The translations under genes were made by a program, and so were the position numbers. Below are positions 1 through 64,000 of a stretch of 64,000 nucleotides of DNA, in pieces (the stretch's first letter is position 1; the number at the start of each line of letters is the position of its first letter). Location of the stretch: positions 496,001-560,000 of the forward strand of contig OZ237748.1 in assembly GCA_965178125.1 (NCBI GenBank), read 5' to 3'. The stretch is from Bilabrum cf. latius. Taxonomy: Eukaryota. The notes beneath the pieces were generated by a model. It was not told the origin of the DNA and made no database searches. It worked only from the letters and a program-made list of their open reading frames with translations.

Positions 1-3000
1 AACAGGCACCAAGGGCAACCTTATTCCTTTATTGATGATCATACTAATTGGTCAGGGATAAGCGATCCCTTGCGTTTTAGTCGAGATACTTTCCGAAACG
101 CGGTAGCCGAACGGACAACTCGGGGTGGCAGGCACTTCCCGCCGCCGCTCGCGCCCCGCCAGATTGCGATGGCGGCGCGCGCGCCCATTGAATGTTATCT
201 TGTAGAACTAAACTAAGTTCTCCGCTCGGTCCCTGAGCGGGCCCGGGCCCGCAAGCCCCCGATCCCGGATCCCGCCCCGACTCGTTCTAATATTACTATT
301 TATGTTAACAAGAGGGAAAGGACCTAAGCCCGCCCCCCATGGGTTCGGAGATGGGAGTGGGTGGCGGGCCGGGTAGCGGGAGTGGCGAGCTGCCGTCGCG
401 TGCCGGGCGGTCGCAGCCTGCCGCCAGCGATGATGATGGTCGCAAGCAGGGGAGCGTCAGGCACAATGGGCGTGCCCGCCACGATGGAGGCAACGCAGAG
501 TTAGGAGATGCAGGTGAGCCGTGAGATGCAACTGGCTGCCGCCGTGGTGCTTCGCGGTGCTGCTGCCGGGGTGCTGGAGGGCGGTAGCTCGCAGATGTCA
601 GCATTACATGAGCTCACGAGGCACTGAACGCCTGCCGGCGGTCGGCGGCAGCGATGCAATTTGCCATGAATAGCTCCATAGAGTCCATTGTGCCGGCGCG
701 TCGTCGTCTCCCTGAAGCCTGGATCGCTCCCGCGGTCGGATTCAGCAGCGGCGGGGCGGAGGGAGGGCGAGCCGGCCGCTTGGAGCCCTCCCTCCCCGAT
801 CAAAGCAGCAGCGCACGCGGGCAATCGAATCTATGTCTTACTTGATTTTGTTTTAAAGCGCTGTTGCATCTGCGATAGGAGCTGACTGGAGCGCGGACGC
901 GTTGTGCCTCGAGGCTCGTGGCGTTGGAAGCTGCTGTTGGTCCGCTCACTCGACTCATCGATGCTATCACGCCTATCTCACCGTGGAATTGCGTGTTTGA
1001 TATTCAATCAAGTAAGATTCCGTTGCTCGTGGCATCGATGCTGCGGGGATTGAGCTTGCTGTTGGAGGTGACAGCATTTGCGCGCCACCTCAGTGCTTCT
1101 CCAGAGCCGGGCACGGCATGGGCAGCCGATCGGCCAGCAGAAATCATGATGTTATAATGCAAAGACAACAATCTATTGGCTTACCGGCGCATTCGAGGGG
1201 TGGAATGAATCGGATCGAGTGGAGCGCGAGAGGGATCGGATCAGTGCGCGGCAGGGAGGAGTTTATCCGGGCGCGCGAATCCCTAAGGGGTTTTGTTTCG
1301 TGGGAGAATCCAACAGGCACCAAGGGCAACCTTATTCCTTTATTGATGATCATACTAATTGGTCAGGGATAAGCGATCCCTTGCGTTTTAGTCGAGATAC
1401 TTTCCGAAACGCGGTAGCCGAACGGACAACTCGGGGTGGCAGGCACTTCCCGCCGCCGCTCGCGCCCCGCCAGATTGCGATGGCGGCGCGCGCGCCCATT
1501 GAATGTTATCTTGTAGAACTAAACTAAGTTCTCCGCTCGGTCCCTGAGCGGGCCCGGGCCCGCAAGCCCCCGATCCCGGATCCCGCCCCGACTCGTTCTA
1601 ATATTACTATTTATGTTAACAAGAGGGAAAGGACCTAAGCCCGCCCCCCATGGGTTCGGAGATGGGAGTGGGTGGCGGGCCGGGTAGCGGGAGTGGCGAG
1701 CTGCCGTCGCGTGCCGGGCGGTCGCAGCCTGCCGCCAGCGATGATGATGGTCGCAAGCAGGGGAGCGTCAGGCACAATGGGCGTGCCCGCCACGATGGAG
1801 GCAACGCAGAGTTAGGAGATGCAGGTGAGCCGTGAGATGCAACTGGCTGCCGCCGTGGTGCTTCGCGGTGCTGCTGCCGGGGTGCTGGAGGGCGGTAGCT
1901 CGCAGATGTCAGCATTACATGAGCTCACGAGGCACTGAACGCCTGCCGGCGGTCGGCGGCGGCGATGCAATTTGCCATGAATAGCTCCATAGAGTCCATT
2001 GTGCCGGCGCGTCGTCGTCTCCCTGAAGCCTGGATCGCTCCCGCGGTCGGATTCAGCAGCGGCGGGGCGGAGGGAGGGCGAGCCGGCCGCTTGGAGCCCT
2101 CCCTCCCCGATCAAAGCAGCAGCGCACGCGGGCAATCGAATCTATTTCTTACTTGATTTTGTTTTAAAGCGCTGTTGCATCTGCGATAGGAGCTGACTGG
2201 AGCGCGGACGCGTTGTGCCTCGAGGCTCGTGGCGTTGGAAGCTGCTGTTGGTCCGCTCACTCGACTCATCGATGCTATCACGCCTATCTCACCGTGGAAT
2301 TGCGTGTTTGATATTCAATCAAGTAAGATTCCGTTGCTCGTGGCATCGATGCTGCGGGGATTGAGCTTGCTGTTGGAGGTGACAGCATTTGCGCGCCACC
2401 TCAGTGCTTCTCCAGAGCCGGGCACGGCATGGGCAGCCGATCGGCCAGCAGAAATCATGATGTTATAATGCAAATACAACAATCTATTGGCTTACCGGCG
2501 CATTCGAGGGGTGGAATGAATCGGATCGAGTGGAGCGCGAGAGGGATCGGATCAGTGCGCGGCAGGGAGGAGTTTATCCGGGCGCGCGAATCCCTAAGGC
2601 TTTTTGTTTCGTGGGAGAATCCAACAGGCACCAAGGGCAACCTTATTCCTTTATTGATGATCATACTAATTGGTCAGGGATAAGCGATCCCTTGCGTTTT
2701 AGTCGAGATACTTTCCGAAACGCGGTAGCCGAACGGACAACTCGGGGTGGCAGGCACTTCCCGCCGCCGCTCGCACCCCGCCAGATTGCGATGGCGGCGC
2801 GCGCGCCCATTGAATGTTATCTTGTAGAACTAAACTAAGTTCTCCGCTCGGTCCCTGAGCGGGCCCGGGCCCGCAAGCCCCCGATCCCGGATCCCGCCCC
2901 GACTCGTTCTAATATTACTATTTATGTTAAACAAGAGGGAAAGGACCTAAGCCCGCCCCCCATGGGTTCGGAGATGGGAGTGGGTGGCGGGCCGGGTAGC

Positions 3001-6000
3001 GGGAGTGGCGAGCTGCCGTCGCGTGCCGGGCGGTCGCAGCCTGCCGCCAGCGATGATGATGGTCGCAAGCAGGGGAGCGTCAGGCACAATGGGCGTGCCC
3101 GCCACGATGGAGGCAACGCAGAGTTAGGAGATGCAGGTGAGCCGTGAGATGCAACTGGCTGCCGCCGTGGTGCTTCGCGGTGCTGCTGCCGGGGTGCTGG
3201 AGGGCGGTAGCTCGCAGATGTCAGCATTACATGAGCTCACGAGGCACTGAACGCCTGCCGGCGGTCGGCGGCGGCGATGCAATTTGCCATGAATAGCTCC
3301 ATAGAGTCCATTGTGCCGGCGCGTCGTCGTCTCCCTGAAGCCTGGATCGCTCCCGCGGTCGGATTCAGCAGCGGCGGGGCGGAGGGAGGGCGAGCCGGCC
3401 GCTTGGAGCCCTCCCTCCCCGATCAAAGCAGCAGCGCACGCGGGCAATCGAATCTATTTCTTACTTGATTTTGTTTTAAAGCGCTGTTGCATCTGCGATA
3501 GGAGCTGACTGGAGCGCGGACGCGTTGTGCCTCGAGGCTCGTGGCGTTGGAAGCTGCTGTTGGTCCGCTCACTCGACTCATCGATGCTATCACGCCTATC
3601 TCACCGTGGAATTGCGTGTTTGATATTCAATCAAGTAAGATTCCGTTGCTCGTGGCATCGATGCTGCGGGGATTGAGCTTGCTGTTGGAGGTGACAGCAT
3701 TTGCGCGCCACCTCAGTGCTTCTCCAGAGCCGGGCACGGCATGGGCAGCCGATCGGCCAGCAGAAATCATGATGTTATAATGCAAATACAACAATCTATT
3801 GGCTTACCGGCGCATTCGAGGGGTGGAATGAATCGGATCGAGTGGAGCGCGAGAGGGATCGGATCAGTGCGCGGCAGGGAGGAGTTTATCCGGGCGCGCG
3901 AATCCCTAAGGCTTTTTGTTTCGTGGGAGAATCCAACAGGCACCAAGGGCAACCTTATTCCTTTATTGATGATCATACTAATTGGTCAGGGATAAGCGAT
4001 CCCTTGCGTTTTAGTCGAGATACTTTCCGAAACGCGGTAGCCGAACGGACAACTCGGGGTGGCAGGCACTTCCCGCCGCCGCTCGCACCCCGCCAGATTG
4101 CGATGGCGGCGCGCGCGCCCATTGAATGTTATCTTGTAGAACTAAACTAAGTTCTCCGCTCGGTCCCTGAGCGGGCCCGGGCCCGCAAGCCCCCGATCCC
4201 GGATCCCGCCCCGACTCGTTCTAATATTACTATTTATGTTAACAAGAGGGAAAGGACCTAAGCCCGCCCCCCATGGGTTTGGAGATGGGAGTGGGTGGCG
4301 GGCCGGGTAGCGGGAGTGGCGAGCTGCCGTCGCGTGCCGGGCGGTCGCAGCCTGCCGCCAGCGATGATGATGGTCGCAAGCAGGGGAGCGTCAGGCACAA
4401 TGGGCGTGCCCGCCACGATGGAGGCAACGCAGAGTCAGGAGATGCAGGTGAGCCGTGAGATGCAACTGGCTGCCGCCGTGGCGCTTCGCGGTGCTGCTGC
4501 CGGGGTGCTGGAGGGCGCTAGCTCGCAGATGTCAGCATTGTATGAGCTCACGAGGTACAGAGTGCCTGCCGGCGGTCGGCGGCGGTGATGCAATTTGCCA
4601 TGAATAGCTCCATAGAGTCCATTGTGCCGGCGCGTCGTCGTCTCCCTGAAGCCTAGATCGCTCCCGCGGTCGGATTCAGCAGCGGCGGGGCGGAGGGAGG
4701 GCGAGCCGGCCGCTTGGAGCCCTCCCTCCCCGATCAAAGCAGCAGCGCACGCGGGCAATCGAGTCTATGTCTTACTTGATTGTGTTTAAAGCGCTGTTGC
4801 ATCTGCGATAGGAGCTGGCTGGAGCGCGGACGCGTTGTGCCTCGAGGCTCGTGGCGTTGGAAGCTGCTGTTGGTCCGCTCACTCGACTCATCGATGCTAT
4901 CACGCCTATCTCACCGTGGAATTGCGTGTTTGGTATTCAATCAAGTAAGATTCCGTTGCTCGTTGCATGGATGCAGCGGGGATTGAGCTTGCGGTTGGAG
5001 GTGACAGCATTTGCGCGCCACCTCAGTGCTTCTCCAGAGCCGGGCACGGCATGGGCAGCCGATCGGCCAGCAGAAATCATGATGTCATAATGCAGATACA
5101 ACAATCTATTGGCTTACCGGCGCATTCGAGGGGTGGAATGAATCGGATCGAGTGGAGCGCGAGAGGGATCGGATCAGGGCGCGGCAGGGAGGAGTTTATC
5201 CGGGCGCGCGAATCCCTAAGGCTTTTTGTTTCGTGGGAGAATCCAACAGGCACCAAGGGCTACCTTATTCCTTTATTGATGATCATACTAATTGGTCAGG
5301 GATAAGCGATCCCTTGCGTTTTAGTCGAGATACTTTCCGAAACGCGGTAGCCGAACGGACAACTCGGGGTGGCAGGCACTTCCCGCCGCCGCTCGCGCCC
5401 CGCGCGATTGCGATGGCGGCGCGCGCGCACGTTCAATGTAATCTAATAGACTTACACTAAGTTCTCCGCTCGGTGCGGGCGCGGGCCCCGGCCCGCAAGC
5501 CCCCGATCCCAGATCCCGCCCCGACTCGTTCTAATATTACTATTTATGTTAACAAGAGGGAAAGGACCTAAGCCCGCCCCCCATGGGTTTGGAGATGGGA
5601 GTGGGTGGCGGGCCGGGTAGCGGGAGTGGCGAGCTGCCGTCGCGTGCCGGGCGGTCGCAGCCTGCCGCCAGCGATGATGATGGTCGCAAGCAGGGGAGCG
5701 TCAGGCACAATGGGCGTGCCCGCCACGATGGAGGCAACGCAGAGTCAGGAGATGCAGGTGAGCCGTGAGATGCAACTGGCTGCCGCCGTGGCGCTTCGCG
5801 GTGCTGCTGCCGGGGTGCTGGAGGGCGCTAGCTCGCAGATGTCAGCATTATATGAGCTCACGAGGTACAGAGTGCCTGCCGGCGGTCGGCGGCGGTGATG
5901 CAATTTGCCATGAATAGCTCCATAGAGTCCATTGTGCCGGCGCGTCGTCGTCTCCCTGAAGCCTAGATCGCTCCCGCGGTCGGATTCAGCAGCGGCGGGG

Positions 6001-6862
6001 CGGAGGGAGGGCGAGCCGGCCGCTTGGAGCCCTCCCTCCCCGATCAAAGCAGCAGCGCACGCGGGCAATCGAGTCTATGTCTTACTTGATTGTGTTTAAA
6101 GCGCTGTTGCATCTGCGATAGGAGCTGACTGGAGCGCGGACGCGTTGTGCCTCGAGGCTCGTGGCGTTGGAAGCTGCTGTTGGTCCGCTCACTCGACTCA
6201 TCGATGCTATCACGCCTATCTCACCGTGGAATTGCGTGTTTGATATTCAATCAAGTAAGATTCCGTTGCTCGTTGCATGGATGCAGCGGGGATTGAGCTT
6301 GCGGTTGGAGGTGACAGCATTTGCGCGCCACCTCAGTGCTTCTCCAGAGCCGGGCACGGCATGGGCAGCCGATCGGCCAGCAGAAATCATGATGTCATAA
6401 TGCAGATACAACAATCTATTGGCTTACCGGCGCATTCGAGGGGTGGAATGAATCGGATCGAGTGGAGCGCGAGAGGGATCGGATCAGGGCGCGGCAGGGA
6501 GGAGTTTATCCGGGCGCGCGAATCCCTAAGGCTTTTTGTTTCGTGGGAGAATCCAACAGGCACCAAGGGCTACCTTATTCCTTTATTGATGATCATACTA
6601 ATTGGTCAGGGATAAGCGATCCCTTGCGTTTTAGTCGAGATACTTTCCGAAACGCGGTAGCCGAACGGACAACTCGGGGTGGCAGGCACTTCCCGCCGCC
6701 GCTCGCGCCCCGCGCGATTGCGATGGCGGCGCGCGCGCACGTTCAATGTAATCTAATAGACTTACACTAAGTTCTCCGCTCGGTGCGGGCGCGGGCCCCG
6801 GCCCGCAAGCCCCCGATCCCAGATCCCGCCCCGACTCGTTCTAATATTACTATTTATGTTAA
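1..6862. repeat. Tandem array of a ~1310-1312 bp unit (5 full copies plus a partial copy, running off the left edge)
   Basis: Identical ORF sets recur at 305/1616/2922/4239/5549. Units join at TATTTATGTTAAC|AAGAGGG and the array ends at ...TATTTATGTTAA ~6862. Two sequence subtypes (before and after ~4240). Confidence 0.97.
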
Positions 6863-7644
6863 TGTTAAATATCATCGACAGACTCAATCAAAAGACTCGA
6901 GTTGTCACGAACAGGCCCATCTCGCATAATTTACGTTATTTGAGATAGTATAAACAATACCGAAGAAAGAATAACAGTGGTAAAGGTGCAGTTGCAGAAG
7001 TGCGAAAGTCTGTAATATGCAATTGAAAGGTGACATTAAGATTGCGCGGCACGCCTAGCCCAGCCGGGAATACGGGTTCGATCCCGAAGTCCCAGGAACT
7101 CCAGGTGCCCCCTAACCACACGAAAGCCGGATACAAATGTATGTAGTCCATTTAGAATGAGGTCAAGCGTCTCGCGTATGCAATGCCTTTGCTGGAATCG
7201 ATCTTCGGAGTCGATTACGACTGCAAGTCACCAATTCTTGACGATTTCGTCTCAAAATGACGTGCAACTGGTGCAAATCAGAGATAAACGTTGGTGATAA
7301 AGGGGTGACTGTTGATATGTGGGCAGTTCCGCGAGGATGTACCCGACAGGTAGGTCATCTTCAAGCGTGGGTGTGGCAGATCAAGAGTTCAGCGCTGCGT
7401 TCCTCTCGTGGGCAAATTAAACTATAAATGGAGCGTATTATATTCCCACACCTTGCGCATCCCGCCTGACGACCGCCAGACGGTCGAAATATATCAAGCA
7501 GTCCAGATCATGGTAAGTGGGACCGCTCGTAGATCTTTACCGTCAGGCGAGACTAGCTGCTCCTTGCGTGCGGGGCCATGCCATATGTCAGTGGATGTGG
7601 TGACGGTAGTAGAGGGCTGCAAGGCCGCAAATCTCCTCCAGTGG

Positions 7645-8810
7645 AGCAGCAGCCTGAGCAAGGTGCTGCAGGAGGCCAGGGGGGCGGGGCAACAGCCTGA
7701 GCAAGGTGCGGCAGGAGGCCAGGGGGGCGGGGCAACAGCCTGAGCAAGGTGCTGCAGGAGGCCAGGGGGGCGGAGCAACAGCCTGAGCAAGGTGCTGCAG
7801 GAGGCCAGGGGGGCGGGGCAACAGCCTGAGCAAGGTGCGGCAGGAGGCCAGGGGGGCGGGGCAACAGCCTGAGCAAGGTGCTGCAGGAGGCCAGGGGGGG
7901 CGGAGCAACAGTCTGAGCAAGGTGCTGCAGGAGGCCAGGGGGGGGCGGGGCAACAGTCTGAGCAAGGTGCTGCAGGATGCCAGGGGGGGCGGGGCAACAG
8001 CCTGAGCAAGGTGCTGCAGGAGGCCAGGGGGGCGGGGCAACAGCCTGAGCAAGGTGCTGCAGGAGGCCAGGGGGGCGGGGCAACAGCCTGAGCAAGGTGC
8101 GGCAGGAGGCCAGGGGGGCGGGGCAACAGCCTGAGCAAGGTGCTGCAGGAGGCCAGGGCGGGCGGGGCAACAGCCTGAGCAAGGTGCGGCAGGAGGCCAG
8201 GGGGGCGGGGCAACAGCCTGAGCAAGGTGCTGCAGGAGGCCAGGGGGGCGGGGCAACAGCCTGAGCAAGGTGCTGCAGGAGGCCAGGGGGGCGGAGCAAC
8301 AGCCTGAGCAAGGTGCTGCAGGAGGCCAGGGGGCGGGGCAACAGCCTGAGCAAGGTGCTGCAGGAGGCCAGGGGGGCGGAGCAACAGCCTGAGCAAGGTG
8401 CGGCAGGAGGCCAGGGGGGGCGGGGCAACAGCCTGAGCAAGGTGCGGCAGGAGGCCAGGGGGGCGAGGCAACAGCCTGAGCAAGGTGCTGCAGGAGGCCA
8501 GGGGGGCGGGGCAACAGCCTGAGCAAGGTGCTGCAGGATGCCAGGGGGGCGAGGCAACAGCCTGAGCAAGGTGCTGCAGGAGGCCAGGGGGGCGGGGCAA
8601 CAGCCTGAGCAAGGTGCTGCAGGAGGCCAGGGGGGCGGGGCAACAGCCTCAGCAAGGTGCTGCAGGAGGCCAGGGGGGCGGGGCAACAGCCTGAGCAAGG
8701 TGCTGCAGGAGGCCAGGGGGGCGGGGCAACAGCCTGAGCAAGGTGCGGCAGGAGGCCAGGGGGGCGGGGCAACAGCCTGAGCAAGGTGCTGCAGGAGGCC
8801 AGGGGGGTGG
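7645..8810 (+). repeat. G-rich minisatellite, 43-bp unit GCAACAGCCTGAGCAAGGTGCTGCAGGAGGCCAGGGGGGCGGG, ~27 copies
   Basis: Direct reading. G-run length varies between copies, which shifts frames, so the overlapping ORFs are not credible. Confidence 0.95.
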
Positions 8811-8934
8811 GGCAGTTGAGCCGGCAAGTGCCATACGCAAGCAGGGGAGAGTTGCACTGGACGCGTATACTCTGGCCGACGATGGAGCAGAAGAAAAAGC
8901 ATGTATATTAAGGGCCCCCAAGAAGACGCAGGCG

Positions 8935-9222
8935 AAGGGAACTGCGATGAGAAGGGCCCGCAGGAAGACGCGGGGGGAAGGGAACTGCGATGGAAAAGGC
9001 ACGCAGGAAGACGCGGGGGGTAGGGAACTGCGAAGGGAAGGGCCCGCAGGTAGACGCGGGGGGAAGGGAACTGGGATGAGAAGGGCCCGCAGGACGACGC
9101 AGGGGGAAGGGAACTGCGATAAGAAGGGCCCGCAGGAAGACGCGGGGGGATGGGAACTGCGATGGAAAAGGCACGCAGGTAGACGCGGGGGGAAGGGAAC
9201 TGGGATGAGAAGGGCCCGCAGG
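8935..9222 (+). repeat. Second 43-bp minisatellite, GGGAACTGCGATGAGAAGGGCCCGCAGGAAGACGCGGGGGGAA, ~7 copies; followed by 3 x 21-bp GATGACCTGGC repeats (~9258-9312)
   Basis: GGGAACTG recurs every 43 bp from ~8937 to ~9195. Confidence 0.9.
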
Positions 9223-10362
9223 CGGCCATGGAGGGAGGCCCTACGCACGGTGAGGATGATGACCTGGCCGGGTAGGACGATGACCTGGCCGGGGAGGACG
9301 ATGACCTGGCGGCGACGGCGGGGAGCCAAATGGTATGTTATCAAGGGCAGTGGAAGGATCGACTCATTTCCTGATGCTTGCCCTGAACCAGGCGCCCGAC
9401 CCGACCAAGAGATAAAGGCGGCCGTTCGTGAAGCTGCGGCGCGTGGTCGCACTTACGCGAGATGGGCGCGACGAAGAGACGCCGTGACGCTCCTTGGGCG
9501 ACTGCAAGCTGTTGCTGCATGGCACGAGCATAGGTTTGATGCTAGTTTGCCCATAGGTTTGATGCTAAGCAGGGCCGGATAAATCGCCGATTGTATATTA
9601 TTTGCTTTGTGACTTCGGCTTGCGACTCTGAAAATTGCATCGTTGAGGGAAATACTAAGCAATGTACGATCTTAGCTCGGCTAACTGCCGTAAAGTCTCA
9701 AGGTGCCGGTTTTGCGGAGCGTGCGAGCCATCTAGTATAACAAGACTTGTCCATTGGGTACACTCGGTAGCGATTATACATATAGCGACTATACTGAAAA
9801 TGAGCAGAGATTATTCACCAGCAGCCGAGCACTACGGGAATTTTGTAGACAAATCCGCCCCAGCGGCCCGAAACACTAGCGTCCCTAGCTAATCTTCTTT
9901 TTGCGGTTGTAACCTATACCGAGGTTAGAACCGGTTGAGAATCACCCAAGGAACTTCACATGCTCAGCTGACTGCATATTTCGAGAAGTCTAACCCCAAG
10001 CCCCTTGAAACAGTCAGCCTTGTACGTGAGATTATGGAGATGCACCATCTTATTACTTTTCTGCGCACCACATGTTCTGATGCCGTGCGGCAATCGTATC
10101 GTTGATCCATGACTGCCGCCTGATGGAGTAGGCTACAGTACAGAGCGAGGACCCATCCAGCGCGCCTGCCCAACTTTCCGCAATACTTGTCTGTACATTA
10201 TAAACAACAACAAATACGATTTACCCACTGCTAGCCTCAAGCATGGTGTTCTGCGAGTACCGCCAGGCTAGTCCTTCAACTGTCACGACTCGATGCTGCT
10301 CAATGCACTTGATTCATGCAATTTGAGCATCGCAGCCGAAAGAAACGCATAGATCAACAAAA

Positions 10363-13300
10363 ATGCACCGGACGTTGGGCGCCAAGGCGTCACTGTGAGC
10401 ATTTTGGTTGGACTGTGCCCGTAGTAAATCGCGCACAGCGGCATACACCCTTTGCTTGTCTGGAGTACATGAGGCTGACAGCACTTATAATCAAAGCTAT
10501 ACTTCAAAACTGCATGTGCTTGATCCGCCTCCTTTTGCTTGTCGCAGCATCCTTGCGGCAGTCATGGCAGCTGCCCCAACTGTATTCGCTGCGAGCGGGC
10601 ACGAAGCGTCCCTAGCCGAAAGGCAGAACCTCGCAGTCGATGTGGCAGCAGAGCATTCCTTGAGGCGAATACTGAGTAGTGCGATAGGCGCTAACTTCAG
10701 TGTCAAGTCCCACCAGAAGATCTCCGATACGGAAGGCGGCTTCACCGGCGAGCTGAACGATATGAACTTCTTCGGATTTTCCGTGGCATCCCTGGGCGAT
10801 CTGGACGGAGATAACATCACCGACCTCGCAGTGGGGGCGCCCAGTGATGCTGATGGAGGGGAGAACCGTGGGGCTACTTGGATTCTCTCCTTGAACAGCA
10901 ACGGGACCGTCAAGTCTCACCAGAAGATCTCCGATACGGAAGGCGGATTCACGGGCGAGCTCAACGATTATGACTTCTTCGGATCTTCCGTGGCATCCTT
11001 GGGCGATCTGGACAGAGATGGCACCATTAACCTCGCAGTGGGGGCACCCTTTGATGGTGGTGGAAGTGGAATGCGCGGGGCTACTTGGATCCTCTCCTTG
11101 AACACCAACGGGACCGTCAAGTCCCACCAAAAGATCTCCGCTACGGAAGGCGGCTTGGTTGGTGACCTGGACGACGTGGAAAACTTCGGGGAGGCCATGG
11201 TATCCCTGGGCGATCTAGACGAAGATGGCACCACCGATTTAGCGGTGGGGGCACCCAGTGATGGTGGAGGGTCGAAACGCGCGGCTACTTTAATCATCCT
11301 GTTGAACAGCAACGGAACCGTCAAGTCCCACCAGAAGATCTCCGCTACGGAAGGTGGCTTCATGGGCGAGCTAGACAAAAGTGACTTGTTCGGATCGTCC
11401 GTGGCATCCCTGGGCGATCTGGACAGAGATGGCACCACCGACCTCGCAGTGGGGGCCTACGACGATGATGATGGAGGGGAGAACCGCGGGGCTACTTGGA
11501 TCCTCTTCTTGAACACCAACGGCACCGTCAAGTCCCACCAGAAGATCTCCGATACGGAAGGCGGCTTCACCGGCGAGCTGAATGATAATAGTAACTTCGG
11601 ATCTTCCCTGGCACCCTTGGGCGATCTGGACAGAGATGGCACCATCGATCTCGCAGTGGGGGCAGGCGGTGATAGCGATGGAGGGATGTTGCGCGGGGCT
11701 ACTTGGATCCTCTTCATGAACACCGACGGAACCGTCAAGTCCCACCAGAAGATCTCCGATACGGAAGGCGGCTTTACTGGCGAGCTGAACGATGTTAGCT
11801 TCTTCGGATCTTCCGTGGCATCCTTAGGCGATCTGGACGGAGATGGCACCATCGACCTCGCAGTGGGGGCAGGCGGTGATAGCGATGGAGGGTCTATGCG
11901 CGGGGCTACTTGGATCCTATTCAATGAGGTGGTATTGCCAACCCCATCCCCAACCCCGAGCAACAGCCCGACCCCGAGTAGTACCCCCAGCAACTCCCCC
12001 ACGCCGAGCATCACCAGCAGCACCAGCCCCACGCCGAGCATCACCAGCAGCACCAGCCCCACGCCGAGCATCACCAGCAGCACCAGCCCCACGCCGAGCA
12101 TCACCAGCAGTCCCAGCAGCTCCCCCACTCCGAGCACTACCAGCAGCCCCAGCAACTCCCCCACGCCGAGCACTACCAGCAGCCCCAGCCCAACGCCGAG
12201 CATCACCAGTAGTCCCAGCAGCTCCCCCACGCCGAGCACTACCAGCAGCCCCAGCAGCTCCCCCACGCCGAGCACTACCAGCAGCCCCAGCAGCTCACCC
12301 ACGCTGAGCACTACAAGTAGCCCCAGCAACTCCCCCACGCCGAGCATCACCAGCAGCCCCAGCAACTCCCCCACGCCGAGCATCACCAGCAGCCCCAGCA
12401 GCTCACCCACGCCGAGCACTACCAGCAGCCCCAGCAGCTCACCCACGCCGAGCACTACCAGCAGTCCCAGCAACTCCCCCACGCCGAGCACTACCAGCAG
12501 CCCCAGCAGCTCACCCACGCCGAGCACTACCAGCAGCCCCAGCAGCTCACCCACGCCGAGCACTACCAGCAGCCCCAGCAACTCCCCCACGCCGAGCACT
12601 ACCAGCACTGATGGTAGGGGACCGACATGCAGTGATGGCGAGCTCAACGGCCAGGAGACCGACATTGACTGCGGGGACGCGTCTGCTGAAGGCTGCGCGT
12701 TGTGCGCCCAGGGCAGGACCTGCATCGTCACAGCCAACTGCGCCAGTGGACTCGTGTGCTCGGCTAGCAGCAACACGTGCACGCCCCCCACACGGCGCAG
12801 GGGCAAGCGCATCACGGTGTCCGGGACCAAGGTGTCGAGCGTGACCACGCCCGTCTTCCAGTCGAACTTGATGACTCCCTTCATCGCAGCGATCGAAGAC
12901 GTGGCCGGAAATGATGATGTGGTCATCAACCGGCTGACCCCGTCCTCAACCAGCAGGGGCCGCTCCCCTCAAGCCTCGGGCTCAGAGGAAAATGACGTTT
13001 CCGCCGCCGAGCTGGACTTCACAGCGACTATTCCGCTGGATCGCACCGACGCGGAGTAGACGAGGCAGGGCATCCTGGACTTCCTGCGGGGCAACATGAC
13101 CACGCCAACAAACGAGACGCTGGTGGAGGTGCTCAGGATGGCTGCGCCCGTCGAGATGGCCCAGCTACTGGTGGTTGATACGACCAGTACTGCCGCGGAG
13201 GTCACTGTACAAGAAGAGGACCTGCAAGTGGAGGAGGCTGTGGCTCCTTCTACGGACGAGGATGACAACGACGGAGGGGCCAGCATGGTCATCATCATCG

Positions 13301-13446
13301 TAGTGGCGGTGGTCATCGTCATTGCCGTCATGGTGGGAGCAGCCGCCTACTTCTTCATATGCAGGAATACCAAGGCAGGGATTGCCAAGAAGGACGACAA
13401 GGCGATCGATGTGAAGGTAGAGCTTAAGGCGGCAGAGGCCGTGTGA
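10363..13446 (+). CDS. Type I membrane protein: signal peptide, six FG-GAP/integrin-alpha-like repeats, Ser/Thr/Pro mucin-like stalk, Cys-rich domain, TM helix and short tail. Model join(10363..10394,10548..13446), TAG 13057-13059 read as sense
   Basis: Repeats FGSSVASLGDLDGDGxxDLAVGA. Splicing CT|GTGAGC...TCGCAG|C gives the signal-like MHRTLGAKASLILAAVMAAAPTVFA. The frame continues through TAG into ORF 13096..13446 with TM segment MVIIIVVAVVIVIAVMVGAAAYFFI; ends TGA. Confidence 0.88.
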
Positions 13447-13970
13447 AGGGGCGGATGAAGCCGTCACGTATGCTTGTGCTGGGGCTGTAGTGGAGGAAGT
13501 AACACGAATCGTGTTACACGATTTACAATTCACCTGCATTGAATGGGCACCCGTATAGAGAGCCAACAGCGCATTGCATTCCAAATCCGGCCACTGTACA
13601 CTTCATTCCCACGGACCCACTGAGCTTCACCAAGCAAGCAGGGGGAGAGTCCAAACACGCCGCCCGTTTGAAATGCAGGAACAGATGCGACGCAGCGAGG
13701 TGGAGGAGGGAGCGGTCGGAGGGCAAGGCCCGTGAGTTAAAAGCTGGAGCGGAGGGGTACAGGCACACCAAGTGGGTGGGGGGGTAGTGGAGGAAAAAAT
13801 GGTTGGCGAAGTCATCTGATTTTTCGCAGGCATGGGGCGACGTGCGGCCGCCCGAGGTGATTAGATCTGAAGGTGATGGTGACGATTGAGTAGGGATCCG
13901 ATCATCACATTATTTTCTGTTTCATTCATTCTCTTCGAAGGCATCCGGTTGGCTGTGGTATTTGGCAAAT

Positions 13971-16416
13971 ATGTGAGTAAAATTATCGCAAGCTATGCAG
14001 GACACGACTGTCATTATTGTTTGGGTATCATACCAACGTACAGCCGTACAGTTTGATCCCTTGAGATGCGATACAATTCTTCGGTCGTTTACACCTGCGG
14101 AAACTCAACCCATGTGGTCTGTGAATTTGTAAGTTGTATCATGATATACTTTGAATGGATCAGGGGGGACGCTTTGATCAACGCGGCCAGGTATGGCAAG
14201 GTGGACGCCCTGAGGGCCTGCCTGGATTCGGGGACGGACATCGAATCCAAAGATAGCGTGAGATCAAGCAGTACTGGGCGGGCAAACAAAATAATGAATT
14301 TTAGTTTTTCGCGTATCACTGACAGTGCTAGTATTCAGTTTTCATGGAGCATGCCACCGCGAGGATAAGTCATCCTTGGACTAGGCCTTCGACGGTCTGC
14401 AAATAGATCTAGCGCTTTCTTGCACAGTAGCACATGTTCAACATGTTAGGCGCAGGATGGCGTAACTGCTGTCATTGGTGCTGCGGTGAATAACAATCTT
14501 GGCTGCCTGAAGCTGCTCATTGAAGGTGGAGCCAATTTGAACGCCGCCAACGATGTAAGAGAGGCTCCCACAGCCGGCCAAGTGGTGACTGTGAATCTAC
14601 AGTTTTATTCCACACGACTGCTCATAATGATTCATGGCAAATGTATGTGTGATGCTCGCTTTGATTGGGATCTTGTTGGGATCGGGTGATACAACGCCCG
14701 CCATCGATCACTGCCCCCACACATGAAATTTGTTGTTTTCAGAACAAAAACCACAGAAAGGTATGACAGCAGCACATTGGGCTGCACAAAGAAAACATGT
14801 GGAATGCCTGCAGCTGCTTGTCGAGAGGGGTGCCCACGTGAATGTCTAGACCGAAGTGAGACATTTGTCCGTGCAGGTAGGTGGTATGCCATCCAGAAAT
14901 TCTGTGTATCATGCTCTTTGACAACTGCCTGGCGTTTCTCGTGATGGTAACAATTATTAATCACGATTATCTGTGGGACGTATTGTGAGTATTCGCTTGA
15001 TCAGTTTCGTCGCATATAATTTGTACTCACAGCTAGAGCCAGGCCTTTCTGCAAATTCTCCCCGCTAGCTGTAGAGTATGCAGAGGCGTGAATTTTGGAT
15101 CATGGGTGCAACGTAGTCTCTGGTAGTGGGTGTAACATCACAGGTATTATGTCTATTAGCAACACAACGGGGTTTTTGTACTACCAATGCTCTATCACCG
15201 GAGATTGTTTTGTATTTGTGGTGTTAACGGTCCTTGCTACGATTCTTGATGTTCACGGATATTGTGTATTGCCACGCGTATTGTGCACGCGTGTGTCACG
15301 CGTATTGTGCACGCATGTGTCTAGTAGCCGACCGTTTGATAGCGTAAGGTGGTTATCCAGCCTGCAACTGTGCCCTTTCGTACCGATTAACCTGCAGTAC
15401 GGAAACACCCCCCTCCACGTGGCAGCGGACTACGGCCGCACCGCCTGTGCCACGATCCTTATGGAGGCAGGGGCCAGCAGGGACATCAGGAACAAAGTGA
15501 GCTTTTGGAGTTGCATCGCAACAACCATTGCCCCCAACCTATAAACCATGCTGACCTATAATTATCGGTACCCTCCATGACCTCATCGATCGAGCAGATA
15601 GGGAAGACTCCAGCCGAATGGGCAAAGTCCAATGGCAAGAGGTGGGCAGCTGCCGCCATCCGGACGTTTATTCGATCACGAGTCCGTAGAGCCATGTGCT
15701 GGAGGAGGGCAGTGGAGGTCAAGCGAGATGCTGCAATGGTGTTTAAAGCAGCGAGCGAAGGCAGGCCAATGGAACTGGCCAGGAGGCTGAGGTTGGGCAA
15801 GCTGGCAGCTTGTATGAGCTTTAAAGTGGCGATGCCCTCCGCACCTTGTCCGATAATGCTCCCAATCGAAGTAGCAACGGTGAATGGGCACGATGAGTGC
15901 GTGCAGGTCCTTTCGCAGCACGGGTCTCCGCCCCTGAGTGCTGCATTCAAGCGGTTCTGGTTTGGAAGGCTGGTCTTCAAGTATGCGACACAAGGTCGCT
16001 ACGAGGACCTCAATCAAGTCTTGTTTACCCTAGATGTGCCGACTGGTGTTCTGACGAATCGGAGGAAGCTCCACACGTGCTAGTACGTCCTGCCGATCGA
16101 AGGAGCTGCTCTCATGGGTTATGATGAGTGCGTGGAGGCACTTCAGCTTGCTGGCTCGCCTCAGCTCGGACCAGACTACAACCAGCTCCTAGAGCAGTTT
16201 GAGAGGCGGTCAAGAAGCCGGTCTTTTGATCCGAGGCAGGGCAGAAAGGAACCGGGGGAAAAATCTGCGAGCGGGGCAGAACCTGAAGCGCAGTCGTCTA
16301 TGGCATCGGCGGCGCAGGACCCGCTGCCCGACGGGTGGGAGGAGGGGTCCATGGGGGGCCGTGTGGTTTACATGCATCCCGCATCGGGGAGGATGCAGTT
16401 CGATCGACCCACGTGA
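13971..16416 (+). CDS. Ankyrin-repeat protein A1 with duplicated C-terminal module and C-terminal WW domain (multi-exon)
   Basis: AT 13971-2 | exons ~14164-14257, ~14457-14553, ~14757-14855, ~15398-15496, ~15598-16416. Ankyrin motifs (GNTPLHVAADYG). In-frame TAG at 14847 and 16081. WW-like DPLPDGWEEGSMGGRVVYMHPASGRMQFDRPT; ends TGA. Confidence 0.82.
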
Positions 16417-16427
16417 GGGCATGGATC

Positions 16428-16485
16428 CCGTTAGTTGTGTGCCGTAGGTACGGAGGCAGGTTACGAATTGATTTAGATCGGAGAG
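16428..16485. mobile_element. Dispersed ~35-60 bp hairpin-containing repeat, probable terminus of an unidentified mobile element
   Basis: CCGTYAGTTGTGTGCCGTAGGTACGGAGGCA also occurs at 57384 (same strand, ~58 bp match) and as a reverse complement at 22431-22463. Confidence 0.5.
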
Positions 16486-16688
16486 TCCCTAGGTCAATTC
16501 CCGCTTGAGGGACAAAATCACCAAATTCACAACCCATCCAAACATGCACCAATCTTCCTATCAGGCCAATCCATCACGACAGGGACCGGTCCCGGCCTCT
16601 GCAACCGCGTATGGACTGATATGATATCCAGGGATAGCCGAGGGGCCCTCTGGGGGGACGGGCGGCGGCCGGCTCGCTAGCAGTAGAT

Positions 16689-17290
16689 GTCCTGAAAGGC
16701 TAATACTCCCCTCCACAGGGCAGCGTTCTGGAGCTGCACCGCCTGCGTCTCGATCCCCATGGAGGCAGGGGCCCGCAGGGACATCAAGAACGACGTAAGT
16801 TTGCACAGCTGTATCATAACAGCACTTAAATCACATATGTACATCATGCTGCCCAATGAATCAAAGAATATTCCCACCCACGAATCCACCCTCCGTGCAT
16901 CCCCGACACCTTGAACCGTCCTATCTTCCTTTCACTTCCTGGATCGAGCAGGCTGGCAAGACTCCAGCGGAGCTTGCAGACACTAGGGGCAACACCAAAA
17001 CCGCCGCTGCCATTCGATCGTTCATTCCATCACGAGTCCGAAGCGCCTTGTGCTGGAGGCAGGCAGTGGAGGCCAAGAGAGGTGCTCAGATGGTCTTCCC
17101 GGCAGCGAGTGAGGGGCGGCCCATGGAGCTGGCCAGGAGGCTGAGGTTGCCCAAGCTGGCAGGTGGGTTGGAGATGGAGGGAAAAGCGATGATTCATGAT
17201 GGGGCTTCTAGGCTGGTGCTTGCACTGGAGGCAGCGATGCTGGGTGGGCAAGATGATTGCGTGAAGCTGCTGCAGCACGCCATAGGGTAA
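16689..17290 (+). pseudogene. 5'-truncated ankyrin paralogue A2 (last two exons only), or alternative 3' exons of A1
   Basis: Exon NTPLHRAAFW...AGARRDIKND|GTAAGT, then terminal exon ~16952-17290 with the RLRLPKL module ending TAA. No upstream exons between it and the A1 stop. Confidence 0.6.
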
Positions 17291-17655
17291 TTGGTGTGAT
17301 GAGTGCATCAAGGGAGAACACCAGCTAGTGCCGTGATAGTATCTGTGATGCGGGGGGGTTGGGAGCCCTCTGCCTGCGGTGGAAGAGGCTCTGCCAGGTA
17401 GGGAGGTACTGCAGCAGGAGGGGCGGACGGGTCTCACGCTTGCTCCGGTTCTACCTGTGACCACATTTAATCGGAAATATTCAATCACAAGACAAGAAAT
17501 ATGCATGCCCCCGGTCCCGTGGACCCACTGGGCTTCGCCCTGAACGACTGGTTCTTCACCAGCCCGCCAATATTCGAAAGTCTGTAATACGTAAATGTAA
17601 GGTGCTTTCTAATATCGGGTCGGCCGTCGAGTTTGCTGTTATACTGTATTGTAAT

Positions 17656-20600
17656 ATGTAAGTTAGAGACACATTATTGATGTCATAACGAAACTGTCGG
17701 TGCATCTCGAGTCCGATTCCTATTGATAGTAGGCTACGTAGGTTGCTGCTGCATCCTGCCAATCGTTGGTTGCTCGTCCATCGGTGGATCCTATCAGCAT
17801 GAGTGTAACTTAAGCGATCCAATCTTCACTGATATGGTTTCAAGAAGCTCACAGGGGAGACGCAATGCGAAGAGCTGCCAAGAATGGCAAGTTGGACGAC
17901 CTGAGGGCCTGCCTGGATTCGGGAACGGACATAGAATCGAAAGATATTGTGAGATCGAGTAGGACTGAAGGGATTTGCTGAGTTTCAATATTTTATGTTA
18001 AGTGGAATCGCTCGATGTATCCATGCGGGAGTTGTCATGGAGCAAACATGCAACCGGCCGTTGATCCATCGCGCGGGGGTGCTCAGTGAATCTCCCCGCT
18101 GAACTTGCTGTGTTGGCATGTGCCGACCATTGACACACATTTTCTGGTAGGTTGTTAAATATTTAGTCTCAGGAAGCATTCGCCTCTTGCCTATACTCCG
18201 TGGCACGGAGACCTGGCTGTCACCCCACCCGCCTGACCGGATGCATGCCATATCTTTCCGACGGCTGGGCAGAGGCGGCTACTAGTGAAAGGCCCCGTCT
18301 GCAATGCTGACTGATCAGATAGCTTGGTTAAAGAATCGTGGTAGCTTTGCATGCAGTCCCTTATGATCCCCTCAGCCGTCGGCCTATCGATCTCTTCATC
18401 AGCTTCCTCAGATCCCGATGGCTGCTGCCACTCACGGATAGCTGCACATGATTCGACAAATACATCCTCACACCGCAGGATGGTAGAACAGCAGCATATT
18501 GTGCAGCCTATGAAGGCAAAGCGGACTGTCTGAAGCTGCTCATTGAAAGGGGCGCCAACGTGGAGGTTGTAGATACTTCTATGTTTACTGTGAGAAAGAC
18601 AGGCTGCCTGCCCAACAGGGCGAATATGGTTTCCCAACAGATTTGCCGATATGCTGCGGCTGTAGCACGGTTGTTCAAGCCCCTGTATATGTATTACAGT
18701 TACACGATTAGTTTCTGATTCGGTCATCGTTTGGCGCCACGGCTGCCTCGTTCAACGGGTGGATCTCCGGCAGCTCTTTGCGGAAGCTGGTGCGCAGTGA
18801 CATTACGTTGTATCATTGTGTGTTTTGATCGTGTAAATGATTCTCTTTTGACTGGCGGCGGCCCCTTAGGAATGGGTAGGTCTACACATCATGACGATTG
18901 CTTCATCAGCATGCTATTTGGCGGCTCCAAGGTTGTATCCGGGATATTCCATTTGGCTGCAGTCTTCACCATACTGTTTGTGTCCGTTTAATTGGCTGCC
19001 ATGGCATCCCACTCGCTCCTCGTCGGTCGATCGAGCTGGGCCCCCGAGCAAGTACCCCCCGGTGACTGGCTAGGTCTCAATAGGAGGCGCAATTGTTATT
19101 GATGTCTTGTGAATGCGATCGATTGCATGTTGGTCTGATTTGACCATGCCAGTCTTCAAGTCTTTAGTCGAGGTTGTTCTGTAATTGATCAGCCCGCCCG
19201 GCTGGCCCACTAACGGTGCCAGCCCCCGCCCTTCCCCCTCCCTAACACTCCCAGCACCCGCCCCAGGCACACATCCACACGCACACCCTCTCCAATCATC
19301 ATCCACCCTGCTTCCTGCAACCCTTGTCTTTTATGCCCCCCATCACAGCTTGGCTACACACCTGTTCATGCGGCATCTGCGAATGGGCACAAATACTGCC
19401 TGGCTATGCTTATTGAAAATGGTGGTAACGTAAACGCGGTGGATGAGGTGAGAGAGCTTGATATCGAGGGTAGTAGTGGTCCTCTGTGTGTACTGTGTGC
19501 GCAGAATTTGTGTATCTGTCAGCTGGACACCGAATTGGCCGATCCCGGGTCCAATTGGGACTGTCTTGTCTGGAACAAGTAATGGTGGTTTTGAATGGAT
19601 TCATGGCAATAGATGTACAATTTGTTTGCTATTACTCTAATTGGATTGGTTTGGTACCGCTCACTAGCTCCACAGCTAGTGACGCGACCGCCGACCGTCA
19701 CCCCAGGGACACCTCGCCTATCTCAACCCCTAGGCACATGCAGAGGCCGGGCCCGGGTCCCTCTCGGTATGAAATCCCGCGATAGAACGATTATTGGATG
19801 TTTGGATGGGTTTCAATGTGTGTTATGTCGTACCTCCAGCGGTGGGATGCGCACGTCCCTGTGTGCGCTCCAAAGGCGCATATTCACTCCCACTGGTGCG
19901 CCCCCCGCCACCACCCACACCCAAATACTTGTTACAGGCACACGCACTCACATACATCCTCCGCTGGTTTCCCACCGCCGCAACGCAGGATGGCTGCACA
20001 CCCGTGCATGTGGCAACCGAAAACGGGTACCAGGACTGTCTGGCTATCCTAATTAAAAATGGTGGAGACTTGAATGCAATGAATGAGGTGAGGGAGAGAC
20101 ATTGAGGGATATATTGACCATACGTGTTGATTTGCTTGGTGGAAGCCTGCGTTTATCTGTTCGGCTTTGGACTGGCTGTGCCCTTGGCCGAGCACATCGT
20201 TGGCAGATATGTTGTAGATCTGTTGCATGGAATACACTTCAGTGGCAGCGTTGCAGCTCTCGAATTCATATTGATCGATGAACTGAGATGATCATGCTGC
20301 ATCACGCCCGGTCTGTACCATCCGATTCATCCGTAGGATGGAAACACTCCCCTTCACTTGGCAGCGGACTACGGCCGCACCGCCTGCGCCACTGTCCTCA
20401 TGAAGGCAGGGGCCCGCAGGGACATCAAGAATAGCGTAAGCGTCTGTATCTGCATGGCAGGAGGTCGTGATTCTTATTTTTCCATCATGCCGCCAAATGA
20501 ATTGACAAACCTTCGCATCAGCAATCAACCAAATACCTCTGATCCACCCCCCATGCATCCCCCCACACTACGCACCCTCTCTTTTGCCCATCTCCCTCGC

Positions 20601-20955
20601 TTCCTTGATTAAGTAGGTTAACTAGACTCCCGCCAAGATGGCAGAATGGTATAGACAACATGAGACCGCTGCCACCATCCGATCATTTATTACCTCTAGA
20701 GTGCGAAGAGCCATGTGCTGGAGGAGGGCAGTGGAGGCCAAGAGGGACGCTGGGATGGTGTTCCAGGCAGCAAGTGAGGGCAGGCCCATGGAGCTGGCAA
20801 AGAGGCTGAGGTTGGGCAAGCTAGCTGGTGGGTTGGAGATGAAGGGAAAAGCGGTGATTGATGATGGGACTTCTAGGCTGGTGCTTGCACTGGAGGCAGC
20901 CAGGCTGGGTGGGCACGACGATTGCGTGAAGCTGCTGCAGGAGGCCTAGGGCTGA
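17656..20955 (+). CDS. Ankyrin-repeat protein A3 (multi-exon)
   Basis: AT 17656-7|GTAAGT; exons start ~17855, 18479, 19349, 19989, 20337, 20617, each about one ankyrin repeat. TAG at 20623 and 20947, TGA 20953-5. Confidence 0.82.
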
Positions 20956-21678
20956 GGTCTAGTATGGAGCTTCCGCTGAAGGCAGCCCCGCACCATTGGC
21001 AAGGCAGGCACAGTCGCTGTTCCTGAAGAGCAGATAATGTGCCAACCCAGATCCATTTGCTTTGTCTCAGGTGAGAGAAGGAGAGAAGGTTGGACACAGG
21101 GTCCCAATGTGGTTCTTCGCGCATAGGGGGTCATCTCGTTGGCATACACTGGCGGGCGGCTACTGTTATACATACTTGGACATCAGGCTGGAAGCAGAGA
21201 TGAGTCGGAAGACGAGGTGGATACAGGCGGAGAGGAGGTGGAGAGGAACAATAGGGGGACGCCGGCAAAGGCGACGATAGTGCGGTGCCAATAGGGAGAA
21301 CGCAAGGAAGGGGAATCCAGGTGCCAGGCACAGAGGAGATGCGAGTGGCAGTTGGCAGCATTGCCAGCAAGCGCGCAGAGGGCCAATAGGCGGGTGGACA
21401 GAAGGGCCGCAACCTACTGCTGACCCTGGCGAAGCACCTCCTCAAGAGATCGAGCGCAGAGAGGATCCAGACGATCTAGCTGCACCACGACCCCACCATG
21501 GCGGGGCATAGGTGTTGGTGGATCATCATGCGTGAGCTCGGGAGCCTTGATGAGTGCCACAGAGATGAAGCCTTGGACGAGGGGCCGGCGCGAGATCTTC
21601 AAGGTGATGATGATGAGTGAATATAATGATACGACGTTTTCACTGTAAAGGCATTGGGTTGGCTGTGATATTTGATTT

Positions 21679-23889
21679 ATGTGAGATGATATACTTTGTG
21701 TGGGCATCATGATGCCCACTTCGTGTCTATCGATACCGTACCAACGGTAAATGTTGGACTTGGAATCGACGCTCGGTGGATCTCTCAGTCGATTCTATCC
21801 GCATGCGTATCTGGATGCCTAAGGCTTTAAATGAAAAACTCATGTTTATTTTCAACTACATAGGGGAGACGCACTTCTAGCGGCAGCAAAGGATGGTAAA
21901 GTAGATGACATGAGGGCATGCCTGGATGCGGGAACGGACATCGAATCCAAAGATACCGTGAGATTGAGTGTCATTGAATCGTTTTAAATACGACAGAATA
22001 TGTATTATATCGCTTCCCAAGACAAGGTACGACCTGTCGTAGAGCAAGCCACCTACTTGCTGTCAATCCGCCGATGGACTGTGCCGAGTGAATCTCTCCA
22101 CTGGGCGTGCTTTGTAGGCACCTGCTGACCAAAACCGGTAATTATTAGCATTTTATTCAAAGTCAACATGACAAATGGAAGTAGGTGCCTCCTAGACTGC
22201 AAACCGTGGCACCGACAGCTGCCAGTCGTCCCAAATGCCCTTCCCGGATAGGCCTACACAACGTGTTTCCGACAGCGAGTTAGACGGGGCGACTCACAGA
22301 AACTGCCGTCATGCTGGTTAATATTGCAATCAGTGTTGAGTCATGCAGTGCATTTGCCACCAGCTCCCTCACTGCGCCTCACCGAGTAGGCCTGTACATG
22401 CCCTCATTAGCTACCTCCTGTTCCCCTTGGCGTGCCTCCGTACCTACGGCACACAACTGACGGCTGTTCCGATGTAGGCACATATCCACGGCTGCTTGTA
22501 CATGCTTCGAACTTGCACTATAATACCGCAGGCAGACCGGACAGCAACATGGTGGGCCGCATGCAACGGCAAGACGGACTGCCTAGAGCTGCTCATCGAG
22601 AGGGGCGCCAACATGAACGCTGCCAATGAGGTGAGAGAGAGAGGCTGGTTGCATCCCCCCCCGCCCGGCTGGCCCACCTGGCTCCTCCTCGTGCTAGGTG
22701 GGGCAGGTGGAGCGGTGGCTCGAGGGATGCGGACGCACTGGGCTACGTACCCAGATTAGCGGCAAAGGTACTCAATGATATATCCATGCACTGATTTAGC
22801 TTTGCTTGTTGGAGGCTAGTATATTAGATCGGTGACAGCTCCCCAACGGGGGGACACCCCGGGCATGTTTAACGAGCATGTGTACGCCATTGGCTCCCGA
22901 GGCCCCTGACAGCCGCCGCATGCACAAGCACATACACGCAAATCTTGAGCTCCCACGCCCTGTCTTCCATTCCCCCCACCGCAGGAAGGCTACACACCCG
23001 CCCATGTGGCAGCTGGGTAGGGCCATAAAGAGTGCCTGGCTGTGCTTGCTAGAGGGGACGTGAATGCAGTGGATGATGTGAGAGTTTTGCAGAGAAAAGC
23101 TGGTGGCGAGCGTTTGTGTGCGTTGGATAGGTTTGTATGACTTAAAGGCTGCGGATGAGCTCCCAACGCTAGTGGCAAATTTGCTGCATGTGTCCAAGCT
23201 CGCAAGGACCGCCCAACCAATTGTTTGAAACCATGATGCTGCCTTATGCCATACCCACAATATCCGATTCATTCACAGGATGGAGACACTCCCCTCCACT
23301 GGGCAGCATCCAATGGGCATACCGCCTGCGCCAGCATCCTCATGGAGGCAGGGGCCCGCAGGGACATCAAGAACGATGTAAGCTTGCACAGCTGTTTCAT
23401 AACAGCACTTGAATCACATATATCCATCATGTTGCCCAATAATGACAGAGGCCTTCCCGCCAGCAATCGAACGATGACCGCCAATCCACCCCCGATGCCT
23501 TCCCCCAAACGCCCCCTTCTCTGCCCCTCTCCCTCGCTTCCTCAATCGAGCAGGATGGCTAGAGCCCTGCGGAAAGGGCAGAATTTGAGGACAAACACGA
23601 GACAGCTGCCGCCATCGGGTCATTCATTCCATCTCGAGTCCGAAGAGGCATGGTCTGGAGAAGGGCAGTTGAAGCCAAAAGGGATGCATCGATGGTGTTC
23701 CAGGCAGCTGTTGAGGGCAGGCCGATGGAGCTGGCCAGGAGGCTGAAGCTGGGCAAGCTGGCTGGTGGGTTGGAGATCAAGGGAAATGCGACGATTGAAG
23801 ATGGTGGTTCTAGGCTAGTTCTTCCACTGGAGGCAGCCAGGCTGGGTGGGCACGATGATTGCGTGAAGATGCTAGAGGAGGCCATCTGA
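21679..23889 (+). CDS. Ankyrin-repeat protein A4 (multi-exon)
   Basis: AT 21679-80|GTGAGA; exons start ~21864, 22532, 22985, 23279, 23554. TAG at 23018 (HVAAG*GH) and 23560 (DG*SPAE); ends TGA. Confidence 0.82.
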
Positions 23890-24143
23890 TAGACGATAGA
23901 TCTAGTGCGGGACAACAACGCATGACGGATCAATCCCAAAAGGATTGAGCTACGCAGGCTACGTAGCTGCTCGCTGAGGCTGAGGTGCGCAGTTCGAGGC
24001 GACGCGGAAGAGTTTTGGACACTGGATTTTCTCGCATTCAAATTCAATTTGACCCGAGCACGGTGCGGCTGCCGAAAGAAGAGAAGGGTTCATTTTTAGA
24101 GAACAGAAAGATCCGGATGCATGCGGAAGACACCCCGTTCCAA

Positions 24144-26397
24144 TCACATGACCTCGTAAGCTGGCCCGCCCCCTCCCGCCTCGGGCACAGTCCACTTGAT
24201 GTACTGCCCCGGGGTCTTGATGCTGCAGCACTTGCAGTGCACGCAGTTCTGCGCGTTGATGACGAGCTTCCCATCCTCCTCGGGGTACTCGTACACCCTG
24301 GCGGGGCAGAACCGTGACTCGGGCCCCTTGAATTTGGCCCAGGACAGCTGCTCGGGGTCGTCCTCCTGGCCCGGCTTGATCCTCAGGTGGGAGGGCTGGT
24401 CGTGCTCGTGGTTCGTCCCGCTTCGCTGGAGGTTCGACAGGAGGTCGAAGCTCAGCTTGCCGTCGGGCTTGGGGTACTCGATCTTCTCGCACTCGTCAGC
24501 GGGCTTGGTCTTCTGCGAGTCGGGCTTGTCGTTGTGGAAAGTCCACGGCTCGTTGCCCTTGAGCACAAACGCGCTCAGGCCCGAGTACGCCAATCCTGGA
24601 AGCAGTCCTTGCTTGAAAGAAGGGTGGTAGTTCCTGACTGCCTTGAGCTCGTCCACCACCCAGGAGGAGTCCACTGTTCCCTGATACTCGGTCACTTCCC
24701 GCCCCGCCTTGCTCGCGTCCTCACCCGCATCCAAGATGGCGGCAGCGGCCGACTCGCCCGCATACAGCCCAGTCTGCATGGCCATGTGGGACCCCTTGAT
24801 CTTGGGTACGTTGAGGAATCCAGCGGAGCACCCAGCCAGCATGGCGCCGGGCATGGTCAGCTTGGGGAGGGACTGGTACCCTCCTTCATTCAGACACCTG
24901 GCCCCGTACTGGATGCACTCTCCGCCGTCAAGGAACTTGGCGATCTCAGGGTGGTGCTTCCACCTTTGGAACTCCTGGTAGGGAGACATCCAGGGGTTGG
25001 GATAGTCCAGCCCGATCACGAATCCGATGAGAACGAGGTCAGGTTCCATGCAGTAGAGGAATGAGCCGCCGTACGTGTCCTGGGGAAGCGGCCATCCAAG
25101 CGTGTGCTGCACGTGCCCCGGCTTGAAGAAAGGGTGGTTCTCCGGATCCTTGACCCTCCACACCTCCTTGAGTCCCAGCCCGTAGGTCTGAGGATCCACG
25201 CCCTCCCTGAGGTTGAAGACCTCCATCGCCTCCTCGGAGCAGTTGCCTCTGCATCCCTCCGCTAGGACCGTCTGCTTGGCCCTGACCTCTGCGCCCAGGT
25301 AGAACGAGTCCTTGGGCTTGCCCTCTTTGTCCACCCCCATGTCACTCGTCACGACCCCCTTCACCCCCCCGTCCTCGACGATCAGGTTGGCAGCGGGATA
25401 GGCCGGGATGATCTCCACCTCCATCTCCTCCGCCTTCTCTCCCATCCACTTGCACAGCTGGCCCAGGCTGATGATGTAGTTGCCCTCGTTGTGCAGCATG
25501 GGCGGGACGGGCAGGGGCACGGAGCTCGAGTCGTTCAGCAGGAACTTGAACTCGTCCTCCTTCACCGGTGTCTTGATGGGGCAGGACTCGTCCTCCCTCC
25601 AACCAGGCAGCAGGTCGTCAAGGGCTCTGGGCTCGAACACGTTCCCGGAGAGGATGTGGGCGCCCACCTCTGCACAGGGAAGGAGGGGTAGGGGAACATG
25701 AAGTGCGATCGATTGGTGATAGGTAGGCTACTGGGGTGGGTGGGCACGTGCGCAGCTGTGGCTGGGCGGGCTCTGAAGCTGCCTCGGCAGCAGCAGTGCA
25801 GCGCAAAGTCTCTAGCGCAAACAGCCGGCATTCACACGTTGCAACAGGCGGTAGAAAAATGTCTAACATGCAAAACGAAGCATGCAGCTTGAACAGCACC
25901 CGACGCCAACCGATTGGGCTCAGAGGCATCGCATGCATGCGTGTCGCACTGCCACTCGAACCATAGGGCTAATCTTGGGAGAAAACCCAGAGTCTTTAGC
26001 ATGAACCAAATCTATTAATAACAAAAACGCCATGACCAGACCGATATCCAGGTCAGACTCGAAGAATGTGCCAAAGATAGCCGGATCACTCACCGTGGCC
26101 CTTTTCCAGAACGCAAACGCTGAGTTCCTTCTCCTATTTAGCAGCAACCTGCTTGGCACGAATGGCAGCAGCAAGACCAGCTGGGCCAGCACCAACGACG
26201 ACCATGTCGTATTCCATGACGTCCCGCTCGCCGTTCATGGGGTCTTCGTCTCGCGACGGAGCTGTTGAAGCGATCGACCGCGCTGAGATTGAAGGCCCCC
26301 ACTTGCGCTGGGGAAGTCGAAGCGCCCCGACCGATCTGCAAGCATTCTAAAAACGCAAAGGATTCGATCCGACTCGTCTGGCAATTCTAGCTAGCAT
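24144..26397 (-). CDS. ETFDH: Electron transfer flavoprotein-ubiquinone oxidoreductase, mitochondrial; complement(join(24144..25669,26094..26397))
   Basis: FAD motif YDMVVVGAGPAGLAAAIR. Splicing rebuilds EKGHEVGAHILSG. 4Fe-4S motif FCPARVYE...NCVHCKCC. Arg-rich presequence. In-frame TAG at 26347-9 and 26134-6; ends TGA. Confidence 0.96.
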
Positions 26398-26551
26398 GAT
26401 TCGCGCCCCAAGATGAGCGATCGGCAAGTGCGGCCAAAAGAAATAGCGAGGTTCCGCTGCGCGGCGGTGTTAAGTAGCGAGTACCTTTAACAATACTTTC
26501 GCGCTCCAGATGCTGGGTGTTTCACCGGATTTTCCCCGTTTTTTTCACGCA
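26398..26551. promoter_or_regulatory. Probable bidirectional promoter between ETFDH and SEC61B
   Basis: Only 154 bp between the two inferred divergent start codons. Confidence 0.55.
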
Positions 26552-27205
26552 ATGGTGAGTTGAGGTCGGCGTTCCTATCCATTTATGTGTTATCTCTATA
26601 TTGCGCGGATTGTGTGCCTGTTGATATCGTTTGGCACGTGTACGGCTCGGACACGTTGTTCTCGTCACAGTTTCTGCTGGCTCAACCGGCAATGTAGGAG
26701 TGTAGCAGTCTTGACTCGACTTTTATTGCCGGCTTAGTCCTATTTTGGTGCACAAAATAATGGCGATAGTCGCGGCGGCGTTGCCACTGACCGTGTGATT
26801 CCACAGCGCGGATGCACGAGCCGGTGCGACTGCTTCGCGTTTCTTTAATGTAATCTACCACGAGCATCCCGATTCTACCATCAGTTCATGCGTATGCATT
26901 CGTTCTTGTTCAATCCGCCGCAGAAGCCAGGATCTCGTCCCGGCAAGAAAGGAATCCGCCGCCGCAGAGGAGGCAAGGAGGGCGCGGCGGGCGGCGACGA
27001 GGACGCGGAGCACCGCCGGAGGGAGGCGGCCGAGGACCGGAAGGACGTGATGTCGGGGGTACAGCGAACAAACGCAGCCACTCACTACACGGCGGATGAC
27101 AGCGCCACGACGCTGAAGCTCGAGCCGCTGACCGTGGCCATCGGGGCGGGCGTGTTTGTCGTGTCCGTGGTAGTCTTGCACGTGGTCAGCAAGTTCTCGT
27201 CGTGA
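26552..27205 (+). CDS. SEC61B: Sec61 translocon beta subunit; join(26552..26554,26924..27205)
   Basis: HYTADDSATTLKLEPLTVAIGAGVFVVSVVVLHVVSK resembles the Sec61beta YTDD..GLK..P + TM + LH motif. ATG|GTGAGT...CCGCAG intron; ends TGA. Confidence 0.8.
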
Positions 27206-27581
27206 TGAGTCAAGATGGATAGGCGTGGATGCAAGGAGGGGGGGGAGAGGCTCCTAGCAGGCAGGAGACATGAGAGAGCGGTGTGCGTTCGGTGTGCGTG
27301 CGGTGTGCGCGCGTGCTTGACTTGTGGGGCTGCGCTAGAGGGGAGGGGAGGGGAGGGGGGTGTGATGTGTGAGTGACTGAACCGAGCAAAAACAAACACG
27401 GAAACAAAATCAAACGAATCGGAATGAACACTAGACCGAAAGAACCGTCACAACGCAAAGAAAACCGTGCAAACGCTCAAAATGCAGCCAGCCCTTAGTC
27501 TGGCAGTGGAGCCGGCATGCCTTCCTTGCCGTGGAGCCGGCTGGCCTCGTACCTTCCATCTGCCGATGAACCGACCACTCG

Positions 27582-28752
27582 TCACACCTCAGAGCGAGGC
27601 GGCAGCCAGTACTTCCGGACCGTCTTGCCCTCGCCCTTGCTGTCGCTCTCGCCCACAGAACCCGCTCCCGCCCCAGCTCCCGACCCAGCTCCAGACCCCT
27701 CTGATTCTCCAGCATCGGCGCCCACTACCACCACGAACCCGTCGACCTCCTCCTCGCCCGCACTCGTCACACCCGCACTCGTCACACCTTCAACCGCGCC
27801 GTCCTCGACCCACACGAAGCCCCCCAGCACCAGCTGCCTGAGTGCCTCCTGGGCCCGGGGCCTGGGCCAGCTGAGGGCGCCTGCCACCTGGTCTGCGAGG
27901 AAGGGGGGGGGGGTTGAGAGGGGGGGTGGAAATTGCGCTTCGAGGGCACGGGGAGAAGCAACGGAAAGAAGCAACGAAATGAGAGGCGCATCTATCCATC
28001 GATCGATCGATCGATCGATCGATCCATCAATTGCCTATTTCTTCTATCTCACCGACGGACCATCCCCACCTGCCCCCCGCAGCACCACCATTCCCTGCAC
28101 CCGGGGGTCTCCCGGTGAGCACCACCGCCGCCCTCTCCTAGTCAACGGATAGTTCCCGGGGAACACTCATCACAGCCTCGATGGACGCACCACCACCGCT
28201 GCTGCTGCTGCTACTGCTGCCTCTTCCCGATGCAGCTGCACCACCACTCCCTCCCCCGCTTTCCGCGCCGGTGCCGCTCAGCTTGACGATCCTCGCCCCG
28301 CCCCCCAGCTTGTCCAGCCCCTTCAACGCCGTCTTGACGTCATCACTCGTCACACCCCTGTCCCTGGCCCTCCTCGCGTTGATCATCGACACGAGCTCCG
28401 CCATTGGAAGAAGCCCGCCGTTGATTGGTCTCGTCCGCAGGCAGCAGTCGAGCACCTGCACGCCCAGCTCGTAGTAAAACTGACCGACTCCCAGGTTTCT
28501 CGCCCAGAATCCCCTTGAGCTCTGCAGCGGATCCACGCCGATCACGCTGCACATCGACGCGAACTCTCTGCGGAACACGGGATCCTTGGCGATGTCGTCG
28601 CTGTGCTTGGTAGCAAACTCCATGAGACCTTTCTAGAAAGTTTCCATGGCCCGCTCCATGTGCTCTGCCTGCTCTGCCATGAGCTTGGCGCCCTCCGCGG
28701 CGCGCTTGGCCTTGAGTTCTTGCTGCTCCCGAAGGCCGGCTCGACCAAGCAT
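27582..28752 (-). CDS. SNF8: ESCRT-II subunit Vps22/SNF8/EAP30; complement(join(27582..27892,28053..28752))
   Basis: EFATKH...DPVFRREFASMCSVIGVDPL, FYYELGVQ, SVPREL and C-terminal winged helix (LSWPRPRAQEALRQLVLGGFVWVED...YWLP). In-frame TAG at 28633-5 and 28138-40; ends TGA. Confidence 0.93.
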
Positions 28753-28941
28753 CGCTCACGATCGCTCGACCGCCGCAACCAGAAGTAGAATTAAAAGAGC
28801 GTAATGGCTGGTTGTGCGCAGAAACAAGTGCCGGTCTGCATTCGCCGAGCCAAAGAGTGGTAAAAATGGCTCGTGTGACGAGCTTGCTCTTGGCCGGCCT
28901 TTCCTGGCTCGTTGCTGGGCTCATTCGCTGATTGTTCGCGC

Positions 28942-30613
28942 ATGAGAATCTCAGATTCACGCAGATTAGTGCAGAGACTGGCGTGGTCCGCGCGCTGCCG
29001 GGTGCAGGCCGGGGTTAGGTAGCTTTCCGCCGCCGCGACAATTGGCCGCAGCTCATCGAAAGCGTCGGGCAGCAGCCGTCGAAGCACGGAGCAGCTCGTG
29101 GAGCAGCACCGATGCAACATCAAGCATATTAGTGGAAGCGTTCGTTCGCCGCCCCAGGCAGCGGGCCGGTGGAGACTTGGCGGCGGTTGCTCGCCTCGCC
29201 GGTTCCACACGTCAGCAGGCGCTCGGTTGTAGCGGACGAGCATCGCGTTGGAAAGAGGCGTCCGGCGCTCCGATAATGCTCTTGTGACATCCACGGGAGC
29301 ACGATCCGCCGGCGATTTGCAGGTCGGCGCCGCGCAAGCCATGAAGCCGACTGTGTTTGACGAGTACAACCTAGTCCAGGAAGACGCCACGAAATCGAGG
29401 ATCATGGCGATTGATGATTACGGGTTTCAGGTGAGCTGGATGAATTTTATTTCATGGGGTTAGGAGCGGGGGGGCGGCAGGGCGCGCATTTCTGCGCGCT
29501 ACGTTGGGGCAGGTTCAGGCTGCTGGTTGCTGGCTGCTGGTTGCAAGTTGCTGGTTGCTGGGGCGACCGACCGACCGACTAGGCCAGCAGGCAAGCTGGA
29601 ATGATGGAATGCTGGCATGCATGCTGCAGCAGAATCCGAGAGCAGAGCCACCCCGCCCCCCTCCTCCCCCCTCCCATTCGCCACACACGAGCATCCCCCA
29701 CCCCCCCCCAGTCGTCACTCGTCACTCCCCACTCGTCACACACGCGCAGGTGAACGGCAACCACCTCCGCGGCAGCGTCATCGTGTTCCCCACCTTTTCC
29801 CTCCTCTGGAAGGTCAACCACCTCGTCAAGATCACCCCCGAATCCCTCGTGCCCGTGCTGCTGCCCAAGCGCCCCCGGATCGAGTTCCTGGTGATCGGAT
29901 CAGGGCCCTCCCACGGGGTCATCAAGAACATCAACCCGGAGATATACGACTTCTTCTCCAGGCGGGGCGTGGCAGTCGAGGTCATGTCCACGGACCAGGC
30001 GGTCGCAACCTTCAACGTGCTGGCACAGGAGGACAGGCCCGTGGCTGCCGCCCTGTTGTCCAGGCAGCCCACCACCCCCAAGATGGCCTCGGCCTACACG
30101 AGGGGGGGAAGAGGTTTCGACCCGGAGGCCTACAAGCTCAGGAGCGCGGCACGGGCGGGGGCCGCCGAGGAGGCCGCGGCGCTGCTGGCGGGGAACAACT
30201 CGGGGAGTGATGGTCCCCCCGGGGCTGCAGCAGCCGGAGGAAGGGGGGGCACACCCCGGGTGGAGGAGGGGGGCCTGTTCGGCGGAGGAACGTTCGGCGC
30301 TGACGGGGGGGACAGCATCAGGGAATGGCTGGGGATGGAGAGCTCCGACCCAAGGGCATCAGGTGTGCACTAGGACGGCGAAAGTGCCACCAACCTGGAT
30401 GGCCTGGTGAAAAAAGGAGGCGGGGGTGGTGGTGATGGGCACGATGCCTTCACGGATTCCAGGGGGAGGGTCAGGGGCGCCGATACGCCCAGCAGGAAGA
30501 GGAAGAGGATGGCGCTGAAAGGGTCTCCCCCCAAATTCTACGCCAACAGGGGGGCAGGGGGTTACAAGAAGCCGCAGGAGGAGGACGGGCAGGACTGGGA
30601 GAAGAAGAGCTGA
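28942..30613 (+). CDS. NDUFAF3: Complex I assembly factor NDUFAF3 (Mth938/DUF498 domain); join(28942..29430,29750..30613)
   Basis: IDDYGFQ|VNGNHLRGSVIVFP, IEFLVIGSG, GVAVEVMSTDQAVATFNVLAQEDRPVAAAL. Mitochondrial presequence-like N-terminus. TAG at 29020, 29230, 30371; ends TGA. Confidence 0.87.
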
Positions 30614-31258
30614 GGCATGAGATGGACGGTGAAGGGGGGGGCGGGGGGGGGTACAAGAAGCCGCAGGAGGGGGACGGGCAGGACTGGGAGAAGAAGAGCT
30701 GAGGCATGAGATGGACGGTGAAGGGGGGGGCGGGGGGGGGTACAAGAAGCCGCAGGAGGGGGACGGGCAGGACTGGGAGAAGAAGAGCTGAGGCATGAGA
30801 TGGACGGTGAAGGGGGGGCGGGGGGGGTACAAGAAGCCGCAGGAGGAGGACGGGCAGGACTGGGAGAAGAAGAGCTGAGGCATGAGATGGACGGTGAAGG
30901 GGGGGGCGGGGGGGGTACAAGAAGCCGCAGGAGGAGGACGGGCAGGACTGGGAGAAGAAGAGCTGAGGCACGAGATGGACGGTGAAGGGGGGGGCGGGGG
31001 GGTACAAGAAGCCGCAGGAGGAGGACGGGCAGGACTGGGAGAAGAAGAGCTGAGGCACGAGATGGACGGTGAAGGGGGGGGCGGGGGGGTACAAGAAGCC
31101 GCAGGAGGAGGACGGGCAGGACTGGGAGAAGAAGAGCTGAGGCACGAGATGGACGGTGAAGGGGGGGGCGGGGGGGTACAAGAAGCCGCAGGAGGAGGAC
31201 GGGCAGGACTGGGAGAAGAAGAGCTGAGGCATGAGATGGACGGTGAAGGGGGGGCGGG
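30560..31258 (+). repeat. 87-89 bp G-rich tandem repeat, 8 copies, each containing the last codons and TGA of NDUFAF3
   Basis: TACAAGAAGCCGCAGG recurs at ~30563, 30652, 30741, 30828, 30916, 31003, 31090, 31177. Confidence 0.95.
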
Positions 31259-31526
31259 GCTGATACCGGGGGTGGTGCCTGTGAGTTATGCCACAAGGGC
31301 GCGTGCGCCTAGCGGGCGAATATTCCGATTGCTAAGACGTCCTGTGCCTATGTTTATTCTATGTCTATGTCTATGTCTATTCAACCGACCAAACTGCCCT
31401 GCTGCACCCAAAGCATCCCCATGCAATGCGGCATGCTTCCCATGCAGGCAGGAGGCATTGCATCCCCATGCCTCCCCCCTCCCTCTCCCCGATCATCTCC
31501 CGTTCCCCCTCTTTATCGCGATCGCT

Positions 31527-32055
31527 TTACCCCTTGAAGATGTTGATGACTTTCTTGGCGGTCCTCGAGTGCCTCGACATGACCTTGACGAGCTGCTGCC
31601 GGATGCTGCCCTTGACCTGGCGACGAGCGCGAATGGCCTCCGACCACTTGAACTGCGATTAAAAAAAAAAGGGATTGAGTGTATATGTACGTAATGCATC
31701 TTGGTGCATGGCAGCGTGCACTGCCAAGGGGGCTGCACACCACGAGGTCTAGAAACAATTACGTCTGCTACTCCTGGTCCATCGCGTCTCGGCAGCTCGT
31801 TCACCCGACTTGCGCACTCACAGATCCTGTTTTGTCAACGCACGCAGTTAAGACGTCACGCTGGTGCTGGCACTTGGAAATGTCGTCGTCTGACCTCTCC
31901 AGGCAGGCGAACAGCTCCTCCGTCTCCTGCGGGCAGGGCTGAAACCACTGGAAATCGCCCCCTGTCCCTGCATAGAACGAAACTGCTTTCTAGTGGTCCA
32001 TGTTCAGGTCCCTCCATCGAAATCCTCGCAATCCCTTGTTGTACTTGGCCGGCAT
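31527..32055 (-). CDS. Twin CX9C (CHCH) protein, probably mitoribosomal mS37/MRP10-like; complement(join(31527..31652,31822..32055))
   Basis: MPAKYNKGLRGFRWRDLNMDH*KAVSF...PCPQETEELFACLERSDDDISKCQHQRDVLTACVDK|FKWSEAIRARRQVKGSIRQQLVKV...IFKG. Canonical GTGAGT...TCGCAG intron, TAG 31990-2, ends TAA. Absent from the ORF track. Confidence 0.78.
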
Positions 32056-33023
32056 GATGGCCAGCGAATTGCTTGACTGTTTGGTCGACGAGCCGAGCTA
32101 CTGTTCGCTTCTCAACCTAGCTAAAAGCAAGCCACAGCTTGGATTTTTATGCAAATTAAAGTCTGTAGGCGTGAATCTCGCTACTAGAGCTGTGTTGTTG
32201 CAGTTTTGTCCGCGCGCGGTCTCGTGAGATTTGGCTGACGAGTGCTCACCAGTGTGGGATGGTGTGCAGTGGGTGTGGCCCGTGTTGTGGAGCGAGCGAG
32301 AATCGGGATTTAGCACGGATGGCAAAGAGGCCAAAAGCAAACACACTATTTCGTTCGAAAACTGATGTTTTTCGTTCAATTCTCGCGTTGATTTTGTTGT
32401 TGTTGCTGTTGCTCGGCAGGCCCCGGCGTCAGGTGCCGGCGCTGTGCCACGAGGGAAGCTCACCCCCCTCCCGTGGCACAGCACCGCCCTGCCCTCTCCG
32501 GTTCCGATCCAGCGGCATCATCCACGCATGCATTGCATGGTGGTGTTGGTGGTGCAGCACAGACGGCACGCCGCCAGTGCACACCACCGCCATCACCACC
32601 ATCATCGCAGAAACGCCGCTGCCGGCGGGTCGCGGGGAAAGGGCACGAAACACTCGTGCCTTTCCCCGCCGCGATCCAAAGCGATGAGACGAAAGAAGCA
32701 GCGGGGGAGGAAACACTATTCCCACCCCACCAAATTCTTCCCCGCCCCCCCAAAATCGAATCGCACCCAAACTCCGACGCCTGCACTCTCCCCCCGTGCC
32801 CAAAAAGAGGCACACGGGGAAGAGCGCCTGCAGACCGGTACCGGGACGCGCCCCCATTCACACCCCATCTACCCCAACAACCCCCCCCCCCCTGGGAGAG
32901 GGGAAATGAAGGGGAGGCATGGGATGAGAAGGGGACGCGCCCCGGCTCCATATCCTTGCAAGTGCGCGCGCGCGCGCGCACGCCATTCCAAATTCCACCA
33001 CCACGCACGCATCGCCTGCATGC

Positions 33024-33860
33024 TCAGAAGTAGATGGAGAAGGGGGGTCCCATGGTGCTCTTGATGATGAGCACCTTGATGTTCTGCCACCCCTTGCGCA
33101 GCTGGGAGGCGAGGAAGTTGGCGCCCTTGAGCACATTGGCCTCGATGTCCTCCTGCGACATGCCCACGTGTGCCACGGCCACGTTGATGGTGTTGCCCTT
33201 CTTCATCTGGTACTTGACGGTCAGCTTGGCCTCGTTCACCTTGTTCTCCACAGTGTCGGCGTTGGGGATCACGGTCGGGAACTTGCCGGCCTTGTTGAGG
33301 CCGGTGCCGATCAGCCTCGTCAGCTGGGTGATCACGGGCTGCGAAGCCAGGAACATGTCGTAGGACTTGGCCATCTTCTTGATGAGCTTCTTGTTCTTGT
33401 TCAGCTTCTTGAGGTCGGGCACGGAGCGGCAGTCCACGCCGAGGGCCTTGGCGTCACCGACGTGCTTCTCGGTTCCCAGCACGCAGAGCTTCATGTTGGG
33501 GCGGGGAGCCGCAACCATGGTCACGGTGCCGTTCACCTTCTTGTCCTTCTTCTTGTCGAAGCCCTTGATCACGGCCTGCATCTCGATGGTCTCCACGAAC
33601 TTGCGCTGCTTGCCGGCCTTGCTCTCCTTCACGGTCTCGCCCACCTTGTGGCGGTACGGGATCTCCTCGCCCTTGCTGAAAGCAAGCATACGAGTGATTG
33701 CGGACTTGAGCACATCAGCGGGGATCTTGGAAGCCCTGCGGTTGTTTGAGAAGCGTAGAAGCACACGGGTTTCCAAAATATGCAGCAATCTCACGATATG
33801 ATCATCCACCACGAGTATCAATCAACGCGATTTATAAATAATTAATATAGTTGCTTACAT
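33024..33860 (-). CDS. RPL10A: 60S ribosomal protein L10a (uL1); complement(join(33024..33735,33859..33860)), ATG split by intron
   Basis: RKFVETIEMQ, LKKLNKNKKLIKKMAKSYDMFLAS, GLNKAGKFP, GWQNIKVLIIKSTMGPP. AT|GTAAGC...CCGCAG|G GCT TCC AAG gives MASKIP; ends TGA. Confidence 0.95.
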
Positions 33861-34169
33861 TTTTCCTGATACTACTTTATTTTCTTGGAGCCGAGCAAGC
33901 CTGCCGAGAACTATGGGCTGGAGCAGTTTGTGGTTGGGATCGGATCATCACCCGGACGATGTGATGAGTGCTCATGCAATCCGGAGTCCACCGCATCGGA
34001 TCACAGATTTGTCCACCGTCCAGGATTCCAAGGAGGTATACAAGTCTAGCTCTCCATCTGATTATATTTATTCGGCAATTGAACATTGGTAGTACGCAGA
34101 TTTGAGGCGTCCATCACATCTGCCCAAACTGCCAGTCGTTGACAAGATCGGGAAAACCAGCACTTCACG

Positions 34170-36181
34170 ATGTCGAACGTTTGGAGCATGATCTGCAACC
34201 TGATGGTTGAGCATTATGATTTGAATGTAGCAAAGGAGTTTGATGTATTTGGCGGAACACTAATCAGCCGGCGAAGTTTCGGCGACGTGTGCAACAGGTG
34301 CGGATTCTCGCAGACGAATCGGCAGCTGCAGGTGGCGGAGCATTTCCTGCAGGCCATCGCCAATGCACGAGTGCGAGGTGAAGCCGACACGCAGAAAGAA
34401 CTCTAGCATATCATCCGATACTGCCTCACGGCATTCTGTAAGGTAACTGGTGTATTCTCTCAGTGGCAAGCAGCCTCGAGCGGCAGGCTGCCTCCCGGAT
34501 TCCCGACCTACAGGGAATGGCGTAGGCTGAAGCCGTTCAATGGAACGGGTCAATGTCCCACAACGCACGTCCTCTCTGAAAGCGCCGTGTGTGTAATTCT
34601 GGACGACCCCCGCAACAACACCACGAGCGACCGGGGGCAGGCATGGGGCGAGAGATGCGTCATGAGGGGAGACAGCCAAAGAAGGAGGCCACTGCCAGGC
34701 ACCACTGAGGGGAGGGGAGCAGCCGCACGACCGCGTGGGGGCTAGCTAGCGGTAGGGGAGGGGCGAGCGGCAGGTGGAGGCAGGCACTAGTCCACGGTGG
34801 ACATGGTGGCGCCCATTCTACTGCAATCGACTGCTTTTAAATAGGCTGCAGCAATTGCGGGGGTACCAATCGCACCGACGGCCCAATCGTTCACCAGCGG
34901 TGCGTCAGGCACCGTCGACTCGGACTCTTCTACACAGCGAGGAACCCTACCGCAGTCCGGAAGAAACCAGCCGACGCAGGCTGCTGCAGCTAGTACTACC
35001 GGGCTGGAAGGCGACAGTGACGAGGAGGACGATATGGTGCGGGAGACTGCGGCAGAGAGAGAGGAGCGGCTGTGGAGGGACGCAGTTCCAGACGTGCAGA
35101 TGATGAAAATCCGGCTGCAGCAAGGGGCCGACATCAACCACCGGTTCAGCACCGTGAGATCAATCCAAAAGAGATCAATCAAACGCGTTTCCGTACTCGC
35201 AACGTGCGCGCGAGAGCTTCGATATGGTATACTTTGAGCTCCTGGTCCTGACATTCATGATCAATAAAGACTATCGCAGACCGGTGGAACTCTGCTGCAT
35301 CCCGTTGTTATGACGCATTCTGCGTATGCTGCAGCGTTCTTGGTCGAAGCAGGAGTCCAGTACTGGGTCAAAGACCGGGTGAGAGGTGCCTGACATGCGC
35401 TTGCAAACTGCTTGCTGTGTGTGGTTAGGTTGAGTGCATCTACTGACAGCTACATGCAAGCTTCTATAAGGATTTATACCAGCCGAATGTCTTGGCCTCC
35501 CAGGATGGACAATCGGCAATTCAACTTGCCGAGCAGCTCGAAGACGAGCACGTGATGGGACAGATACGGGCAAGCATCCGAAGGCGAAAAATCCGAAGCC
35601 TGCTACTGTGGAAACGAGCGCACCTGGCGCAGAAAGACGCCAATCTTGTGCTCTTGGCCGCTGCGAACGGATGGCCCATGGAGCTCGCGAAGAGACTGAG
35701 GCTGGGCAAGCTCGTAGGGTCGTATTCCACGATTGGTCGGCTGCAAGCAGGACCACCCAGGGAGCTGATCCGATGCAGCCCGCTAGATGCAGCGCGTCTT
35801 GGAGGGCACAGGGAGTGCGCGAGTCTCCTGAGATAGGCGCTGAAAGCAGATCCTTGTGCGCGGGGGCTGGAGGCGACTGCGTGTCGCCCTGAAGCAGCAC
35901 GATTGCCTTGCTCTTGGATTCTGCTCGACGAGCGCGTTCGCCAGTGGGAGCGCAGGGTGCTTCCCATGGGCTTGCAGGTGTGGACCGTGCCGTATGCGAT
36001 CCCCACACCAGAAGGTGTAGATGCACATGCTGGCAATGGCAAAGGCCGACAGGAGGATCAGGGATCGTCTCGTGGAGAGGAGCAAGGGTAGACTGTGGCA
36101 TGGGAGGCGGATGCCATGTGGGCCCAGCTGTCTGAGAATTGGTTCGAGGGGAAGGACCGGGGCAAAGCCGTGCGTGATTGA
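34170..36181 (+). CDS. Ankyrin family B1: unrecognised Cys/His N-terminal domain, linker, ankyrin repeats, RLRLGKL module, C-terminal extension; exons ~34170-35153, 35280-35378, 35504-36181
   Basis: Exon 1 is open for 984 nt if its four TAGs are sense (no TAA/TGA). Collinear with paralogue B2. Further TAG at 35834 and 36089; ends TGA. Confidence 0.78.
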
Positions 36182-36637
36182 TAGATCAATCTATGTGTGA
36201 CGCTGAATACCAGGACCACTTGCTGAGAAGGACAGTGGACCAGGTTCATGAGCATAGCAGGTGCTGCTGTACGGACGCAGGTGCAAATGCATGCTACTAG
36301 CAGCTGATCTTCGTGACACAAGTGATATCCAACAGATAATCTAAAGCTAGTCTCGCTGACGTGCATTGGCACAACTTATTCGAATAATGGATTGTCTGAG
36401 AACCTGGCAACCAATCCGGAATCCGGATTCCGGATGCTGTCCAATCTAGTGGGTGTGATGAGTGGCTGGTGAAAGAGCCCAATTTGTCCATGCAATCGAT
36501 ACCAGGACCATACTTACTTGTTGAGTATACAATCACAGAAGCAGCTGTATATATCCAGTTGTAGCATGTTAACACAAGCTAGTGCTTGGACTGGTACATT
36601 GTATCAAAATTTGCAGAGCACTGGCAGAGATCGTAGC

Positions 36638-38762
36638 ATGAACAAGTCGTATGTCTGGAACATGATCCTAAACCTCTCAATCGAGCACCTGTCGCAAAAC
36701 CGCAGCGTAGTGCAAGAATTTGAAGTTTTCGGCGGAACGTTGGACGCACCGGTTCCGTTCAAAATTGTTTGCGGCAGATGTGGATTCTCACAGACATCCA
36801 GGACGGAGAAGGTAGCACTCCATTTCCTGCAAGCCATCGCAAATGCTAAAATGCGAGGAGCAAACGTTGTTCATACTGAGCTCAAACACATCATCAGGTA
36901 CTGCCTCACGGCGTTCTTCAAGGTATCCGGGACATTTTCGCAGTTGGAAGCAGCCTCGAGCAGCGGGCTGCCTGTAGGATTCCCAACGTACCGGGAGTGG
37001 GTTCAGCTGAAGCCATATAGGGATTTCGGCCAGTGTCCGATCACGCATGTTCTGTCCGAGAGTGCTATCCGTATTTACTTCGGAGACGAGTAGCAAAACC
37101 TAGGGCACGGGGCACTGCTCAGGCGAGAGGCCGCGCGCACCAGTCCGGCCTCATCAGACACGGATGCTGTGGCTGGGCTCCTCCTCGAGTCTCCCACGTT
37201 CAGGAAGGTACTTGGACTGATAATGTCCGCTGAGAATATGCCGGCGACTGCTTGGGATAGAGCCCCTGAGGAGCGCAGTGGAGCTGCGATACGGATGGCA
37301 GGGGTCGAGCCTGAATCTGAGTCTACGATGAGCGCGCCAATGGGATCATGCCTTTCAAGAAGTTCTGCAAGAAGCATGAGTCGGAGCAGGAGCCAAAGCG
37401 CTAGCCGGAGCAGCGTTGAGGCCAGCGATGACAGCAGCGATGACAGCAGCGATGACGACTCGAGCAATCAGAAGGGCGGCAATCAGCTCGAGCCCGAGTC
37501 TGAGGAGTGCTTGATGGAACGGCTATGGCCGATGCGGAGAGACAGCGGCAAGAGTAAGGAGGAAACGGACCAAGTGCGAGAGGACAGGCGATGGATGAAG
37601 GCATGGCCAGATGAAGATAAGCTGAAGAAAAGGCTAAAGCGCGGGGCCAATATCAACCATCGCTTCACAATGGTGAGTTCAATACACTTTGGCTGTATTT
37701 GATTACCATCGCCAGGCACAAGTCGCTCGGCCATATGATGCCGTTACTTGGAGCAGTTGAACGTCTGAATGAGCGATATTTGTCTGCCTGGACGTAGTTG
37801 TGCTTCCTAAGCATTCTGTGCTGACTAAAACCGCAGACTGGTGGCACCTTGCTGCATTTGGCCGCAAATTGCGGCAAACTTGCTATACTAGATTTTCTCT
37901 TTTCGGCAGGAATTCAGCATTGGATTAAAAATCGCGTGAGACGTATACATTCAGTCCGGATCAGACTGGTCTGCACAGTTCGATGCACCAGCCAAAGTTT
38001 TGTCTAATTGTTCCTATAACAACTCTGTTGTTAGCATAGCATGTGATCAGCAGGTACTCGATTCGCATGTCTCTCGCGCAGGATGGCCTCACTGCACTTG
38101 AGCTTGCGCGCACCCAGCGAAACTCTCTGACCGCCCGACGTATAGAGGCCAAGGTACGCCAGCAGAAAATCCACGCGATGCTGCGGTAGAGGCGGGCGCA
38201 CGAGGCCAGCAGGGACACGAGTTTCATTTTCACAGCCGCTGCGAACGGATGGCCCATGGAACTAGAAAAGAGACTGAGGCTGGGCAAGCTGGCGGGGGGG
38301 CTCAGAATGTGCGGCTGGTTGTAGACAGCGAAAGGGCAGCTGATCAGCTGCACACCTTTAGAGGCTGCTCAGCTTGGTGGCCATGAGGAGTGCGAGAAGA
38401 TTATCCAAAATGCTCTCAATCAGACGTCTCACAAGGCGGCACTGTGTAGGCGGACTCAAGTGCATCACCCCCGCCTATGCCGATTGCCTTGCTCTTGGAT
38501 TCTGCTCGACGAGCGCGTTCGCCAGTGGGAGCAGAGGGTGCTTCCCATGGGCTTGCAGGTGTGGACCGTGCCGTATGCGATCCCCACACCAGAAGGTGAA
38601 CATGCACATGCTGACAATGACAAAGGCCGACAGGATGATAAGAGATCGTCCAGTGGAGAGGAGCAAGGCTACAGCGTGGCATGGGAGGCGGATGCCATGT
38701 GGGCCCAGCTGTCGAAGAATTGGTTCGGGGGGAAGGACCGGGGCAAAGCCGTGCGTGATTGA
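36638..38762 (+). CDS. Ankyrin family B2, tandem paralogue of B1; exons ~36638-37672, 37837-37935, 38082-38762
   Basis: Same domain order and intron positions as B1. TAG at 37091, 38187, 38322; ends TGA. Confidence 0.76.
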
Positions 38763-39115
38763 TAGATCAATCTATGTGTGACGCTGAATACCAGGACCAC
38801 TTGCTGAGAAGGACAGTGGACCAGGTTCATGAGGAGTCCAGGCGCTGGACGAACTCGGTCGGAGATTAATGCTCTAGTCGGGGAAGGATCTTGTGATCGA
38901 CTGGCGAGGTGCTATTCCAGTTGGAGTCTACACTGGGGAAAAAGAGAGATCAGCCTCTGCGCTAGGCAGGATTAGCAAAGAAATACAGAAGCAGCCTAAG
39001 CCAGTAGCTTTCTTCTCTGGCACGGCCTGCGACGCCAAGATGCGCTGGAAGCTCTGGGCACAACGACCAGTCCACAGCTGAATTCAGATGAGTCGCAGGC
39101 CCAATCCACATCCAT

Positions 39116-39720
39116 TCACATGAACTTCGCGTCTCTCAAAATATCCTCCGCCTTGTAGTGCCCGCGTATACTCAAGCTACTTCGCCATGCAGGCTCCATA
39201 CGCCTGGCATACTCGTTCAAAACCGCTCTCCAATAGCACATGATGCCTGAGAATGTTAGATATTCGTGAGCAAACCGAGCTGACGCCTGTGCCATAGCCT
39301 GTGCTTCCGCAGGGTGACCCTGCAGGTACGTGATAGCCTCACTCACGTTGCAAAGGCTTGCAGTCTAGCACGCGAACGGCATAGAGTGCTTGTATGGCTC
39401 GAGACCCACGTGGTACCACTCTCTACATTTAGAATTTTCGATAAGTACTGTAGATCCTGAGCCGAGGATCTTCTGTAGTCGATAGCTGTAGGTATTCCCC
39501 CCCGTGTGGATGAGGTACTTCCAGTAAGCTTCCTGTGGGACCTTCTCATCGCAGTTCCCTTCCCCCCGCGTCGTCCGCGCTATCATCGTTTCCTTCTGCT
39601 ACTTCCTCGTCGAGCTGATCCTGTCTGTCGAGTTCGTCTCGTCCCCTCCAGCGCACGGCACTCGACCGTCCAGCTCCCTTGGCCACTTGCTGCCCCACTC
39701 CCGCTGCCGGCTCCTTCGTC
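39116..39720 (-). CDS. Glycosyltransferase family 90 (CAP10/POGLUT-like) C-terminal portion; 5' part not resolved, possibly a pseudogene fragment
   Basis: WKYLIHTGGNTYSYRLQKILGSGSTVL...EWYHVGLEPYKH...AITYLQGHPAEAQAMAQ...FAHEYLT...CYWRAVLNEYA. TAG 39365-7 joins ORFs 39365..39586 and 39116..39346 in frame; ends TGA. Confidence 0.7.
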
Positions 39721-39754
39721 TTCTACCTTGTATACTTCTGCTTCTGCTTCTACT

Positions 39755-39925
39755 TCACACCCTTTGTCTGCTTCTTGCCTCCCTACTGCTCCCGCCTGCA
39801 GGGCCTCACTTTCACACCCTTTGTCTGCTTCTCGCCTCCCTACTGCTCCCGCCTGCAGTGCCTCACTTTCACACCATTTTTCTGCTTCTTGCCTCCCTAC
39901 TGCTCCCGCCTGCAGGGCCTCACTG
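39755..39925. repeat. 57-bp tandem repeat, 3 copies
   Basis: CCTCCCTACTGCTCCCGCCTGCAG recurs three times at 57-bp spacing. Confidence 0.85.
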
Positions 39926-40503
39926 CTCCGCAGACTCGGGTGGGCCTTTGCTCTCCTCCACCGGTGTCGCCAACTCGGCTGCGGCTGCCCCGGCCCCCTA
40001 CCTGTCCAAAGGGGCTGCTGCCTCTGGAGCTGCACCTCTGCTCCCAGCTGTCCAAGTCGCCTAGCAGTTTCCTTCACCCCGCTGGCCTCGTGCAGCATCC
40101 CAATGGACCATCGACCACCAGCAAAGGCTTTTTAACGCGAGCGCAGTTGCATCGTTCAGGAATCAGTCAATCCGTCAATGCACGACAACGAAGCGGAGGC
40201 TAGCAACCATACAGTATGGCATGGGTGTGATGTACACATCAAAGCACCCAAGGTAGAAGTATGGGGCAAGAATAGGCCAACAGGGGGACGTGGACAGCTA
40301 GAAGGGTTTGAAACGGCTCAAGCGAATCTGCCTTGTCTTCGACGGCTGCTCCTGGGAGCACGGGGAGTTGGACCTTGATTTGGAGCTCGAAGCGATTCCT
40401 TCTCAGAGAAGGTTCGGCACCGTCAAATCCTGTGGACTTTTGCCCTACCTGCAGATATATCAAACAGGAATTCGTACTCAAACACTGCTACTGCTATTCT
40501 ACG

Positions 40504-42261
40504 ATGTGAGGCCTTTGGATTGTGGGAAAGGTGTAGTACGGTGGATCGTTCGAGATTACTGCCAAACACCTTCTACTCTTTGATATCCACAGGTCTAATT
40601 CGGTGGTCAAGGCAGCTCAAAGAGGTGATGTAGAAATGCTTAAAGCTGCTCTACGCTCAGGTGCATCGCCAGACTAGGTAGGCAAGGTGAGGGCTTAGCA
40701 TGCTGCTGTTGACGTAGGCACAGGCCAATTCTTGCTTTCTCCTAGGCCTATTGAATTATGCAATTGCACTGTTGCGTGTTTTTTTGCGTACATACATCAC
40801 AGGCGTATTCTGGGTATTCTAACACAGACATGACTGCTCTGCACTGGGCTGCCTTTCATAAGCACTCAGGCTGCCTGCAACTCCTTGTCAATACAGATGG
40901 CAATGTGCATGCTGTGGATAGCGTGAGGGAATTAATGGATATTACCAGATTCATTTGATCGAGTTCGCTCCATGGCGTTGTTGTTGCTCTATCGGTGCGA
41001 GACCCTTGGCGATTCTGAAGGGAGCCGCCCAGCTGAGCCTATGCCTGTCTGTGCGATGACCGGGCCCGGGCCGTCAGTCAGTGCATGGCGGTCAGGGCGA
41101 AATGTAACGCGCCGTGCTTTCCCGTCTAGAAATCTGTACCTGCGTGTATGCGCAGGTTGGTCTCACACCACTTCACTGGGCGCTGGTGTCTGGCGACTAC
41201 AAGTGTGTCCGAATCCTCGTGAATGCTGGCTCCGACCTGTCGGCCCGTACCGCCGTGAGTGTCATGCACCATCGAGTAGAGTGCAGTATCCTAAGCCTAT
41301 GAATATTCTCTTGGAGGCGAGAGTCACTGCGTCGCACCCGGGGGGGCGGGGGCGGGGGCGGGGGAGGGGAGGGAGTGCCATCGATCCGGCAGTCGCATGC
41401 ACCGATGAATATGCAGACACGCGAGACACGCGATGATCCCATCCGTTCCCGCGCACGCACTTACACCCCGCAGCCCGAATACAACAACACGCCGCTTCAC
41501 ACAGCTGCCGTCAATGGGCATTATCGGTGCGCAAAGCTGCTTCTGCGAAGAGGAGCCGATCGAAAGGCTGTTAACCGTGTAAGAGCACAATGGAAATCTA
41601 CCCGTCCGTTTGTGGGGCAACCCGATGCATGTGGAGGTGAACACTATATTTGTGCACTGCATGCAGCCTATACAACCGCATGTCGCTTCCTGGAGTGAAA
41701 TGATACACGTGGCGGGCGTAACCTCCATACGTTGCTCGTGCCCCTGCACACTCTACACGGCCGCAGTCAGAGGGGCTTACTCCAGCTGGGCGAGCAAGAA
41801 AGGCGGGGCATCACAAAGTAACAAAACTGATTGAGACGTACAAGCCCAGGTCCTTGCGCATGGTTCAATGGCGGCGTGCAATCGAGGTGCGACGCGATGC
41901 ATCGATGGTGTTCAGGGCAGCGAGCTAGGGCAGGCCCATGGAGCTAGAAAAGAGGCTGAGGCTGGGCAAGCTGGCCGGCGGGCATATAGCTCGTGGATTC
42001 ACTCCTTCCGGATTCTATGTGTCCCCACTAGAGGCAGCGGCTCTCGAAGGGCATGACGAGTGCATCCGGGTGCTATAGGGCGCGGGAGCTCCCATGCCGG
42101 GCGGCGGCTTCAACAAGATCGTCATCGAGCACCGCAAAATGAAACGGTCGGGCGAGGCACCGGAAGGGAGCCGAGCTGATTTGGCTAGCACAGTCTCCAG
42201 GCTAGCTGCGAGGGTACAGTCACTTGAAGAGCAGGTAGCACGCCTTGGATCTCCGAGCTAA
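40504..42261 (+). CDS. Divergent ankyrin-repeat protein A5 with short coiled-coil-like tail (multi-exon)
   Basis: AT 40504-5|GTGAGG; exons start ~40593, 40803, 41156, 41474, 41767. TALHWAA, TPLHWAL, TPLHTAAVNGH, RLRLGKL module. TAG at ~40675, 41926, 42076; ends TAA. Confidence 0.8.
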
Positions 42262-44669
42262 AGTGAGGAGCACGACTCTCAGACACCTGGCCATTCACCA
42301 CAAGGGGTCAGCCTACTCGAAAGAATGGAACGCAAGGAGGGAGCGGGGGTGCGACGGGCAACCTTGCTAAAGGCATCTGGACCATGGTGAACTGTGGACA
42401 TGAACAACACAGCTGGCAAGGTGGACGACTGGTGGTGGTGGGTGCTGGTCAAGTGCAGCATCCGATCAGCCTTCATCCATGGGTGGATCGCAGGATATTC
42501 CGCGTGCTGGCACTAGGCCAAATATCCATATCTCAAGGCATGATTGACGTCTAGTTTCATCTGGATGCACAAGCATCCTAACTATAATCATATCCGGATT
42601 ATCGCTGCCCTTCCGGAATCCGGATGTCAAGTATTGACGGCCCAACCTCAGCCACTCCCAGGAGCAGTGAAGACTCACCGGCTCACCGCAGCCTCTCCCA
42701 GGAGCAGTGAAGACTCAGAGATGAATCCGAGGATGGCTTCGCCAGCCGCAGGACAGGAGCAGGCGACGCCGTACCCGCCTCTGATTGCTATTGGCCCCAC
42801 GCGTCGCCCCATCCTACCCTCGCCTTCGGGGTGGACGAAGAGCGACCCGATTCGTGCCGCCGTCCTGGCCTGTGTGAATGCGCTGGCCGGGGACCTCTGG
42901 CAGCAGGGGCAGCATCGGCAGTGGCGGCAGTGGTCGCCTAGGATTCGCCTTTGGGGTGCACAGCAGCAGCAAAGCCTGGTGCTGCATCCGCTGCATCACC
43001 GACCTCGTGGATGCTGCCTCCGACAGCGAGGTTGCTGTCTGGCGCGACCTTGGAAGTTGAATAATCCACGCCAAAAATTCCCCGGGCCTGTTGAAGGCGA
43101 GGACGCATTGCTGTTGAACTTCGGCAGTGCCTTTCCCGTGGCTCGGCCTCGTCGGCTCCTTGGCTGGCAGCGAGCGCCGACGGGCTACTGTGGGGCTTCG
43201 TTCTGACTCCCGCAGCGACTCCGCCATCTGGAAACCGGTGCTCCGCATACTGCACCCGCCTGCTCATCTTCATCTTCATCTAATTTCCCTCCTCCAGGTC
43301 CCATCCGAGGAGGATGCGCCTCCTTCGACTTGAATAGTGCCGAGGGCTTCCTACAGCCGATTGAACGGGGCTACCGTCACCGCTCACGGTGTAAGGTTGG
43401 TCGAATAATAATTGCAAGGCAGGATTGCTGTTGTTCGATGAGCTGCCGCTGCCTGGCTGCAGCTGGCAGCCGAATCCATCGTCCGGGCTCAGATCGGCGT
43501 GTCGGATCGGCCGTTCGCCGTATCTCGCGCCGATTTGTCCTCTTGCTGCCGATAGTTGCGACCAATGCCCTTGAAAAGGTATTCGCCCGTTTTTTTTCGA
43601 TTTAGATGACTTGAGGAGCCATTTTGTGGTCGGTCCTGGTCCTGCGGAACAATGGAAGCGGGCGGCGGCTCGGATTTATTGCCCGTCGTCAGGAACACAA
43701 GATTCGACATCAGGAACATTTTTCGGATCAGCGACCCATCACCGACAAATACCTGTGCCGCGGAGACAGCTGCGAACGACTCACTTCTACCAGCAATATC
43801 TGAATTTGAATTAGCATCTATTCGACCTGCGGCAGTACCGGCGACTATGACGTCCTCTGTGGTTCTTTCCCGTTCAGACTATTCCGGCCCTGCTATGAAT
43901 TCTAGGGCAGGGGATACAACATCACTAGCAAATGCAACGAAAAATTGAATACAATTTTACAAAATATAATTGGAGCAGACGTTACGAGCCGACGCGGGGC
44001 CATATAGCGACGCAGGCGTTTGGGTGAATACTCGAAAGACCACCCGATCATATCGTACGGCAATCTAGGGTGGGGCTAGACATGTTTCCGGGCAGATGCA
44101 AATAATATCATAATATTATTTCATATGCTCCCTTTCGCAACAACGGTGACCTTGGAATCCGAGCCTCACCCATTGTGGTCGCTCCCACCGGCTGCTGTGA
44201 TGCTGTGTTCGCAACGGGATTTGACGCATGCCCTGGGGAGCCCACGTCGCGAACTGCGTGTTCAACTGAATTATCGGAAGTACTAACACACGATCCCATG
44301 GGATTTGTATTGCGGCGGAGTGTAGGCCTCAGCGTCTCTGTCAACCTGGTGACAACAAATCCTTCGATTCACTTGTCTTCATCTTTCAAAGATCGAGTCA
44401 AGGCAACGGCAAGCGATCCTCGACCGCACGTCCGGCAAGGCGAAACAAGCACCTCACACTCATCCTCAACATACAGCATCTCTTGATACGACCAGCAGCC
44501 GCCGGGCAAATCGATGCTGCACTCGCCAAGCAGGTGCGTATTGTGTCCTGACCGCTACTCGCAGGGGCTGGTCGGAAAACTCGTCGTGTAAGCGCCAGAC
44601 CTATTGCAAATCGTGACACTGGCTGAGCCACGTGCATTCCAAAGTATAGCAGCAAAACGGAATTCAACC

Positions 44670-45640
44670 TCCACCACCGCCTCATCCTCCCTGCCCCCCC
44701 CTCCCATCCCGAGGGCCACATCCAGGCCTCGTGCCACCACCGCCTCATCCTCCCTGCCCCCCCCTCCCATCCCGAGGGCCACATCCAGGCCTCGTGCCAC
44801 CACCGCCGCATCCTCCCTGCCCCCCCCTCCCATCCCGAGGGCCACATCCAGGCCTCGTGCCACCACCGCCGCATCCTCCCTGCCCCCCCCTTCCATCCCG
44901 AGGACCACATCCAGGCCTCGTGCCACCACCGCCGCATCCTCCCTGCCCCCCCCTTCCATCCCGAGGACCACATCCAGGCCTCGTGCCACCACCGCCTCAT
45001 CCTCCCTGCCCCCCCCTCCCATACCGAGGACCACATCCAGGCCTCGTGCCACCACCGCCTCATCCTTCCTGCCCCCCCCTCCCATACCAAGGGCCACATC
45101 CAGGCCTCGTGCCACCACCGCCGCATCCTCCCTGCCCCCCCCTTCCATCCCGAGGACCACATCCAGGCCTCGTGCCACCACCGCCTCATCCTCCCTGCCC
45201 CCCTCTCCCATACCGAGGGCCACATCCAGGCCTCGTGCCACCACCGCCTCATCCTCCCTGCCCCCCCCTCCCATCCCGAGGGCCACATCCAGGCCTCGTG
45301 CCACCACCGCCTCATCCTCCCTGCCCCCCCCTCCCATCCCGAGGGCCACATCCAGGCCTCGTGCCACCACCGCCTCATCCTCCCTGCCCCCCCCTCCCAT
45401 ACCGAGGGCCACATCCAGGCCTCGTGCCACCACCGCCTCATCCTCCCTGCCCCCCCTCCCATCCCGAGGGCCACATCCAGGCCTCGTGCCACCACCGCCT
45501 CATCCTCCCTGCCCCCCCCTCCCATACCGAGGACCACATCCAGGCCTCGTGCCACCACCGCCACATCCTCCCTGCCCCACCCTCCCATCCCGAGGGCCAC
45601 ATCTAGGCCTCGTGCCACCACCGCCTCATCCTACCTGCCC
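44670..45640 (-). repeat. 63-bp minisatellite, ~15 copies, G-rich on the minus strand, immediately 3' of the GH43 stop
   Basis: CCACCACCGCCTCATCCTCCCTGCCCCCCCCTCCCATCCCGAGGGCCACATCCAGGCCTCGTG repeated. Confidence 0.95.
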
Positions 45641-45646
45641 TCCCGT

Positions 45647-46741
45647 TCAGTAAAGCAGATCGAGAGTGAAGCTGTCCAGCCATCGAAATGGAAGGATGTC
45701 CCCGTTCGCATTGAACTCCAGTGGCTGCCAGTACTGGAGGTCTGTCCGGATCTGGTACCCGTTCGCGAACGTTCGCTGGCACGCGGGGGAGGACGCGTGC
45801 CCGCACATGTCCATGCAACCGGGATCCGCGTGCGGCCCCGACAGCCACCTGTGACCGATGGCCACCAATGCGCTGCCACCACCGGCCAGCGGCAGCTCAG
45901 AAATGCCGAACCACTGCGCGGGGATTGTGGCCGGCTGCCCCTGCCCGCAGAACGGCACTCCCTTCTGTTTGCAGTTCACGTCTCCGCTGGGTGACTGCCG
46001 CTCCCACGGCCCTGAGACGCTCCTCGACTTGAACACCACGAAACCGGAACCCTCCGCGCAGGCGCAGCAGGTGCGCCCGTACACCGCGTAGTACCATCCC
46101 CCCCTTTTGAACAAGGAAGCCCCCTCCACCATGCCGTCGGGGAAGAACCCACGCCCCACCAGCCGCTTCGAGCTCTCGAGGTAGTCTGGCTCCAGCGCCT
46201 CGATCGACGCCTGATGCCCGTCGTCCGTGGCAGAGAAAATCACGTATCCTCTCCCGTCATCGTCAATCATCAGGGCGTTGCCGTCCGTGCGCCCGCCCAG
46301 CCGAGATGTCATGGCAGTGCGCTGCACCTCGAAGCGCGTCCCGTTCTGGCTCGTGGCGCTCGCCCAGTCGCCGTGCCCGTACCAAGCGACGAAATTTCGC
46401 GTGCTGGCGTTGTAAAAGACGTACGGAACCCACGTGCTCGGCTGGTTGGTCGCGCCGGCGAGCATGCTGCCGCGATCCTCCCAGTGCACGGCGTCCGTGG
46501 ACGTGTAGACGCTGAGCTCCGGGTTCGGATACCAGTCCTTGACGAATCCGGTTGCGTTTGAATACCTTTCACCGTACAGATAATACGTGCCGGCGTGCGC
46601 GACGAGAATCCCATCGAAGCAATCCACGGGGTTGCCGTTCGTGTCGACCATCGGCCTGTCGTTGTAAAACGTCACATTTCTGGAGTAGACCATGCGCAAT
46701 GCAACTATAAACACAAATGGAATTACAGAAGCTAACCGCAT
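45647..46741 (-). CDS. Secreted glycoside hydrolase family 43 (resembles the subfamily 24 galactanase-like group), intronless
   Basis: Signal-like MRLASVIPFVFIVAL; GTYYLYGE, VYTSTDAVHWEDRG, LMIDDDGRGYVIFS, EGASLFKRGGWYYAVYGRTCCAC; ends TGA. Confidence 0.82.
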   Translation of the reverse strand: MRLASVIPFVFIVALRMVYSRNVTFYNDRPMVDTNGNPVDCFDGILVAHAGTYYLYGERYSNATGFVKDWYPNPELSVYTSTDAVHWEDRGSMLAGATNQPSTWVPYVFYNASTRNFVAWYGHGDWASATSQNGTRFEVQRTAMTSRLGGRTDGNALMIDDDGRGYVIFSATDDGHQASIEALEPDYLESSKRLVGRGFFPDGMVEGASLFKRGGWYYAVYGRTCCACAEGSGFVVFKSRSVSGPWERQSPSGDVNCKQKGVPFCGQGQPATIPAQWFGISELPLAGGGSALVAIGHRWLSGPHADPGCMDMCGHASSPACQRTFANGYQIRTDLQYWQPLEFNANGDILPFRWLDSFTLDLLY

Positions 46742-47119
46742 TGTAATACTTGCTGTCAACGCGTCGTGGTGAAACAAGGAAAACGAGCTTGATGCTTCGT
46801 CGTCACACTCTGCCATCCCGAGAATCCGATTCGTTGGGTTGGTTGGCCCAGCCCGGCCACTGCCGGCATCGTGCTAAACCCATACGCTAGTAGGCAAAAC
46901 ACAACAATTTCTCCGAACCTCCTCACTGCCTCCTCCAGCTCCCCGCAATCCTTGACCATGCAAGCCGCATACCCATCCGACCCATCCCCCCGCCAAGCAA
47001 AGCTGCCCCCTACCGTGGGGAGCAGGCCCATTGGCTCGTATCAAAAAGGCTGGCCATCGATATGTCATTCAGCGCACACCCAGCCATGTCACAGGTCGGT
47101 CTCACTGCACACGCACTCC

Positions 47120-49059
47120 TCACGCCGAATCCCCTGTCGCCTCCTCCAGCAGCTTCACGCAATCATCGTGCCCCGCCACCCTGGCTGCTTCGATTGGTAG
47201 CACTAGTCGAGGCCTTCCGTCTGCCATGGTTACCGTTCCTGTAATATCTAACCCACCGGCCAGCTTGCCCAGCTTCAGCCTCCTGGCCAGCTCCAGTGGC
47301 CTGCCCTCACTCGCTGCCGGGAAGACCATCTGAGCATCTCTCTTGGCCTCCACTGCCCTCCTCCAGCACATGGCGCTTCGGACACGTGATGGAACAAACG
47401 ACCTTATGGTCTGAGCGGTCTCGGGCCAGCCCTCATAAATTGCATGCTCGGCGGGAGTGTTACCATGCTGCTCGATCAAGGAAGGGTATGAGAGGGGCAG
47501 AGGGGAGGGCGTGTGGGGGGCGGCGGGAAACATTCATCATTGGGTAGCGTGATGGCTAGGTGGGAATCAAGAGATGTTGCCATGCATCTGTTTAAGCTTA
47601 CTTTATTCTTAATGTCCCTGCGGGCCCCTGCCTCCATGAGGATGGTTGCGCAGGCGGTGTGGCCGAAGACTGCTGCACAATGTAGGGGGGTGGTCCCGCT
47701 CTGCGGGTGACTCAGAGGGTACGGGAGGGTGATCACGCAATCCGATCGTTATAAAGAGTCGCTTGGAAAGTGTCTTCGAGCTTAATGCATACAATGTCTC
47801 TGCATTTGGTGTGGGATTACGTTCACTATTATGACTGAGGCCCAATCCGGTAACACTACGGATGAATATTCCAGCGGGTCTCGGACCCAGGAGCCGACAT
47901 CGGCAGACAAATCAACTCACAAACTAATCCAGCACAAGCGCACAAGCAAGCACAAGAACGACCTCTTCATATCTCACCCTATTAACCGCATTCACATCAC
48001 CCCCAGCCTCAATTAGCACAGCCAGACACTCCACATGCGCACTGTAGGATGCACAATGAGCGGGAGTGATGCCGTTCTGCGGGAAGGGGGGCGGGAGAGG
48101 AGGGGCAGGGGAAGCAGAGGATGTGAGCTTGGGGTACGAGTGGTCGAGTGTGTGCGGGTATGCCTGGGACGGGCAAAGGTCTCGAATGGACTCTAGCCCT
48201 AGGGGTAGCGTTGCCCGAATGGTCACTCCGAGCCATTTCATTACTGACCGAAGAACAGATGCAAACTAGCAGTAGCAGTGCAAATCCACGCTCGTCAGAC
48301 CGCAAGGACACCGGCATATGTGCTATCAAATCCCACATGCCCGCCCTGTTGGGCAGGCAGCCTGTCTCTCTCTCACGTCCCTGACGACGTTCACGTTGGC
48401 GCCCCTCTCGATGAGCAACTCCAGGCAGTCCGCCTTGCCTGCCCATGCCGCCTAATATGCTGCTGTCCTACCTTCCTGCGGTGTGACGATGAAAGGCCGG
48501 ATCTTGAAAATGGCATGTACCCGGTGAGGCTGGCGGGGCGACTGCCAGCTATCTGTGCCACAGATCGCTGGCAACAAGCTGCAACGTCCAAAATTCAAGT
48601 ATACTGGCGATCCAATGCCGACGTGAAGCGGTACTGGTCGGTAAATGACGACCAGGCATGCCCTACACAATGGAAATTCGGCTCAATTCGGCTCCTTGAC
48701 ATCTCGCGCATGGTCCTGGCGAGCGATACTAGCTATACTGATACAACTATATTCACGAAGCCTAGTTAATACATTGGATCTCACGGTATCTTTGGATTCG
48801 ATGTCCGATCCCGAATCCAGGCAGGCCCTCAAGTCGTCCAACTTGCCATTCTTGGCAGCTTCTCGCAGTGCGTCTCCCCTGCGAACTTTAAATATTGCAT
48901 TGGTTGCGCTAAATAGAGTCAAACGGATAGAATCAACCGAGAGATCCCAACGCACCACGAACACGAAGAATCAGGGCAGCAGCAACGTATGCATCAGTAT
49001 CAGACTCATGTATACCGATGTTCAAGTCGTTCCTCCCCGTTCTAAATCTGATCTCACAT
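47120..49059 (-). CDS. Ankyrin-repeat protein A6 (multi-exon)
   Basis: AT 49059-8|GTGAGA; exons start ~48878, 48475, 48076, 47700, 47467. TAG 48452-4; ends TGA. Confidence 0.8.
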
Positions 49060-49748
49060 CTGAAACAATTACTATAGCCAGTCGGATGCCTTCCAAGCAG
49101 TTGTATGATCGATTAATTTTTTCCGGATTCCAAAATAGCACATTTCAAATAATTAATGCAGATTTCACCAAAGGCAACTGCGTTGCGAATCTCGATTTAT
49201 CGGGTCAATCAAATGAATTCGATCAGGATGTTCATTCATATTATTCAGTAGTCAATCTTAATCGAAAAACTGTCGGATATTACCTGGTTACGAACCAAAA
49301 ACAAGCGATTTGGCCAAAACTTAAGCAGACCTACGCCAGTTGCGATGCAGCTCAGTACTGACCTCGTACTGGAGGTAGCCGGAACATCTGAATGTCAAAC
49401 TTGTATTTGCATGTACCATAGCTTCCTGGAATACCTGGTCTAATGACTGTGGGTCTGCCTGCAGAGCGCTAGATGCACGCATTGACTGCACTCTAGGGGC
49501 TATCAGTTTTGTGTGGTATGTGGCGCGTAGGGAAAACCCAATAAGTAACCATGCTAAATCATTGGAAAACAGTTGTCACAGCAAGCTAGTAATGGCCCGA
49601 GCCACCATTTGCAGGCAAGCTCCAGACCAGGTTCCACATCAGGATCCCATGGTTTAGCCTAAGCACATCATGATCCAGCCGCTGGTGGCACCTGCCCCAG
49701 CACGACATTCATCATTCGAAAAGAAGATCCTCATAATCCTCACACCAC

Positions 49749-50180
49749 TCACGTGGGTCGATCGAAGTGCATCCTCCCAGATGCGGGATGCATGTAAACC
49801 ACACGGCCCCCCATGGACCCCTTCTCCCACCCCTCGGGCAGCGGGTCCTACGCCGCCGATGCCATGGACGAACGCGCAGCAGTCGCTGCTCCACTGGCAG
49901 AGCTTTCTCCCTCGCCCTAGTTCCCTTTGATTGCTTGCGCGGGTCCGCTTTTAAAGCGCCTTTCGAATTGCTTAAGGAGCTGGTTGTAACCGGGCCCGAT
50001 GTCAGGCAAGCTAGCAGCCAGCAGAGCATCCACTCTTCATGGCCCATGAGGATAACGTGCGGATTGGGGGCCCCTGCCAGGCAAATTGTGCGTGGCTAAG
50101 TGATGGTTTATGGTCTTATTCAATATTGGATCGTCGCGCCCACTCAGCCTGGCTGCCTCCAGTGGAAGCACCGGCCTAGA
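49749..50180 (-). pseudogene. Frameshifted relic of an A1-type tail (second module plus WW domain) downstream of the A7 stop
   Basis: Near-identical to 16105-16416 (MASAA*DPLPEGWEKGSMGGRVVYMHPASGRMHFDRPT-TGA) but out of frame with MGHEE and lying after the TGA of A7. Confidence 0.7.
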
Positions 50181-50182
50181 CC

Positions 50183-53100
50183 TCATCCCTAGGCCTCCTG
50201 CAGCAGCTTCATGCAATCATCGTGCCCACCCAGCCTCGCTGCCTCCAGTGGAAGTACAAGCCTAGAACGACCCGCTTCAATCACCGCTTTTCCCTTCATC
50301 TCCAACCCACCGGCCAGCTTGCCCAACCTCAGCCTCCTGGCCAGCTCCAGTGGCCTGCCCTCACTCGCTGCCCTGAATACCATCGATGCATCCCTCTTGG
50401 CCTCCACTGCCCGCCTCCAGCATATGGCTCTTCGAATCTGAGAAGGGATGAAAGACTTGATGCCGGCAGCGGTATCATTTTTGCCCCAGAACTATGCGTC
50501 CTCTACAGGAGTTTTGCCCTCCTGCTGGACAGACGGGAAGTAAGAGGGGCAGAGGGGATGGCGCATGTGGTGGTGGGGTGATAAACGGGATTCAAGTGAT
50601 GTTGTAAGACAGCTAGCCAAACTCACATGGTCCTTGATGTCCCTCCGGGCCCCTGCTTCCATGAGGATGGTGGCGCAGGCGGTGCAGCCATTGCGCGCTG
50701 CCCAGTGAAGGGGAGTGCTTCCATCCTGCTGGTGATTTAGAGGAAAGCTATAGATCATGCGGTAATATTGATAATTCCTACAAATACTCGATCCATGTGT
50801 CTTTGTAAGGTTGACTGCATGCAATATCGGCCGGTCTCGGACACGGGAGCGGCCAATCGCAATCTGATCAGACACACACACACATCCAACACAGAAATAC
50901 ACACCTACAAGACCAACCATTCATCCAATATATATCTATCTCACATAAGTATCCGCGTTTACGTTCCCCCCATTCTCGATGAGCATCCGCAGGCAGTCTT
51001 CGCCCCCGCTCCAGGAAGCCGCATGAACGGGTGTGCTGCCTCCCTATGGTGGGGGAATGAAAGACAGGGAGTAGAGGGGAGCAGGTGTAGCGCTTGGGGT
51101 AGTTGTGGTTGTGGATGCGCATTCGCGTGTGTGTTAGTGTGTCTGTACGTGCATGGGGTGGATGCTGAGCGTGTTAGTGGCCGGCACTAGTGGCAGTGGC
51201 TCTGCGCCCTAAGGCCGCAATCCCAGCCCCCGAGTGGGTGGCCACCCCATTGGCAGCATTTTCAAAAGTTAAAATTCATACAAGCATATACCTATCTACC
51301 TCGTAAGGCAGTTTATCTTGACAGCGACCGGTCCCGGCCTCTGCATCCGCATAGATGCCGAGAATACCGGGGGGGGGCCTCAGGCGAAGACGAATGTCAT
51401 CCCGAGATTCATGGCCAACCCAAAGCCAAACAGACGCACACACATATTAAAAGCATACACAATTACACTCATACGAGCAATCAGCCCCCCAATATCTTTC
51501 TCTCACATTATCTATCGCATTTAAGTCCCCCCCATTTTCAAGCAGAATCCTCAGGCAGTCCTTGCTCCCGTTCTCGGATGCCCAATGCAGGGGCGTGAAG
51601 CCATCCTGCGGTCAACTATAAGAAACATGAAGCAGATGAGCTGCATCGTGTGCATGCGTGTGTATACCTTTGGGCAACTGATTAGGGTAAAGCTCTTAGC
51701 CCTGTGGGCGGAGTCCCCCGATGGATTACGGCCCAAGCGACAACATCTCCAAATTTTAAAAGGCACAAAAGCATACACCTGGCTTCTTATCAAAGCATTT
51801 CATCCCGACAGGGACCGGTTTTGGCCTCTGCATCGAATGCCAAGCAAGCTCAGCCATCGTGGACCGTACGAGCGAATCAAGACAAGAAGCAAGCCTCACC
51901 GTATCCACCGCATTAACATCACCTCCATTCTAGATCAGTAGAGCCAGACAGTCTGTTTGCCCCATCTCGACTGCCGCATGCACGGGTGTGCGGCCATTCT
52001 GCGGTGGGAGAACGGGAATTCAGCGCAGGGTGCGTGTGAGTGTGTCCTGTAGCACACCTGCCTCTCACCCAACGCGTGAGCTAGGTGGGCCAACCGGGTG
52101 GGGCTGAGCGATAGCAAAACAACCTCGAATAAATACTTGATGACATGCTAAGTTAAACCAGGCTAATATCGTATCCCCCGATCCACAAGACAGCACGACC
52201 AAATCGCGTCTCCTCTTGAGACCTCATCAGTCACTGGGGAGCTCTTGCTCGGGGGCCCGGCTCGATCGACGGTGGAGCCAATCAGATGCCATTCTTAACG
52301 GATACATACAGCGTCGTGGACACCCAATCCAAAAAGAACACACCAATCGTCACCAACCATTCGCCAAAGAACATGCTGATGAAGCACTCGTCACTATGCT
52401 AGACCTACCCCCTCCTGAGGGGCCGCCACTAATCGAGGCTGAAATCACCCACACGATAACAGAGCCGATACCATGTAATGCCATCGCGCGCCAGCCTCCA
52501 CCGAGAGCTGCCAGAACAGGCCCGTCACAGAAATACCTGGTCCGAGGCAGGCGGCGACAGGCGATGGGTGAATCAGAGAGCAAAGCGCATACCAGCAATA
52601 CATCCACATGGGTTTTGTCAAGCATATTGCAGCCACGCGAAATTCACAAATCTATCAAGAAATCCAATCAGACCTCTCGGGCAGGCAGCCTGTTTCTCCC
52701 TCACGTCATCTGCAGCGTTCACGTTGGCGCCCCTCTCGATGAGCAGTTTCAGACAGTCCATCTTGCCATTGCTCGCAGCAAAATACGCAGCTGTCTATCC
52801 ATTCTGTGGAGAACCCAAAACATAAGAAGATGAAACCTTTGGTAGGTACCCGTGGATGGCAGGCAGACCTCGAGCGAAGGGAGCAACCTGGTGGCGGGGT
52901 GGGACACAAGGTGCAGGGAAAGGCACCCCGTGATGGGGACCATGTAGGGAGAACTCCAGTAAAAGGGGTCGGTCCAGTCTATCTATACGAGTACCTAGTC
53001 CATTTGGTTTCTCCTATGCCCGAGCAGCTGCCTCGCCCCTCTCGCAGGATGCACCGGGCTCAGAATCCGCTGACGGCCAGGCGCGGTAAGCAAGCAATTC

Positions 53101-53746
53101 CAGATGCGATGTACAAGGACATGTACTTATAGCAAAAATGGTAGCTATGCACAGCAACTTCCACGAGTTGCCCCCCGCTCTGGCTAACCCAAGAATCGAC
53201 GGTGTGCATCGGGTTGAGCTAATGGCTTGCAGCTGTCGGCGCCACGGAGATTGGCTAGCTAGAGGCAGATGGCCCCATCGATTGCCATGGACGAAGGGAA
53301 ACATGCCGTGCAGCGAGATTACTCGGACTTGCTCCACTGGTGGATCGTCATCCGATCACTGGCGAGCTGTTTGACAGCTGGTACATGGACACACTTGTCT
53401 AAACATTACCAGCAACTCAAGACTAACAAATAAATCCCGACCTGTCGTACTAAATCTCACTTCATCGTTGGATTCGACGTTCGCTCCCGCATCTAGGCTT
53501 GCCCTCACGCGGCCCACCTTGCCGTCATAGGCTGCTGACATGAGCGCGTATTCCCTGCGAGTTTCAAGCATGAAGCATGGACGATTTATTAAACGTGTAA
53601 AATAGATTCATGTAGATTGAATTAACCAGGATATCTTAATGCACCACAGGCCAGGATGCAACAGCTTGCTTCTATGCACTGGTGCCATACTTTGAAATGT
53701 ACCGATAGTCAAATCATGGAAGGTGATTGATGTCTTTAACTAACAT
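50183..53746 (-). CDS. Ankyrin-repeat protein A7, the longest member (7 coding exons after the split start)
   Basis: AT 53746-5|GTTAGT; exons start ~53554, 52803, 51998, 51605, 51042, 50725, 50521. TAG at ~52795, 51930, 50492, 50189; TGA 50183-5. Confidence 0.8.
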
Positions 53747-54864
53747 ATCAAACTAAGACCACAACTAGCCCGGTGCCTTCTAAGCAGGTTGGAATGGACC
53801 ATCTTGGATCGTGTCCCGAATGGTACACTATAACATCACCTTTCAATAACATATTACAGAGTTTCCTATCTGCAACTGCGCCTCTATCATTGCTATTTTT
53901 GCACAGATTTTGATCATGCGTCTCATACTATATTAACCTATCATGCCGTTCTAGCTCGTGAACTCCTGGCACTTTCCATTCGAAATTATCCGTGATTTTG
54001 ATTAGAACTCCACCAGTAGCCGCCCACGAGTGTCTGCTAACGAGATGAGCTCGACGTATCCAATGCATGATTTAGAGCTAGGTTTCATAATATTGGTATT
54101 GATGATTTTGCCAAAGCAAGTGACCAACTACTCCAACGGAAGCTCTTAGTGGTCGGACATGCAGATTTCATGATTGCTCTGCACCTATTCTTTTCCACGC
54201 AACTTGGAATCCACTGTAGTTATACCCATGCACATTGCTCAACTGTAGCGGCATGCTTAACCATAGGCTGGCTGCAGTATTTTGGCAGGCAGCCCAGCGC
54301 GAATCGAAGCCAGCATGCGAGCCCCGTCAGCGTCACCCATGGCGTACCCAGTACTCAACCCAGCGCCTTGTCAGTCCTGATGTACGCGTTTGCTGCGATA
54401 GCACATATTATCTTTTGACTTGTCCCAGTGCTGAGTGACGCGCGATATGGTCTGCATGGGTGCACGGGCCCTGCAGACCGACACATGGTTCATTCAGGCA
54501 CAGTGCGCGTTTGCAGTGCAAACGCGCACCTGAGGCTCTGCAAGGGCCAGCCTGGCCGTCAACACGGCCTCCCTTACCGCTGCGGTCATGAAGCTGTCTA
54601 GTTATTCTAGCACAATACGGTGCACCCACAGCAACATATCCTTGCTTCGGTTCCTGCTCAGCCCCCCGCGCTCAGGGCCCTACGCATGATGAGAGCCCAT
54701 CCCTCTGCTGCTGCTTGGCTATGGGCTCGTAGTACTGCCCTTGCGCCCCGATGGGGAGGGCCCCCTTGAGGATGCCCTGCCAGCCAGCGGGCTAGGCAGC
54801 AGAGTGCTCGCCGGGACCGATCCTGTATCCATTATTTCAAAATAAAATCAACAGTACAAGGCTT

Positions 54865-57252
54865 TTACCGCCCCTTGGCTTCTTCCAACAACTTCGTGCA
54901 CTCGTCATGCCCACCCAGCCTCGCGGCCTCCAGTGGAAGCAACAGCCTAGACCTCCCATCTTCAATCGTCACATTTCCCTCCATCTCCAATCCACCGGCC
55001 AGCTTGCCCAGCTTCAGCCTCCTGGCCAACTCCATCGGCCTGCCCTCACTCGCTGTCGGGAAGACCATCTAAGCATCTCTCTTGGCCTCCACTGCCCGCC
55101 TCCAGCACATGGCGCTTCGGACTCGTGATGGAACAAACGACCTTATGGCGACCGCTGTGTCGGGTTCGTTTCCTATGTCTGCTTCTTCAGCAGGTGTCTT
55201 GCCTTCCTGATAGACAGATGAATGGAGGGAGAGAGAAAGAGCAAGTAAGGTGGAGGGGCGTACGGTTCGTGGGACACAGGAAAATGGATTGATTGATGGT
55301 AGGTGATTTTTTTGATATATCGGCTAACATGTTGGATAGAAAGGGGACAACATATAGCTATTGCGATGCAGCTGTACAACCTCACTTTGTTCCTGATGTC
55401 CCTGCGGGCCCCTGCCTCCAAGAGGATCGTGGCACAGGCGGTCTCACCACAGTACGCTGCATAGTGGAGGGGAGTCCGTCCATCCTGCGTGCGGATGCCG
55501 ATGGGGCAATATTGTCATCCAAACTCTCAAAGGGACAGTTGTTGTGAGTTTGCATGCATTCGGTATCTCCGCCACTAGGATGCTCTGGGGGAAAGCCACC
55601 GCTACTTCAAGATCACCAAGAACCACACTCATACCTTCACACTCGCCCAAACCCAACCCACAAGTCACACATAAGCACAATGAGCCAAGCTCTCAATGTT
55701 GCTCTCACCCTATCCACCGCATACACATCACAGCCTGCCCCAATCAAAATGGTCATAGCCAATGCTTCGCCATTCATTGATGCGATATGGACAGGTGTGG
55801 TGCCTATCTGCGGGGGGGGAACTGGGATGCGAAAGGGGTCTAGGGGGTTGCGTGGATACGGGGAGCAGGGTGAATGTTAGTTGTGCGTGTTTGTATGCAT
55901 GAGGCGGGTGCTGGGTTGTGTGGGGAATGCATCGCGCACCGGTGTGATTGCTTGTGAGTCTACTAGTCTCTATTTTGCCTTCACGGCATTTCATTCCGAT
56001 AGAAACCGGTGCCGAACTCTGAATCTGTCTAGGGGCCGAGGCAGCCTAGGGGCTCGTGCGGGATTGGACACCGACCGCATCACTGCATACCGATCTCCTA
56101 TGCCAGTGAACCATACCTTGTGGTAGTACAAGCCATGCACTGAGCTGTCAAACACATCAAGTAATTACTGGCCCAAATAGTTGGTCAACTCACGTTCTTT
56201 CCAGCATTCACGTTGGCGCCCCTCTCAATGAGTAGCTTCAGGCAATCCGTCTTTCCGGAGTAAGCAGCCCACCATGCGGCTGTATGACCAAGCTGCAATT
56301 TATTTATAAGAAACCAAGCATTACCTAGCAGGAGCGAATGGCAGAACATCTGGGATGAATGCAACCCGATGGTTTGGACGAATCGGGGGAGGGAGGACGG
56401 GAGGGGAGGGGGTGTGAATGGTAAGCGGGGTAGCACACCGTGCTGAAGGCAACACAAAGAGACTATCGGAATGTAATGGCAAAGAATCCATCCTGATCTC
56501 GGCCGGTGCAATGCGATGCTTCTTGCATCCCCGTGTCCGCATTCTCCACGCTGACTGATGAGCTGTCTCGCCCCTCGCAGTGAGCATCGAGCAGGCGATC
56601 GGCCATGGACAGGAAGTCGCTGGGAAGGAGCCAACAAGATGCTGAATATCAATGCCGTGCATTTGTAAATACAGACAAACCATGCCACGGCGGCGATGTC
56701 GAGTGCCCCCCTCACGGCCCTGCCGCCGAGGCTGTCGGTGCCACGGCTTGCTGGCGAGAGACGAATACCTCCGATGTGCAAAATGTTGTTAAATGCAAAC
56801 ATATCGCGGAATCGGCTTGTTTATGCTTACAAAGCATCGTCCGGCAGCGATACTCACTCGGCACAATCCAGCGGTAGATTGAGAGCCGATCGATCCCGGA
56901 TGGCCTGGGTTTAATTTTAGCGAGCGATAAACCTAAGAGTAAATGACTTGCCAATGACACTGGATCTCACTCCATCTTTGGATTCGATGTCCGTTCCCGA
57001 ATCCAGGCAAGCCAGCAACTCGTCGACTTTGCCATTCTTTGCGGCTTCTCGAAGTTTGTCTCCCCTGTGAAGTCAAAAATGCTATGATATTATTCCGTCG
57101 GACAAATTTGAGCAAATTCAATTGATCGAGGGACCGCAATACGCCACGAACAGTGCATACAACATAAACCTAGCCTACTACGCATTGGTATCATACTCAG
57201 TTTATTCCGATAGTTAAGTCTAGGTTACCCATGCACATTTCTAGCCTCACAT
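54865..57252 (-). CDS. Ankyrin-repeat protein A8 (multi-exon)
   Basis: AT 57252-1|GTGAGG; exons start ~57064, 56292, 55807, 55484, 55206. TAG 55069-71 lies opposite CAG in A2 and A6; ends TAA. Confidence 0.82.
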
Positions 57253-57338
57253 TATAAACTAATATAATGGCCAGACCGATACTTTCCAAGCACGTAAGAA
57301 TATGGATATTGGGGTGGAGGCCGCCATCACGAGATTAA

Positions 57339-57441
57339 ACCTCCCTCCCCCCCCCGGGGGGGCGGGGGAGGGGAGGTTCACACCCGTCAGTTGTGTGCCG
57401 TAGGTACGGAGGCACGTTACGAAGTGATTTAGATCGGAGAG
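57339..57441. other. C-run/G-run inverted repeat (57339-57378) abutting the dispersed hairpin element (57384-57441)
   Basis: AACCTCCCTCCCCCCCCC-GGGGGGGCGGGGGAGGGGAGGTT is an imperfect palindrome. It marks the boundary between genes and satellites. Confidence 0.6.
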
Positions 57442-57642
57442 ATTGTGTAGTATTGGTCGCAAGTCCGAGCGCAGATGTGAGGCTCTCACTTGTTCGGAAT
57501 TTCGGTGGCACCTGTGTTCTACAGCTGTGCCCCGATATTCTCAGTAATAATTGTCATTATGTGGCAATACACACTGGGAAGACAGGCAGGGGCAACTCCA
57601 GAGGAGGTGATTCCCACTGCTTGTTGTTTTGAACAGGAGCTG

Positions 57643-59590
57643 ATTTGCACAGCCGGTTCCCGTTCGCATGCCCGCTTAGGGAGCCCGTTCGGACCAGCTG
57701 CACAGATTGCATAGATTTGGTACATATTGCATTCGATTGTCATTGGAGCCTGCTTCGTCAGGCCGCCATGACACGTGATCTTGTAGTTGGCCTCGTGGCC
57801 TCACGCTGCCGACCGCGAATTCGATGCCAGGACGTGGTTGCATGCCAATTTTGGAGCCCTGCCAGTCCTGATGTCCGTTGTGCATGAGTGATTTTGCATT
57901 TCTATGGGTATGATTAGCTGGTCTCGCTCGTCGAGCCAGCCTTTGCCCGTGAATTGGTGAACACCTCGGATTTGCACAGCCGGTTTCCGTTCGCATGCCC
58001 GCTTAGGGAGCCCGTTCGGACCAGCTGCACAGATTGCATAGATTTGGTACATATTGCATTCGATTGTCATTGGCGCCTGCTTCGTCAGACGCCATGACAC
58101 GTGATCTTGTAGTTGGCCCCGTGGCCTCCTACTGCCGATCATGGATTCGATGCCAGGACGTGGTCGCATGCCATTTTGGAGCCCTGCCAGTCCTGATGTC
58201 CGTTGTGCATGAGTGATTTTGCATTTCTATGGGTATGATTAGCTGGTCTCGCTCGTCGAGCCAGCCTTTGCCCGTGAATTGGTGAACACCGCATTTCTCG
58301 GATTTGCACAGCCGGTTTCCGTTCGCATGCCCGCTTAGGGAGCCCGTTCGGACCAGCTGCACAGATTGCATAGATTTGGTACATATTGCATTCGATTGTC
58401 ATTGGAGCCTGCTTCGTCTGGACGCCATGACACGTGATCTTGTAGTTGGCCCCGTGGCCTCCTACTGCCGATCATGGATTCGATGCCAGGACGTGGTCGC
58501 ATGCCATTTTGGAGCCCTGCCAGTCCTGATGTCCGTTGTGCATGAGTGATTTTGCATTTCTATGGGTATGATTAGCTGGTCTCGCTCGTCGAGCCAGCCT
58601 TTGCCCGTGAATTGGTGAACACCTCGGATTTGCACAGCCGGTTTCCGTTCGCATGCCCGCTTAGGGAGCCCGTTCGGACCAGCTGCACAGATTGCATAGA
58701 TTTGGTACATATTGCATTCGATTGTCATTGGCGCCTGCTTCGTCAGACGCCATGACACGTGATCTTGTAGTTGGCCCCGTGGCCTCCTACTGCCGATCAT
58801 GGATTCGATGCCAGGACGTGGTCGCATGCCATTTTGGAGCCCTGCCAGTCCTGATGTCCGTTGTGCATGAGTGATTTTGCATTTCTATGGGTATGATTAG
58901 CTGGTCTCGCTCGTCGAGCCAGCCTTTGCCCGTGAATTGGTGAACACCGCATTTCTCGGATTTGCACAGCCGGTTTCCGTTCGCATGCCCGCTTAGGGAG
59001 CCCGTTCGGACCAGCTGCACAGATTGCATAGATTTGGTACATATTGCATTCGATTGTCATTGGAGCCTGCTTCGTCAGACGCCATGGCACGTGATCTTGT
59101 AGTTGGCCCCGTGGCCTCCTACTGCCGATCATGGATTCGATGCCAGGACGTGGTCGCATGCCATTTTGGAGCCCTGCCAGTCCTGATGTCCGCTGTGCAT
59201 GAGTGATTTTGCATTTCTATGGGTATGATTAGCTGGTCTCGCTCGTCGAGCCAGCCTTTGCCCGTGAATTGGTGAACACCTCGGATTTGCACAGCCGGTT
59301 TCCGTTCGCATGCCCGCTTAGGGAGCCCGTTCGGACCAGCTGCACAGATTGCATAGATTTGGTACATATTGCATTCGATTGTCATTGGAGCCTGCTTCGT
59401 CAGACGCCATGGCACGTGATCTTGTAGTTGGCCCCGTGGCCTCCTACTGCCGATCATGGATTCGATGCCAGGACGTGGTCGCATGCCATTTTGGAGCCCT
59501 GCCAGTCCTGATGTCCGCTGTGCATGAGTGATTTTGCATTTCTATGGGTATGATTAGCTGGTCTCGCTCGTCGAGCCAGTCTCTGCCCGT
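57643..59590. repeat. ~325-333 bp tandem repeat, ~6 copies
   Basis: TTTGCACAGCCGG recurs at ~57644, 57971, 58303, 58629, 58961, 59286. ORF duplicates are 658 bp apart. Confidence 0.95.
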
Positions 59591-60409
59591 GTGTTGGTGG
59601 AAACTGCACCGTTTGATCGGCACAGCTCCTTTGGGAACCCGGTTCCAAGGGATCATGGTCTTGGCAGCACTGCCTGTTATTATTGACGGTGCTTTTTCCG
59701 TTTCTCTGAATGAGCTCATAGCAGCCTGTCTTATGTACCGTTCAACCGGCCAAAATTTTCAGCCCACAGCTGCTGTCTATTTTCGCGGCTTCTAGTTTGC
59801 TTGGCCGTACTCCACGAGACTCCCTTTCCTAGCCACCGACGGTTCTGGCTATTATCATGATTCCCTGAGGGCTTGTAGGGCCTCAACCCTGACACCGAGA
59901 GACGATTCTGGTCCTCGTGTGCAGCTGCGGATCGCTTCCGCCTCAGGCGTACACAATACTACATGTGGTTCACTTCCACAGTCAGCTATACTAGCTCTCA
60001 TTGGCCAGACTGATAAATCCGTGCTTGCCGCCGTCTTCCTATCTCGGCGACAACAGGGGCACTTCGAATTTGCCCACCTCTTGCGCGTTCTGCCCTCATC
60101 AGAGCCTGCACAATTCGACAGCGTGAGCTGCTGGGGAGGTTCATCTAGACATTTTGTCTATTACTAATGGCCTCACAACACGCTTTAGGGAGCTGTGCCC
60201 TATCTACATCGATGTGCTCCCGCCGCCGCCAGGTAGCGCCGTACATCGCACAGTCCGCCATATCACGGCGGCTTGACCTGTTCGCATCTTGCGACAATAG
60301 CAGGCATGTTCTATAAATGTGTACCTTTTTCCGTAGCCTCCATCTAGTGTTTGCAGCTGCCTTCGCATTCAAATTGCTCCAGTTCGTCCGGGCTTCGCTA
60401 CAGGTTGCC

Positions 60410-63400
60410 ATGGTCGCATTTGCCCGACCAGCTCCTTGCCCACGTACGGACTTCGGATATGCAGTTACTTGTGGCAGCGACGTCCGTGCTGTGCCTGGCC
60501 TCTTACTCGGGCCCGCCATCGTTCAGTCGGCTTGGACATGGTCGCAATTGCCCGAGCTGCTCCTTGCCCATGAATGGGCTTCGGATATGCAGTTGCTCGT
60601 GGCAGCGACGTCCCTGGTGTGCCTGGCCTCTTGCTCTGGGCCGCCATCGCGCCGTCGGCCTGGACATGGTCGCAATTGCCCGAGCTGCTCCTTGCCCATG
60701 AATGGGCTTCGGATATGCAGTTGCTCGTGGCAGCGACGTCCCTGGTGTGCTTCGGCACTTGCTCTGGGCCGCCATCGCGCCGTCGGCCTGGACATGGTCG
60801 CACTTGCCCGAGCTGCTCCTTGCCCATGAATGGGCTTTAAATATGCAGTTGCTCGTGGCAGCGACGTCCCTGGTGTGCCTGGCCTCTTGCTCTGGGCCGC
60901 CATCGCGCCGTCGGCCTGGACATGGTCGCACTTGCCCGAACTGCTCCTTGCCCATGAATGGGCTTTAAATATGCAGTTGCTCGTGGCAGCGACGTCCCTG
61001 GTGTGCTTCGGCACTTGCTCTGGGCCGCCATTGCGCCGTCGGCCTGGACATGGTCGCACTTGCCCGAGCTGCTCCTTGCCCATGAATGGGCTTTAAATAT
61101 GCAGTTGCTCGTGGCAGCGACGTCCCTGGTGTGCTTCGCCTCCTGCTCGCGGCCGCCATCGGTCATTCTGATTGGACATGGTCGCAATTGCCCGAGCTGC
61201 TCCTTGCCCATGAATGGGCTTTAAATATGCAGTTGCTCGTGGCAGCGACGTCCCTGGTGTGCTTCGCCTCCTGCTCGCGGCCGCCATCGGTCATTCTGAT
61301 TGGACATGGTCGCAATTGCCCGAGCTGCTCCTTGCCCATGAATGGGCTTCGGATATGCAGTTGCTCGTGGCAGCGACGTCCCTGGTGTGCCTGGCCTCTT
61401 GCTCTGGGCCGCCATCGGTTACTCGGCTTGGATATGGTCGCAATTGCACGAGCTGCTCCTTGCCCATGAATGGGCTTTAAATATGCAGTTGCTCGTGGCA
61501 GCGACGTCCCTGGTGTGCCTGGCCTCTTGCTCCGGGCCGCCATCGCGCCGTCGGCCTGGACATGGTCGCACTTGCCCGAGCTGCTCCTTGCCCATGAATG
61601 GGCTTCGAATATGCAGTTGCTCGTGGCAGCGACGTCCCTGGTGTGCCTGGCCTCTTGCTCCGGGCCGCCATCGGTCATTCTGATTGGCCATGGTCGCACT
61701 TGCCCGAGCTGCTCCTTGTCCATGAATGGGCTTTAAATATGCAGTTGCTCGTGGCAGTGACGTCCCTGGTGTGCTTCGCCTCCTGCTCGCGGCCGCCATC
61801 GGTCATTTTGATTGGACATGGTCGCACTTGCCCGAGCTGCTCCTTGGCCATGAATGGGCTTTAAATATGCAGTTGCTCGTGGCAGCGACGTCCCTGGTGT
61901 GCTTCGCCTCCTGCTCGCGGCTGCCATCGGTCATTCTGATTGGACATGGTCGCACTTGCCCGAGCTGCTCCTTGGCCATGAATGGGCTTTAAATATGCAG
62001 TTGCTCGTGGCAGCGACGTCCCTGGTGTGCTTCGCCTCCTGCTCGCGGCCGCCATCGGTCATTCTGATTGGACATGGTCGCACTTGCCCGAGCTGCTCCT
62101 TGCCCATGAATGGGCTTTAAATATGCAGTTGCTCGTGGCAGCGACGTCCCTGGTGTGCTTCGCCTCCTGCTCGCGGCCGCCATCGGTCATTCTGATTGGA
62201 CATGGTCGCACTTGCCCGAGCTGCTCCTTGGCCATGAATGGGCTTTAAATATGCAGTTGCTCGTGGCAGCGACGTCCCTGGTGTGCTTCGCCTCCTGCTC
62301 GCGGCCGCCATCGGTCATTCTGATTGGACATGGTCGCACTTGCCCGAGCTGCTCCTTGCCCATGAATGGGCTTTAAATATGCAGTTGCTCGTGGCAGCGA
62401 CGTCCCTGGTGTGCTTCGCCTCCTGCTCGCTGCCGCCATCGGTCATTCTGATTGGACATGGTCGCACTTGCCCGAGCTGCTCCTTGTCCATAATGGGCTT
62501 CGGATATGCAGTTGCTCGTAGCAGCGACGTCCCTGGTGTGCTTCGGCACTTGCTCGCGGCCACCATTGCGTAGTTGGCTTGAACATAGTCGCATCTGCCC
62601 GAGCTGCTCGCTGCCCACGTCTGGGCTTCGGATATACAGTGTCTTATGACTGCGACGTTCGTGGTGTGCTTCGGCACTTGCTCTGGGCCGCCCTCTGTGA
62701 GTTGGCCCGGTCGTGCTCGCACTTGCTCGAGCGGCTCCCTGCCCGCATATGGGCTACGGATAAGTAGTTGTTTGTGGCAGCGATGTCCGTGGTGTGCTTA
62801 ACCGCTTCCTCTTGTCCGACATCGCTCAATTGGCCTGGGCATGATCGCATTTGACCAAGCTGATTCCTGCCCACGTAAGGGCTTCGGATATACAGTTGCT
62901 CGTGGCAGCGCCTTTCGTGGTATGCTTATCCACTTGCTCTTGGCCGCCATCACTCAGTTGGCCTGGACATGGTCGCAATAGCCCGAGCTGCTCCCGGCCC
63001 ACGTAAGGGCTTCGAAAATACAGTTGCTCGTGGCAGCGCCTTTCGTGGTGTGCTTATCCACTTGCTCTTGGCCGTCATGGCTCAATTAGCTTGGGCATGA
63101 TCGCATCTGCCCGAGCTGAATCCTGCCCACGTAAGGGCTTCGGATTTGCAGTTGATCGCGGCAGCGCCGTCCGTGGTGTGCTTCGGCACTTGCTCTGGGC
63201 TGCCATAGCTCAGTTGGCCTGAACATTGTCGCATCTGCCCAAGCTGCTCCCTGCCCACGTCTGGGCTTCGGATATACAGTGTCTTGTGGCAGCGATGTCC
63301 GTGGTGTGCTTAACCGCTTCCTCTTGTCCGGCATCGCTCAATTGGCCTGGGCATGATCGCATTTGACCAAGCTGATTCCTGTCTACGTAAGGGCTTCAGA

Positions 63401-64000
63401 GATGCATTTACTCGTGGCAGCGCCTTTCGTGGTGTGCTTCGGCACTTGCTCTTGGCCGCCATGGCTCAGTTGGCCTGGACATGGTCGCATTAGCCCGAGC
63501 TGCTCCCGGCCCACGTAAGGGCTTCGGATATACAGTTGCTCGTGGCAGCGCCTTTCGTGGTGTGCTTATCCACTTGCTCTTGGCCGTCATGGCTCAATTA
63601 GCTTGGGCATGATCGCATCTGCCCGAGCTGCATCCTGCCCACGTAAGGGCTTCGGATATGCAGTTGCTCGTAGCAGCGCCGTCAGTGGTGTGCTTCGGCT
63701 TTTGGTCTGGGCTGCCATAGCTCAGTTGGCCTGAACATTGTCGCATCTGCCCGAGCTGCTCCCTGCCCACGTTTGGGCTTCGGCAATACAGTTGCTCGTG
63801 GCAGCGATGTTCGTGGTGTGCTTCGGCACTTGCTCTGGGCCGCCCTCTGTGAGTTGGCCCGGTCGTGCTCGCACTTGCTCGAGCTGCTCCCTGCCCGCAT
63901 ATGGGCTACGGATAAGTAGTTGTTTGTGGCAGCGATGTCCGTGGTGTGCTTAACCGCTTCCTCTTGTCCGGCATCGCTCAATTGGCCTGGGCATGATCGC
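60410..64000. repeat. 128-bp satellite, ~28 copies, running off the right edge; homogeneous to ~62500, then diverged monomers with higher-order periodicity
   Basis: ORF starts step by 128 (60574, 60702, 60830...). Core CAGTTGCTCGTGGCAGCG. Confidence 0.96.

Follow-up and report, generated by a model that had tools for sequence, protein, structure and literature searches.

Several housekeeping genes of this 64-kb stretch of DNA (hereafter the window, to which all genomic counts given below refer) contain TAG triplets in frame, which raises the question of whether UAG is a stop codon here or specifies an amino acid, and which one. An earlier note had read TAG as a sense codon of the nuclear genes, TGA and probably TAA still serving as stops, and transcripts, alignments and a census of in-frame stops support this. 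TAG is in frame in the mature mRNAs of single-copy genes that are essential and conserved, and likewise in those of a gene family that is expressed (Table 1). Since TAG is retained in spliced transcripts, is placed without gaps in ortholog alignments and is the only stop triplet found in frame throughout the family, three lines independent of one another, we consider UAG to be an amino-acid codon in nuclear genes with a probability of roughly 0.87, as a UAG-only reassignment, most probably to glutamine, with UGA as the usual and UAA probably as a second stop.

Table 1. Genes, introns and in-frame TAG codons of the window.
Feature	Position	Strand	In-frame TAG	Remarks
ETFDH transcript (electron-transfer flavoprotein:ubiquinone oxidoreductase)	23833..26414	-		Pfam ETFQO_UQ-bd, Fer4_ETF_QO, FAD_binding_2
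ETFDH CDS	26397..26094 + 25669..24147	-	26347-26349 (presequence); 26134-26136 (between FAD-binding motif and conserved SVCV block)	609 codons; stop TGA 24144-24146
ETFDH intron	25670-26093			GT..AG; joint 25669>26094 in X5 and X6, not in X1
SNF8/VPS22 (ESCRT-II) transcript	27401..28930	-		Pfam EAP30, 1.3e-38
SNF8 CDS	28752..28053 + 27892..	-	28633-28635; 28138-28140	336 codons; stop TGA
SNF8 intron	27893-28052			GT..AG
NDUFAF3-like (DUF498) gene	28943..30613	+	29020, 29230 (upstream of domain); 30371 (low-complexity C-terminal extension)	Head to head with SNF8; Pfam DUF498, 1.8e-24; stop TGA 30611-30613
NDUFAF3-like intron	29428-29746			GT..AG; spliced contigs X5 record 14, X6 record 19
Twin-Cx9C (CHCH) protein, exon	31801..32049	-	31990-31992 (predicted between sole upstream ATGs and CHCH domain)	Pfam CHCH, 2.3e-07; stop TGA
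Ribosomal protein L10a (RPL10a), second exon	33024..33731	-	none	235 codons; stop TGA; Pfam Ribosomal_L1
FG-GAP repeat membrane protein	10564..13446	+	13057 (between Ser/Pro/Thr-rich stalk and C-terminal hydrophobic stretch)	960 codons; stop TGA; Pfam FG-GAP, 4.4e-30
Glycosyltransferase family 90 (GT90), exon	39116..39535	-	39365-39367 (opposite Q in 86%-identical homologue P0339)	Stop TGA; Pfam Glyco_transf_90, 4e-19
Four tandem ankyrin-repeat genes, one repeat per exon	13900..23889	+	14847, 16081, 20623, 20947 (two codons ahead of TGA), 23018, 23560	Pfam Ank; exon alignments
Divergent ankyrin-family members and duplicated gene pair (34143-35234 / 36473-37699)	34143..42300	+	34404, 35834, 37091, 38187, 38322, 41926, 42076	
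Three further ankyrin-repeat genes	47100..57100	-	48452, 49848, 49917, 50189-50191 (two codons ahead of TGA), 50492, 51930, 52795, 55069	
Doubtful stretches			39599, 34743, 34788, 34842	Outside the tally of 31

Contigs from runs X5 and X6 lack the three introns of ETFDH, SNF8 and the NDUFAF3-like gene, whereas a 6754-nt contig (23839-30540) from the DNA-like run X1 retains all of them; each of these three runs belongs to a different study. The kinds of run are program guesses, X5 being labelled 'RNA? (probably DNA)'; we infer that X5 and X6 are RNA, since their contigs lack introns and the depth is highly uneven. Across 26347, 26134, 28633, 28138, 29020, 29230 and 30371, the spliced contigs (X6 record 15 for ETFDH, X5 record 13 and X6 record 18 for SNF8, besides those of the NDUFAF3-like gene) show no other letter, and all listed differences between contigs and window fall within 23313-23396. 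Checked for assembly error, editing or splicing-out, the TAGs thus have the same letters in DNA-like and spliced contigs from three studies, although contigs drop rare variants, so that partial editing could pass unseen. For the ankyrin family, the exon joint 23077>23279 (GT..AG) is found in transcripts of X5 and X6 only.

In line with translation of these codons, the TAG at 26134 of ETFDH lies in a strongly conserved block that aligns with 102 homologues without a gap at this site, the flanking columns holding K in 93, Q in 97, S in 84, V in 99 and C in 95 of them. Both SNF8 TAGs are likewise located gap-free within conserved blocks (81 homologues), the first being preceded by F in 78/81 and the second by D in 77/81 sequences. 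The glutamine proposed for yeast Snf8 was confirmed at the first site by the solved yeast sequence, in an alignment with the solved human and yeast proteins that covered this one of the two sites. Regarding the NDUFAF3-like gene, its three TAGs are present in frame as claimed, whereas their reading as coding stands less firmly for 29020 and 29230, which may belong to the 5' UTR, as both are upstream of the conserved domain and the sole ATG preceding this domain (28942) is at the extreme 5' end of the transcript contigs. The CHCH protein weakly resembles mitoribosomal mS37 (E 0.7). In the FG-GAP protein, the hydrophobic stretch behind the TAG is, in our reading, a putative membrane anchor. The RPL10a exon, for which a 97%-identical homologue (P0219) was found, was used as TAG-free control and lineage marker.

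Codon and context at 24 sites establish that the TAGs named before, including those of ETFDH (26347, 26134), SNF8 (28633, 28138) and the CHCH gene (31990), are present and in frame. The estimate of about 30 such codons became a count of 31 in supported coding frames, namely 10 in the eight non-family gene models, 16 in ankyrin exons E1-E5, three in extra and WW exons (16081, 49917, 49848) and two in the 34143/36473 duplicated pair, plus four in doubtful stretches. The 40 ankyrin exon copies (2082 codons) contain 16 TAG and neither TGA nor TAA in frame; when this DNA is read in frames +1 and +2 as a control, TGA occurs 104, TAA 24 and TAG 36 times. Had the in-frame TAGs arisen as nonsense mutations, a TAG share of 0.46-0.47 would be expected from the family's own codon usage, and the chance of 16/16 would be 0.47^16, about 6e-6 by hand arithmetic. 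As the eight single-copy models (3175 codons, 10 TAG) are equally free of other in-frame stops, no TGA, TAA or frameshift occurs in 5257 codons, which agrees with the claim that intact gene models have no internal TAA or TGA. Stops inside tblastn matches are TAG in 12 of 12 cases.

TGA is the main stop, terminating all eight non-family gene models where their homologues end and, moreover, both WW exons, the GT90 exon and two ankyrin copies. TAA terminates two ankyrin copies (16952 and 54874 copies) and, judging from these and from its absence in frame within this one window, probably remains a stop. Based on the family's ratios of A-ending to G-ending codons (CAA/CAG 10/22, GAA/GAG 45/89, AAA/AAG 35/72), about eight in-frame TAA would be expected if TAA shared the meaning of TAG; none is present, which argues against TAA being a sense codon. 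TAG is not needed as terminator in any of the eight non-family models, and in this small sample no further checked model ends unambiguously in TAG. In two family copies, TAG precedes TGA by two codons (20947 and 50189), so that a residual role as stop is conceivable. A leaky-stop or read-through context was rejected, as the base 3' of TAG is mixed (A 11, G 9, C 3, T 1 over 24 sites) and these sites share no common downstream motif.

As to identity, the earlier note had considered glutamine most likely, and from residue comparisons this is still the leading reading, which we favour with reserve; the case is, however, weaker than implied, Gln and Lys being close and several TAGs standing opposite Glu, Lys or Trp that are conserved in more distant paralogues. 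The nearest sequences speak for glutamine. At the GT90 site, 17/20 residues flanking the Q of P0339 are identical, and nearest paralogues have Q opposite 55069 (local identity 0.95; CAG in the 16952 and 47135 copies, as proposed), Q opposite 49848 (0.80; 16141 copy) and CAA opposite 38322 (35504 copy), both pairs also as proposed. In the SNF8 column at 28138, 45 of 78 residues are Q. A nearest-homologue model gives Q 0.97-0.999, and a test that takes the window's own residues for calibration Q 0.60, K 0.36 and E 0.03.

The best-surviving alternative is that UAG is sense but means lysine or, less likely, glutamate, in which case the decoding tRNA(CUA) would descend from tRNA-Lys(CUU) or tRNA-Glu(CUC). 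In our view it is less likely than glutamine, although lysine is a serious rival; glutamate is improbable. Lysine ranks first in the tree-based likelihood computed without correction from six alignments with 20 TAGs (differences in lnL K 0, E -6.4, R -7.0, Q -7.8), is the top residue for the SNF8 site pair, stands opposite TAG 34404 in a strongly conserved block and is present in 4/8 paralogues at 23560/20623, whereas glutamate, with an emission-type score of 0.68, is found in 7/9 paralogues at 41926 (GAG/GAA) and in 5/9 at 35834. The sites 34404 and 41926 had been flagged as caveats and proved real, as did 48452 (opposite TGG, TGT or TTT) and 38187 (opposite TGG, hence W, in 9/9 paralogues). 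However, where sites carry little information, raw likelihood is biased towards common amino acids, and the lead of lysine is lost on correction for amino-acid frequency (20 x ln LG frequencies, hand arithmetic), which places Q ahead of K by about 1.4, a toss-up; the three ortholog columns alone support K, R and Q about equally. Moreover, the four locally best-conserved sites correspond to Q, not K or E, in the close homologue or the nearest paralogues. In the nearest homologue, true Q, K and E sites retain their residue at rates of 0.37, 0.61 and 0.59, respectively, so that about 60% of TAG sites should match if UAG were Lys or Glu, but only 3/21 do (Q 4, E 3, K 3, W 1, S 1 of 21). Glutamate is further disfavoured by the three ortholog columns (0/79, 2/78 and 1/96 residues) and would make position 17 of the ETFDH presequence acidic, presequences of this type being usually devoid of acidic residues. 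Leucine is strongly disfavoured (0/79 and 0/78 in the SNF8 columns, 3/96 in the ETFDH column), lying about 18 lnL units below the best residue by hand sum and far below it in every identity test, and serine is disfavoured with an lnL of -9.2 below best.

No one amino acid, glutamine included, fits the TAG sites well, the nearest homologue matching any single residue at no more than 4/21 of them, and most of the aligned residues have codons one step away from TAG. Together with the unusually poor conservation of these positions and the two TAGs shortly before TGA, this could be explained by UAG having no dedicated tRNA (near-cognate reading as more than one residue, with eRF1 blind to it) or by a double meaning, UAG being sense within genes but a stop towards the ends of mRNAs, as in those ciliates whose codes depend on context. 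We regard this as rather improbable, as TAG is found in structured, conserved blocks of essential enzymes and is dispensable as stop in all eight non-family models; besides, the sample is far too small for showing heterogeneity. Finally, that the TAGs are untranslated (nonsense mutations of pseudogenes, assembly errors, edited or spliced-out sites) is hardly credible, for although codon usage predicts TAG as the most frequent nonsense product and the copy with 38187, where an invariant Trp is replaced, may be decaying, the genes are spliced and expressed, contigs of all three studies agree with no listed difference at any TAG, and neither the 16/16 TAG among family stops nor the lack of frameshifts, TGA and TAA fits decay.

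Returning to UAG as a sense codon, most probably for glutamine, all known cases suggest by analogy that it would be decoded by a tRNA with anticodon CUA, derived from tRNA-Gln(CUG) via one anticodon change, and that UAG recognition by eRF1 would be lost or weakened. The 64-kb window does not contain any tRNA gene, including one for tRNA(CUA). Point mutations at tolerant sites would then have brought UAG back into genes, a course that fits both the rarity of TAG, which makes up 0.3% of single-copy and 0.8% of ankyrin-family codons, and its poorly conserved positions. The best named relatives are stramenopiles, with identities of only 50-64%, the sole plant matches for ETFDH and RPL10a being at 49% and 39%.

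Known codes with UAG as Gln have the same assignment as NCBI table 15. With UAA and UGA as stops, they are described in excerpts of PMC5304391 and PMC11687900 for Iotanema spirale (Fornicata) and the ciliates Protocruzia tuzeti, Hartmannula sinica and Trochilia petrani, and the code deduced here resembles them, as far as these excerpts go, in having only UAG as additional sense codon, Gln as probable residue and in-frame UAG at modest frequency. In contrast to these, the host is GC-rich, contains spliceosomal introns, encodes proteins of aerobic mitochondria (ETFDH, NDUFAF3) and, given its stramenopile relatives, is neither fornicate nor ciliate. UAG as Leu, again with UAA and UGA as stops, is the code of a rhizarian, exLh (Sainouroidea), and of three phyllopharyngean ciliates from TARA, whereas Leu is strongly disfavoured here. 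According to the excerpt of PMC5304391, UAG is avoided in ribosomal-protein genes of exLh, as it is absent from RPL10a in the window, but most exLh genes end in UAA (56/71) and almost all of those studied here in UGA. In the green alga Scotinosphaera, UAG is serine with UAA kept as stop (excerpt of PMC11687900), likewise a UAG-only change in a non-ciliate; the low likelihood of Ser and the relatives of ETFDH and RPL10a, which are not green algae, set the present case apart. The oligohymenophorean ciliate PL0344, where UAA is Lys and UAG is Glu (excerpts of PMC10553269 and PMC11687900), indicates that Lys and Glu are assignable to former UAR stops, but there both codons are sense, whereas in the genes of the window TAA does not occur in frame and Glu agrees poorly with the ortholog columns.

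An independent case of UAG reassignment is plausible, since the organism does not read UAG as Leu, is not ciliate-like and has stramenopiles as its closest named relatives; no report of this particular case was found in the literature. More tentatively, it might be an evolutionarily young, UAG-only reassignment in a lineage without known variant nuclear code, with UAG still rare and confined to tolerant sites, the host in that reading being a fast-evolving, GC-rich, aerobic protist with stramenopiles as nearest named relatives. In the boldest version, UAG would mean lysine, which to our knowledge has not been reported for any nuclear code. This assignment is also absent among those given in the excerpts of PMC5304391 and PMC11687900. 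With a GC content of 0.53-0.62 per 4 kb of the window, this is a GC-rich nuclear genome in which TAG is evidently translated, a rare type of genetic-code change.

In the nuclear genes of this stretch, TAG is very probably read as a sense codon (probability roughly 0.87), as the earlier note had proposed, and this reading is carried by spliced transcripts, by gapless alignment with orthologs and by a census in which only TAG occurs in frame. Eleven public sequencing runs, none listed as RNA, contain the stretch, and four of them (X1, X5, X6 and X8) were compared over 22800-30540. In the DNA-like run X1, a single contig of 6754 nt spans 23839-30540, introns included and without any difference. 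Contigs from X5 and X6, which belong to two studies other than that of X1, skip 25670-26093, 27893-28052 and 29428-29746; all three skipped stretches are GT..AG on the strand of the respective gene, and the joints are absent from X1. As the spliced contigs show no other letters, with run differences confined to 23313-23396, the TAGs of ETFDH and SNF8 as well as all three of the NDUFAF3-like gene stand unchanged in spliced RNA, which also rules out TAG-containing mini-introns. While the run kinds of X5 and X6 are guesses of the tool, the intron-less contigs and a depth as low as 2.6 between genes and as high as 1010 over a small transcript indicate that both are RNA. One unspliced X5 contig over the ETFDH intron (25641-26123, depth 9.4 versus 176-186 for the spliced form, about 5%) could be pre-mRNA or a DNA trace. 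From X8 (share 0.28), whose mostly 90-95% pieces reached 17 of the 30 bins, no conclusion was drawn.

The in-frame TAGs previously claimed for housekeeping genes are borne out by protein alignments for ETFDH, where the block around 26134, flanked by the FAD-binding and SVCV motifs, is strongly conserved and aligns gaplessly with 102 homologues, and for SNF8, where both sites fall within conserved blocks (81 homologues) and the alignment with the solved human and yeast sequences runs uninterrupted through the first TAG. The TAG of the CHCH gene, likewise confirmed as internal, sits 3' of the only upstream ATGs and 5' of the domain; comparison with solved structures gives weak mS37-like matches (E 0.65-0.68), which do not extend to the TAG and so add no column for it. 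In the FG-GAP protein, TAG is found between the ectodomain and a C-terminal hydrophobic stretch. The claim for the NDUFAF3-like gene holds insofar as all three TAGs are in frame; however, 29020 and 29230 are doubtful, as they are preceded by a single ATG (28942), which lies right at the 5' end of the transcript contigs, and both codons may therefore be untranslated.

Genes and repeats of the window, with strand, length, in-frame TAG codons and terminator
Feature	Position	Strand	Codons	In-frame TAG	Stop	Basis
Tandem copies, about five, unit ~1.31 kb	1-7000
43-bp tandem repeat, 27 copies	7646-8814
FG-GAP membrane protein	10399-13443	+				Pfam
36-bp tandem repeat	12087-12607
Ankyrin-repeat exons, many	13900-23889, 47100-57100					Pfam
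ETFDH			609	26347, 26134	TGA	Pfam; exons joined at RNA-supported junctions
Small transcript with ORF	26933-27333	+
SNF8/EAP30		-	336	28633, 28138	TGA	Pfam; exons joined at RNA-supported junctions
Head-to-head region, SNF8 and NDUFAF3-like gene	28811-28961
NDUFAF3-like DUF498 protein		+		29020, 29230, 30371		Pfam
87-bp tandem repeat, 8 copies, 97% alike	30549-31259
Twin-Cx9C (CHCH) protein						Pfam
Ribosomal protein L10a (RPL10a)	33027-33731			none		Pfam
GT90 glycosyltransferase exon				39365		Pfam
63-bp tandem repeat, 15.5 copies	44671-45644
GH43 hydrolase				none		Pfam
Satellite array, 325 bp x 6, 96% alike	57642-59599
Satellite array, 128 bp x 28, 87% alike	60409-64000

The window is nuclear DNA with spliceosomal introns and a GC content of 0.53-0.62 per 4 kb; in its 64 kb, neither tRNA genes (ARAGORN) nor Rfam matches were found. 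Ankyrin genes are built from repeats that each form a single exon, with conserved splice sites and phase-0 introns opening with GTGAGA or GTAAGC, and a WW-like motif recognised by eye closes the longer copies (16141-16413 and 49752-50039, no Pfam match). The small transcript between ETFDH and SNF8 reaches the highest depth in the compared stretch (1010 in X5, about 210-240 in X6), and its ORF, which matches neither Pfam nor NCBIfam, has a hydrophobic tail that by eye resembles Sec61-beta; NCBIfam also gave no match for the CHCH and GT90 proteins. Transcript contigs of SNF8 and the NDUFAF3-like gene start only about 10-30 bases apart, suggesting a common bidirectional promoter. The 87-bp repeat starts at the 3' end of the NDUFAF3-like coding sequence, and since each unit repeats the last codons plus TGA, C-terminus and stop are duplicated downstream. 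In the FG-GAP protein, the 36-bp repeat corresponds to the Ser/Pro/Thr stalk; the 63-bp repeat, proline-rich in several frames, adjoins GH43. The ~1.31-kb unit shows ORF families at that spacing in all frames and no domain matches, and the satellite arrays run to the window end with strong AT skew.

The stop census of the ankyrin family was taken by exon-wise tblastn. Outside this family, 10 TAGs are in frame within the 3175 codons of eight gene models, each of which terminates with TGA at the point where its homologues end. In 40 exon copies of the family (2082 codons), free of frameshifts, 16 TAG and neither TGA nor TAA are in frame, while the two other reading frames of these exons (+1 and +2) contain 104 TGA, 24 TAA and 36 TAG; the stops within tblastn matches are TAG in 12 of 12 cases. 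Under nonsense mutation in decaying copies, a TAG share of 0.46-0.47 would be expected from the codon usage of the family, and by our own arithmetic 16 of 16 would then have a probability of about 6e-6. TGA terminates every well-defined gene, and TAA, never found in frame, terminates two ankyrin copies (16952 and 54874). Given the family ratios for CAA/CAG (10/22), GAA/GAG (45/89) and AAA/AAG (35/72), about eight in-frame TAAs would be expected if this codon shared the meaning of TAG, and none was observed; hence, as far as one window can show, the reassignment is UAG-only. TAG may retain a residual stop role, to which its position two codons 5' of TGA in two family copies (20947 and 50189) would point. 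A context-dependent read-through of leaky stops is ruled out by the mixed following bases (A 11, G 9, C 3, T 1) and the lack of a common downstream motif, recoding as for pyrrolysine or selenocysteine by the many sites in unrelated genes without common context, and an organellar origin by the GT..AG introns. In the copy 38082-38417, TAG replaces a Trp invariant in 9 of 9 paralogues and a second TAG is present, and this copy may be decaying even under the variant code.

As to the encoded amino acid, ortholog columns at TAG sites are polar and variable: R 50, K 26 and Q 3 at SNF8 28633, Q 45 and H 19 followed by S, A, K, D and E at SNF8 28138, and K 21, T 17, R 12, Q 11, A 10, S 8 and N 6 at ETFDH 26134. 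Distant paralogues show E at 41926 (7/9) and 35834 (5/9), K at 23560/20623 (4/8), W at 38187 (9/9) and Q at 55069 (2/9). The closest comparisons point to Gln. P0339, a homologous protein retrieved from 1.84 billion representatives, is 86% identical to the GT90 exon and has Q exactly opposite its TAG, with flanks identical at 17 of 20 positions; the paralogue pairs brought forward earlier also stand, the nearest copies having Q at 55069 (local identity 0.95) and 49848 (0.80) and CAA at 38322. However, the formal tests are mutually discordant and none settled the residue. A BLOSUM-mixture score gives E 0.68 and K 0.24 as emissions and Q 0.44, K 0.27, R 0.17 and E 0.12 as odds over background, a nearest-homologue model Q 0.97-0.999, and profiles trained on the window's own Q, K, E and other sites Q 0.60, K 0.36 and E 0.03. 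The fixed-tree LG+G likelihood (20 TAGs, six alignments) ranks K first (0), ahead of E (-6.4), R (-7.0) and Q (-7.8). As this score favours frequent amino acids where sites are uninformative, 20 x ln(frequency) was subtracted, which by our own arithmetic places Q about 1.4 above K. None of the amino acids gives a good fit, as any single residue agrees with the nearest homologue at no more than 4 of 21 TAG sites; set against the self-agreement of true sites (Q 0.37, K 0.61, E 0.59), this shortfall is mild for Q only. Gln, named as most likely in the earlier note, thus keeps its lead through the close homologue and paralogues, with the formal tests in disagreement and the uncorrected tree likelihood favouring Lys, and is our best, albeit unproven, guess. 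Lys, first in that likelihood, is a considerably less probable reading, and Glu is improbable; Leu (lnL about -18 relative to the best, our own sum) and Ser (-9.2) are clearly disfavoured.

TAG is rare, accounting for 0.3% of codons in single-copy genes and 0.8% in the ankyrin family. Opposite TAG, residues with codons one step away (Q, E, K, W or S) occur at 12 of 21 sites. TAG could have re-entered genes through point mutation at sites tolerating a polar residue, a route under which both its rarity and such one-step neighbours would be expected.

Changes splitting the meaning of UAG from that of UAA are few, and those on record concern a fornicate, a rhizarian, a green alga and some ciliates (PMC5304391, PMC11687900). 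UAG is listed there as Gln in Iotanema spirale, Protocruzia tuzeti, Hartmannula sinica and Trochilia petrani, as Leu in the rhizarian exLh and three TARA ciliates, and as Ser in Scotinosphaera (PMC5304391, PMC11687900). Should the residue prove to be Gln, this case would work as the first group does. Unlike all these listed cases, however, it concerns another lineage and a GC-rich, aerobic, intron-bearing organism, and its main stop is TGA, whereas that of exLh is UAA. In the titles and abstract openings searched, no report of UAG reassignment in a stramenopile nuclear genome was found.

The best named relatives are stramenopiles at only 50-64% identity, RPL10a included: Cafeteria, Aplanochytrium, Mucochytrium and oomycetes for ETFDH, Heterococcus, Ascophyllum and Phaeothamnion for SNF8, and Mucochytrium, Hondaea, a pelagophyte and diatoms for RPL10a. 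A single-gene ETFDH tree places the query beside Cafeteria without meaningful support. Two homologous RPL10a proteins, P0219 (97% identical) and the fragment P0229 (86%), show that close relatives exist in public data. Otherwise this RPL10a is unusually divergent, at most 57% identical to all but its own close relatives, and has, near its N-terminus, an insertion of about 20 residues in common with P0219; scanning metagenome contigs with it gave at least 80 loci, all at most 55% identical among the matches listed, with the P0229 contig not among these and none of them entering the comparison of TAG sites. Close matches to ETFDH and SNF8 were not found in the protein collection, while the TAG-free RPL10a was matched at 97%.

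Cases splitting UAG from UAA bear on the question why both codons usually change together, and a further one from beyond the ciliates, here in an aerobic protist of high GC content that has ordinary introns and an available genome assembly, would be an independent data point and would make direct study of the suppressor tRNA and eRF1 possible. With its TAG sites infrequent and poorly conserved, such a case would also be suited to asking by what route a freed stop codon gets back into genes. With gene callers using the standard code, many proteins of this organism will be truncated.

Follow-up and report, generated by a model that had tools for sequence, protein, structure and literature searches.

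The nuclear code used in the window (i.e., the whole 64,000-nucleotide stretch of DNA that was analyzed) very probably reads UAG as glutamine and keeps both UAA and UGA as stop codons, UGA being the commoner of the two here. The evidence base is this 64-kb window and one 6-kb contig from a relative. A table-15-like code (TAG as a sense codon, TAA and TGA as stops) had been proposed for this DNA in a first-pass annotation; it holds against orthologs, paralogs, and codon statistics, and the amino acid has now been assigned as Gln. An ordinary two-exon gene for a protein with a CHCH domain illustrates the code on both counts: UAG occurs inside it as Gln22, and UAA ends it.

Genes of the window, the CHCH gene, and a related contig

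The window is eukaryotic nuclear DNA with a GC content of 50 to 64%. Its introns are of the GT..AG type and measure 87 to 424 nt, and it contains a number of long tandem repeats. Genes were sought in stop-to-stop frames in which TAG was treated as a residue, combined with Pfam and PDB comparisons, and the following were delimited (coordinates, strand, and identity):

10561-13446, + strand: FG-GAP/mucin/TM protein
14000-24000 (+ strand), 34100-42300 (+ strand), and 47000-57000 (- strand): ankyrin family, ten paralogs (A1 to A8, g34, and g36)
26397..24144, - strand: ETF-QO
24144..24146, - strand: TGA stop of ETF-QO, immediately 3' of the conserved C terminus
28752..27582, - strand: SNF8/VPS22 (EAP30, E 1.1e-39)
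28942-30613, + strand: NDUFAF3 (DUF498, E 2.5e-24)
32055..31527, - strand: CHCH gene (PF06747, E 4.3e-8)
end at 33024, - strand: RPL10A (TGA stop at 33024..33026; TGA is also codon 236 of the ortholog on the related contig L001)
end at 45647, - strand: GH43 protein

Runs X5, X6, and X7 are presumed to be RNA. Their contigs bridge exons over GT..AG introns, and the DNA run X1 is without such joints. Spliced contigs from X5 to X7 confirmed the introns of ETF-QO, SNF8, NDUFAF3, CHCH, RPL10A, g34, and A5. The only mapped poly(A) site, that of RPL10A at 32349, is marked by the poly-T loose end of a contig; it gives the RPL10A mRNA a 3' untranslated region of ~675 nt (32349-33026) and is followed on the same strand, after ~290 nt, by the start codon of CHCH. 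Neither AATAAA nor TGTAA was found upstream of this site, so that 3' ends are not predictable from sequence. A transcribed and spliced locus at 42533-43784 on the - strand (intron 43641-43783; contigs of X5 to X7) yielded neither a convincing reading frame nor a convincing family match, and it was excluded from every count.

The ten ankyrin paralogs lie in segmental duplications, and most of their repeats correspond to one exon each. They share a C-terminal domain of ~110 residues that has no Pfam match. Longer tails are present in A1, g34, and g36, the tail of A1 ending in a WW-like segment, and g34 and g36 also possess an N-terminal domain of ~150 residues with only a faint match to SesA (E 0.009). 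Both ends of the window are rich in repeats, and large satellite-like arrays occupy positions 1-7000, 7646-8814, 44671-45644, 57642-59599, and 60409-64000. The spacing of open reading frames in the array at 1-7000 gives a unit of ~1311 bp; the right end has 325-bp and 128-bp arrays, and GC-rich 43-bp and 63-bp arrays are internal.

The CHCH gene is made up as follows:

31822..32055, - strand: exon 1, 78 codons, with the ATG at 32055-32053 and the twin CX9C domain (PF06747, E 4.3e-8)
31990..31992, - strand: in-frame TAG at codon 22, read as Gln; L001 has TAG at the same codon, and 8 of 9 family members have Q
31653..31821, - strand: intron of 169 nt (GTGAGT...CAG); contigs of X6 and X7 join 31652 to 31822
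31530..31652, - strand: exon 2, 41 codons, in gapless codon alignment with L001:5412-5534
31527..31529, - strand: TAA stop at codon 120, where L001 has TGA

Because contigs of both X6 and X7 make this junction, the intron is genuine and so is the frame. The internal TAG at 31990, the TAA end at 31527-31529, and the low-complexity sequence beyond it, on which the first-pass annotation had built its case, were all found where it had placed them; the sequence 3' of the TAA is G rich and contains an (ATAGAC)n run. The product is of the twin CX9C type, with matches to PF06747 (see above) and PF16860 (E 1.1e-4) in Pfam and two CX9C motifs in a helix-loop-helix arrangement. PDB matches at E 0.6 to 0.7 provide a weak lead toward the mitoribosomal protein mS37 as its possible identity.

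A search with CHCH exon 1 led to P0001 (64% identical), and a scan of all cluster representatives led to 13 matches. Nine of these 13 were used in the family alignment; the long multi-stretch proteins P0217, P0225, P0226, and P0228 were omitted. A metagenome scan with P0001 as the query gave no matches. The metagenome scan that yielded contigs L001 to L005 provided a single relative, L001, with L002 being doubtful and L003 to L005 being chance matches. On L001 (positions 1-6055; 52% GC), RPL10A, CHCH, and the terminal part of NDUFAF3 follow the order and orientation of the window, NDUFAF3 being convergent. CHCH exon 1 is 81% identical to L001:5001-5234, and the window and L001 genes align without gaps over 120 codons, of which 52 are identical, 49 differ synonymously, and 19 differ nonsynonymously.

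The gap between the convergent NDUFAF3 and CHCH genes of the window holds an 87-bp tandem repeat (30549-31259; 8.1 copies, 97% matches). Its unit consists of the last ~16 NDUFAF3 codons and the TGA together with the initial 3'-flanking bases; the C terminus and stop codon of NDUFAF3 have thus been tandemly multiplied into the gap. Cover by X5 to X7 is zero in the bin 30640-31303, in the region of this repeat, where DNA contigs break as well; no conclusion was based on this zero. L001 is without the repeat, and ~390 nt separate the NDUFAF3 and CHCH stops there.

UAG as a sense codon and its amino acid

Codons were counted in 19 gene parts and 15 ankyrin-repeat exons (5936 codons in total), each backed by external homology, paralogy, or spliced contigs. 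In frame, this set contains 28 TAG, 0 TAA, and 0 TGA codons. The two off-frames of the same 5936 codons contain 46 and 32 TAG, 19 and 31 TAA, and 133 and 120 TGA triplets, respectively. The reading frame thus admits TAG as it would any other triplet but keeps out TAA and TGA. Several apparent TAGs that open ankyrin exons are intron acceptors (TAG/exon) and were left uncounted, and ankyrin exons missed by the generic pattern (e.g., the exon with a TAG at 48452-48454) were left out of the counts. The ankyrin exons were partly delimited as frames free of TAA and TGA, which makes their contribution mildly circular; the 3061 conserved-gene codons are independent of that procedure.

In-frame TAGs occur in single-copy conserved genes, namely, ETF-QO (2 codons), SNF8 (2 codons), NDUFAF3 (3 codons), and CHCH (1 codon). 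Those outside CHCH that were followed individually are listed here:

28633..28635, - strand: SNF8 codon 40, TAG, facing human K and yeast Q in a gapless alignment; no other letter in the covering contigs (X5, X6, and X7)
28138..28140, - strand: SNF8 codon 205, TAG; 95 homologs have Q (45), H (19), gaps (16), others (15), and Leu (0)
26134..26136, - strand: ETF-QO codon 88, TAG, facing H of the pig enzyme (2gmh) in a gapless alignment; no other letter in the spliced contigs covering it (X6 and X7)
29020-22, 29230-32, and 30371-73, + strand: three TAGs of NDUFAF3, all spanned by X5 contig record 11 with 0 other letters

ETF-QO codon 88 is located between the FAD-binding glycines (GxGxxG) and the conserved VC.(L/V)EK segment. 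Editing is ruled out, because the spliced contigs of X5 to X7 (presumed RNA) keep the TAG letters unchanged. L001 retains the TAG at codon 22 of the window's CHCH gene, and the 7 TAGs of this contig also include one in RPL10A and three in a secreted-looking protein of ~390 codons (883-2061).

The CHCH column that contains this codon has Q in 8 of 9 homologs and R in the remaining one, and it lies inside a nearly invariant H-Q-K-A stretch. The 120-codon ortholog alignment revealed two extra TAGs in L001, both of which face CAG codons of the window. At SNF8 codon 205, Q is found in 45 of the 79 ungapped homologs. Leu was observed neither at the two SNF8 sites (0 of 95 homologs at both) nor in the CHCH column (0 of 9). 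Three further sites are uninformative on the amino acid: SNF8 codon 40, where the 95 homologs have R (60), K (28), Q (4), or gaps (3); ETF-QO codon 88, with its H in pig; and the TAG of L001 RPL10A, which corresponds to AAG in the window and to Q, F, or H in ribosome structures. Among the ankyrin paralogs, the partners of TAG include Q, K, E, I, L, W, and Y. As judged from these alignments, no reading other than Gln agrees with the conserved columns; the non-Gln partners (K, E, H, W, Y, and I) are consistent with missense drift, a fit that falls short of proving Gln at every site.

Two ankyrin TAGs, at 38187-38189 in g36 and at 48452-48454 in A6, stand in columns where the sister genes have Trp (nine other paralogs) or a mostly aromatic set of residues (W, W, W, and F, with G in one), respectively. 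A single G-to-A transition separates each of them from TGG. Where TAG is sense, TGG-to-TAG changes of this kind are missense rather than nonsense, and these two TAGs may mark relaxed selection on g36 and A6.

Two other accounts of the TAGs bear on this reading. Under the standard code, they would be pseudogene lesions, sequencing errors, RNA-edited sites, or sites of programmed readthrough, an account that draws some strength from the multicopy nature of the ankyrin family and from the TAG of g36 in a column that is Trp in the other nine paralogs. It is contradicted by the TAGs of single-copy housekeeping genes, which are spliced and have contigs with the same letters, by the L001 ortholog that keeps the same TAG, and by the frequency of TAG, which is as high in frame as off frame in a set where in-frame TAA and TGA are absent. 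The standard code is refuted for practical purposes and retains next to no probability. UAG might instead encode another amino acid, such as Leu (as in exLh and three TARA ciliate MAGs), Glu, Lys, or Tyr. The variety of residues facing TAG in paralogs and orthologs (K, E, I, L, W, Y, and H) could be cited in its favor, as could the first SNF8 site, which is mostly R or K. Yet the sole strongly conserved column, that of CHCH, is Q in all but one homolog, two TAG/CAG ortholog pairs occur in a single gene of 120 codons, Q predominates at the second SNF8 site in the absence of Leu at either SNF8 site, and the remaining partners are single-base neighbors of TAG, as drift would give. An amino acid other than Gln is therefore very unlikely, and glutamine remains the preferred assignment.

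UAA as a stop codon

The gene ends that could be defined in the window (n = 17) comprise 13 TGA, 4 TAA, and 0 TAG codons. The first-pass annotation had counted about 15 ends in TGA and 4 in TAA; the four TAA ends stand, and the TGA ends number 13 among those defined here. Its statement that no gene end needs TAG agrees with the absence of such an end among the 17, and its assignment of TAA ends to ankyrin paralogs A2, A8, and A5 (17288, 54865, and 42259) and of TGA ends to their sisters (20953, 23887, and 50183) was reproduced. One of the checks that it had suggested, a count of in-frame TAA in conserved domains, gave none in the 5936 supported codons of the window. In L001, all four visible gene ends are TGA, and thus the use of UAA as a stop is demonstrated for the window's organism only.

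The absence of in-frame TAA was weighed against the codon bias of the set, in which CAA and CAG occur in a ratio of 36:144. If TAA and TAG followed the same ratio, 7.0 in-frame TAA codons would be expected (P of observing 0, 9e-4), and stratification by gene class raises the expectation to 9.2 (P of observing 0, 1e-4); none was observed. The AAA:AAG or GAA:GAG ratios lead to expectations of 7.5 to 9.6. The 3061 conserved-gene codons alone predict just 0.9 TAA. L001 contains 0 TAA and 7 TAG in 748 codons, with ~2 TAA expected; both samples, that of the window and that of L001, are small.

The TAA of the CHCH gene can be compared with an ortholog. The L001 gene shares the last four codons and then has TGA in place of the TAA, likewise as codon 120, and a distant homolog (P0219) ends no more than one residue away from the window's TAA. 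This TGA at the position of the window's TAA is, at the level of sequence comparison, the decisive evidence for UAA as a terminator. Reading through the TAA would add 351 codons, which run through the 87-bp tandem repeat into the antisense of the NDUFAF3 coding end. The other three TAA ends all belong to one paralogous family, the ankyrin proteins. The stop columns for A2 and A8 were taken from a DNA alignment of six C termini, and the sisters A3, A4, and A7 end in TGA at 20953, 23887, and 50183, respectively:

17288..17290, + strand: TAA of A2, in the column occupied by the TGA in A3 (20953) and A7 (50183)
54865..54867, - strand: TAA of A8, one codon past the A3/A7 stop column, with a 68-codon tail to the next TGA
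42259..42261, + strand: TAA of A5, a gene with 5 introns confirmed by spliced contigs, with a 42-codon tail to the next TGA

In A2, two consecutive TGA codons (TGA TGA) follow two codons past the TAA, and A2 alone is non-discriminating; the TAA of A5 was judged without a comparator ortholog. The codon-usage log-odds fall across the TAA from 0.47 to 0.06 in CHCH, from 0.11 to -0.21 in A5, and from 0.28 to -0.25 in A8. A BLAST alignment of g34 with A5 that ran beyond the A5 TAA was rejected as spurious past that codon. Counting of stops by six-frame, all-against-all BLAST of the paralogs was dropped, since all six frames of these genes align, a consequence of their location in recent DNA duplications.

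Codes of the NCBI table 6 type, in which UAA and UAG both encode Gln and UGA is the sole stop, are known from many ciliates, hexamitin diplomonads, some ulvophycean green algae, and Amoeboaphelidium. They share UAG = Gln with the window but use UAA as a sense codon, which is absent from frames and terminates here. On this reading, TAA would be rare because of GC richness and the apparent TAA ends would be internal, an argument that can point to a GC3 of 0.57 to 0.92, to CAA being far rarer than CAG, to the exclusively TGA ends of L001, and to the A2 TAA, which is only two codons from TGA TGA. It does not accommodate the lack of any in-frame TAA where 7 to 9 are expected or the fact that each TAA in a coding frame sits exactly where homology ends. 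Nor does it explain why the CHCH ortholog ends in TGA at the same codon, and the extensions that it implies (351, 42, and 68 codons) have the codon score of noncoding sequence, that of CHCH being antisense to NDUFAF3. A table 6 code is strongly disfavored and has very little chance of being correct.

Codons that serve as stop or sense according to context are known from Condylostoma, karyorelicts, and Blastocrithidia, and UAG could similarly have a dual meaning here, being sense internally and a stop near some 3' ends, as in Condylostoma and the karyorelict ciliates. In A3 and A7, a TAG does lie two codons ahead of the TGA, and termination at the former would be indistinguishable at this resolution. 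The sisters, however, have sense codons (ATA, AAG, ATC, and ACA) in this A3/A7 TAG column, and the homology of the conserved genes runs up to TGA or TAA, with TAG needed by none of the 17 gene ends. The counts relevant to dual use (0 of 17 ends requiring TAG and 0 internal TAA) come from a sample too small to exclude its rare occurrence. A dual UAG is considered improbable, and the code with UAG as Gln and with UAA and UGA as stops is retained.

Host lineage, decoding, and comparison with known codes

The closest named relative of the window's ETF-QO is that of Cafeteria roenbergensis (63% identity). In a FastTree phylogeny of the window sequence and the 120 best of 7952 matches, ETF-QO groups with Cafeteria in a six-member clade (support, 0.74) nested in a clade of 10 (support, 0.88). 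A protein atlas search with ETF-QO added nothing on taxonomy. This single-gene tree gives a weak hint that the organism may be a heterotrophic stramenopile. For SNF8, no relative with more than 49% identity was found. The presence of ETF-QO, NDUFAF3, and the CHCH protein indicates aerobic mitochondria. The window's organism and the organism behind L001, at least two related species, have the code in common; since at least one relative shares it, the code characterizes a lineage rather than a single assembly.

Decoding is predicted to require a tRNA-Gln with the anticodon CUA, which would pair with UAG and not with UAA, and an eRF1 that has lost or weakened its recognition of UAG while keeping that of UAA and UGA. 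No tRNA genes were detected in the window, L001, or L002, and the window has no Rfam match and no eRF1 gene. According to the decoding rules laid out in PMC5304391 and PMC11687900, a CUA anticodon reads UAG only, whereas UUA would read both UAG and UAA.

In practical terms, gene callers that assume the standard code would truncate 15 of the 17 end-defined genes at an internal TAG (a count that includes exons outside the counted set), and the variant table is needed for annotating this genome and metagenome contigs related to it. The result is practical for annotation and of moderate interest to specialists in genetic-code evolution. The codes reported in PMC5304391 and PMC11687900 to split UAG from UAA are rare (Iotanema, exLh, and three phyllopharyngean events), and they bear on the question of whether the two codons are tied together mechanistically, through tRNA(UUA) wobble and eRF1 recognition. 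An independent replicate would be gained from one more lineage, represented here by genomic DNA with introns, by spliced transcripts, and by a relative that shares the code; in it, the predicted tRNA-Gln(CUA) and eRF1 changes would be directly checkable. No account of this code in a stramenopile or in a GC-rich aerobic protist came up in our literature search, which does not prove that none exists.

The uncoupling of UAG from UAA is itself not new. As reported by Panek et al. (PMC5304391), it was first described in 2017 in the rhizarian exLh (UAG = Leu) and in Iotanema spirale (UAG = Gln), and McGowan et al. (PMC11687900) described it again in 2024 for three events in phyllopharyngean ciliates. 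In exLh and in three TARA phyllopharyngean MAGs, UAG is reported to encode Leu, with UAA kept as a stop (PMC5304391 and PMC11687900); the uncoupling is alike, but the amino acid differs from that of the window, where the test for Leu gave none.

The closest parallel is Iotanema spirale (Metamonada, Fornicata), an anaerobic flagellate for which PMC5304391 reports UAA as the primary stop, UGA as an additional stop, and a T32G change in the GTS motif of eRF1. The three codon assignments are the same as those proposed here, as are the predicted tRNA-Gln(CUA) and altered eRF1. In contrast to Iotanema as described there, the organism of the window is aerobic, has a GC content of 50 to 64%, and ends 13 of 17 genes with UGA. 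The ciliates Hartmannula sinica and Trochilia petrani are likewise reported in PMC11687900 to read UAG as Gln, a reassignment that arose twice, with UAA as the stop in ~87 to 92% of genes and UAG accounting for 18.5% and 31.8% of Gln codons. The window resembles these two ciliates, as so described, in the reassignment of UAG only and in a sizeable UAG share (28 of 208 Gln codons, 13%), and it differs from them in being dominated by UGA and in its 87- to 424-nt introns, GC richness, and long tandem repeats, which are not ciliate-like.

Being aerobic, GC rich, and rich in ordinary spliceosomal introns, the organism is neither Iotanema nor either of the two phyllopharyngean ciliates. The chances appear evenly balanced that the window represents a further independent origin of UAG = Gln with UAA as a stop, in an aerobic, GC-rich, intron-rich eukaryote outside the ciliates and metamonads; if it does, uncoupling would be independent of an AT-rich genome dominated by UAA stops. 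The finding most likely constitutes a new lineage for an already described code. The uncoupled UAG = Gln cases presented in those two papers have UAA as the main terminator, whereas that role falls to UGA here.
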